In this document: piece after piece, positions 1 through 24,000 of the stretch
How the letters are laid out: every line of letters starts with the position of its first letter
How positions within the stretch are numbered: position 1 is the first letter of the stretch
Origin: Candidatus Caldarchaeum subterraneum
GTDB taxonomy: Archaea; Thermoproteota; Nitrososphaeria_A; Caldarchaeales; Caldarchaeaceae
Length of the DNA stretch: 24,000 nucleotides
Assembly (NCBI GenBank): GCA_937934305.1
Contig: CALHAG010000001.1
Coordinates: 88,659 to 112,658 of the forward strand
Direction: 5' to 3'
Notes under the pieces: generated by a model
What the model was told of the DNA's origin: nothing
The model's database searches: none
The model's input: only the letters and a program-made list of their open reading frames with translations
Program-made: the position numbers and the translations under genes

Positions 1-103
1 CCCTCACCACCACATCAGCCCTACTCCTAAACCCACGCACCTGCGCCTCATGCTCCATCAAATAACTATCGATGACCTCCGCGAGAGCCGCTGGAATCTT
101 CAC
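1..103 (-). CDS. Partial ribbon-helix-helix (CopG/Arc-like) protein; N-terminal 34 codons only, gene runs off the left edge
   Basis: The minus-strand frame from GTG (complement of 101-103) reads VKIPAALAEVIDSYLMEHEAQVRGFRSRADVVVR. That is a beta-strand, helix and G-x-S-R turn typical of RHH domains. It is too short and partial to appear in the ORF track. It is divergent from the RHH gene at 308. Confidence 0.35.
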   Translation of the reverse strand, partial: MKIPAALAEVIDSYLMEHEAQVRGFRSRADVVVR

Positions 104-307
104 CGTGCAATATGCTCTCGACTGCTTGGCTGGCGACTCACCCGAGCTTTTTTCATGAGTCGTTTTTGAATCAATTTCCCCCATCTCTTTTATCCCTCCA
201 CCCTCGGGTTTTCTCCATGATGCCTGCATATATCGGTGTGAGGTGTCCGAAAGTGCGGATAGAGCACCTTTTTCGTACAGCAGCTGAACGTAAGAGGTGT
301 CTCGGAG

Positions 308-475
308 ATGCCGCGTAAAAACGCTCTCGGAAATGAGGTTAAGCGGATGACGCTGAGGCTTCCCCATGATGTCTACGGCTGGCTCCGCGAAAATGCTGAT
401 AAACAGGGCATACCCGTCTCGGTTTACCTTCGTCTGCTTCTTCGAGAAGTCATGAGAGGTGGGGTTGATGCCTAA
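308..475 (+). CDS. Ribbon-helix-helix DNA-binding protein (CopG/Arc/MetJ-like), 55 aa
   Basis: The ATG at 308 is preceded by a GAGGTG Shine-Dalgarno-like motif. Translation is MPRKNALGNEVKRMTLRLPHDVYGWLRENADKQGIPVSVYLRLLLREVMRGGVDA*, with an RHH pattern of beta strand KRMTLRLP and two helices. It is below the 60-aa cutoff of the ORF track, and its stop overlaps the next gene's ATG. Confidence 0.6.
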   Translation: MPRKNALGNEVKRMTLRLPHDVYGWLRENADKQGIPVSVYLRLLLREVMRGGVDA

Positions 476-740
476 GATGTTTTCTAAGACGAGGGCGTTG
501 GAGACTATTCTCCGTGTTGGTGAAATGTTGGCGAATGTGGCTGAGGAGAAGGGTTTGAGGGAAATGGTTGTGGGAAGAGGTGAGCTGCGGATGCTGCTCA
601 ACAGGGAGAACAGACGGGGAAAATCCCTCCTGACACTCGCGATACAAAGGTTTGCCGCCTCTCAGATGTTTACGACACCACGGTGGACGCTTGAGGTCGC
701 CGACCCCGTCAAGCCTCTTCTCATATACCGTAAAAGGTGA
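468..740 (+). CDS. Hypothetical small helical protein (about 90 aa), middle gene of the RHH/ParB-like operon
   Basis: Same frame as track ORF 459..740. The ATG at 468 overlaps the RHH stop (ATGCCTAA), and its TGA overlaps the GTG start of the ParB-like gene (GTGA at 737-740). The sequence looks protein-like (ALETILRVGEMLANVAEEKGLREMVV...), whereas the antisense ORF 450..803 is low-complexity. No family recognised. Confidence 0.5.
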   Translation: MPKMFSKTRALETILRVGEMLANVAEEKGLREMVVGRGELRMLLNRENRRGKSLLTLAIQRFAASQMFTTPRWTLEVADPVKPLLIYRKR

Positions 741-1546
741 AGACTGTGTCAAAGGTTGTCTACATCGAGACATCGCGTCTTCGGAAAAGCCGCTACAACC
801 CACGCATGGTTCACGACCCAGACCGCCATAGAATCCTTGTCGAGAGCATCAGGAGAAACGGTGTCATGGAGCCTCTGCTGGTCTATCAGGTGGATGACGG
901 ATATGAGGTTTTGGATGGAAGCAGAAGGCTGGCGGCAGCTGTTGAAGCAGGCCTAGACACAGTCCCCTGCATAGTTGTCCAAGGAGAAGAGGCTCCACGC
1001 ATCTCTCTCGCCATACATTTCAGCCAAGATGATTTGACAGAGTCGGAGCTGGTTCTCTATGTCGAGCGTCTTGTGGCGGAGGAGGTTTTCCAGAGTGTTG
1101 AGGAGGTTTGCAGGTTTCTCGGTGTCTCCAAGTCATGGTTCTACACTTTGCGCCGCGCCGCGAGACTGGGGCCCCTGGACAGCGGAGCACCCGCGACAAC
1201 ACTTGCCATGGTTGAGAAGACACGTGTAGAACCGGAAAAGAAGAGACGCATCGTCGAAGCCCTTGACAACTATCCTCTACCAAGGCCTATGCTCCGTGAA
1301 GCGTTGCGAGAAATCGAGGAGAAGCCGATGGAGGAGCCTGAGCATGTGCTGGAGAGGTTTTACTGGGCTTCGCCACGGAGAAGCGGCGAGGACGCGGTTA
1401 CCGCCTCAGGTGTCTACGAGTATGTGCTGCGGCGGCTTGGCGGCGTGGTGGAGTTTTTGGCGAGAAACGGTGTCGAAACCTTGTGGCGTGTTGAGATTCC
1501 TGCACAGGACTTGATGGTTGTCAGGCTTCTGTGGCAACGGCTGTAG
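737..1546 (+). CDS. ParB-like N-terminal (ParB/Srx nuclease-fold) domain protein with a central HTH and an unassigned C-terminal domain
   Basis: The N-terminus VVYIETSRLRKSRYNPR...GVMEPLLVYQVDDGYEVLDGSRRLAAAVEAGLDTVPCIVV matches the ParB N-domain, including the GxRR arginine patch (GSRRLAAA, 917-940). An HTH-like segment follows (SVEEVCRFLGVSKSWFYTLRRAARL). It is translationally coupled to the upstream small gene. Confidence 0.8.
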   Translation: MKTVSKVVYIETSRLRKSRYNPRMVHDPDRHRILVESIRRNGVMEPLLVYQVDDGYEVLDGSRRLAAAVEAGLDTVPCIVVQGEEAPRISLAIHFSQDDLTESELVLYVERLVAEEVFQSVEEVCRFLGVSKSWFYTLRRAARLGPLDSGAPATTLAMVEKTRVEPEKKRRIVEALDNYPLPRPMLREALREIEEKPMEEPEHVLERFYWASPRRSGEDAVTASGVYEYVLRRLGGVVEFLARNGVETLWRVEIPAQDLMVVRLLWQRL

Positions 1547-1590
1547 CGGTGAATCTTTTTTACACAGGGTTTTGCCATGTTTTGAGAGAC

Positions 1591-3006
1591 ATGGGCTACA
1601 CGCTGTTTGAGAAGATTTGGAACAGTCATGCTCTTGCGGAGAGAGAGGATGGGCAGACGCTTCTCTACATCGACAGACATCTCACGCATGAGGTTACTTC
1701 GCCGCTTGCCTTTGAAGGGTTGAGAGCCGCGGGGCGTAGAGTGCGGAGGCCTGACCTTACATTCGCGGTGATGGACCACAACGTTCCAACGGGCGATAGA
1801 CTGGAGCCTGTCAAGGAGCCTATGTCGGCGGCTCAGATGCAGGCCCTCAGCCGCAACGCAAAAGAATTCGGCATCACCCTCTTCGACTACTTCAGCCCGT
1901 TTCAGGGCATCGTCCACGTTATTGGGCCCGAGCTGGGCCTAACCATCCCCGGTATCACGCTTGTCTGCGGCGACAGCCACACATCCACCCATGGCGCTTT
2001 CGGGGCACTTGCCTTCGGAATTGGGACAAGCGAAGGTGAACATGTTCTCGCCACGCAGACGCTTTGGCTGAAGAAGCCGAAGCAGATGAACATAAGGCTG
2101 ATGGGTAAACTCGGCGAAAACGTGACGGCGAAGGATGTTATCCTCTACATCATCAGGAAGCTCGGCACAGGTGGGTGCATAGGACACGTCGTCGAGTTCA
2201 CAGGCGATTATGTCAAAAGCATCGGCGTCGAGGAGAGGATGACGTTGACCAACATGTCCATCGAGGGCGGGGCGCGGACAGCCATCATAGAGCCCGATGA
2301 AAAAGTCTTCAACTTTCTCAGGGACGCGCCGTATAGCCCGAAGGGCCGTGAATGGGATGAGGCGATGGAGTATTGGCGGACGCTGAAAACCGACCCAGAC
2401 GCAAAATATGACACGGTCCACGAGTTCGACGTGTCCCGCATAGAGCCGCAGGTCACGTGGGGAACCAACCCCGCCATGACAGTCGGAATAACGGAGAACG
2501 TGCCTTCTCCCGACGACTTTGACGACCCATCCGATAGAAAAGCCGTTGAACGTGCTCTGCAGTACATGGGGCTGAAGCCGGGGATGAAGGTTTCGGACAT
2601 CAAGGTTGACACGGTGTTCATCGGCTCATGCACCAACGCCAGGCTGAGTGATTTGATTGATGTGGCGAGGCTTGTGAAGGGTAGGAAGAAAGCGGACGGC
2701 GTCAGGGTTCTCGTTGTGCCTGGTTCGCAGTTGACGAAGCGGAGAGCCGAGCGGATGGGGCTGCATAGAATATTCATGGAGGCTGGGTTTGAGTGGCGGA
2801 ACAGCGGATGCAGCATGTGCATCGCCATGAACGAGGATAGGCTGCGGCCCGGCGAGAGATGTCTCTCGACAAGCAACCGCAACTTCGAGAACAGGCAAGG
2901 CGTCGGAGGACGAACGCATCTAGCAAGCCCCCTCGTCGCAGCCGCTACAGCTTTGACGGGAAAAATCACAGACCCAAGACAGTTTCCACTACAGGACCTT
3001 GAATAA
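1591..3006 (+). CDS. leuC: 3-isopropylmalate dehydratase (aconitase-family) large subunit, bacterial long type
   Basis: Colinear, strong similarity to E. coli-type LeuC. Matching segments include LLYIDRHLTHEVTSPLAF, VMDHNVPT, GIVHVIGPE, VCGDSHTSTHGAFGALAFGIGTSEGEHVLATQTL, FIGSCTNARLSDL, GCSMCIAMN, STSNRNFENRQG and GGRTHLASP. The start is set at ATG 1591 (MGYTLFEKIW), not at track position 1531, which overlaps the ParB-like gene. Confidence 0.9.
   Translation: MGYTLFEKIWNSHALAEREDGQTLLYIDRHLTHEVTSPLAFEGLRAAGRRVRRPDLTFAVMDHNVPTGDRLEPVKEPMSAAQMQALSRNAKEFGITLFDYFSPFQGIVHVIGPELGLTIPGITLVCGDSHTSTHGAFGALAFGIGTSEGEHVLATQTLWLKKPKQMNIRLMGKLGENVTAKDVILYIIRKLGTGGCIGHVVEFTGDYVKSIGVEERMTLTNMSIEGGARTAIIEPDEKVFNFLRDAPYSPKGREWDEAMEYWRTLKTDPDAKYDTVHEFDVSRIEPQVTWGTNPAMTVGITENVPSPDDFDDPSDRKAVERALQYMGLKPGMKVSDIKVDTVFIGSCTNARLSDLIDVARLVKGRKKADGVRVLVVPGSQLTKRRAERMGLHRIFMEAGFEWRNSGCSMCIAMNEDRLRPGERCLSTSNRNFENRQGVGGRTHLASPLVAAATALTGKITDPRQFPLQDLE
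2947..2976 (+). repeat. Left copy of a perfect 30-bp direct repeat (acagctttgacgggaaaaatcacagaccca), inside the leuC 3' end
   Basis: Read directly from the sequence; identical to 6681-6710. Confidence 0.95.
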
Positions 3007-3050
3007 CCTCATACAGGACAAGCCAAGCAAGCCTCACACATATCAGGAAA

Positions 3051-3059
3051 CAATATAAG
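3051..3059 (+). promoter_or_regulatory. TATA-like box upstream of reverse gyrase
   Basis: caatataag lies about 30 nt upstream of the TTG start at 3088 in an otherwise A/C-rich spacer. Called by position only. Confidence 0.3.
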
Positions 3060-3087
3060 TTGACTTTGGAGTAGATGCCGGTTAGCG

Positions 3088-6000
3088 TTGAAGTCGATAT
3101 ATGTATCGCTCTGCCCAAACTGTGGCGGAGAAATAACCGATGAGGAGCTTGTTGGGCGAGGGGTTTGTAGCAGATGTGTTTTGCAGGATGGTCGGCTTAA
3201 GCCGGGAAAATACACTAAGGCTTTGGAGCTTGAGGAGGAATATAGAGCGTTCGCGGATTTTTTCAGCAGGGTCGTGGGCTCTCCTCCATGGTCTCTGCAG
3301 CGGACATGGGCTAAAAGAGCTCTCCTCGGAAGAAGCTTCTCAATAGTTTCTCCCACGGGAACGGGGAAGACAACCTTCTTCATAGCGATGGCCATTTACC
3401 AAGCATCTAAGGGGAAAAAATCCTACATAATCGTCCCCACAAGCCTCCTCGCACAACACATCCACGAAAGAACCTTATCGATGGCGGCCAAACATGGAGA
3501 AAAAGCAGCAAAAATCGCTGCATACTACTCTGGCATGAAGAAGAGCGAGGCTGAAGAGATGCTGCAGAAGATAAGGGATGGGGAGTTTGGCATCCTAGTC
3601 ACCACAGACCGTTTCCTCAACACACGTTTCGAGCTTCTGAGAGGAAAAAAGTTCTTCTACATTTTTGTTGATGATGTAGACTCTTTCCTCAAGTCACCGA
3701 GAAACATCGACAAAGTTCTTCTCTTAATGGGGTTTGAGGAAAAGGAGATCGAGAGACATCTAAAACTAGTCTCGGCTAGGTCTGGAGAAAGTGAGGCGGA
3801 GGAGTATGCTTCTAAAGAGATTGCGAGGCCTGACTCTGTGTTGCTTGTAGCCGGAGCCACTATGAAGGGCCGGAGAACCAAGAGAATTCGATTGTTCAGA
3901 CGTCTTCTAAACTTTGAGCCCGGAGGCTCAATAGAGTTTGTCAGAAACATCTCCAACATGTACCTGCACCAAAGCAAGAAGATGTGGGAACAGGTCGCGG
4001 AGCTGGTGAAGACACATGGAGGCGGATGTCTGATTTTTGTTCCGCAGACAGCGGGTGTCGAATCTGCTAAAGAGTTGGCAAAATTTCTGAACAGCCAGCG
4101 GATTAGTGCATATGCTTACGAGAAGATGGATACGAAGATGCTTAAGCGGTTTGAGTTGGGCGAGTATGATGTCTTGGTTGGTATCGCGAGTACGAGAAGC
4201 CCTCTAGCCAGAGGCATCGACTTGCCGGAGCGGATAAGATACGTGATTTTCGCGGGTGTTCCGAGGCGTGAGCTGAACGTGTCTTGGCGAGAGCACAGGC
4301 CCTCCATGTTGCTCAGCCTCATCCAAAATCTGTACTCGATACTTAGAGAGAAGAACGAGTCCGAACTGGTCCAGGTAATGGGTATGTTGAAGAAATGTGT
4401 CCCCACCGATAGGGAGGTGTTGGAGAGTGTTAGAGAGGGGCTTGAATCCTCGAAACAGCCCGAAGGATTCGCAGGATATGTTTACTCAGCTGTTACGAGA
4501 GCTCATCAACTCCTCAAAACATGCATCGGTGAGGAGGAGCTAAGACGTGTAGCGGAGAACCTCGACATGAAGATACGTGTGGACGAGAACGGTGTCTCCA
4601 TAATTCTCCCCGACATCGATGGATATGTGCAGGCGTCGGGCCGCTCCTCGAGGATGTTCGCGGGAGGCATAACCCGTGGAATATCCATCCTCATAGTCGA
4701 TGACGAGAAAGCTTTTAGAGGCATCATGAGGGCCCTCGAAACCATTTACGAAGAAACCTTCCAAGAATATAGTTTGGAGCATGCTAGAGAGGAGTTTAAG
4801 CAATGCGATAGGGATAGACAGTTCCTGCGTGAGATCAGAACAGGGTCGGCGAGCGTAGAGTCCCTAGATATTTTGAGGTCGTCGCTGATTATAGTTGAGT
4901 CGCCGACGAAGGCCCGCACGTTGGCCTATTTTTTCGGAAAGCCTGCTAGACGAGTTGTCGATGGACTGACTGTTTACGAGTCGGTTGGAGAAGGCTATGT
5001 CGCATGTCTCACCGCTTGTCAGGGACATTTGGTGGACATTACGACGAGCCACGGTTTCCATGGTGTCTGGATTCACGATGGAGAGTTTGTGCCGATGTAT
5101 GTGGATATTAGGAGATGTTCGAAGTGTGGGGAGCAGTTCACGGATAGCGAAGTGTGTCCCAACTGCGGCTCCGACAAATACTTCAGCAAGCTATCCATAG
5201 TTGATTCTCTGCGTAAACTTGCGCTCGAGTTTGACCATGTCTTCATCGCAACTGACCCTGATACGGAGGGTGAGAAGATTGGCTATGACCTCTATGTGAG
5301 TATTTGGCCGTTTAACAAGCGGATTGAGAGGCTTGAGCTTCATGAGATTACGAGGAAGGCTTTACGGGATGCGTTTAAGTCTCCGCGTAGTGTTTCGCTG
5401 CCGCTTGTCGAGGCACAGGTTGTGAGAAGAATCGAGGACAGATGGGTTGGCTTTGAGCTGAGCAGACGCCTCTGGGAGTTTTTCGGGGAAAAACATCTCT
5501 CGGCAGGCCGTGTCCAAACCCCTGTCCTCGGCTGGATAATCCAAAGGATGGAAGAGGCTAGGAAGAAGAAACTAGTCGCAAACATGACGTTTGAAGACGG
5601 CTCCGAACTCATGCTAGAAAATATCGAGGATGTTGACATGGTCAAGAAACTCTATGCCGAAGGCGCGTTGAACGTGGAGGTGGCTGATGTGAAGTATGTT
5701 GAGACGGTTGCCACAGCTGTCAAGCCCTATACAACCGATTCTCTTCTAAGAGATGCATCGATTTTTCTCAGGATGAGTGCTGCGGATGCGATGGATGCTG
5801 CCCAAACCCTTTTCGAGTCGGGTCTTATAACTTATCATAGAACGGGGGCGACATATGTCTCGTCGACGGGGTTATCGGTGGCTAGGAGTTATCTTGAGGA
5901 GAACTTTCCAGGGCTTTTTGTGGCGAGGCATCATGGCGAACCCGGTGCACATGAATGCATCAGGCCGACGAAACCGCTCTCGAGGAAGCAGCTCGAGCTT

Positions 6001-6615
6001 TATCTTCAGTCGGGTTTGATTAGAGTGCCGATGCGAATAGGTGATAGGGAGCTTATGCTCTACGACCTTGTGTTTAGACGTTTTATGGCTAGTCAGATGA
6101 AGGATGCGCTTGTGCGGAGACAGATGTGTAATTTGATGGTTCTAGGGAAAACCTATCGTGTAGAGAGGGTTGTTGAGGTTCTTGAGCCAGGGTTCCTCAA
6201 CCTCTACCAAACCATCAAGACTGTGAAGGCGCTTGAACCAGGTGTCCACAAGGTGCTGAACCTCCAGATCAAGAGTGTGCAGGCGGCGCCGTTTTTCCGC
6301 GAAGGCGACATCATCGCCTTGATGAGGGAGAGAGGCATAGGTAGGCCTAGCACATATGCACAGGTCCTCAACCTCCTCTACAAGAGGAGATACATTTTCA
6401 ACGACGGTGGAAGAGTGTTGGCGACGAAGCTGGGGAAGACAGTCTATAACTATCTCGTGTCGAATTTTGGCTCTTTTGTCTCCGAGACGTTGACGAAAAG
6501 GTTGGAGGAGCTGATGGAGAGCATAGAGTCTGGCAAAGTCAGTTATCAAGAAGTCCTAAAAGAACTCTACGGAGAAACTTCACAAATCTCGAAAACATCT
6601 GCAAAAGCTGCATAA
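3088..6615 (+). CDS. rgy: Reverse gyrase (helicase-like domain fused to a type IA topoisomerase), 1175 aa
   Basis: Contains an N-terminal Zn ribbon (CPNCGG...CSRC), helicase motif I (SPTGTGKTT) and motif II (VDDVDS). The topoisomerase part has a TOPRIM domain (IIVESPTKARTL, ATDPDTEGEKI), an internal Zn finger (CSKCGEQFTDSEVCPNCGS) and a catalytic-Tyr motif (ITYHRTGATYVS). Single uninterrupted ORF. Confidence 0.97.
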   Translation: MKSIYVSLCPNCGGEITDEELVGRGVCSRCVLQDGRLKPGKYTKALELEEEYRAFADFFSRVVGSPPWSLQRTWAKRALLGRSFSIVSPTGTGKTTFFIAMAIYQASKGKKSYIIVPTSLLAQHIHERTLSMAAKHGEKAAKIAAYYSGMKKSEAEEMLQKIRDGEFGILVTTDRFLNTRFELLRGKKFFYIFVDDVDSFLKSPRNIDKVLLLMGFEEKEIERHLKLVSARSGESEAEEYASKEIARPDSVLLVAGATMKGRRTKRIRLFRRLLNFEPGGSIEFVRNISNMYLHQSKKMWEQVAELVKTHGGGCLIFVPQTAGVESAKELAKFLNSQRISAYAYEKMDTKMLKRFELGEYDVLVGIASTRSPLARGIDLPERIRYVIFAGVPRRELNVSWREHRPSMLLSLIQNLYSILREKNESELVQVMGMLKKCVPTDREVLESVREGLESSKQPEGFAGYVYSAVTRAHQLLKTCIGEEELRRVAENLDMKIRVDENGVSIILPDIDGYVQASGRSSRMFAGGITRGISILIVDDEKAFRGIMRALETIYEETFQEYSLEHAREEFKQCDRDRQFLREIRTGSASVESLDILRSSLIIVESPTKARTLAYFFGKPARRVVDGLTVYESVGEGYVACLTACQGHLVDITTSHGFHGVWIHDGEFVPMYVDIRRCSKCGEQFTDSEVCPNCGSDKYFSKLSIVDSLRKLALEFDHVFIATDPDTEGEKIGYDLYVSIWPFNKRIERLELHEITRKALRDAFKSPRSVSLPLVEAQVVRRIEDRWVGFELSRRLWEFFGEKHLSAGRVQTPVLGWIIQRMEEARKKKLVANMTFEDGSELMLENIEDVDMVKKLYAEGALNVEVADVKYVETVATAVKPYTTDSLLRDASIFLRMSAADAMDAAQTLFESGLITYHRTGATYVSSTGLSVARSYLEENFPGLFVARHHGEPGAHECIRPTKPLSRKQLELYLQSGLIRVPMRIGDRELMLYDLVFRRFMASQMKDALVRRQMCNLMVLGKTYRVERVVEVLEPGFLNLYQTIKTVKALEPGVHKVLNLQIKSVQAAPFFREGDIIALMRERGIGRPSTYAQVLNLLYKRRYIFNDGGRVLATKLGKTVYNYLVSNFGSFVSETLTKRLEELMESIESGKVSYQEVLKELYGETSQISKTSAKAA

Positions 6616-6633
6616 ACTTGTTTGAAACAAACA

Positions 6634-6740
6634 AGGCGCCGGGTAGAAAGATATCTCGCAACCCCCTAATCGCAGTGGCCACAGCTTTGACGGGAAAAAT
6701 CACAGACCCACGGCAACACACTCTACAAGAACTCTTCTAA
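6634..6740 (+). pseudogene. Orphan duplicate of the leuC 3' end (last ~35 codons, no gene body)
   Basis: In-frame translation PGRKISRNPLIAVATALTGKITDPRQHTLQELF* aligns with the LeuC C-terminus GGRTHLASPLVAAATALTGKITDPRQFPLQDLE*. There is no upstream ORF or start; it begins 19 nt after the rgy stop. Confidence 0.75.
6681..6710 (+). repeat. Right copy of the perfect 30-bp direct repeat
   Basis: Identical to 2947-2976. The flanking bases differ on both sides (t/c on the left, a/c on the right). Confidence 0.95.
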
Positions 6741-6972
6741 CCCAATCTTTTTTCACCACATGGTTGTCTTCGGAGCAAAGCCACCGGACTCGAACCATTC
6801 TCCTCCACAGAGCGGACACTTCTTTGACCCGTGAGAGGTCTTGATGGGCTGAACCCTGTTACCTCAGAAAGGACATGGCTCAGAAGTTCTCCAGCTCACG
6901 AAAACAAGAGAAAAATCCACCAATAAGCTTTATCCATGCCCGGTCTGGATGTTTTCGATGGATGGTCCATGG

Positions 6973-6981
6973 TTAAATAAA
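6973..6981 (+). promoter_or_regulatory. TATA-like box upstream of the cation exchanger gene
   Basis: ttaaataaa lies 19-27 nt upstream of GTG 7000. Called by position only. Confidence 0.3.
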
Positions 6982-6999
6982 TGGTGAGGTGCAGGACCC

Positions 7000-7929
7000 G
7001 TGGCCGTGTTCCTTGATGTTGTTGCAGTTTTTGTGCTCTCCTGTCTAGGGTTGGCTGTGACGGGTTATCTTCTCGTGAGAGGCGCTGAGCTTCTCTCGGA
7101 GAAACGTGGAATCAGCCGGTTTCTCGTAGGCTTCATATTGCTCTCCGTCATCACCTCGTTGCCAGAGCTTTCCGTGGCTACTTTTTCGTCGCTGGCAGGA
7201 GTTGTCTACCTCTCGGTCGGAGATATTCTAGGCTCCAACGTGGTGAATGTAGCATTGGTCGCTGCTCTCTCCACCTTCTTTGTAACGGGCGTTGTATATG
7301 TGGGTCTGGATGTGCTCCGGGACTTGGCGGGCATTCTCTATTTTTCCTCCATCATACCTATTTTGATGATTTTTATTCCTGAGGTGGCTGTGGAGCTTGG
7401 AGTATTGTTGCTGGCTTTTTTCATGGTGTATATTTATCTCTCGTTTCGGTCGGCGCCTGCTAACGCTCGGGTTGCTGAGAAGGTTGGCGTCGGATATAAT
7501 GTGATTGTTTCAATGGTTGTTGTCGGAGGGGTGGGTGTGGTGGTCTCTGCCTATTTCTTGGTGGAGAGTGTGGAGGGCCTTGTGTTGTTGACGGGGTTGT
7601 CTGAGCTGGAGGTGGGTGCGAAGATTGTCTCTATATCGACGTCGGCGCCGGAGATTGCGACGACTCTTCTTCTCTCAAAGCGAGGTGTTTATGACATGGC
7701 TCTCGGAAACGCTGTCGGCTCCAACCTCACAAACGTAACTTTGATACTTGGAGCTCTTCTCATAATCTCGGGGCAGTCGCTTGTTTTCAGCCAGCATGTT
7801 TCCGTTGTTCTTTTCGTTCTGCTGGCGAGCTCGACTTTCTGGTTCTTTATCAGCAGAGGTGCTTTGAATAGGATGAGCGGTGTGCTTCTTTTACTGATTT
7901 ACCTGTTTTTCCTGACGGTGGCCAAGTAG
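7000..7929 (+). CDS. Ca2+/cation antiporter (CaCA, YrbG/NCX-like) membrane protein
   Basis: About 10 predicted TM helices and two alpha-repeat signatures: ITSLPELSV...GDILGSNVVNVAL, and STSAPEIATTL...GNAVGSNLTNVTLILG. Confidence 0.85.
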   Translation: MAVFLDVVAVFVLSCLGLAVTGYLLVRGAELLSEKRGISRFLVGFILLSVITSLPELSVATFSSLAGVVYLSVGDILGSNVVNVALVAALSTFFVTGVVYVGLDVLRDLAGILYFSSIIPILMIFIPEVAVELGVLLLAFFMVYIYLSFRSAPANARVAEKVGVGYNVIVSMVVVGGVGVVVSAYFLVESVEGLVLLTGLSELEVGAKIVSISTSAPEIATTLLLSKRGVYDMALGNAVGSNLTNVTLILGALLIISGQSLVFSQHVSVVLFVLLASSTFWFFISRGALNRMSGVLLLLIYLFFLTVAK

Positions 7930-8226
7930 CTCAGCATCGAGGATTTTGTTGTCTGATGTGACGACTTGCTCGAGTTTCTCCAGCAGGGTTTCCATGTATA
8001 TGAGGTATGCAAAGACTGTGGTGAACATCAACATTCAACTCAGCATCACACCCATCGCGTTCAATTTTCATTTGGGGCATCAGTGTGTGGTTTTCCCGTG
8101 CTTTTTGTGTTTTTATGTTGTTTTGTCGCCGAGTGTGTAATCGTCGCCATCTCTTCTTAATAGGCGTGTCCAAGTTCCATAACACTTTTTATGATGAGAT
8201 AAATGTTGGTGTTTGGCTGTTGGTTT

Positions 8227-8781
8227 ATGCTGCAGATTGGTGTGGGTTGTTCGAGTGACCGTGAGCCGTTGCCGGGTGCTGTTGAGAAGGCGCGGAGGTT
8301 TGCCGCGAGGTTGGGTGTTTACAGGGATGAGGTTGTTTTGCTGACGGGTGGCGACGGCGGCTTGATGCGTGTGGTGTGTGAAGAGTTTGTGCGGAGAGGT
8401 GGGATAACGGTGGGCGTCATCCCATACGAGGACGAGTTCATCGACAAAACTCATCCACGATACAATCCCTACAACACAATCGTCTTCCGCAGCGGACAAA
8501 CCTACCAAGCAAGAAGCATAGGCCTCGTCAGAAGCAGCGACAGCTTCGTCATCCTCGGCGGCGGCTCGGGAACAATCATCGAAGCACATCTCGCATACAT
8601 CTACCGCATCCCACTCATCATCCTCACCGAAACAGGCTATCCATCAGACATCCTCGCACAAATGCATCCCGACGGACACCTCGACCACCGAAAAATCAAC
8701 GCAGCCCACTACATCAACGACCCCGAAGAAGCAGCGGACAAAGCAGTCGCACTAGCACGACAAAAAACACAAAAGCTTTAA
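8227..8781 (+). CDS. TIGR00725 / LOG (lysine-decarboxylase-like) family protein
   Basis: Rossmann-like signatures: IGVGCSS...A..LG.......LLTGGDGGLMRVVCEEFVRRGGITVGVIP, and VILGGGSGTIIEAHLAY. The start is set at ATG 8227 (MLQIGVG), inside track ORF 8203..8781. Confidence 0.8.
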   Translation: MLQIGVGCSSDREPLPGAVEKARRFAARLGVYRDEVVLLTGGDGGLMRVVCEEFVRRGGITVGVIPYEDEFIDKTHPRYNPYNTIVFRSGQTYQARSIGLVRSSDSFVILGGGSGTIIEAHLAYIYRIPLIILTETGYPSDILAQMHPDGHLDHRKINAAHYINDPEEAADKAVALARQKTQKL

Positions 8782-8803
8782 CAAACCAAATAACAAAACA
8801 AAC

Positions 8804-9841
8804 ATGCAACATGAAACACAGATAGAGCAGCTGCTACACACTCCGCTCCAAGCAATCGAGGTCGGCGAAAAAACCATCGCCCAGCTCCTCGACCAAATGA
8901 AGCTAACAGGATTCCAGGGAAGAAACCTTGCACTCGCAGCCGAAACATGGGCGAAAGCCGCTCAAGCAAAAGACACAGTCATCATGCTCGGATACGCAGG
9001 CTCACTCAGCACAACTGGCCAGTGGAAAATCGTCAAATGGCTCGTCGAGAAAAGGTTTGTGGACGTTGTTGTGTCAACAGGGGCCAACATCTCAGAGGAC
9101 CTCATAGCCGCCATGGGCTACAACTACTACATAGGCACATCATACATCGACGACGACCTTCTCCGCCGCCTCCGCATCTACAGGTTCCACGACGTCTTCG
9201 TCAAGGAAGAAGACTACATCAAGATGGAGGAAATGATAGCCGACTTCATGCTGACACTCGACAACATGGAACCCATGTCCTCAGCCGAGTTCCTCCACCT
9301 CTTCGGCAAATGGCTAGACCAACGCAACATCCATGGAATAGTCCAAGCCGCATACAGAGCAGGAGTGCCCGTCTTCAGCCCAGCCATCGAAGACAGCGGA
9401 TACGGCGTCGCCTACATCATCAACAGACACCGCAAACCCGGCTACAAACTAATCCTCGACCACTTCAGAGACTATGAACAGCTCATCCGCATACGAGGCA
9501 GACATCGAGACAGCGCAGCAGTCTTCATCGGCGGAGGAGTTCCCAAAGACTTTATCCAATTATCAGCCGTCGCTGTCGACATTCTCGAGAAAGGAGACCC
9601 GCTCACCACTAGGCCCCATCGCTACGCCGTCCAGATAACCACCGACAACCCACACTGGGGAGGCTTATCTGGCGCAACACTCGAGGAGGGCAAGAGCTGG
9701 GGAAAGGAGACATCCGAGGGAGTAGGTGTCCAGTGCTTCTGCGACGCAACAATCGCACTACCGCTCATAGCCCACTACCTGCGCGAAAAAGTCGGCGAAA
9801 GAAAAAACAAGCCAGACCTCTCATGGGTCTTCTCTACCTGA
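8804..9841 (+). CDS. dys: Deoxyhypusine synthase
   Basis: Matching segments include MLGYAGSLSTTG, VVSTGANISEDL, FSPAIEDSGYG, GGGVPKDF and ITTDNPHWGGLSGATLEEGKSWGK. The length (345 aa) is typical. Confidence 0.93.
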   Translation: MQHETQIEQLLHTPLQAIEVGEKTIAQLLDQMKLTGFQGRNLALAAETWAKAAQAKDTVIMLGYAGSLSTTGQWKIVKWLVEKRFVDVVVSTGANISEDLIAAMGYNYYIGTSYIDDDLLRRLRIYRFHDVFVKEEDYIKMEEMIADFMLTLDNMEPMSSAEFLHLFGKWLDQRNIHGIVQAAYRAGVPVFSPAIEDSGYGVAYIINRHRKPGYKLILDHFRDYEQLIRIRGRHRDSAAVFIGGGVPKDFIQLSAVAVDILEKGDPLTTRPHRYAVQITTDNPHWGGLSGATLEEGKSWGKETSEGVGVQCFCDATIALPLIAHYLREKVGERKNKPDLSWVFST

Positions 9842-11186
9842 TGGCGAGAATCATCAAATCACCCACGTTCGTACCAGTTGGCCCCGTCAAAACCAGTCCA
9901 CCAACCCTGCTGAAAAACGTGTAGGAGTCATTGTCCTCGAGAAACTGCAGAGGGTCAATCCCCTCCCTTGCCGCGTTTCTGAGAGTCTGAGGAGCCGCGA
10001 CCGCCCCCGCCGCATCGGTTACACCGTCAACCCCATCCGTGCCAATCGATGCGAAAACAAACCTCGGAACATCACGTAAAAGATGCAGAGTGGCCAGCAC
10101 CAGCTCTTGGTTGCGGCCTCCTCTACCACGGCCTCGCACCGTCACGGTTGTCTCGCCCCCAGCCACCAGAGCGAAAGGCGGAGCATGTGGAACACCATGT
10201 TTCACCACATCACGGGCCACTGCGGCGAAAAGGCTCGCCACATTCCTCGCCTCCCCCACAACACCGCTCGTCAACGCAACAACACTGTAACCCCTTCGCC
10301 GCATCTCCACAGCGGCGGCCTTCACCGCATCAACACAGCCGCCGACAACCACGTTCACAACACGTCTAAAACACGGGTCCCCATGCTTAGGCGTCTCAGG
10401 ATACACCCCCTCAGCACCCCGACGCAGCCTTCTCCAAACATTCTCCGACACATCCACACCCCGTCTCCTCAAAACATCAAGAGCATCTCGAAAGGTTGTG
10501 GGATCCGGCGCAGTTGGCCCCGAGCCAATCACGTCGACACGGTCGCCGACAACGTCGGAGAGTATGAGGGAGAAGGCCCTGCAGCGGAGGTTTTTCGCAA
10601 GCCATCCACCCTTTAAAGCTGAGAGATGCTTCCGCACAGTGTTCAACTCATCTATAGAGGCACCGGCCTTCAGCAATGCAGAGGTTGTCTCAACTTTGTC
10701 CTGCAGCGAAACACCTTCCGCGGGCACAGCGGCCAATGCTGAAAAACCACCCGAGACAAGAACAAAGGCAAGCGAGTCTCCGCTGCATGATGAAGCCGTC
10801 TCGAGTATCCGCCGCCCCGCCTCCTCGCTCGAACTGTCTGGCAGCGGATGGCCTCCTTGTAGAACCTCGAGAGGTTTGAGACGCCGCTTCAGCCTGTATC
10901 CACGTGGAACAACAACCACACCCCTCACATCAAAGCCGTCGAGAAACCGCAGCATCTCAGCAGCCATCCCCTCCGCAGCCTTTCCGCCGCCAACTATGAC
11001 GAGGTCGCTGAACCGTCTCAGCTCAACCATCTTCCCACCTATTTGCAGACAATCACCACGACGCTTTATCACGCGACGAATCAAAGCACCCGGCTCAACA
11101 GCGGCCAACCCGCTCCTCAGCCCTGCCGCAACATCCTCTACACCACGCAGCCCCACTACACGCAACAACAAACATCCACCAAACAT
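9834..11186 (-). CDS. Glycerate 2-kinase / hydroxypyruvate reductase-like protein (DUF4147 + MOFRL domains)
   Basis: VIVGGGKAAEGMA in the N-terminal domain. The C-terminal MOFRL signature is LVAGGETTVTVRGRGRGGRNQELVLA ... ASIGTDGVDGVTDAAGA ... GPTGTNVGDL. Its end overlaps the dys end by 8 nt (convergent). Confidence 0.85.
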   Translation of the reverse strand: MFGGCLLLRVVGLRGVEDVAAGLRSGLAAVEPGALIRRVIKRRGDCLQIGGKMVELRRFSDLVIVGGGKAAEGMAAEMLRFLDGFDVRGVVVVPRGYRLKRRLKPLEVLQGGHPLPDSSSEEAGRRILETASSCSGDSLAFVLVSGGFSALAAVPAEGVSLQDKVETTSALLKAGASIDELNTVRKHLSALKGGWLAKNLRCRAFSLILSDVVGDRVDVIGSGPTAPDPTTFRDALDVLRRRGVDVSENVWRRLRRGAEGVYPETPKHGDPCFRRVVNVVVGGCVDAVKAAAVEMRRRGYSVVALTSGVVGEARNVASLFAAVARDVVKHGVPHAPPFALVAGGETTVTVRGRGRGGRNQELVLATLHLLRDVPRFVFASIGTDGVDGVTDAAGAVAAPQTLRNAAREGIDPLQFLEDNDSYTFFSRVGGLVLTGPTGTNVGDLMILAIR

Positions 11187-11244
11187 CCCTACAAGCTTAA
11201 CGGCGGGAAAAAGGGTTAAAGCAAACCCAAAAAAGAAAACGGTG

Positions 11245-11874
11245 ATGGATATTTTCTCGCAGGCTTTCTGGGAGGGGTTAACGGCGTATGGCTATTTCGG
11301 TGTCTTAGCGGCCAGTTTCCTCGGAAGCCTCCTCCCATTTGTCTCAGGCCCCTACATCCCTCCCATCATCATCGCCGTGATGGCTGGAAGGCTTGACCCT
11401 CTTCCAACGGCGTTGGCAAGCGCTACGGGAGCGGCGTCGGCGAAGCTTATTCTCTTCAGGTTCTTCAAAGGCGGCCGAGTACTGATAAGCGACGAGACAA
11501 GGAGAAGAATCGAGCCTCTCGAACGGCTTGTGGCACGGCATGGCTGGTTCGCCGTCCTCGCCGCAGCCGCCACACCCCTCCCCGACGACATCATCTACAT
11601 CCTCCTCGCCGTAGCCAACTACAGCAGCAAACTCTTCCTCCCCACAGTCTTCGCAGGCAAACTCCTCATCACAACCATCGCAGCCTACACAGCCCTCTAC
11701 TGGAGCACACTCGCATGCACAATAATCGAATGCACAGCAGGCCAGCTCAACCCTCTCCAAACAATCCTCCTCGCAGCAGCATCAGCCGCAGCAGCCATGA
11801 CACTCATCTACATAATAACAAGACTCGACTGGCAAAAAATCCTCACAAAACTAGGAGAACATACGCAACGCTAA
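11245..11874 (+). CDS. DedA/VTT-domain-like polytopic membrane protein
   Basis: Four to five hydrophobic helices. A re-entrant-loop-like motif (LLPFVSGPYIPPIIIAVMAG) and ATPLPDDIIYILLAV resemble the VTT/SNARE-associated family. The start is set at ATG 11245; the upstream part of track ORF 10498..11874 is antisense to the kinase gene. Confidence 0.55.
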   Translation: MDIFSQAFWEGLTAYGYFGVLAASFLGSLLPFVSGPYIPPIIIAVMAGRLDPLPTALASATGAASAKLILFRFFKGGRVLISDETRRRIEPLERLVARHGWFAVLAAAATPLPDDIIYILLAVANYSSKLFLPTVFAGKLLITTIAAYTALYWSTLACTIIECTAGQLNPLQTILLAAASAAAAMTLIYIITRLDWQKILTKLGEHTQR

Positions 11875-11898
11875 AATCTCGCAACAAATACTTCCTCC

Positions 11899-12180
11899 GT
11901 GCCTCACAGGCTTGAGCTTTTCATCTCAGACTGTCCTCTCTGCCGAAAGACACGCGCCATGATTGAGCTGGGAAAATGCGCCGGCTGCAGCTTCACCGTT
12001 CACGACCTCTCCAAAAACTTCAACGCCGTTGAAGAGCTTGTGAAAAAGTATCAAATACGCTCCGTTCCCACGCTCATCATAGACGGGAAAATAAAAATCG
12101 AGGGCGTTCCAACATTCACCTTCATATGCGACGAAAACCTCTATCGCATCCTTGAGGAGAAATATGCCTCCAAACCATAA
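11899..12180 (+). CDS. Thioredoxin-fold (glutaredoxin-like) small protein with a CPLC active site
   Basis: LELFISDCPLCRK ... IRSVPTLIIDGK fits the thioredoxin-fold pattern of CxxC followed by a cis-Pro (VP) loop. GTG start. Confidence 0.7.
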   Translation: MPHRLELFISDCPLCRKTRAMIELGKCAGCSFTVHDLSKNFNAVEELVKKYQIRSVPTLIIDGKIKIEGVPTFTFICDENLYRILEEKYASKP

Positions 12181-12242
12181 GCCGCATGTTCAAAACATCT
12201 TACGAGGTTAGCCATTTTTCGGTAAAGGCTTAAGAGGTTGAT

Positions 12243-13220
12243 GTGAGCAGGGTGTTTGGGACGCTGTTGGACACGGGTTCTTCACAGTTTGTGCTGAGTA
12301 GCATGAGGCCGGTCACTTGGGAGGATTATCGCCGCTATGTGGCTGAGAAAGGCTATGTCGAGGTGGAGGATGTCAGGATAGAGATAGGTAAACCACATAA
12401 AATCACTTCCTACAGCCCACCCGCATCATACAGTCTCGAGACCACAACGGTGTGGAGTTTTCCAGACCGCGGCGACTGGGCCACACACTCCGGCGACTAC
12501 AGGGGAAACTGGAGCCCCTATGTCCCAAGAAACCTCATTCTAAAATACACTAAGCCCGGGGAGCTTGTGCTTGACCAGATGTGCGGCTCGGGAACCACGC
12601 TGGTTGAGGCAAAACTATTGGGAAGAAACGCGATAGGCGTCGACATCAACTATGAAGCATGCATACTCACGCTGGACAGGCTCAATTTCGAATTCCATCC
12701 ACTGGATGAACAGCGGGAACCGGTGATAAAGGTGTATCACGGCGATGCGGCAAAACTCAACGTCATAGAAGATGAGAGTGTAGACTTGATCGCCACACAT
12801 CCACCCTATTGGAACATCATCCCATATTCCCAGAAAAGACCCGAAGGCGACCTTTCAGCATACAGAAAACTCGAAGATTATCTGGGAAAAATGATGCAGA
12901 TAGCCCGTGAATCCTACCGTGTTCTGAAACCGGGGCGATACTGTGCAATACTCATCGGAGACACGCGAAAACACAAACACTACGTGCCTATCTCCACTTA
13001 CGTGATGCTGAAATTCTTGCAAACGGGATTTGTTCTGGCGGAGGATATAATCAAGCTGCAGCACAAAATGAAGACTACGCGTGAAAAATGGGGTGGAAAA
13101 AATTTTGAACAGTATGGTTTCCATAAAATAGCCCATGAACATCTTTACGTTTTCAGAAAGCCGGGAAACGAGGAAGAACGCGGCAGATTGTCGTTGAGCA
13201 GCTGGTTGACGAAGATTTGA
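12243..13220 (+). CDS. DNA (N6-adenine or N4-cytosine) methyltransferase with permuted motif order
   Basis: The AdoMet motif I (LDQMCGSGTTLVEAKLLGRNAIGVDIN, 12573-12599 core) precedes a motif IV variant (LIATHPPYW; HPPY at 12798-12809). It is followed by ...YRVLKPGRYCAILIGD, as in N6_N4 methylases. Confidence 0.8.
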   Translation: MSRVFGTLLDTGSSQFVLSSMRPVTWEDYRRYVAEKGYVEVEDVRIEIGKPHKITSYSPPASYSLETTTVWSFPDRGDWATHSGDYRGNWSPYVPRNLILKYTKPGELVLDQMCGSGTTLVEAKLLGRNAIGVDINYEACILTLDRLNFEFHPLDEQREPVIKVYHGDAAKLNVIEDESVDLIATHPPYWNIIPYSQKRPEGDLSAYRKLEDYLGKMMQIARESYRVLKPGRYCAILIGDTRKHKHYVPISTYVMLKFLQTGFVLAEDIIKLQHKMKTTREKWGGKNFEQYGFHKIAHEHLYVFRKPGNEEERGRLSLSSWLTKI

Positions 13221-13816
13221 CCGAGCTGTCGACCGGCGAATATTTTGGCAGAGGTAGGAATAGAAGGAGAATACTCGAGGTAATCAGGCTCAGCAACGGA
13301 TGGATACTGCTCAAAACCGAAAACAGCAAATCTAAACATGATTTCAAGGTGAGAACGGTTTACCAGCTCAGGCCTCGAATAAGGTCATATACACCTAAGC
13401 ATGCACACTTCGCCATAGATTTCTACGGCAAGTTATGCGCTGACAAGGCGAAAGCCATGCAGGTCCTAAAAGCTATTGTGGAGGTTTGGCAAGGGGCGGA
13501 CATCGCAACCGTTGTCGAAAGGTTTAGACATGCCGTTAAAGATCTTCCAGGATATGATTTGGAGTATATTCTCTATGCTTTGGCATGGATTTTCCGGCAA
13601 GAAGATGTCAATTTCGCTGGAAGGCCTGAGAGCAGGCAGCGTGAGCTAGATGAGACGCTAAACCGTCTAGGCTTCAAGGTGCCTAAAGACAGGTTGGGAA
13701 GCCAACTCGCCCTAGCGCTTCTCTGCAACATAGCAAATGGAATGCATCCCGTAGACGCGCTCCTAAGAGCCAACCTCGACGTTCTACCCATCAAAAGAGG
13801 AAAAGGGAAGGTGTGA
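13217..13816 (+). CDS. Hypothetical protein (199 aa); candidate restriction endonuclease or specificity partner of the methyltransferase
   Basis: The ORF starts at a TTG that overlaps the methyltransferase stop by 4 nt (TTGA). No catalytic motif was recognised, so the function is inferred only from coupling to the methyltransferase. The start codon is uncertain (alternative GTG at 13349). Confidence 0.5.
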   Translation: MTELSTGEYFGRGRNRRRILEVIRLSNGWILLKTENSKSKHDFKVRTVYQLRPRIRSYTPKHAHFAIDFYGKLCADKAKAMQVLKAIVEVWQGADIATVVERFRHAVKDLPGYDLEYILYALAWIFRQEDVNFAGRPESRQRELDETLNRLGFKVPKDRLGSQLALALLCNIANGMHPVDALLRANLDVLPIKRGKGKV

Positions 13817-13936
13817 AAATGCTTTGGAATTGAGAGTGTTGCTTCAGTTGCTGCACACGTGTCAGTGGAAAAGGTTTCGACATCATTCTACCCGAAACCG
13901 GCATCCTCTTCAAGCCTTTCAAAGCAGCATCAAACA

Positions 13937-14021
13937 TGCGGGGGGTGGGATTTGAACCCACGAACCCCTGCGGGAGCAGGTCTTGAGCCTGCCGCCGTTG
14001 ACCAGGCTTGGCTACCCCCGC
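13937..14021 (-). tRNA. tRNA-Leu (anticodon CAA), no encoded CCA
   Basis: The minus strand reads GCGGGGG-TA-GCC-AAGCCTGGTCAAC-GGC-G-GCAGG-CTCAAGA-CCTGC-TCCCGCAGGGGTTC-GTGGG-TTCAAAT-CCCAC-CCCCCGC-A. This gives a 7-bp acceptor stem, 5-bp anticodon stem, a loop with CAA, a long variable arm (class II) and a canonical T-loop. Confidence 0.93.
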
Positions 14022-14179
14022 CTAGACTGTTTTAAGGTGTTGTTTGTTTTTAGGCTTTTTCGCGTGGTCAGCGACGTAGAATAGCATATTGATGGTGTGG
14101 AAAAGCATAGAGTTTTTCGCTGTGTGGTTGGAATGTTCGCTGCATTCTTTTGCTGTAATTAGTTAAGGCTTATATCCTG

Positions 14180-14187
14180 CATATAAT
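14180..14187 (+). promoter_or_regulatory. TATA-like box upstream of the tusA-like gene
   Basis: catataat lies 21-28 nt upstream of ATG 14208. Called by position only. Confidence 0.3.
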
Positions 14188-14207
14188 TTGTTTAGACGGT
14201 GGCTTGA

Positions 14208-14456
14208 ATGGAGATGGCTAAACCTGTTTTGACGGTCGATGTTAGGGGGGCGATGTGCCCGTGGCCTGTGCTCAAGACCCGTGAAGCGGTTCAGCGGATA
14301 AACGTGGGCGAGGTGGTGGAGGTGTTGGCCACTGACCCTGCTTCGAAACCCGACCTCGAGGCATGGGCCCGCAAAACAGGAAACCGCATCCTCTCAGTGG
14401 AAGAAACCGGCACAGACCCCGTTGTCTACAGGTTTTTGATTGAGAGGGTGAAGTAG
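14208..14456 (+). CDS. TusA/SirA-family sulfur carrier protein
   Basis: LTVDVRGAMCPWPVLKTREAV contains the family's C-P-x-P active-site motif. The size (82 aa) is typical. Confidence 0.85.
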   Translation: MEMAKPVLTVDVRGAMCPWPVLKTREAVQRINVGEVVEVLATDPASKPDLEAWARKTGNRILSVEETGTDPVVYRFLIERVK

Positions 14457-14879
14457 ATGAGTGAGGAGAAGACGCGGCTAGTTATTGTGGCGAGCCGGGG
14501 AACCGCTGACGGGCTGTATCCCGCGTTGATACTTGCGACAACCGCTGTCGCACAGGGTAAGGAGGCCGCGGTCTACTTCACGTTCGGCGGCATGAAGCTT
14601 TTGACCAAACAGATGGCTGAGACGATCAAGCCGTCGGTCGACTTGGGCGTCAGCAAAGAGCAGCTGGAGCAGCTTCTCGCAAAAGGCGGAATGCCCAGCC
14701 TCCTCGACATGCTGAAGATGGCGAAGCAGAGCGGTGTAAAGGTTTATGCATGCTCGCCAACCATGAACCTCTTCGGACTTAAGAAGGAAGATTTGGTTGA
14801 TGTGGTCGACGACATCATAGGCGCGTCAACCTTCCTCGAGATAGCGTCGGACCCGAAGACGCTCGCACTCTTCATCTAG
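14457..14879 (+). CDS. DsrE/DsrF-like family protein (COG2210-type)
   Basis: LVIVASRGTADGLYPALILATTAVAQGKEAAVYFTFGGMKLL ... GVKVYACSPTMNLFG ... GASTFLE. Its start directly abuts the tusA-like stop (TAGATG), which is the usual TusA-DsrE pairing. Confidence 0.8.
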   Translation: MSEEKTRLVIVASRGTADGLYPALILATTAVAQGKEAAVYFTFGGMKLLTKQMAETIKPSVDLGVSKEQLEQLLAKGGMPSLLDMLKMAKQSGVKVYACSPTMNLFGLKKEDLVDVVDDIIGASTFLEIASDPKTLALFI

Positions 14880-15320
14880 CTACTCCAACACCGTGAACGT
14901 CGCGGTCAACACACGCTTCTCACCGCCAACATCCACCTCTTTCACAAGCCTGTAGTCACCAGCCTCAACATCCATCGGTAACTCAACCTTTTTGCTGAAT
15001 GATTCGCCAGGCTCCAGGCTGTAGTAGATGAGTATCCACACCCGGTCTTTCATCCACTCAACCGACACCCATTCGCCGTCTTGTTTTTTCTGGATGTCGT
15101 AGGGTTCGCCGAAGCCGATGGTCTCCGGTGTCTTGTTTATGACGGTGTATGTAAGGGTTCGCTGACCCCTGTAAAGCTCTGTTTTATCCAAGACGAGAAA
15201 AACCTCCTTGACAGGTGGAGCGGGGCCAATAGGCTGTGGCTCCATATTCATAGCCAGTATCACCAGAGCAGAGACCGCAAAAGCCGCCGCCAAAGCCAAC
15301 ACAATCAACGCCGTCCTCAT
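14880..15320 (-). CDS. Signal-anchored or secreted hypothetical protein (probable small beta-sandwich)
   Basis: An N-terminal hydrophobic segment (MRTALIVLALAAAFAVSALVILAM) is followed by a beta-rich sequence. It lies 5 nt downstream of the SRPBCC-membrane gene on the same strand. Confidence 0.7.
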   Translation of the reverse strand: MRTALIVLALAAAFAVSALVILAMNMEPQPIGPAPPVKEVFLVLDKTELYRGQRTLTYTVINKTPETIGFGEPYDIQKKQDGEWVSVEWMKDRVWILIYYSLEPGESFSKKVELPMDVEAGDYRLVKEVDVGGEKRVLTATFTVLE

Positions 15321-15325
15321 GGCTT

Positions 15326-16315
15326 TTACTTGTCTCCCGATGCTTTATTTCTAATGTCTAGAACATTATTTCGGAGGGCTTTGCGGGCTTTTGCTATGCA
15401 TCCTGCTTTGGGGCTGAATATGGATGTGAATATTATGTTTGCTATTGCGATGAGTAGGAGTATTTGGGCTGCGAGGCTGTTGGGGTTGCTGCTGAGCATT
15501 ATGATTGGGACTGTGAGGGGGAAGAGCATGGACGCGATGGGGCCTGCGGCATACATGGCTGCGTAGCCGCGTGGCGATGCTCGGGTGTTGGCGCGGTCTA
15601 TTTTGATGCCGAGGGCTACTGGAAGTGTTTTGAATGGTTTTGGCAGTATGTTGAGGCGGACGATGTTGCTGAGGCCGATGTAGTAGTTGCTGAACCTTAT
15701 GCCTGCGAGTTTTCCGACAACGTAGTGGGCTAGGTCGTGTGTGAAGAACCATAGGAGAAGAAATGAGATGAGGCCCGTGACGAGTCTGCCTCCCGGTATC
15801 TGGAGGGGCTGGAGCCATAGCAGTATGTAGGCGGCTGCTGTGCCGAGGACGGATATCAGGTTTCCTGCTGCGAGGCTGATTTTGAAGGGGTCTTTGTAAT
15901 CTGGTTTTTCACCTGCTCCGAGGCTGTGTTTGATAGCTTCATGTCGGTAGGTGAGTATTTTTTTGAAGAACCTTCCCGCGAAGGGATTGCTTGACTCGAG
16001 AACCATGTCCTCGACTATTTTTGTGCCGCCGTCGGCTGGTGTGGTGATGATGGTGTGGTAGAGTTTTCCGAATGGGAAGTCGAGTGTTTCGTGGTATTGC
16101 TCAGTGGTGGAGCGTTCGATGATGCGGAAACGTGTCTGATAGCGTTGGCCGAGGAGACGGAATGAGACCGTGTAAACATCCTTATCCCATGAGACAAGCT
16201 TCATCCCAAGCTCCATGGGCCAAACCTTTCCCATGTTCTCGACAGTGCGGAAAAAACCGTAAACCTCCTCAACCGGCCGAGGCACAACATACTCAAAACG
16301 AAAAACCCACTTCAC
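15326..16315 (-). CDS. Fusion protein: N-terminal SRPBCC/START-like ligand-binding domain plus a C-terminal polytopic membrane domain with an HDLAH (zincin-like HExxH variant) motif
   Basis: The N-terminal ~135 aa resemble the polyketide-cyclase/SRPBCC fold (F.F.YVVPRPVEEVYGFF...). The C-terminal half has about 4-5 TM helices. FFTHDLAHYVVGKLAGI (HDLAH at 15725-15739) and YAAGPIASMLF resemble the M50/M50B site-2-protease motifs HExxH and AGP. Confidence 0.75.
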   Translation of the reverse strand: MKWVFRFEYVVPRPVEEVYGFFRTVENMGKVWPMELGMKLVSWDKDVYTVSFRLLGQRYQTRFRIIERSTTEQYHETLDFPFGKLYHTIITTPADGGTKIVEDMVLESSNPFAGRFFKKILTYRHEAIKHSLGAGEKPDYKDPFKISLAAGNLISVLGTAAAYILLWLQPLQIPGGRLVTGLISFLLLWFFTHDLAHYVVGKLAGIRFSNYYIGLSNIVRLNILPKPFKTLPVALGIKIDRANTRASPRGYAAMYAAGPIASMLFPLTVPIIMLSSNPNSLAAQILLLIAIANIIFTSIFSPKAGCIAKARKALRNNVLDIRNKASGDK

Positions 16316-16396
16316 AACCCGCCAAACACCACCTCACCACATAAACTTACCCCCTTAACAAACAGTCGTAAAACAGAAGCCACCTCCAACAAATCC

Positions 16397-16414
16397 AAAT
16401 AAAAAAGATATTAA
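16397..16414 (+). promoter_or_regulatory. A/T-rich TATA-like element upstream of csx1
   Basis: aaataaaaaagatattaa ends about 23 nt upstream of GTG 16437. It sits in the 121-nt divergent intergenic region. Confidence 0.35.
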
Positions 16415-16436
16415 CAATCCATGCATTCACGACAGT

Positions 16437-17765
16437 GTGGCCTCATCCGCAGTATTGCAGGTTATCGGAGAGCCGAAAAATTATAAAAAAACACGCTACG
16501 TTTATGAAAATGAGCCGTGTGAGGCCCTGCTCGCCGCGACCGCGGTAGCCGACATCACAGGCGGCGAAGTCATCCTGCTTGCGCCCGAAAGCCTCGTGAC
16601 ATCTCTTGAACCCGACATAGATGAGGCATGCAAACTCCTCGAAAACCCTAAGATGTTTGAGCAGAAAGTTCTTGAACAACTGGACAACGGTAGTGAAAAC
16701 CATCCGAAAACCACGGTGGAAATTTTACCCAGCGTAGGCAGCTTCCGCCAGCGGGAAAAAGATTGGAGAATAAATGCACAGGGAACCTTCGCCGCCATAG
16801 AGGCCGCATTATTTCTCATCATGAAAAAACTCGTCAAAGAAGGCAGGAACATCACCATGGTTGTCACGAGCGGGCTTAACATCTACCCCGCACTAGCTCT
16901 TCGCACTCTCTACAACATCCTCACATACCAGCTTCTCGCCGCCTATCCTCATGAACCTAACCCAAGGCCATGCCACAAAATCGTATACCACACCATACCC
17001 ACACAAGAAAACGAGGAAATACAGATAGAGACACAAGCCGTCGAAACAACAATTTATAACGCCTTCCCCCTTACCAATGAAGAAATCAACGACCTAGGAA
17101 CAGTTTACAGAGGAGATTTACGGGGAAATCTTGTGAGATGTTTAAAAAATGGCTTGAAAACGTTTATCTGTATAAACCGTAACACACCTCTACCGCTTTA
17201 CCATGGGAAAATAATCGAGGAAATTTCCCAAGAATGTGTAGAGAAACTGGAGCAACAAGTTGCAGATGACCTCAGAAAAAGAATAGAACACACCGTCGAG
17301 AAGGAAAAAGTCCAAATAACCATCAAACGCTCCACCGAAAATCTTCCCATATCCTTTATCCGCAGAACGATGATGGCGTTAGCCATGACAAAGTCGCTGA
17401 TGAAACTAGTCAAAGAAGCGCGGAAAAACATGGTGAACGGGTTTGTCCCCCTCGATGCCATAAAAACTCTCTTCATAGAAGAAATCTATCAAAACAGGCC
17501 ACATTTCACGCATAATAGACATCTTCTGGAGAGTGAGGTGGAGAATATTGAGAAGCTGAGGGATAGGTTGGGTGAAACTGAGCAGTATTTGATGAATTTT
17601 CTCTCTGGTGGGAAAGGCTCCAGCGACATGGTGCGCAACTTCTTCGCACACAGCGGGTTCCTTGGAGACATAACCTACGTCAAGAAAGACTCGTCAAGCA
17701 GAATTCTCCTCAGATACGATTCAGAACGGGCTAAGGATGTTGGTGAATGGCTTTTGGGTAGATAG
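16437..17765 (+). CDS. csx1: Csx1-family CARF-HEPN protein (CRISPR-associated ancillary ribonuclease family)
   Basis: The N-terminus (VLQVIGEPKNYKKTRYVYENE) resembles the Csx1/TIGR02221 start (xLGxxxYxxxxY). VTSGLN (16863-16880) sits where the DxTHGxN motif lies. The C-terminal HEPN motif is R-N-x-x-A-H-x-G (VRNFFAHSGF; RNFFAH at 17634-17651). Confidence 0.75.
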   Translation: MASSAVLQVIGEPKNYKKTRYVYENEPCEALLAATAVADITGGEVILLAPESLVTSLEPDIDEACKLLENPKMFEQKVLEQLDNGSENHPKTTVEILPSVGSFRQREKDWRINAQGTFAAIEAALFLIMKKLVKEGRNITMVVTSGLNIYPALALRTLYNILTYQLLAAYPHEPNPRPCHKIVYHTIPTQENEEIQIETQAVETTIYNAFPLTNEEINDLGTVYRGDLRGNLVRCLKNGLKTFICINRNTPLPLYHGKIIEEISQECVEKLEQQVADDLRKRIEHTVEKEKVQITIKRSTENLPISFIRRTMMALAMTKSLMKLVKEARKNMVNGFVPLDAIKTLFIEEIYQNRPHFTHNRHLLESEVENIEKLRDRLGETEQYLMNFLSGGKGSSDMVRNFFAHSGFLGDITYVKKDSSSRILLRYDSERAKDVGEWLLGR

Positions 17766-17779
17766 TTTGTGGATGGTCT

Positions 17780-18370
17780 ATGTTTTTCATGGGCGTGGAT
17801 TTGGCTGGTGTTGAGACGAGGCCCTCGGGGATGGCTGTTCTGGATGAGGAGCTTCGTGTGCGGACTTGGGTGCGTTTTCTCGATGCGGAGATTCTCGCCG
17901 ACGTTGATGAGCTAAGGCCTGTCGCCGTGGGAATTGATGCTCCTCTTGGACTGCCACGTGGAAGGACAAGCCTCGAGACACGTGGACCCCCACATTTCAG
18001 GATATGTGACAACGAGCTGCGGCGACGCGGTATCAGGTTCTTTCCCATCACGATAGGGGCGATGCGTAAACTGACAGCCCGTGGAATAAGACTCGCCGAG
18101 GAAATCCGCCGCAGAAACATCCCCGTCTATGAGACCTTTCCCGGCGGGGTGCAGGACCTTCTCGGCCTCCCACGCAAACACCACAGCCTCAAGGGCCTCG
18201 TCAAAGGCCTCCGAAAACTCGGCGTCAAAAACCTGTCCCCGAAAAATTCGGGCGATGAAGCGGACGCTGTCACATGCGCCTACGCGGTCTACCTCTGGTG
18301 GAGAGGGTTGTGCGAGGAGGTTGGTGTGCCTGATGAGGGTGTGATGATTCTTCCCAAGCGAAGGCCTTGA
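17780..18370 (+). CDS. DUF429/COG2410 predicted RNase H-fold nuclease
   Basis: GVDLAG..TRPSGMAVL at the N-terminus, then GIDAPLGLP, CDNELRRRGIRFFP, ETFPGG..DLLGLPRK and DEADAVTCA. This order of acidic motifs is characteristic of the family. It begins 14 nt after the csx1 stop. Confidence 0.75.
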   Translation: MFFMGVDLAGVETRPSGMAVLDEELRVRTWVRFLDAEILADVDELRPVAVGIDAPLGLPRGRTSLETRGPPHFRICDNELRRRGIRFFPITIGAMRKLTARGIRLAEEIRRRNIPVYETFPGGVQDLLGLPRKHHSLKGLVKGLRKLGVKNLSPKNSGDEADAVTCAYAVYLWWRGLCEEVGVPDEGVMILPKRRP

Positions 18371-18371
18371 A

Positions 18372-19397
18372 CTATTGTGCGAGGGGTTCGGGGGGTTCAG
18401 GCGGCTCCTCGAAGACCGTGGGCCACTCCGCGGCGTTGCCTGCGTCTCTCTCAGCCAGCTTTTTCTCTATCTGTTGACGGAGCGGCTCGAGCCATGGGGG
18501 TAGAACAAGGCGGGAGCCGAGTGTTTCACGTGGCTCGTCTACGTCGTAGCCGGGGCCTTCTGTCGCCAGCTCAAACAGGTTTCCATCGGGGTCTCTGAAG
18601 TAGAGCGACTTGAACCAGAACCTGTCGACGATGCCCGAGTTTCTCCAGCCAACCGAGTTAAGCCTCCGCATCACAAGCCGCTGCATCTCCTCCGACTCTA
18701 CACACAAGGCTATGTGGTGAACCGAGCCACGGGCCACGTATCCATCCACGTTCACGGGGTCGACTATGCAGCGGAGATAAACGTCACCATCCATGTTTAA
18801 AACACGCAGCACACCACCTGCATCATCCACTTTCACTATGTCGAGAAACTTCTCCAGAAACCTGCTGGTCAACTTGGGGTCGGATATGATGGGTGACGCG
18901 TGGTCAAACGCTGTGAGCCTCATGTCTTGAGAGATTGCCGTGGGCGTCGATGTTTGTGTGAAGAGTTCCTTGAGGTAGCCTATGTCTGCATCGGGGTAGG
19001 GTGTTGTCAGCTCGAGGAGGACGCCGTCGGGGTCGCGGAGATAGATGGATGCGAGGCCGCCGTAGACATATGGGCCCCTGGCGGCTATGTTTCCTTCCCT
19101 GAGAAAATGGAACCACTTGGCTAAAGCCTCTGGGGAACCGACCCTGTATGCAAGATGATGCGGTGAACCATATCCGGGATAGCCGCGCGGCAGCTCAGGC
19201 CACTCGAAGAATGTGATGGCGCTTCCTGTCGGCTTGTCGAAATTGGCGTAGAAGAGGTGGCGGTGATATATGTCGTCTTGGTTTACGGAGAGCTTGACGC
19301 GGCGGAGGCCCAGCACCTCTGTGTAGAAACGGTTGTTGACAACATAGTTTCCGGTAACGAGAGTGATGTGGTGCAGGCCCTTGACGATGCTTTCCAC
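18372..19397 (-). CDS. Two-domain VOC (glyoxalase/ring-cleaving dioxygenase, MhqO-like) protein
   Basis: GLHHITLVTGN....N..FYTEVLGLRRVK..VNQDD...HLFY in the N-terminal domain, and a second VOC module (SVHHIALCVE ... YFRDPDGNLFELAT). GTG start. Confidence 0.85.
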   Translation of the reverse strand: MESIVKGLHHITLVTGNYVVNNRFYTEVLGLRRVKLSVNQDDIYHRHLFYANFDKPTGSAITFFEWPELPRGYPGYGSPHHLAYRVGSPEALAKWFHFLREGNIAARGPYVYGGLASIYLRDPDGVLLELTTPYPDADIGYLKELFTQTSTPTAISQDMRLTAFDHASPIISDPKLTSRFLEKFLDIVKVDDAGGVLRVLNMDGDVYLRCIVDPVNVDGYVARGSVHHIALCVESEEMQRLVMRRLNSVGWRNSGIVDRFWFKSLYFRDPDGNLFELATEGPGYDVDEPRETLGSRLVLPPWLEPLRQQIEKKLAERDAGNAAEWPTVFEEPPEPPEPLAQ

Positions 19398-19423
19398 GCA
19401 GCGGTTAAATCTGTTGCCTGATT

Positions 19424-20710
19424 TTAACGTGTCTCCTTCTCCAAAGGCCGTTTAAGCAACTGGGCCTGCAGCACAGAGACAGATACGGCTGTGAGGAAGG
19501 AGGGTAGAGATGCGCCTATGTCGGGGGCCAGCTGTATGATGGCGACGTAAACAAGTATTCCGGCTATCCATGAGACGAAGCCACGGATTTTGACACCGCT
19601 CGACTGATAAAACTCATCCAAGACGGGTGGGTTGTTTCTCCTGTTGATGAAGAACTCCGCTGTCATGGCTCCGAGAAGCGGCACAAACAGCGAGCCGATG
19701 AGAAGAAGGAACCATTCATACTGCAGCAGCGGAACCGTGAGGGCGAGGAGAGCACCCGCGGCTGTTGTAAAGGCTGCGAAAACCCACTGAGGCGTTTTGG
19801 GGAAAATGTTTTGGAAGGAGACTGCTGAGGAGTAGATGTCGGCGAAGCCGTTGTCTGTTTCATCGACCAGTATGAGGATGAGCGCCGCGTTGCCGAGGAA
19901 AAGTGTTCCAATCGCTGAGATGATGTCGTTGATGCCGAGGACCGCGACGAGGGCTGCTCCGAGAAGGTAGAACCATGTGTTAGAGAGTGTGTAGCCCGAC
20001 AACGTGCCCCAGAAGCTTGAGGAGGACTTGGCTGCGAACCGGTTATAGTCGGAGACAAGAGGCCACCACGACACCGGCATCGCAACCACAATGTCAAGGG
20101 CCAGCAGCAGAGGTATCGCATCGGGCTTGCCGCCGGTTAGCCACTGGCCTACTCCCGGCGATGTGGCGACGAGATATGTTATCCAGATGGATGAGATGTA
20201 GACCAGCCAGATAGCGTATCTTTCGAGCCATTTGCGGACAACTGCGAGAGGCCCGCCCAGCGCCAGCAGCAGACACCATAGGCTGAAGACAACCACCCAC
20301 AGGGGAAAACTCAGCTCACCGAAAAGCCAGCCCGTCAAAACACCCGCCGCCTGCGCCATAATCATAATCTCGAAACCTGTCCAGCCTATGAGCTGAACAA
20401 TGTTTAGAACGGTGGGAACGTAGCTGCCGCGGAGACCGAGAACGGGACGCAGGCTCACCATCGTCGGCACACCATACCTGCTTCCGACAACACCCGCCGA
20501 CGCGAGCATCAGGCTACCTATAACCGAGCCGGCGAGAGAAACAGCCAAAACCTCGAAGAAACTCAGCGAAGAAAGAAACGAACCCGCAACCATCACCAAC
20601 AGCCCTACACCCAAGCTCGACCAGAGAACAAAGTAGTCAAAGAAACGGAGGATTCTGCTGTTTTCTGGAACAGGGTCAGTGCCCCATTCAGGCGGAAGCC
20701 GTATCTTCAT
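19424..20710 (-). CDS. NCS1/CodB-like nucleobase or vitamin-precursor permease
   Basis: About 12 TM helices. The N-terminal segment (ENSRILRFFDYFVLWSSLGVGLLVMVAG) and overall architecture resemble cytosine/purine/HMP (CytX) permeases. The substrate cannot be assigned. Confidence 0.75.
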   Translation of the reverse strand: MKIRLPPEWGTDPVPENSRILRFFDYFVLWSSLGVGLLVMVAGSFLSSLSFFEVLAVSLAGSVIGSLMLASAGVVGSRYGVPTMVSLRPVLGLRGSYVPTVLNIVQLIGWTGFEIMIMAQAAGVLTGWLFGELSFPLWVVVFSLWCLLLALGGPLAVVRKWLERYAIWLVYISSIWITYLVATSPGVGQWLTGGKPDAIPLLLALDIVVAMPVSWWPLVSDYNRFAAKSSSSFWGTLSGYTLSNTWFYLLGAALVAVLGINDIISAIGTLFLGNAALILILVDETDNGFADIYSSAVSFQNIFPKTPQWVFAAFTTAAGALLALTVPLLQYEWFLLLIGSLFVPLLGAMTAEFFINRRNNPPVLDEFYQSSGVKIRGFVSWIAGILVYVAIIQLAPDIGASLPSFLTAVSVSVLQAQLLKRPLEKETR

Positions 20711-20732
20711 GGCTCAGCGGCTATGGTGAGAC

Positions 20733-20740
20733 AATATAAA
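20733..20740 (-). promoter_or_regulatory. TATA-like box for the permease gene
   Basis: The minus strand reads tttatatt about 23-30 nt upstream of the ATG (complement of 20708-20710). Confidence 0.3.
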
Positions 20741-20756
20741 CCACTAAATAAGCCAG

Positions 20757-21146
20757 TTATAGCTTGGACTTTACCGCCGCCAACCCCTTCTCCGTCAACA
20801 TGTAGCGGAAGGGCTTACCCTCCCGTTTAACATATCCTCTGTCGTGGAGGCTCTTGAGCAGGCGGGCGGTATGCTCGCGGCTAAGGTTGAGGGCCTTGCT
20901 GACGTCACTTGACATCACGTTCCCCCGCTCTTCAATAAGCCGCAGGGCAGCCAAAGCAGAGGGGTGCAGCTCCTCCACACCACCGCCTTCCTCCCGCAAC
21001 GTTTCCTGGCGGGGCCTCTCCTGCGTGATTTCCTGCGACTTCTGCTGTGTGACGCCGTGATGTGTCACAGCCCTGCGGTAAACATATAGAAAAATAAGCG
21101 TCTGAGCAACAAACAAAGCCGAAAAAACAAGGGTAACTGTATCCAA
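20757..21146 (-). CDS. Membrane-anchored winged-helix (MarR/ArsR-like) DNA-binding protein
   Basis: One N-terminal TM helix (VTLVFSALFVAQTLIFLYVY), an acidic/basic linker, then a wHTH (ALRLIEERGNVMSSDVSKALNLSREHTARLLKSLHDRGYVKREGKPFRYMLTEKG). Confidence 0.7.
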   Translation of the reverse strand: MDTVTLVFSALFVAQTLIFLYVYRRAVTHHGVTQQKSQEITQERPRQETLREEGGGVEELHPSALAALRLIEERGNVMSSDVSKALNLSREHTARLLKSLHDRGYVKREGKPFRYMLTEKGLAAVKSKL

Positions 21147-21151
21147 GCCGT

Positions 21152-21547
21152 CTACACCTCCAGCCGCCCCAGAAACTCCCTAACAGTCTCCCAATCTTTC
21201 TCCTCAAATGCTTCGCTTAGGCGGAAAAACCACTGGTATTGTGGGAGTTTGATTAGCCCGAGGTAGCTGAGCAAAATTAGTGTGTAGAAGGATTTTTGGA
21301 TGTTTGTGATGGCTTGTTTGCGGGTTCTGATGTAGGAGCCTTTTGTGACGCCGCGTAGCGCGGCCCGTTGATTTGACGTCAACGTCACGCCGTCACGCTG
21401 TGATATCACGTCAAAAATAAGGGTTTCCACCTGCTTTTGCGTTAGATGACTCCGCTTGAGCAGCTCCCTGAAAACCGTGTCTCCGGTCATTTTTCGCATG
21501 AATTCGGCAATTTCTCGGCTTTCCTTCCTCTCCTCCCCTTCCCCCAT
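21152..21547 (-). CDS. Tfx-like / sigma-70 region-4-like HTH protein
   Basis: HLTQKQVETLIF......GVTLTSNQRAALRGVTKGSYIRTRKQAITNIQKS resembles the LTxxQxEvL...HTH...A..ki pattern of Tfx/LuxR-type HTH domains. It ends 5 nt upstream of the next gene on the same strand. Confidence 0.6.
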   Translation of the reverse strand: MGEGEERKESREIAEFMRKMTGDTVFRELLKRSHLTQKQVETLIFDVISQRDGVTLTSNQRAALRGVTKGSYIRTRKQAITNIQKSFYTLILLSYLGLIKLPQYQWFFRLSEAFEEKDWETVREFLGRLEV

Positions 21548-21669
21548 ACCTGGAATACATTTTTGTAAACCGCATTATTTTTGCATCACGCCACGTCACA
21601 CCATGAAACATTACTCACGTATCCCTCCGGTAATACTGTTAAAATCAACCCATTCATGGTTGTTCATCG

Positions 21670-22050
21670 ATGACCGCGGTGAAGAACGTGGCTGATTTAG
21701 CGGCCAAGCCTGTTGATAAAAGCAGGGACGCGTTTATTCAGGTGCTGGTTGACTCGCGAGACGGCTCGGCTAACATTTTTCTCCGCAGGTTTGTGATTAA
21801 GCCCGGCGGCGAGATCCCTGCTCACAGCCATCCCGACATGGAGCATGTCCAGTATGTTTTGAGGGGTGAGTATGAGGTTGTTCTCGACGGTGTGGTGCAT
21901 AGGGTGAAGGCGGGAGATGTCTTGTTTATTCCCGCGAAGACTGTTCACAGCTACCGGAATACGGGGAAAGAGGATGCAGAGTTTCTCTGCGTGATAAGGG
22001 GAGGGCCCTACGAGACCAAGTGGGTGGATGAAGGGGCTTCACGCTGCTGA
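21670..22050 (+). CDS. Cupin-domain protein
   Basis: The two cupin motifs are present: GGEIPAHSHPDMEHVQYVLRG and GDVLFIPAKTVHSYRN. A TATA-like ttaaaat (21639-21645) lies about 25 nt upstream. Confidence 0.8.
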   Translation: MTAVKNVADLAAKPVDKSRDAFIQVLVDSRDGSANIFLRRFVIKPGGEIPAHSHPDMEHVQYVLRGEYEVVLDGVVHRVKAGDVLFIPAKTVHSYRNTGKEDAEFLCVIRGGPYETKWVDEGASRC

Positions 22051-22943
22051 GACAGGGCCTCGAGCCTTTTCCACCTCTCCTCAACCTCTTGTTTAAGCCT
22101 CTGCAGCAGCTCCGCGTTCTCGGGCCTCAGCAACGTTCTGTACCTGTTCTGAATCTTGAGAAATTCTTCAAGCGGCTTGGGACGTGCCACGAAATAGTTG
22201 ATTTTGTAACGGCCGTTCTCCACCTCGTAGAGAGGGAAATAACGGGTTTCGACGGCGAGTTTCGAGAGCTGGATGGTTTTGTCGGATTCGGTGTACCAGC
22301 CGCGTGGGCATGGTGCGTATACGTGGAGGAAGGTGGGGCCGTCAAAGGTGAATGCTTTGGCGACTTTGTTGACCAGGTCCTTCCAGAAAAAAGGTGTCGC
22401 GGTGGCCGCGTACTTGACGCCATGTGCGACGACGATGGACATGATGTCTTTCTTGGTCTCCTGTTTTCCGGCTGGCGTGGTCGAAGACCATGCTCCTGGA
22501 GGCGTTGCCGCCGACCGCTGTACGCCCGTGTTCATGTAGGCCTCGTTATCATAGCAGACGAAGAGGAGCCTGTGCCCCCGTTCAAGGGCGCCTGAGAGTG
22601 ATTGAAGCCCGATGTCGAAGGTTCCGCCGTCTCCTGCGAAAACTATGATGTTATGCCGTCTTCCTAGGCCCTTTCTCTCCAAAACCTTGAGCGCAGCTTC
22701 TACACCCGAAGCCGCCGCAGCAGCGTTCTCAAAAGCGACATGCAGCCACGGTACGTTCCAAGCGGTGTATGGATAAGGTGTTGTAACTACCTCGAGGCAG
22801 CCTGTTGCGTTGACAACTATGAGTGGACGGGGTGCGGCTAGGAGGATTTGGCGAACAGCTATCAGTGCTCCGCATCCTGCGCACGCGTTGTGTCCGGGGC
22901 TGATGGCTTCTTTAGCCGGCAGCTGGTCTAGACGCGTTATCAT
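22008..22943 (-). CDS. 2-oxoacid:ferredoxin oxidoreductase, beta (TPP-binding) subunit
   Basis: SPGHNACAGCG near the N-terminus, the TPP motif GDGGTFDIGLQSLSGA...N.AYMNTG, and YAPCP. Substrate (pyruvate, 2-ketoisovalerate or other) not assignable. Confidence 0.92.
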   Translation of the reverse strand: MITRLDQLPAKEAISPGHNACAGCGALIAVRQILLAAPRPLIVVNATGCLEVVTTPYPYTAWNVPWLHVAFENAAAAASGVEAALKVLERKGLGRRHNIIVFAGDGGTFDIGLQSLSGALERGHRLLFVCYDNEAYMNTGVQRSAATPPGAWSSTTPAGKQETKKDIMSIVVAHGVKYAATATPFFWKDLVNKVAKAFTFDGPTFLHVYAPCPRGWYTESDKTIQLSKLAVETRYFPLYEVENGRYKINYFVARPKPLEEFLKIQNRYRTLLRPENAELLQRLKQEVEERWKRLEALSQQREAPSSTHLVS

Positions 22944-24000
22944 GGCCTGTTCACCTCCTCGCCCAGGTAGAAGCTGATGTTTGCTCCTGCGCCTTCTCTG
23001 GCTGCTTCGAGTGCTTTTTGGAGAAGTTTCTCAGCCATGCTTAGCCGGATTTCGTGGCCGCCTAATCCGCAGACAACGCTCCAAACTGGTGTTTGGAGAC
23101 CTGCTGTGTGGAGAAGTGTTTTGATGTCTGTCGCAAGGGGTGGTGCTGGTGCGCCTGGAGAATATGCCCTGTCAAGGACGACGATGAGCTCGGCTTCTCT
23201 GAGGCTGGGTAGGAGGTCTGCGGCTGGGAAAGGCCTGTAGAGACGGAGACTCGCCACACCCACGTTCATTCGACGGCCTAGATGTCTAAAGGTTCCCATC
23301 ACTCCTCCGAGGCCCACCACCATAACAGGCGAACTCCTGTTAACCACGTGCACAACATCATAGCCTTCCTCCCGCAGGGGATAAGACCTGAAAACTTCCT
23401 TGACAACGTTGAGAGAGCTCTCCAACGCCTTAGCCTGCTCAGTTTTAACAACATGGTAGTGCGTGGGCGAGAACATGGCTCCAACGGTGATAGGGGTATC
23501 GTATTCAAGCCGAGGTCTCGGGGTTCTTGGGAGAAAGGCTTGGGCATCCTCTTTTCCGAGAACTCTTACACCCTCGTAGCAGTGTGAGACGGTGAAGCCG
23601 TCGACGTTTACGGCGACGGGGAGCATGACTCTGTTGTCCTCTGCGACGCGGTACGCCATCAGGGTGAAGTCATAGGCTTGCTGCGGGTTTTCCGCGAAGA
23701 GCTGTATCCATCCAGCATCCCGTGAACCCATGACGTCGCTGTGGTCGCCGTGTATGTTGATGGGGGCTGAGAGCGCTCTGTTGGCGATGGCCATCACGAT
23801 GGGGGCGCGGAGGCCCGAGGCGATGTAGAGTATTTCATGCATCAGGGCGAGACCTTGGCTCGAGGTTGCGGTGAAGACCCTTGCACCCGTGAGAGAAGCG
23901 CCCACACAGACGGAGAGAGCAGAGTGCTCCGACTCGACAGGAACAAACTCTGCATCAAGCATCCCCGAAGACGTGTATTCGCTGAGCTTTTCGACAATCG
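22940..24000 (-). CDS. 2-oxoacid:ferredoxin oxidoreductase, alpha subunit (5'-truncated by the window edge)
   Basis: ESEHSALSVCVGASLTGARVFTATSSQGLALMHE and the downstream domains are typical of the PorA/VorA family. The frame stays open to the window end, so the track start at 23962 is not the true start. Its stop overlaps the beta-subunit start (ATGA). Confidence 0.92.
   Translation of the reverse strand, partial: IVEKLSEYTSSGMLDAEFVPVESEHSALSVCVGASLTGARVFTATSSQGLALMHEILYIASGLRAPIVMAIANRALSAPINIHGDHSDVMGSRDAGWIQLFAENPQQAYDFTLMAYRVAEDNRVMLPVAVNVDGFTVSHCYEGVRVLGKEDAQAFLPRTPRPRLEYDTPITVGAMFSPTHYHVVKTEQAKALESSLNVVKEVFRSYPLREEGYDVVHVVNRSSPVMVVGLGGVMGTFRHLGRRMNVGVASLRLYRPFPAADLLPSLREAELIVVLDRAYSPGAPAPPLATDIKTLLHTAGLQTPVWSVVCGLGGHEIRLSMAEKLLQKALEAAREGAGANISFYLGEEVNRP

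Follow-up and report, generated by a model that had tools for sequence, protein, structure and literature searches.

Reverse gyrase lies between two copies of the leuC 3′ end

A hot-spring archaeon close to Candidatus Caldarchaeum subterraneum carries its reverse gyrase gene (rgy) between the working leuC gene and a displaced fragment of the leuC 3′ end. In our view, this arrangement is probably a scar that a single old recombination event left and that has since become fixed, and not an active element. It would constitute a rare physical footprint of rgy changing place or host, and the junctions can still be read: a single gene inserted precisely, a leuC with its tail swapped, and the original tail displaced. 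Reverse gyrase is unique among genes in that its presence follows life at very high temperature, and its history has been used in arguments on the temperature of early life. To our knowledge, claims of its movement between lineages are almost entirely based on gene trees.

The window (the whole 24-kb stretch that was analyzed) contains leuC, encoding the large subunit of 3-isopropylmalate dehydratase, on the forward strand at positions 1591 to 3006 (Pfam Aconitase, E = 3e-173); the mechanical open reading frame (ORF) runs from 1531, and the annotated starts of relatives align at 1591. The protein is 97% identical to LeuC of C. subterraneum, and its frame of 471 codons aligns with those at two further loci (L021 and L023). 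A spacer with the rgy promoter follows on the same strand (3007 to 3087), in which the TATA-like sequence AATATAAG (3052 to 3059) lies inside the conserved block GGAAACAATATAAGTTGA (3046 to 3063). This block is common to the upstream regions of type-1 rgy at loci L002 to L007, and the first-pass annotation was right to give rgy a TATA-like box of its own. The rgy gene (type 1; 3088 to 6615, forward strand, TTG start) encodes 1,175 amino acids, across which the Pfam domains zf_Rg, DEAD, Helicase_C, Toprim, and Topoisom_bac are all present. The product thus shows the hallmark of reverse gyrase, an N-terminal zinc finger and SF2 helicase fused to a Toprim/type IA topoisomerase. A decayed leuC-like segment (6616 to 6680, forward strand) begins directly after the rgy stop codon; it is clearly homologous to leuC from about 6634 onward and possibly already from 6616, single-nucleotide indels shift its frame locally, and most of it is deleted or rearranged in C. 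subterraneum.

The insert is minimal. Full-length rgy is the sole gene between the repeats, as had been noted earlier, and the remaining sequence there amounts to 81 nucleotides (nt) 5′ of rgy and about 19 nt 3′ of it. The promoter block moved with rgy, and leuC-like sequence is clear about 20 nt past the rgy stop or begins perhaps directly at the stop. The domain scan detected no integrase or transposase among the scanned ORFs of the 24-kb window, and comparison of the two insert ends revealed no terminal inverted repeats pairing them, in agreement with the first-pass annotation; a transposon or insertion sequence was rejected on these grounds. The GC content of rgy is somewhat low at 0.50, compared to roughly 0.46 to 0.58 in the other window genes, and its codons are used in an ordinary way; the composition is only mildly atypical and not diagnostic.

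The 30-mer ACAGCTTTGACGGGAAAAATCACAGACCCA occurs in two exact copies on the forward strand, at 2947 to 2976 within leuC (attL-like, encoding TALTGKITDP) and at 6681 to 6710 in the fragment (attR-like). These two sites are the only matches in the window even when up to three mismatches are allowed, and shuffles predict none; the 30-mer is not a generic repeat found at many loci. Without gaps, positions 2928 to 3008 and 6662 to 6742 match in 62 of 81 columns (77%), and a gapped alignment pushes the similarity back to about 6618 to 6634. Within the 81-nt repeat, the flanks of the core are identical at 32 of 51 positions (63%), with 6 of 17 third codon positions matching, and a run of at least 30 arises with P = 0.0006 when the 62 matches are permuted over the 81 columns. 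Pseudogene decay after a tandem or segmental duplication, for which roughly uniform divergence is expected, is contradicted by this permutation result. Divergence of the fragment from sister leuC is likewise nonuniform (34% upstream, 10% in core and tail).

These values uphold the earlier description of a perfect 30-bp direct repeat standing out from diverged flanks, and the translations quoted for both copies proved correct on re-reading. The second copy does keep an in-frame TAA and lacks a gene body, forming a 40-codon ORF from TTG at 6618 to TAA at 6740. Perfection of the core holds in the window species (30/30 in all of its contigs) but not in C. subterraneum, where all contigs of that type show 28/30. 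The mismatches, ATA and CCG in the leuC copy, fall at two leuC-side synonymous sites.

The two leuC ends are reciprocal chimeras

The fragment ends in RQHTLQELF and a stop codon (6711 to 6740, forward strand), compared to RQYTLQELF in sister Caldarchaeum sequences (L021, L035, and P0005), a match of 26/30 nt and 8/9 amino acids. The functional leuC ends in RQFPLQDLE and a stop codon (2977 to 3006, forward strand), which matches the sister tail at 19/30 nt and the fragment tail at 16/30. For the functional gene, upstream sequence and core match sister leuC at 84 of the 94 nt before the tail (84/94 versus 19/30, p = 0.0036). The fragment matches sister leuC at 42/64 nt upstream, 28/30 in the core, and 26/30 in the tail (Fisher test of upstream versus core plus tail, p = 0.0012); both p values treat sites as independent and are optimistic, as the segments compared span only 30 to 64 nt with clustered changes and indels. 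At fourfold-degenerate sites, the window species diverges by about 0.20 from C. subterraneum and by about 0.36 to 0.41 from the sister species.

Relative to the sister, the functional tail has changed at 11 of 30 positions and the pseudogene tail at 4 of 30, and this order is the reverse of what evolution in situ would produce. Judged from these alignments, the fragment after rgy holds the ancestral leuC tail and the working leuC a substitute, probably insert-borne, in the manner of an attL/attR chimera. The suggestion that an incoming 3′ end replaced the original one is supported accordingly by the tail matches. None of the available leuC tails qualified as a donor of the substitute (best, 19 to 20/30), no mosaic tract was evident near the 3′ end of the leuC body, and the 46 loci contained no other leuC-end fragments beyond those of the two rgy-bearing species.

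The location of rgy beside leuC is derived

Among the lineages examined, the order leuC-rgy-fragment was found only in the window species and C. subterraneum. It was identical in seven window-species loci among the matches listed (with 18 similar places beyond these) and in all C. subterraneum-type contigs. The arrangement is thus not common to all relatives, and its fragment has not decayed uniformly. All other type-1 rgy genes examined have a NUDIX gene on one side and a TtuA-like gene on the other; the order ilvD-leuB-dph-NUDIX-rgy-TtuA, with NUDIX and TtuA on the opposite strand, was seen at seven loci, and these fall on both sides of the window clade in a neighbor-joining tree. In Caldarchaeum species with 95% and 88% LeuC identity, rgy is not beside leuC. 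The leuC-adjacent position is a derived, lineage-specific one. Between the two species that have it, synonymous divergence is 0.22 for rgy and 0.20 for leuC, and because these values are the same, the two genes were co-inherited.

Comparison of synteny, which the first-pass annotation had proposed, revealed rgy at another locus in relatives (NUDIX/TtuA) but no empty site with the right flank of the window. In the sister species, leuC ends in the native tail and lacks a neighboring rgy; the right flank there is a CRISPR array and not that of the window. Five further lineages each have yet another right flank at leuC, and none offered an empty site flanked on the right as in the window. In the metagenomes, a search for the attB pattern matched only the CRISPR-flanked sister type, and sensitive alignment of the downstream flanks matched nothing. 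The non-Caldarchaeum type-1 rgy genes all reside at one other conserved locus and thus provide no empty site either.

The rgy product is 90.8% identical to that of C. subterraneum and at most 71% identical to the next relative; no donor type-1 rgy closer than 71% was found outside C. subterraneum. Its place in the tree would also fit vertical inheritance together with relocation. The species with 95% LeuC identity carries a type-2 rgy, 50% identical, at an EMG1/TauE locus. The Sulfolobales have two reverse gyrase paralogues, TopR1 and TopR2. The Caldarchaeales similarly harbor two deep rgy lineages (about 50% identity) in one order; unlike the Sulfolobales, sister Caldarchaeum species appear to keep one rgy each, and not the same one. 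The locus offers a datable, testable example of rgy replacement or acquisition, with a sister species that uses a different paralogue. As a separate observation based on a single marker gene, comparison of rgy with DHS identities hints that rgy is 8 to 12 points closer to other genera than expected.

Brochier-Armanet and Forterre reportedly inferred horizontal transfer of reverse gyrase from phylogeny in 2007. Catchpole and Forterre (2019) likewise inferred transfer from trees only, and a text search of that article returned no passage on plasmids or mobile elements (PMC6878951). The present case agrees with tree-inferred transfer in the patchy, paralogue-swapping occurrence of rgy among close relatives and in a derived locus of the kind that transfer or replacement could leave; it differs in that the junctions themselves are physically preserved where the insertion into leuC took place.

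Recombination at the 30-bp core as the preferred mechanism

The data show the chimeric ends, the derived position, the age of the event relative to the species split, and the lack of mobility genes; we infer a foreign origin of the insert and the mechanism of recombination. Before the window species and C. subterraneum separated, a DNA of roughly 3.7 kb would have recombined with the chromosome of their shared ancestor, within about 30 conserved bp close to the leuC 3′ end (the TALTGKITDP codons). The incoming DNA would have carried a diverged version of the last 125 nt or so of a Caldarchaeum-type leuC, followed by type-1 rgy with its own promoter. The topology of the crossover would be that of a Campbell-type insertion (insertion-duplication), and a double crossover with a donor cassette already flanked by the repeat would be an equivalent route. 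leuC would have retained its own body and gained the incoming tail, while the original tail would have been displaced 3′ of rgy and fused to an incoming leuC-like stretch that had already decayed. At present, leuC and rgy are both intact; rgy would be transcribed from the promoter that it brought, and the fragment would be a noncoding leftover, probably within the rgy 3′ untranslated region.

Campbell-type integration, in which circular DNA enters by a single homologous crossover, likewise places an insert between direct duplications of the homologous segment, yields two copies in which resident and incoming sequence are joined in reciprocal fashion, and needs no dedicated recombinase. Here, however, the identity available for the crossover spans only about 30 bp within flanks that are 53 to 66% identical. 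Unlike a laboratory construct, this would be a natural event in an uncultured archaeon with a hypothetical circular intermediate. The event appears to be old and fixed, and the mechanism is not new in kind.

The locus also resembles integrated elements of Thaumarchaeota, which belong to the same broad archaeal clade. According to passages of a 2019 survey (PMC6563490), 14 of 68 such elements occupy the 3′-distal part of protein genes with the stop codon replaced, and the att site has a median length of 17 bp. As described there, direct repeats mark both ends, one of them within the 3′ end of the host gene, and the incoming DNA provides the gene tail and stop while the original end is displaced, as proposed here. 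In contrast to the elements in those passages, the rgy insert lacks an integrase, replication genes, and other element genes, its cargo is one housekeeping-type gene, its repeat is a diverged leuC end of about 105 to 125 nt around a 30-nt identity, and no empty site matching on both flanks occurs among the loci examined. C. subterraneum was among the genomes screened, and the main-text passages name only CalSub-Pro and CalSub-E1 for it.

These parallels bear on an integrase-mediated, site-specific integration, the first of the rival explanations, which we consider unlikely though it fares better than the others. An integrative element whose attP mimicked the leuC 3′ end would have brought rgy as cargo and entered at an att core of 30 to 44 bp; the integrase and other genes would later have been deleted, or the recombinase would have acted in trans, for example from CalSub-E1. 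The attL/attR-like chimeras with a substitute tail restoring frame and stop are the classical signature of such an event, and passages of the survey show 3′ gene ends to be common targets in related archaea (PMC6563490). In C. subterraneum, about 195 additional nt, located immediately past CCTCAT, separate the leuC stop from the rgy promoter and could be a remnant of an element. The perfectly kept fragment core, with its sharp left edge and flanks scrambled between the species, also fits. Against this, neither the insert nor the scanned ORFs of the window encode an integrase, the short sequences on either side of rgy leave little besides the gene itself, the attP form was absent from the metagenome and viral contigs searched, and no second cargo flanked by leuC repeats occurs at other Caldarchaeum loci. 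Moreover, similarity to leuC continues for about 50 to 65 nt 5′ of the core, an extension that an att site would not require; capture of a leuC 3′ end from a chromosome, and with it recombination by homology, explains this at least as well. The earlier proposal of site-specific integration thus stands as to the reciprocal chimeras and the derived location, but a recombinase in or near the insert and an attP junction were not found. We lean toward homology-driven recombination at the 30-bp identity over a tyrosine-recombinase event with the integrase lost or in trans. No donor molecule with the homologous segment beside the cargo turned up among the 46 loci and two metagenome scans.

In situ origin, continued mobility, and a second paralogue

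A less probable reading dispenses with foreign leuC: rgy would have been inserted or translocated, duplicating about 125 nt of the target, and decay of the downstream copy and short-patch gene conversion that kept the core would have followed. The frameshifting single-nucleotide indels and nonconservative changes 5′ of the fragment core are typical of neutral decay, and the C. subterraneum fragment shows how fast large indels accumulate. The window leuC core has ATC, as does the fragment, and leuC of C. subterraneum, L021, and L023 has ATA, a hint of conversion. This reading leaves unexplained why the pseudogene tail resembles the sister's functional tail more closely than the functional tail does, and why the latter is a homologous yet different leuC tail of equal length. 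Conversion from leuC cannot preserve a native tail that leuC has lost, and the C. subterraneum cores are not identical to each other, owing to the two leuC-side synonymous sites.

One observation is not explained by a dead scar. The fragment core is identical (30/30) between the window species and C. subterraneum, which have diverged by about 20% at fourfold-degenerate sites; neutral divergence of this size predicts about 6 changes, and none is seen (0.8^30 = 0.001). There is a slim chance that the core, at 30 to 44 bp, is a live recombination site through which a minimal, integrase-less rgy cassette moved between Caldarchaeum genomes at leuC. A trans-acting recombinase or an adjacent provirus or GTA-like particle system can be imagined as the mover. 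If true, this would account for the unchanged fragment core and for the differing rgy paralogues in sister species.

That the cassette still excises and reintegrates at leuC, by means of a host- or provirus-encoded recombinase, is very improbable. The 30-bp direct repeats on both sides, the conservation of the fragment core above neutral expectation, and the conserved head-tail provirus or GTA-like cluster that lies directly 5′ of leuC (PMC6563490) would suit such a cassette. However, every contig seen from both species has the same arrangement, rgy and leuC share their synonymous divergence, and the assembled contigs contain neither a circle junction nor a precise empty allele. The attP-type junction pattern had no match in assembled metagenome contigs, and the 30-nt core had none in viral contigs. 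The idea of a repeat-bounded, mobile rgy cassette is hence reduced to the footprint of a past insertion, and the suggested check for a circular product, made on assembled contigs, gave no junction joining the repeat ends.

The notion that the fragment derives from a second aconitase-family paralogue (e.g., hacA) unrelated to the arrival of rgy, encouraged by the several aconitase-family large subunits often present in archaea and by a 908-amino-acid aconitase elsewhere in a sister genome, is effectively refuted, as the fragment best matches orthologous sister Caldarchaeum leuC (81.7% over 120 nt) and the TGKITDPRQ motif with the 9-amino-acid tail is restricted to Caldarchaeum-type LeuC among 120 homologues.

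Surroundings of the insertion

The right flank of leuC differs in each lineage examined, and the Caldarchaeum leuC 3′ flank can be regarded as a rearrangement hot spot. The sister Caldarchaeum species has the CRISPR array there; in other lineages, Pfam and PHROGs searches of the genes 3′ of leuC identified RecA-like and AAA ATPases, an M50 peptidase, and ORFs of unknown function but no integrase. In the window, direct reading shows a T6 tract 3′ of the fragment (6748 to 6753, forward strand) that is conserved in C. subterraneum and may act as the rgy transcription terminator. An Rfam search of positions 6400 to 7200 matched no known RNA family. The segment from 6744 to 6932 is 92.6% conserved relative to C. 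subterraneum, compared to about 80% at neutral sites. It covers a small, unannotated ORF for a four-cysteine zinc ribbon (6753 to 6899, reverse strand), which is convergent with the fragment and belongs to the native right flank. This ORF is intact at loci L020, L043, and L044; in the window species it has an in-frame TGA at the second cysteine codon (6864 to 6866).

A perfect direct repeat flanks the reverse gyrase gene

The 30-nt core ACAGCTTTGACGGGAAAAATCACAGACCCA occurs in identical copies at 2947-2976 and 6681-6710; no further copy was found in the window even when 3 mismatches were allowed, and none is expected by chance. The left copy closes leuC (Aconitase family, E = 3e-173), the right copy is part of a 40-codon open reading frame (ORF) without a gene body, and a single complete reverse gyrase gene (rgy) was found between them. 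No terminal inverted repeats bound the rgy segment, and no integrase or transposase domain was detected in the scanned ORFs of the 24-kb window. The first-pass annotation had described the repeat, its positions, the gene content and the lack of these mobility features in the same way. Since terminal inverted repeats and transposase domains were both absent, a transposon was rejected. The core sits within an ungapped 81-nt repeat (2928-3008 versus 6662-6742; 77% identity), and with small gaps the similarity extends back to ~6618-6634, directly after the rgy stop codon (6613-6615). Beyond the core, the copies are 63% identical and match at 6 of 17 third codon positions. Because an identical run of 30 nt lies within such flanks (P = 0.0006, permutation of the match pattern), a uniformly decaying duplicate was rejected as well. 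An 8-nt perfect palindrome, GTGGCCAC, lies across the junction at which the decayed leuC-like stretch meets the right core (6675-6682); the left copy reads GCCGCTAC there.

The window matched metagenome assemblies of an uncultured archaeon, and at the DNA level it shares ~90-92% identity with Candidatus Caldarchaeum (Caldiarchaeum) subterraneum. The fetched loci were grouped by LeuC amino acid identity to the window: the window species from many samples (about 100%; L001, L026-L031), the C. subterraneum type (97%; L020, L043-L045), a sister Caldarchaeum sp. (95%, 86.5% at the nucleotide level; L021, L022, L035), more distant Caldarchaeum spp. (about 88%; L023-L025), a further lineage (81%; L033, L034) and various loci of other genera (about 73% or less). 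Neutral divergence, calibrated from fourfold-degenerate sites, was ~0.20 between the window and C. subterraneum (leuC, 0.20; rgy, 0.22; DHS, 0.16; ParB, 0.25) and ~0.36-0.41 between the window and the sister species.

The two repeat copies form reciprocal chimeras

The functional LeuC of the window ends ...RQFPLQDLE*, LeuC of the sister species ends ...TALTGKITDPRQYTLQELF*, and the leuC-end-like fragment after the rgy stop codon ends ...TALTGKITDPRQHTLQELF*. Compared with sister leuC, the functional gene matched at 56 of 64 positions upstream of the core, 28 of 30 within it (84 of 94 for both together) and 19 of 30 in the tail, i.e., the last 30 nt. The corresponding values for the fragment were 42/64, 28/30 and 26/30, the last of which equals the genome-wide divergence level from the sister species. 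At a variable tail codon, the C. subterraneum fragment keeps TAC (Tyr), like the sister species, and upstream of the core 1-nt indels shift the frame of the fragment locally. These segment identities indicate that the two copies are reciprocal chimeras. The leuC copy comprises a native body, the core and a probably foreign tail, and the fragment copy a diverged leuC-like stretch, the core and the native tail.

Fisher tests separated the fragment upstream region from core plus tail (p = 0.0012) and leuC upstream plus core from the tail (p = 0.0036), values that overstate the significance because sites are treated as independent while some of the decay came as clustered changes. The stronger argument is a qualitative one: the pseudogene tail is nearer to the functional tail of the sister species than the functional tail of the window is, and the latter has therefore been replaced. 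The substitute tail keeps leuC-tail length and stop position and is similar to the endings RQFELQDLA and RQYELQDLE.. that occur in other Caldarchaeum LeuCs. It is clearly a leuC tail, and thus the incoming DNA bore a real leuC 3' end of the Caldarchaeum type.

rgy occupies a derived position beside leuC

Among the contigs examined, the order leuC-rgy-fragment was found in all those of the window species and C. subterraneum and in no other lineage. In the sister species, a CRISPR array with type I-A cas genes comes within ~60 nt after leuC. The gene is followed by small ORFs and two ATPases, one RecA-like and one AAA, in the 88% group, by an M50 peptidase gene in the 81% group, and by unrelated genes, with leuD 2.5 kb downstream, in another genus (L032). 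Since the right flank of leuC is rearranged in every lineage examined, no clean empty site was found. leuD (small subunit) followed leuC in none of the Caldarchaeum loci examined.

In the NJ tree, the window rgy fell into one of two rgy clades, designated type-1. Type-1 rgy has one conserved context in seven loci of other genera: FAA hydrolase, aldehyde dehydrogenase(-), ilvD, leuB, diphthamide synthase, NUDIX(-), rgy, TtuA-like(-) and nitroreductase(-), in this order. In the tree, the window clade has members of these seven loci on either side, and the position beside leuC is therefore derived. Conservation of the rgy promoter block at 3046-3063, GGAAACAATATAAGTTGA, extends to the regions upstream of type-1 rgy genes from other genera, and the promoter thus travelled with rgy.

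The left neighbor of the SLOG-DHS-MOFRL-VTT-Trx-methylase block (window 8203-21547 compared with L036, L038 and L039) differs by lineage: the sister species has Rieske in this position, the 88% group has DUF429(-), and the window has the leuC fragment. The DUF429-glyoxalase-permease-MarR genes are inverted in the window relative to L036. Together, the varied neighbors and these inverted genes point to several inversions that broke at the leuC 3' flank. C. subterraneum lacks the Na+/Ca2+ exchanger gene (7000-7929) together with the sequence around it (6932-8207) and has ~48 nt there instead, a 1.27-kb indel between sibling species that adjoins the insertion site.

Sibling species keep different reverse gyrases

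The equal synonymous divergence of rgy (0.22) and leuC (0.20) between the window species and C. subterraneum shows that the insertion is older than their split; by parsimony, it is younger than the split from the sister species. The rgy of the latter (P0164/P0433, labeled Candidatus Caldarchaeum sp.) is 50% identical to that of the window. This type-2 gene lies between an EMG1-like gene and TauE (L041 10001-13537; also L040 and L042). Caldarchaeales thus have two deep rgy paralog clades, of which sibling species keep different ones. Among the rgy homologs, none of type-2 came from the window species or C. subterraneum, and Nunoura et al. (PMC3082918) reported one rgy for C. subterraneum. No rgy homolog was 71-90% identical to that of the window, a range in which LeuC and DHS have many Caldarchaeum homologs. 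Either type-1 was acquired and type-2 then lost, or both are ancestral and were lost differentially, a choice for which the NJ tree by itself is insufficient. Acquisition followed by loss takes fewer events and agrees with a foreign tail.

Homologous recombination as the probable mechanism of insertion

The insert has only four parts, namely the substitute tail (30 nt), the spacer that bears the promoter (81 nt), rgy and the leuC-like stretch; the leuC-like stretch is clear from ~20 nt past the rgy stop codon and possible from the stop codon itself. The best explanation, which we consider somewhat probable, is that one recombination at the leuC core left a scar that is now fixed. Such a scar would result if the chromosome underwent one crossover with a circle of the order (leuC-like ~65 nt)-core-(tail)-spacer-rgy. 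Equivalently, the recipient leuC could have gone through a double crossover with a donor already carrying leuC-rgy-fragment, in which the leuC-derived flanks of the cassette would serve as homology arms. The arrangement agrees with insertion-duplication by homologous recombination, with a hypothetical donor.

The structure works like the attL/attR pair of a 3'-end-integrated element, and thaumarchaeal elements are well documented to integrate into 3'-distal regions of protein genes, replacing the stop codon, in these neighboring archaea (PMC6563490). However, the insert differs from that element family in having neither an integrase nor a detected excised form. Because a recombinase gene is absent and leuC similarity continues on both sides of the core, homology-driven recombination is favored, and we regard action of an integrase that was later lost or worked in trans as doubtful.

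The fragment core is identical at 30/30 positions between the window species and C. subterraneum, against a neutral expectation of ~6 changes (0.8^30 = 0.001). Over the same period, the sequence directly left of the fragment core was deleted or rearranged in C. subterraneum, and the tail there is shorter by 14 nt. Possible causes of the identity are gene conversion from leuC, constraint through the T5 tract of the core facing a convergent minus-strand ORF, a recombination site still in use, and chance. In C. subterraneum, the leuC core and its own fragment core show 2 synonymous differences. The window leuC core has ATC, as in the fragment, where ATA is present in the leuCs of C. subterraneum, the sister species and the 88% group (L023); since the window alone among these leuCs shows the fragment-like codon, its perfect 30/30 may be partly secondary. 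Duplication in situ, followed by decay and gene conversion, seems unlikely as the origin of the whole arrangement.

An attP junction would read ...GCAGTGGCC + core + AGACAGTTT..., and an attB junction ...GCAGCCGCT + core + CGGCAACAC.... The attP-type junction had 0 matches in metagenome contigs, the core had 0 matches in viral contigs, the single attB-type match was the sister species itself, and every contig examined from the window species and C. subterraneum had the same gene arrangement. None of these searches gave a sign of movement, and a still-active cassette is very improbable. The integration proposed in the first-pass annotation is supported in part, in its insertion footprint but not in a mobile cassette or an integrase. 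That the fragment is a paralog remnant is scarcely credible.

The insertion is without description in those parts of the C. subterraneum genome paper that we considered (PMC3082918); CalSub-Pro and CalSub-E1 are the sole elements named for this species in the main text of the thaumarchaeal survey (PMC6563490), and a text search of the reverse gyrase phylogeny paper (PMC6878951) returned no mention of a mobile context. The locus presents a cargo-only reverse gyrase insertion whose junctions can still be read, and the sister of this lineage uses another rgy paralog.

Other features of the locus

In strains of the C. subterraneum type, the interval from the leuC stop codon to the rgy promoter holds an additional ~195 nt (L020 11437-11637; window ~3013). 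This stretch, which had no similarity to the other sequences fetched, could be what is left of an element or could have been inserted later. An unannotated 48-codon ORF at 6753-6899 (-), convergent with the leuC fragment, encodes a 4-Cys zinc ribbon (CPFCG...CPLCGG). Its region is 92.6% conserved with C. subterraneum (neutral sites, ~80%) and gave no Rfam match. The ORF is intact in C. subterraneum, but every window-species contig carries an in-frame TGA in place of its second Cys codon (6864-6866).

A head-tail provirus-like cluster at 1-1546 ends directly at the leuC start and likewise lies upstream of leuC in L020-L031 and L043-L044. It encodes a tail tube, an S8 peptidase, an HK97 capsid, an S78 protease, a portal, a 482-485-aa NTPase and a ParB_N-HTH protein, and was present in every Caldarchaeum genome examined (leuC nucleotide identities, 77-100%); L024 lacks an ~8.6-kb capsid-to-ParB module. 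The cluster is CalSub-Pro, described by Krupovic et al. 2019 (PMC6563490) as having unknown borders and suspected to be GTA-like. That different species conserve it at one and the same locus supports domestication. At the start of leuC (1591-1830, ~240 nt), roughly equal distances separate the window, C. subterraneum and the sister species (0.87-0.95), whereas in mid-gene the former two are far closer to each other (0.93-0.97 versus 0.81-0.88); the equidistant start may be a recombination tract close to where ParB and leuC meet.

The CRISPR array after leuC in the sister species, which accompanies the type I-A cas genes, has a repeat of approximately CTTTCAATTCCCTCTTGCGGGATCAG, of which the window holds no copy; a called 102-aa ORF inside the array is probably an artifact. 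The same repeat recurs in a second array, which lies beside Csa1 and adjoins the SLOG-DHS block. CRISPR observations came from L021 (~11490-14190), L035 (3150-4113), L038/L039 (~15280-15640) and L023 (13070-13240). The window itself encodes an orphan Csx1 (16437-17765).

Follow-up and report, generated by a model that had tools for sequence, protein, structure and literature searches.

Strand asymmetry of base composition is familiar from several systems. Asymmetry anchored at transcription start sites (TSSs) takes the form of jumps in GC and TA skew in plants, fungi and mammals, and of an excess of C>T changes on the non-transcribed strand in bacteria. The heavy/light strand asymmetry of vertebrate mitochondrial DNA arises by deamination of single strands during strand-displacement replication; it extends over the whole genome and is graded by the time spent single-stranded. 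Replication-associated skew renders the leading strand G+T-rich and changes sign at origin and terminus, and each of the kataegis-type clusters found around resected double-strand breaks results from one event affecting all sites. The points at which strand bias shifts have also been put to use: they serve to locate eukaryotic TSSs (PMC3269016).

The genome of the hot-spring archaeon Candidatus Caldarchaeum subterraneum carries a mosaic of short patches, each G+T-rich on one strand and A+C-rich on the other, that shares features with each of these systems and differs from each. As in TSS-anchored asymmetry, a G+T excess on what would be the non-template strand sets in at promoter-like sites and fades within a few hundred nt, the sign is opposite upstream of the promoter, and C>T changes are in excess on the GT-rich strand; unlike it, the asymmetry is far stronger (up to 84-89% of third codon positions belong to one class) and patchy, with sharp edges on both sides, its total substitution rate is not raised, and nearly half of the patch DNA has an A/C-rich coding strand. 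Vertebrate mitochondrial DNA offers the parallel of C>T and A>G changes on one strand, a G+T strand opposite an A+C strand, and near saturation at free sites, but here the chromosome is a cellular one, its patches are ~175 nt long and of both signs, and the summed transition rate is not elevated. The excesses of G over C and of T over A go together, as they do in replication skew, and there are origin-like and terminus-like sign changes; however, the sign changes directly at 66 points within 1.56 Mb, the domains measure hundreds of nt, and the chromosome-scale skew, which can be assessed in a closed sister genome, amounts to only about 1% and peaks elsewhere. Kataegis-type clusters share the arrangement of C>T-type changes to the left and G>A-type changes to the right of a point; what is described here is instead selection-filtered, conserved between species and devoid of a rate excess.

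One of these changes of sign lies inside a gene. The window (the whole 24,000-nt stretch of DNA analysed, to which all coordinates refer) contains, at 8227-8781 on the + strand, an intact gene of 184 codons and a stop that is predicted to encode a LOG-like member of the SLOG cluster4/TIGR00725 family: its product matches Pfam PF18306 (SLOG cluster4; E=3.4e-20, 72.6 bits against a cut-off of 26.3) and scores 106.7 bits with the TIGR00725 profile, 0.2 under the cut-off of 106.9. The gene is present in 30 of 41 relatives. (A technical note: gene calls, here and below, are crude ORF models made for the analysis; keto stands for G+T and amino for A+C; K3, the third-position keto, is the share of codons that end in G or T.)

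The original prediction was of an abrupt switch of synonymous codon choice within this gene, and recounting bears it out: codons 1-62 (8227-8412, +) are G/T-ending in 52 of 62 cases (K3 = 0.84), and codons 63-184 (8413-8781 with the stop, +) in 13 of 122 (K3 = 0.11; Fisher p=2.5e-23). The accompanying counts of bulk G+T, 89/120 at 8221-8340 and 45/120 at 8461-8580, are both exact, and change-point detection on the third-position track places the maximum-likelihood split directly after codon 62, at 8412|8413, the adjoining split points being 1.7-4 log-likelihood units worse. Arg codons pass from CGT/CGG/AGG to CGA/CGC/AGA, Gly codons from GGT to GGC/GGA, Val codons from GTG/GTT to GTC, and Leu codons from TTG/CTG to CTC; the keto share at codon positions 1 and 2 drops too across 8413 (0.66 to 0.43 and 0.68 to 0.43, respectively). 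The LOG switch ranks 2nd in sharpness among contrasts of adjacent 300-nt windows in the whole 1.56-Mb genome and 3rd in strength among within-gene change points (1,437 ORFs).

Is the switch a seam between two pieces of DNA? The genome in hand (G000) is a 30-contig MAG; its sisters are G010, which is closed (1.68 Mb) and about 92% identical to it at the nucleotide level, and G009. Their LOG orthologues (99% and 95% amino acid identity, respectively) switch at the identical codon, with K3 falling from 0.82 to 0.11 in G010 and from 0.79 to 0.11 in G009. An identical junction in three independent assemblies speaks strongly against assembly chimera and gene fusion, as the prediction had maintained. 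The edge of a recombination tract, which it also proposed, or of an import tract finds no support in these genomes: nucleotide identity of the 5' and 3' parts of LOG is 0.97 and 0.96 to G010, and 0.88 and 0.93 to G009, without discordance, and no relative was found that matches only one half of LOG. That the two halves stem by recombination or horizontal transfer from lineages of opposite strand bias is most improbable. Such an origin might be read from the synteny breakpoint at the 5' end of LOG, where a 1.27-kb insertion (6933-8206) is missing at that position in the syntenic DNA of G010 and G009 (blastn), and from the G011 orthologue, whose 3' part is very A/C-rich, with 73% third-position identity. 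But the breakpoint is at 8207 and not at 8413; both halves are similarly identical to the two sisters; the G011 half has the lowest protein identity in the genus (74%) and therefore speaks for compositional convergence; a uniformly extreme LOG allele occurs in no sampled relative; and patches are no more diverged than neutral DNA. The block 8207-13832 lies in differing contexts in G009 and G010. Among 20 orthologues, 17 have a 5' part that is more G/T-ending than the 3' part, and in all orthologues the LOG protein imposes keto-richer bases in the 5' part.

The neighborhood of LOG is divided at the same point. Keto content of the + strand is 0.58-0.71 from about 6900 to 8412 and 0.29-0.45 in an A+C-rich domain that extends from 8413 to about 11240; the skew peaks beside the LOG junction and weakens outward. 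The inserted segment, 6933-8206 (+), is GT-rich and bears a Na/Ca-exchanger gene at 7000-7929 (PF01699, K3 0.65). A three-state HMM segmentation (K patches are GT-rich and M patches AC-rich on the + strand) calls a GT-rich patch at 8065-8417 (+), made up of the spacer upstream of LOG, a promoter-like region and the LOG 5' part; it is followed by a patch of opposite polarity at 8418-8977 (- strand GT-rich, + strand A/C-rich), which takes in the LOG 3' part, the 22 nt between the two genes and ~58 codons at the start of the gene for deoxyhypusine synthase (DHS), and which is nested within the wider A/C-rich domain. An AT-rich, promoter-like element, TTTTTAT...GATAAAT at 8186-8204 (+), is centered ~27 nt upstream of the LOG ATG and is probably, on a reading of the sequence, the TATA/BRE of a leaderless LOG transcript. 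(An antisense ORF of 158 aa at 8113-8589 overlaps the LOG start; the stretch left of 8207 is missing from the sister genomes, and the ORF is judged to be a by-product of the skew.)

To the right of the junction, the LOG-DHS spacer (8782-8803, +) consists of A or C at 21 of 22 positions, with no G and one T (keto bases number 0/22 in G010 and 1/22 in G009). The DHS gene (8804-9841, +; PF01916, E=1.2e-89) is A/C-ending throughout, with K3 = 0.22. The gene convergent with it, glycerate-kinase-like (9834-11186, -; DUF4147 and MOFRL in Pfam), favors G/T-ending codons on the strand that encodes it (K3 = 0.67), and the biased physical strand is consequently the same as for DHS and the LOG 3' part. 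That the bias tracks the physical strand rather than the codons--in spacer and convergent gene alike--agrees with the predicted strand-specific process. On the start/promoter side of the glycerate-kinase-like gene, at 11187-11306, an AC-to-GT junction (an M patch at 10908-11240, then a K patch at 11241-11306) forms the far (5') end of this minus-strand-oriented domain. A search of 6500-12500 for known RNA families found nothing relevant. The LOG switch is the meeting point of two oppositely polarised strand-skew patches, with the + strand enriched in GT to the left of 8413 and the - strand to the right.

Relatives of the same genus outside this clade have a LOG-DHS spacer of 43-56 nt with a ATTATAAA-type box, and in these the DHS 5' end is at K3 0.58-0.75 and the LOG 3' part leans toward A/C (0.25-0.41), which is the normal dipole (see below). 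In G000, G010 and G009 the box is replaced by the near-pure A/C 22-nt spacer, and the A/C regime is continuous from the LOG 3' part into DHS.

Genome-wide, the segmentation yields 553 patches (268 K and 285 M) that occupy 8% of the genome; their median length is ~175 nt and 90% are shorter than 375 nt. The LOG boundary does not stand alone: it is one among 31 direct GT>AC (K>M) junctions, beside which there are 35 of the AC>GT (M>K) type. In all these 66 cases the opposite-sign patches adjoin with a gap of 0, while a gap of 1-100 nt separates only 12 pairs. Patches span gene borders and take in spacers: the intergenic share is 18% of patch bases vs 11% of the genome. Within genes, the coding strand is A/C-rich in 45% of patch bases. 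Patches with a GT-rich coding strand cluster at gene 5' ends and those with an AC-rich coding strand at 3' ends, hence, whichever strand the gene is on, the change is from G/T-ending to A/C-ending codons in 37 of the 40 strongest within-gene switches. Nearly half of the GT>AC junctions (15/31) lie, like that of LOG, within a gene and 90-290 nt downstream of its start. No sequence motif common to the GT>AC junctions was found, and a hairpin across the junction has the same MFE as arm-shuffled controls (z=-0.14 at LOG; mean -0.75 over 19 junctions).

A GT>AC junction has the polarity of a replication terminus, where leading strands converge, and a 30-contig MAG may be suspected of misjoining, but terminus and chimera are the least credible of the explanations considered: 31 junctions of one polarity and 35 of the other, with a median patch of 175 nt, do not make a terminus; the cumulative keto skew of the closed G010 chromosome is weak and has its peak at 717 kb, while the LOG position, 574 kb, shows no more than a local bump; and for a chimera, the junction would not be common to three independent assemblies.

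The mosaic is inherited. Despite 27% third-position divergence, third-position keto of the patches in G000/G010/G009 is 0.81/0.80/0.76 for K and 0.20/0.23/0.26 for M: over the whole genome, the patches form a mosaic that is passed on within the Ca. Caldarchaeum subterraneum clade. Extreme 30-codon windows (K3 <=0.2 or >=0.8) make up 15-19% of the total in these three genomes, 7.5% in G007 of the same genus, about 6% in G013 (another genus) and G018 (another family), and 0.5%, which is close to binomial, in G037 (another family of the order). The mosaic thus peaks in this clade, is less developed in sister genera and is absent from one family of the same order. K3 of orthologous windows correlates with that of G000 at r=0.15 (partial 0.19) in G013 and 0.18 (0.23) in G018, where third positions are near-saturated; no correlation was found with G037. 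Some candidate correlates of patchiness can be set aside: 1) repair of deaminated bases is not missing, EndoV, two UDGs and NucS all being present; 2) NucS is near-universal in the order, patch-free G037 included; 3) full-length reverse gyrase is confined within the genus to the three strongly patchy genomes, but is also found in G013, G018 and G037.

Where do patches start? Relative to start codons on the same strand, patch 5' ends are most frequent at -50..0 and patch 3' ends at +50..+300. Keto content rises at gene starts from 0.46-0.47 upstream to 0.56-0.57 just inside, and the jump is largest with a divergent upstream neighbor. AT-runs are found at patch 5' ends with a frequency of 0.32 at annotated starts and 0.21 in orphan patches, compared with 0.10 at random sites and 0.07 at patch 3' ends. 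Start codons genome-wide show A/T enrichment at -35..-25, a signal that suggests many leaderless transcripts. Among co-directional gene pairs, a dipole is seen only in those with an AT-run in the gap, where K3 is 0.39-0.41 in the last 80 codons of the upstream gene and 0.53 in the first 80 of the downstream gene; translationally coupled pairs lack it (0.47 | 0.47). Statistically, then, patches start at AT-rich, promoter-like sites and extend for 100-300 nt on the non-template strand, with the opposite sign in the preceding DNA, and on this statistical evidence the skew would appear to start at promoters, as is characteristic of transcription-associated asymmetry. Transcription in both directions from a single TATA box has been documented in the archaeon P. 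furiosus (PMC6640164) and would account for the change of sign upstream of promoters. AT-rich palindromes (ATAT, AATT, TTTAAA) carry a positive right-minus-left keto signal; GGCC was tried as an anchor of AC>GT junctions and rejected, the mean right-minus-left keto difference being -0.005 over 7,551 sites. In the LOG 5' part the G+T-rich strand is the non-template strand; from 8413 to 9841 the coding strand is A/C-rich instead, and there the G+T-rich strand would be the non-template one only with antisense transcripts predominating.

The process that maintains the patches can be read from substitutions. For 434 kb of G000 aligned with G010, substitutions were polarised by parsimony with G009 as outgroup. 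(Smaller three-way alignments, superseded by the 434 kb, had offered too few substitutions, at 5.6 kb, or a weak signal only, at 31 kb.) In strongly skewed windows, third positions read on the GT-rich strand give 0.0656 for C>T vs 0.0262 for G>A (2.5x, about 10 standard errors) and 0.0665 for A>G vs 0.0349 for T>C (1.9x, about 5 standard errors); in neutral windows all four transitions lie at 0.045-0.055. That C>T and A>G should both be favored on the GT-rich strand had been proposed from the sequence, with deamination of that one strand as the cause. The elevation of both changes fits deamination; extra damage does not follow, for the four transition rates sum to 0.193 in patches vs 0.199 in neutral DNA and the reverse changes are suppressed. 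Specifically, amino>keto changes on the GT-rich strand are up 1.3-1.45x, G>A and T>C are down to 0.56-0.64x, and substitutions per third position and lineage come to 0.070 in patches vs 0.078 in neutral windows. With the reverse changes suppressed and the sum unchanged, what remains is either a redistribution of changes between strands or a bias in fixation. Outside third positions (positions 1+2 and intergenic DNA), most of the asymmetry is due to elevated C>T and A>G, the reverse changes being little suppressed.

Neither the role of the GT-rich strand, as coding or as template strand, nor nearness to the gene 5' end alters the strength of the asymmetry; mid-gene regions of transcribed genes show only a weak transcription-oriented asymmetry. 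The regional bias reaches about 100 nt to either side. Neighbors' third positions predict the bias at 0.030 and -0.026 per base, and neighbors' positions 1+2 at 0.003 (not significant) and -0.013; third positions being by far the better predictors, location outweighs feedback from composition. Pure composition feedback was accordingly rejected: seeding by protein-imposed keto bases is weak per base beside the neighbors' third positions. The implied equilibrium third-position keto is 0.69 vs 0.77 now, an estimate that parallel change in the outgroup would bias downward, and it is below the LOG extremes of 0.84 and 0.89. An ongoing, regional, strand-asymmetric substitution regime keeps up the mosaic.

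These same figures bear on the proposal that codons are selected for RNA or single-strand structure. G/U-only or A/C-only tracts cannot Watson-Crick pair, and free codon positions would come to match the nearby constrained class. Within genes, K3 is correlated with keto at positions 1+2 (r=0.27 genome-wide and 0.36-0.38 in the clade, against -0.11 in the control G037), the keto-richer 5' part imposed by the LOG protein in all orthologues points the same way, and the signature of polarised substitutions resembles a fixation bias. The proposal is nevertheless very improbable: the per-base effect on amino>keto changes is that insignificant 0.003 for neighbors' positions 1+2, against 0.030 for third positions; spacers also lie in patches; abutments are common, yet a G/U tract adjoining an A/C tract maximises mutual pairing; and folding at the LOG junction is neither stronger nor weaker than in the arm-shuffled controls.

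A strand asymmetry linked to transcription initiation is proposed as the best explanation of the mosaic and of the LOG junction, tentatively, with a chance of being right that falls somewhat short of even. The strand that is left exposed or unrepaired during transcription initiation, sense as well as divergent/antisense, at ~70 C or more, would acquire the asymmetry. The first 186 nt of LOG would then be the promoter-proximal patch of its own putative leaderless promoter, and the A/C-rich part would belong to the minus-strand-oriented domain, which would have its start at the convergent gene's promoter (~11240) and would have spread, in this clade, across what used to be the DHS promoter. The model assumes minus-strand transcription over 8418-8977. 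The LOG junction would owe its sharpness to the encounter of two saturated, opposite-sign regimes.

Several observations tell against linkage to transcription initiation. 1) The nearest annotated minus-strand promoter is 2.3-2.8 kb away from where the LOG A/C patch is at its strongest, in contrast to the promoter-proximal patches of 100-300 nt elsewhere, and no TATA-like element is seen on the - strand near 8977 on reading the DNA. 2) In 45% of genic patch bases it is the coding strand that is A/C-rich, and at least 13 GT>AC junctions sit 90-290 nt into long genes without an annotated promoter just downstream. 3) The implied equilibrium falls short of the LOG extremes, and transcription-oriented asymmetry in mid-gene is weak. 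4) An unraised total rate combined with suppressed reverse transitions suits a fixation bias no less than it does added single-strand damage.

The fixation bias in question would be strand-specific: variants that make a tract more homogeneously keto or amino would be transmitted preferentially, for example by biased gene conversion. NucS/EndoMS is a keto-mismatch-specific endonuclease that cuts G/T-type mismatches. In heteroduplex DNA, G/T-type mismatches would be cut and A/C-type mismatches tolerated, and the site at which recombination starts would fix which strand invades. The symmetry of the signature--amino>keto up, keto>amino down by the factors given above, the sum unchanged--corresponds to 4Nes of about 0.8, and the genome has one NucS gene (C8:91608-91943 of G000); on the other side, patch-free G037 has NucS too, the mismatch specificity assumed for the enzyme here is carried over from the literature, and, for positions 1+2 and intergenic DNA, the increase in C>T and A>G comes with little reverse suppression. 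We regard such a bias as unlikely. A larger claim, and a distinctly doubtful one, is that the patches are altogether the product of a strand-specific biased gene conversion confined to archaea that depend on NucS/EndoMS and exchange DNA, rather than mutational footprints: each recombination-initiation site (promoters) would pull the strand that invades toward A+C and the opposite one toward G+T, generating a self-maintaining keto/amino mosaic that would extend to amino acid composition.

The junctions themselves might be the primary sites, if they are points of recurrent, convergent single-strand exposure: a break hotspot with two-sided 5'-3' resection, or a fork stalled head-on at a promoter-proximal R-loop, would expose the + strand to the left and the - strand to the right. 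Two 3' tails should generate just the observed GT>AC polarity; the skew is maximal beside the LOG junction and fades outward; the 15 of 31 junctions at 90-290 nt inside genes and the 66 gap-0 abutments, against only 12 pairs spaced 1-100 nt apart, are also to be expected. But the junctions have no common motif, patches have neither excess divergence nor a raised total rate, a break or stall site would have to be fixed to the nucleotide across species at 27% third-position divergence, and the promoter dependence of the AC>GT junctions is left unexplained. Recurrent exposure at the junction is improbable.

A literature search, which was not exhaustive, found no description of such patches in archaea. 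In this lineage, skew overrides codon choice almost completely, shifts amino acid composition and would have erased a promoter-bearing spacer. It therefore matters for analyses of codon usage, for gene prediction (long spurious antisense ORFs), for dN/dS and for phylogenetic models in these lineages. An equal total rate with redistributed direction bears on the source of asymmetry in thermophiles, be it damage, strand-biased repair or biased transmission, and the Caldarchaeales form a graded natural series, from none to extreme, in which that source can be tested. If the patches record the start and strand of transcription (or of recombination), sequence alone would suffice to map sense and antisense starts in uncultured archaea.

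A second direct GT>AC junction, at which a G+T-rich skew patch abuts an A+C-rich one, lies within the window at 16173/16174: it falls inside a minus-strand gene (15326-16315), 142 nt from the start of that gene, and its architecture is the same as that of the junction in the LOG gene. Genome-wide, third positions in neutral windows (those free of strong skew in the alignment with the sister genomes G010 and G009) show only a weak transcription-oriented baseline asymmetry: on the coding strand, G>A stands at 0.0422 vs 0.0495 for C>T, and A>G, at 0.0485, is below T>C, at 0.0591. A genome of another family in the same order, G037 (G037:C23:1-120000, loci L162-L167), provides a naturally occurring negative control for the skew patches: its GC content is 0.41, its third-position keto content is near-binomial, and keto content at codon positions 1 and 2 correlates negatively with that at position 3; NucS and reverse gyrase are both present.

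Within the genus, full-length reverse gyrase (window 3091-6585; C1:91749-95243 in the genome under study, G000) is confined to G000, G009 and G010; the remaining ten genomes offer matches at the topoisomerase-IA level only. The LOG gene directly follows the reverse gyrase gene in G010. Both sister genomes lack the Na/Ca-exchanger segment (6933-8206) at the corresponding position, and the 5.6-kb block from the LOG gene onward (8207-13832) has different neighbours, and the reverse orientation, in G009 relative to G010 and G000. Rearrangement breakpoints have thus recurred at two places, the 5' end of LOG and the tRNA side (~13.9 kb).

Within that block, the deoxyhypusine synthase and glycerate-kinase-like genes converge with an overlap of 8 nt (9834-9841), so that each transcript must continue antisense into the other gene. 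Two long, stop-free antisense ORFs, of 158 aa (8113-8589, minus strand) and 458 aa (10498-11874, plus strand), look like by-products of the skew; ORFs of this kind can misdirect gene callers in this lineage.

Follow-up and report, generated by a model that had tools for sequence, protein, structure and literature searches.

Solved Csx1 and Csm6 proteins, including ToCsm6 (PDB 6O6S–6O6Z), PfuCsx1 (4EOG), Sso1389 (2I71) and Sulfolobus islandicus Csx1 (SisCsx1, 6QZT), are built throughout from a CARF domain, a helical insert and a HEPN domain; the first three come from Thermococcus onnurineus, Pyrococcus furiosus and Saccharolobus solfataricus, respectively. The closest structural relatives of the Csx1 protein described here are cA4 sensors, and CARF effectors encoded away from type III CRISPR loci are an already known situation. 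In ToCsm6, H132 is the histidine required for cA4 cleavage. In SisCsx1, His155 touches cOA4, and the H155A mutant still has detectable RNase activity (PMC6754442). Proteins with a DUF429 domain (PF04250, COG2410) form part of clade D of the RNase H-like superfamily in Majorek et al. 2014 (PMC3985635), who also report a genomic context conserved among related taxa and a family unlikely to be mobile. That paper was the only one retrieved by a literature search combining DUF429, as a whole word, with CRISPR, and our literature search found no biochemical function for any DUF429 protein.

Here we describe a csx1 gene closely followed by a DUF429 gene in a 24,000-nucleotide stretch (the window) of contig C1, part of a 30-contig draft genome that is 97% complete. 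A first-pass annotation had suggested either a stand-alone two-nuclease module or an effector of a signalling system whose genes lie elsewhere in the genome. Our analysis favours the latter: csx1 probably encodes a cOA-sensing CARF–HEPN RNase that acts in trans as an ancillary effector of two type III systems, III-A on contig C8 and III-D on contig C3, with the adjacency of DUF429 being incidental.

Results

Profile searches placed both products in the families first proposed for them, with the CARF, HEPN and DUF429 models all scoring above their Pfam cut-offs (Table 1). Position 16316, originally given as the start, opens the intergenic region before the gene rather than the gene itself, but the 442-aa csx1 open reading frame is real, and the HEPN signature lies where it had been reported. 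R400, N401, F402 and H405 of this signature are invariant (alignment A4), and R-x4-H is kept in 13 homologues. Several Csx1 models from PADLOC also matched the product (Csx1/Csm6, E = 1.5e-29). It failed the equivalog test of TIGR01897 (cas_MJ1666), with 92.5 bits versus a cut-off of 110, and these profile scores mark it as a divergent member of its subfamily rather than as an equivalog of MJ1666.

Table 1 Features of the csx1–DUF429 region (positions in the window)
Feature	Coordinates	Strand	Description and evidence
Intergenic region upstream of csx1	16316..16436	+	A/T-rich TATA-like block at ~16397–16417, ~20–40 nt before the GTG
csx1	16437..17765	+	442-aa CARF–HEPN protein, Csx1 family; GTG start; Pfam, PADLOC and AF2/Foldseek
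CARF domain, residues 7–167	16455..16937	+	Pfam PF22230 (Csx1_CARF), 48.6 bits, cut-off 24.7
CARF ligand loop, V142-V-T-S-G-L-N148	16860..16880	+	At the DxTHGxN position; alignment to 4EOG and 2I71
HEPN domain, residues 359–428	17511..17720	+	Pfam PF09455 (Csx1_HEPN), 57.4 bits, cut-off 23
HEPN signature RNFFAH, residues 400–405	17634..17651	+	Catalytic R-x4-H motif
csx1–DUF429 spacer, 14 nt	17766..17779	+	No recognisable TATA box
DUF429 gene	17780..18370	+	196 aa, RuvC-like RNase H fold; Pfam PF04250, 40.9 bits, cut-off 23

The AF2 model of Csx1 (pLDDT 90.3) agrees with the family assignment: its CARF domain has a Rossmann-like strand–helix pattern, and the order of CARF domain, helical insert and HEPN domain is that of the solved proteins. 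Foldseek matched the model to ToCsm6 (6O6S, E = 1.9e-17), PfuCsx1 (4EOG, 2.6e-16) and Sso1389 (2I71, 5.7e-16), and full-length comparisons with solved Csx1/Csm6 structures gave E = 1e-15 to 1e-17 and TM of about 0.55–0.63, although sequence identity was only 12–16%. Shared with these proteins are the R-N-x-x-A-H motif of the HEPN domain, a T-x-G-x-N CARF loop and an N-terminal G-x-P-x-x-Y motif, but the loop as a whole reads VVTSGLN here compared to DxTHGxN there. Values of dN/dS for csx1 versus sister species were 0.23–0.32, which indicates purifying selection, and the open reading frame is full-length in three species (this genome, G000, and sister species G009 and G010). Based on sequence and structural model together, csx1 encodes a genuine, intact Csx1 RNase, for which activation by a signal is predicted.

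The csx1 gene stands apart from cas genes, as the first-pass annotation had noted for its vicinity. Searches of the whole 177-kb contig C1 revealed neither a CRISPR array (k-mer script) nor a cas paralogue (tblastn queried with the cas proteins of this genome; cas10 searches), and a cas locus just outside the window was rejected on these grounds. The window lies at least 64 kb from the nearest end of C1, and in this draft genome the firm statement is that no type III locus occurs within 64 kb of it on that contig. The flanking genes are of the housekeeping or metabolic kind previously described, encoding an M50/cyclase-domain protein, Big_14, DsrE, TusA, a glyoxalase, a permease and MarR.

A genome-wide inventory of type III cas10 genes identified two loci with full effector gene sets, a type III-A locus on C8 (Csm1 at C8:3109–5373, 423 bits) and a type III-D locus on C3 (second Cas10 at C3:12716–15301). 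Both Cas10 proteins carry the GGDD cyclase motif (residues 608 and 634), and CRISPR arrays of two repeat families were found on contigs C8, C3, C5, C19, C21 and C29. The setting is that of known Csx1/Csm6 proteins, with two systems containing a cyclase-competent Cas10 in the same genome, which supports the proposal of signalling from elsewhere. Unlike the genes of those proteins, csx1 shares a contig with neither cas locus, and it is the only detectable Csx1/CARF–HEPN locus in the genome. In the III-D locus, the place equivalent to that of Csx1 is taken by an unrelated, unannotated 399-aa ORF plus Csx14 (C3:7623–8420; TIGR03642, 94 bits versus a cut-off of 90.35). We rejected the 399-aa ORF as a degenerate Csx1 (BLASTP E = 0.13; hhalign probability 0.1%).

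We compared the CARF pocket with the cOA contacts of SisCsx1 (Y14, Y19, S51, T154, H155, G156 and N158). The loop aligns to DLTHGIN in PfuCsx1 (4EOG) and DTTHGIN in Sso1389 (2I71), so that the replacements reported earlier, Asp to Val and His to Ser, are real. T144, G146, N148, Y16 and the N-terminal G-x-P-x-x-Y motif are retained. Position 145, equivalent to the histidine, is Ser or Thr in all 15 aligned subfamily homologues, in which G146 and N148 are invariant, and a quirk of this one gene was accordingly rejected. Ser also takes the place of ToCsm6 H132, and intrinsic ring-nuclease activity of the ToCsm6 type is thus unlikely in this Csx1.

Altered ligand sensing had been proposed from the same two replacements, and in a stronger form Csx1 would be uncoupled from CRISPR signalling altogether, responding to another ligand or none, whether as an RNase, regulated or constitutive, that is independent of CRISPR, or as a decaying gene. 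The loss of both Asp and His, the location outside any cas locus, the TIGR01897 score and a synonymous and non-synonymous divergence elevated relative to flanking genes are all consistent with such uncoupling. Nonetheless, we consider it unlikely: Ser or Thr replaces His even in subfamily members directly beside III-D loci, T144, G146, N148 and the N-terminal motif are kept, SisCsx1 H155A still has detectable activity, and the genome encodes two Cas10 proteins competent for cOA synthesis. Decay is further argued against by the dN/dS values and the full-length reading frames in three species. The case for altered sensing is weak, given the Ser or Thr common to the subfamily and the T, G and N kept in the loop, and a cOA-sensing Csx1 serving the two type III loci is the reading we retain.

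The DUF429 product was confirmed as an RNase H-fold protein. Its AF2 model (pLDDT 92.4) has a RuvC resolvase as the best PDB fold (6S16, E = 7e-5); a sequence search of PDB gave no match, the relationship being seen by fold search only. Like the Holliday-junction resolvase RuvC of Thermus thermophilus (6S16/4LD0), it is a single domain with an RNase H-like fold, but identity is 12–18% and TM about 0.5–0.6. Of its acidic residues, D7 falls on the first strand and D159/D162 on the C-terminal helix, with D53 and E118 between them in sequence; D7, D53, E118 and D162 are invariant in 16 orthologues, and dN/dS is 0.06–0.12. As a strongly conserved, predicted RuvC-like nuclease present order-wide in archaea, DUF429 holds more potential than the pair.

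The two genes differ in distribution. DUF429 was present in 36 of 41 genomes of the order (30 of 31 high-quality genomes), nearly always in one copy; Csx1 was patchy (15 of 41). In a phylum-level sample of 201 genomes, 83 contained DUF429, 62 contained Csx1/Csm6 and 29 contained both. The two were adjacent in only three of these 29, namely this genome, G009 and G010, with gaps of 14, 22 and 24 nt. Adjacency is therefore not unique to this genome, but it is essentially unconserved, being limited to one sub-clade of one genus with no independent recurrence, and this confinement to a small clade indicates a single event inherited by descent. A search of genome contigs for related loci recovered only a 1.26-kb fragment (83% identity) in a Bacteroidota MAG, which is probably mis-binned.

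Elsewhere, both genes keep other company. The order LOG-like/DHS, DUF429, glyoxalase, permease and MarR occurs without csx1 in G002, G003, G004 and G007, and G005 has the same order with no glyoxalase match listed; such a context kept among relatives agrees with what Majorek et al. report for DUF429. In G014 (contig C13), a DUF429 copy 95% identical in nucleotides to that of G010 persists where csx1 has been cleanly deleted but for its last ~48 nt. The Csx1 family, as a rule, occurs in linkage with cas genes: in G003, G036 and G040 the homologue sits against a III-D locus homologous to that of C3, and in G002 and G004 it forms a divergent pair with a Csx14-like gene. The homologues from G003, G036 and G040 belong to the same subfamily as the Csx1 described here and share its type of CARF loop (DVSSGLN) and its HEPN motif (RNFFAHSGF), but they directly adjoin cas genes, whereas here csx1 lies elsewhere from the C3 locus. 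In the closed genome G010, ~305 kb separate the csx1–DUF429 pair from cas10, and the cas locus there has another Csx1 beside it.

At synonymous sites, csx1 has diverged 2–3 times as much as DUF429 or the flanking genes have, from which it follows that csx1 and DUF429 do not share an evolutionary history. Divergence so far above that of the flanks also suggests that alleles are exchanged while the locus stays fixed, and this observation, too, holds more potential than the pair.

These comparisons bear on the stand-alone module of the first-pass annotation, in which Csx1 and DUF429 would be co-transcribed and function together as a two-nuclease unit for defence or stress in the sub-clade, with DUF429 acting on DNA or DNA/RNA structures. 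The shared strand, the short gap without a visible internal promoter and the arrangement kept in three species fit this proposal, as does a match of DUF429 residues 1–59 to positions 7–72 of the 259-position PADLOC defence-candidate model PDC-S44 (E = 9.6e-14). However, that match spans 59 residues only, with no full-length match to PDC-S44, and the remaining evidence points the other way: only one small clade shows the adjacency, DUF429 is an order-wide, nearly always single-copy core gene under strong constraint, its downstream synteny is kept without csx1, the same allele survives csx1 deletion in G014, the partners of other Csx1 homologues are III-D loci or Csx14 and never DUF429, and csx1 is more diverged at synonymous sites. 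We regard the module as very unlikely. DUF429 is a separate, vertically inherited, strongly conserved core gene of the order and probably forms no functional module with csx1; it differs from other clade D members in transiently adjoining a CRISPR ancillary gene.

With respect to transcription, the DUF429 ORF begins exactly 14 nt past the csx1 stop codon on the same strand, as had been stated. The TATA-like block upstream of csx1, TAAAAAAGATATTAAC, is kept in all three species (alignment A1), and the intergenic region probably serves as the promoter for csx1 and, via read-through, for DUF429. As the gap is short and shows no obvious internal promoter, the two genes are probably co-transcribed in the three sister species.

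Discussion

Our preferred explanation is a Csx1 supplied in trans. On binding of target RNA by a crRNA-guided Csm complex, the GGDD Palm domain of Cas10 would make cOA, probably cA4 given that the closest structural relatives of this Csx1 sense that molecule. The cOA would enter the dimeric CARF pocket and allosterically switch on the R-x4-H RNase of the HEPN domain, and a candidate for switching the response off, as a putative ring nuclease, is the Csx14/Crn1-like CARF protein encoded next to the III-D locus. By a rearrangement in the ancestor shared by the three sister species, csx1 would have come to lie between DUF429 and an upstream promoter region.

A likely shared transcript leaves room for some functional coupling in the three species, with DUF429 induced together with the cOA-activated RNase or placed under its control. 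We judge this highly improbable; if true, the coupled pair would represent an emerging immune output of two nucleases, a kind so far undescribed in type III systems.

Overall, what we describe is for the most part ordinary: a Csx1 that is divergent yet recognisable, encoded apart from its type III loci. It does call for caution, as a tight same-strand pair that includes a defence gene, even with a 14-nt gap, can stem from recent rearrangement beside a core gene. Here, the comparison of sister genomes, including a natural csx1 deletion in G014, makes such an origin, rather than a functional module, directly visible.

Identity of the csx1 and DUF429 products

Searches with the CARF, HEPN and DUF429 profiles all passed their Pfam cut-offs, upholding the gene identities proposed in the first-pass annotation. 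The upstream gene is a divergent member of the Csx1 family, a kind of protein already known. Its product matched Csx1_CARF over residues 7-167 (48.6 bits versus a cut-off of 24.7), Csx1_HEPN over residues 359-428 (57.4 versus 23) and several PADLOC Csx1/Csm6 models (top E = 1.5e-29); the TIGR01897 equivalog cut-off was not reached (92.5 versus 110 bits). An AlphaFold2 model made from 13 homologues (pLDDT 90.3) matched full-length T. onnurineus Csm6 (ToCsm6; 6O6S, E = 1.9e-17, TM ~0.6) as well as P. furiosus Csx1 (PfuCsx1; 4EOG) and Sso1389 (2I71). The RNFFAH motif seen earlier is real and occupies residues 400-405 (nt 17634-17651). With a dN/dS of 0.23-0.32, csx1 is under purifying selection and thus functional.

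The downstream product scored 40.9 bits for DUF429 (cut-off 23), and the solved folds closest to its AlphaFold2 model (pLDDT 92.4) are RuvC resolvases (6S16, E = 7e-5, TM 0.5-0.6). Along with this RuvC-like fold, it has acidic residues (D7, D53, E118 and D162) that are invariant in 16 of 16 orthologues, and its dN/dS of 0.06-0.12 indicates strong constraint. Majorek et al. 2014 (PMC3985635) placed DUF429 with RuvC in RNase H-like clade D and described its context as conserved and the family as probably non-mobile; we found no literature linking DUF429 with CRISPR. Among the 41 genomes of the order, 36 have a match, including 30 of the 31 high-quality ones, and the gene is single-copy in nearly every genome carrying it, with identity declining smoothly with taxonomic distance from 97% to ~35%. 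In this archaeal order, DUF429 is a candidate for a structure-specific nuclease of the housekeeping kind, as yet uncharacterised.

Coordinates of features in the window, elsewhere in its genome (G000) and in a relative of a different genus (G014)
Feature	Location	Strand	Remarks
Reverse gyrase	window 3088-6615	+	zf_Rg, helicase, Toprim and topoisomerase IA domains in 1175 aa
N6/N4 DNA methylase	window 12243-13220	+	
199-aa ORF	window 13217-13816	+	overlaps methylase
csx1	window 16437-17765	+	GTG start, 442 aa
DUF429	window 17780-18370	+	196 aa; 14 nt after csx1
Homology patch (L037)	G014:C13:8077-8868		versus window 16290-16397 and 17781-18392
CRISPR array	G000:C8:5623-6525		14 repeats; after III-A cassette, then Cas6
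399-aa ORF (L052)	G000:C3:8485-9684	-	between Csx14 and III-D cassette, where relatives have Csx1

Genomic setting

The window (G000:C1:88659-112658) belongs to a 1.56-Mb, 97%-complete genome in 30 contigs and lies on one of 177 kb. No CRISPR array or cas paralogue was found anywhere on this contig, which extends the earlier observation that none lies near csx1. By family matches, the other window genes are mostly housekeeping or metabolic: ParB_N, aconitase, reverse gyrase, a Na/Ca exchanger, a SLOG/LOG-like protein, deoxyhypusine synthase, a DUF4147/MOFRL protein, a glutaredoxin-like protein, TusA, DsrE, a Big_14 protein, an M50/cyclase-domain protein, glyoxalase, a cytosine/purine permease, MarR and 2-oxoacid:ferredoxin oxidoreductase subunits. 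The reverse gyrase points to a (hyper)thermophilic host. The N6/N4 DNA methylase and its overlapping ORF, which matches nothing in Pfam or NCBIfam, may together make up a small restriction-modification pair; the methylase's orthologue lies 5-6 kb from a Csx1 homologue in both G004 and G007, and a MAD3-like AAA ATPase occupies that interval in G004.

Distribution and history of the gene pair

The first-pass annotation had suggested that Csx1 and DUF429 could form a two-nuclease module. In favor of a functional link, csx1 and DUF429 are likely co-transcribed from the csx1 promoter region in G000 and its two sister species (G009 and G010), since the last 70 nt of csx1 and the 14-nt spacer show no TATA-like element, and since a deletion derivative in G014 has part of the csx1-upstream region directly before DUF429, although a conserved A/T-rich block was lost there. 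The distribution of the genes argues against a fixed module, which we regard as highly improbable. Across G000 and 40 relatives of the same order, Csx1 is present in only 15 of 41 genomes (versus 36 for DUF429), and the two are adjacent only in G000, G009 (72% identity to the window's Csx1 and 92% to its DUF429) and G010 (62% and 97%). Five other congeners (G002, G003, G004, G005 and G007) carry DUF429 with no csx1 beside it; in G002, G004 and G007 it has the LOG-like/deoxyhypusine-synthase genes on one side and the glyoxalase-permease-MarR block on the other. G002, G003, G004 and G007 carry their Csx1 homologues on contigs other than DUF429's. In a phylum sample of 201 genomes, DUF429 was found in 83, Csx1/Csm6 in 62 and, by comparison of the two coordinate lists, both in 29, of which only the three sister species have them within a few kilobases, so in this sample the pair does not recur beyond this group. 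By sequence look-up, a further genome (e1-5606313) has 33 of 46 short words in common with the window's DUF429 and 13 of 95 with its Csx1, which marks it as a close relative and no independent instance.

Substitution rates likewise separate the two genes. Between the three sister species, csx1 (window 16437-17765) has a dS of 0.73-1.18, two to three times that of DUF429 (0.26-0.43) and two flanking genes (0.28-0.51) for the same genome pairs (DUF429 and the flanking genes together covering 15326-16315 and 17780-19397), so csx1 and DUF429 do not have one shared history; a plausible explanation is that csx1 has undergone allele exchange or replacement while its locus stayed fixed. In G014:C13, a DUF429 copy 94.7% nucleotide-identical to G010's follows a csx1 remnant, the final ~48 nt of the gene, which is fused without a gap to the csx1-upstream region of G010/G000, a clean deletion of ~1.29 kb having removed csx1. 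The patch spans ~0.8 kb at 90-95% nucleotide identity to the G010 locus in otherwise unrelated context, and reflects either a small, recent transfer of the locus with csx1 already deleted or chimeric assembly of the MAG; a second DUF429 copy in G014, 42% identical to the window's, is presumably native. Whichever its origin, DUF429 has stayed intact in this patch with csx1 gone. A 1262-bp contig assigned to an uncultured Bacteroidota MAG (CAZQJI010000146.1) encodes residues 1-158 of a Csx1 83% identical to the window's, and is probably mis-binned.

Type III loci on other contigs

The other earlier proposal, an effector for signalling encoded elsewhere in the genome, gained support from a genome-wide cas10 inventory, which returned two genes in two type III loci, both off the window's contig. 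C8 begins within a III-A cassette (Csm5, cut by the contig end, Csm4, Csm3, Csm2 and Cas10/Csm1). On C3, a III-D cassette (Csm2, three Csm3-like genes, Cas10, Csm3, Csx10/Cas5, Csm3 and Csa1/Cas4) is followed by an array extending to the contig end, whose repeat also occurs in arrays at the ends of C5, C19, C21 and C29. Both Cas10 proteins have GGDD, at residues 608 and 634, and both systems are predicted to be cOA-competent. In searches of the whole genome with Csx1_CARF and the generic PADLOC CARF model, the window gene was the sole match, making its product the only detectable CARF-HEPN effector alongside these two systems. A repeat at G000:C7:9764-9954 was rejected as CRISPR (four copies of a 63-bp tandem repeat with exact spacing and content that is not CRISPR-like) and is probably a coding repeat.

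Just upstream of the C3 cassette are a Csx14 gene (TIGR03642, 94.1 bits versus a cut-off of 90.35, with weaker Crn1 similarity) and the 399-aa ORF, which matches nothing in PADLOC, Pfam or NCBIfam. This ORF is unrelated to Csx1 and may be a type III accessory gene of a new sort. Whereas csx1 lies apart from the III-D cassette in G000, a Csx1 homologue directly abuts a homologous cassette in G003, G036 and G040; in G002 and G004 the homologue and a Csx14-like gene form a divergent pair, with a MAD3-like AAA ATPase nearby. The closed genome of G010 has the csx1-DUF429 pair at 667-669 kb, cas10 at 973-975 kb and, adjoining cas10, a second Csx1 at 978.5-980 kb.

The CARF loop and ligand sensing

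In the window's Csx1, the loop V142-VTSGL-N148 aligns to DLTHGIN of 4EOG and DTTHGIN of 2I71. The replacement of Asp and His reported earlier is therefore real; the altered sensing drawn from it looks doubtful, because Ser or Thr stands in place of the canonical His in 15 of 15 aligned subfamily members. The usual loop form in this subfamily is DVSSGLN, with G146 and N148 invariant and position 144 always T or S; Asp is replaced by Val in G000, G009 and G010 and by Ile, Cys or Gly in several other homologues. SisCsx1 T154, H155, G156 and N158 are listed among conserved cOA4 contacts, H155A retains detectable RNase activity, and ToCsm6 needs the corresponding His (H132) for cA4 cleavage (Molina et al. 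2019, PMC6754442). On these reports, loss of ToCsm6-type intrinsic ring-nuclease activity is a more likely consequence of the His replacement than loss of cOA sensing, and would fit the separate Csx14/Crn1-like gene in G000. A Csx1 uncoupled from cOA signalling, as the replaced residues might suggest, is unlikely.

The ordinary and best-supported reading, which we consider quite probable, is a trans-acting, cOA-activated Csx1 brought beside DUF429 by lineage-specific rearrangement. Csx1 would be a trans-encoded HEPN RNase for the III-A and/or III-D systems, the rearrangement would have put csx1 ahead of a core gene for a RuvC-like nuclease, and the promoter that the two likely share looks like an accident.
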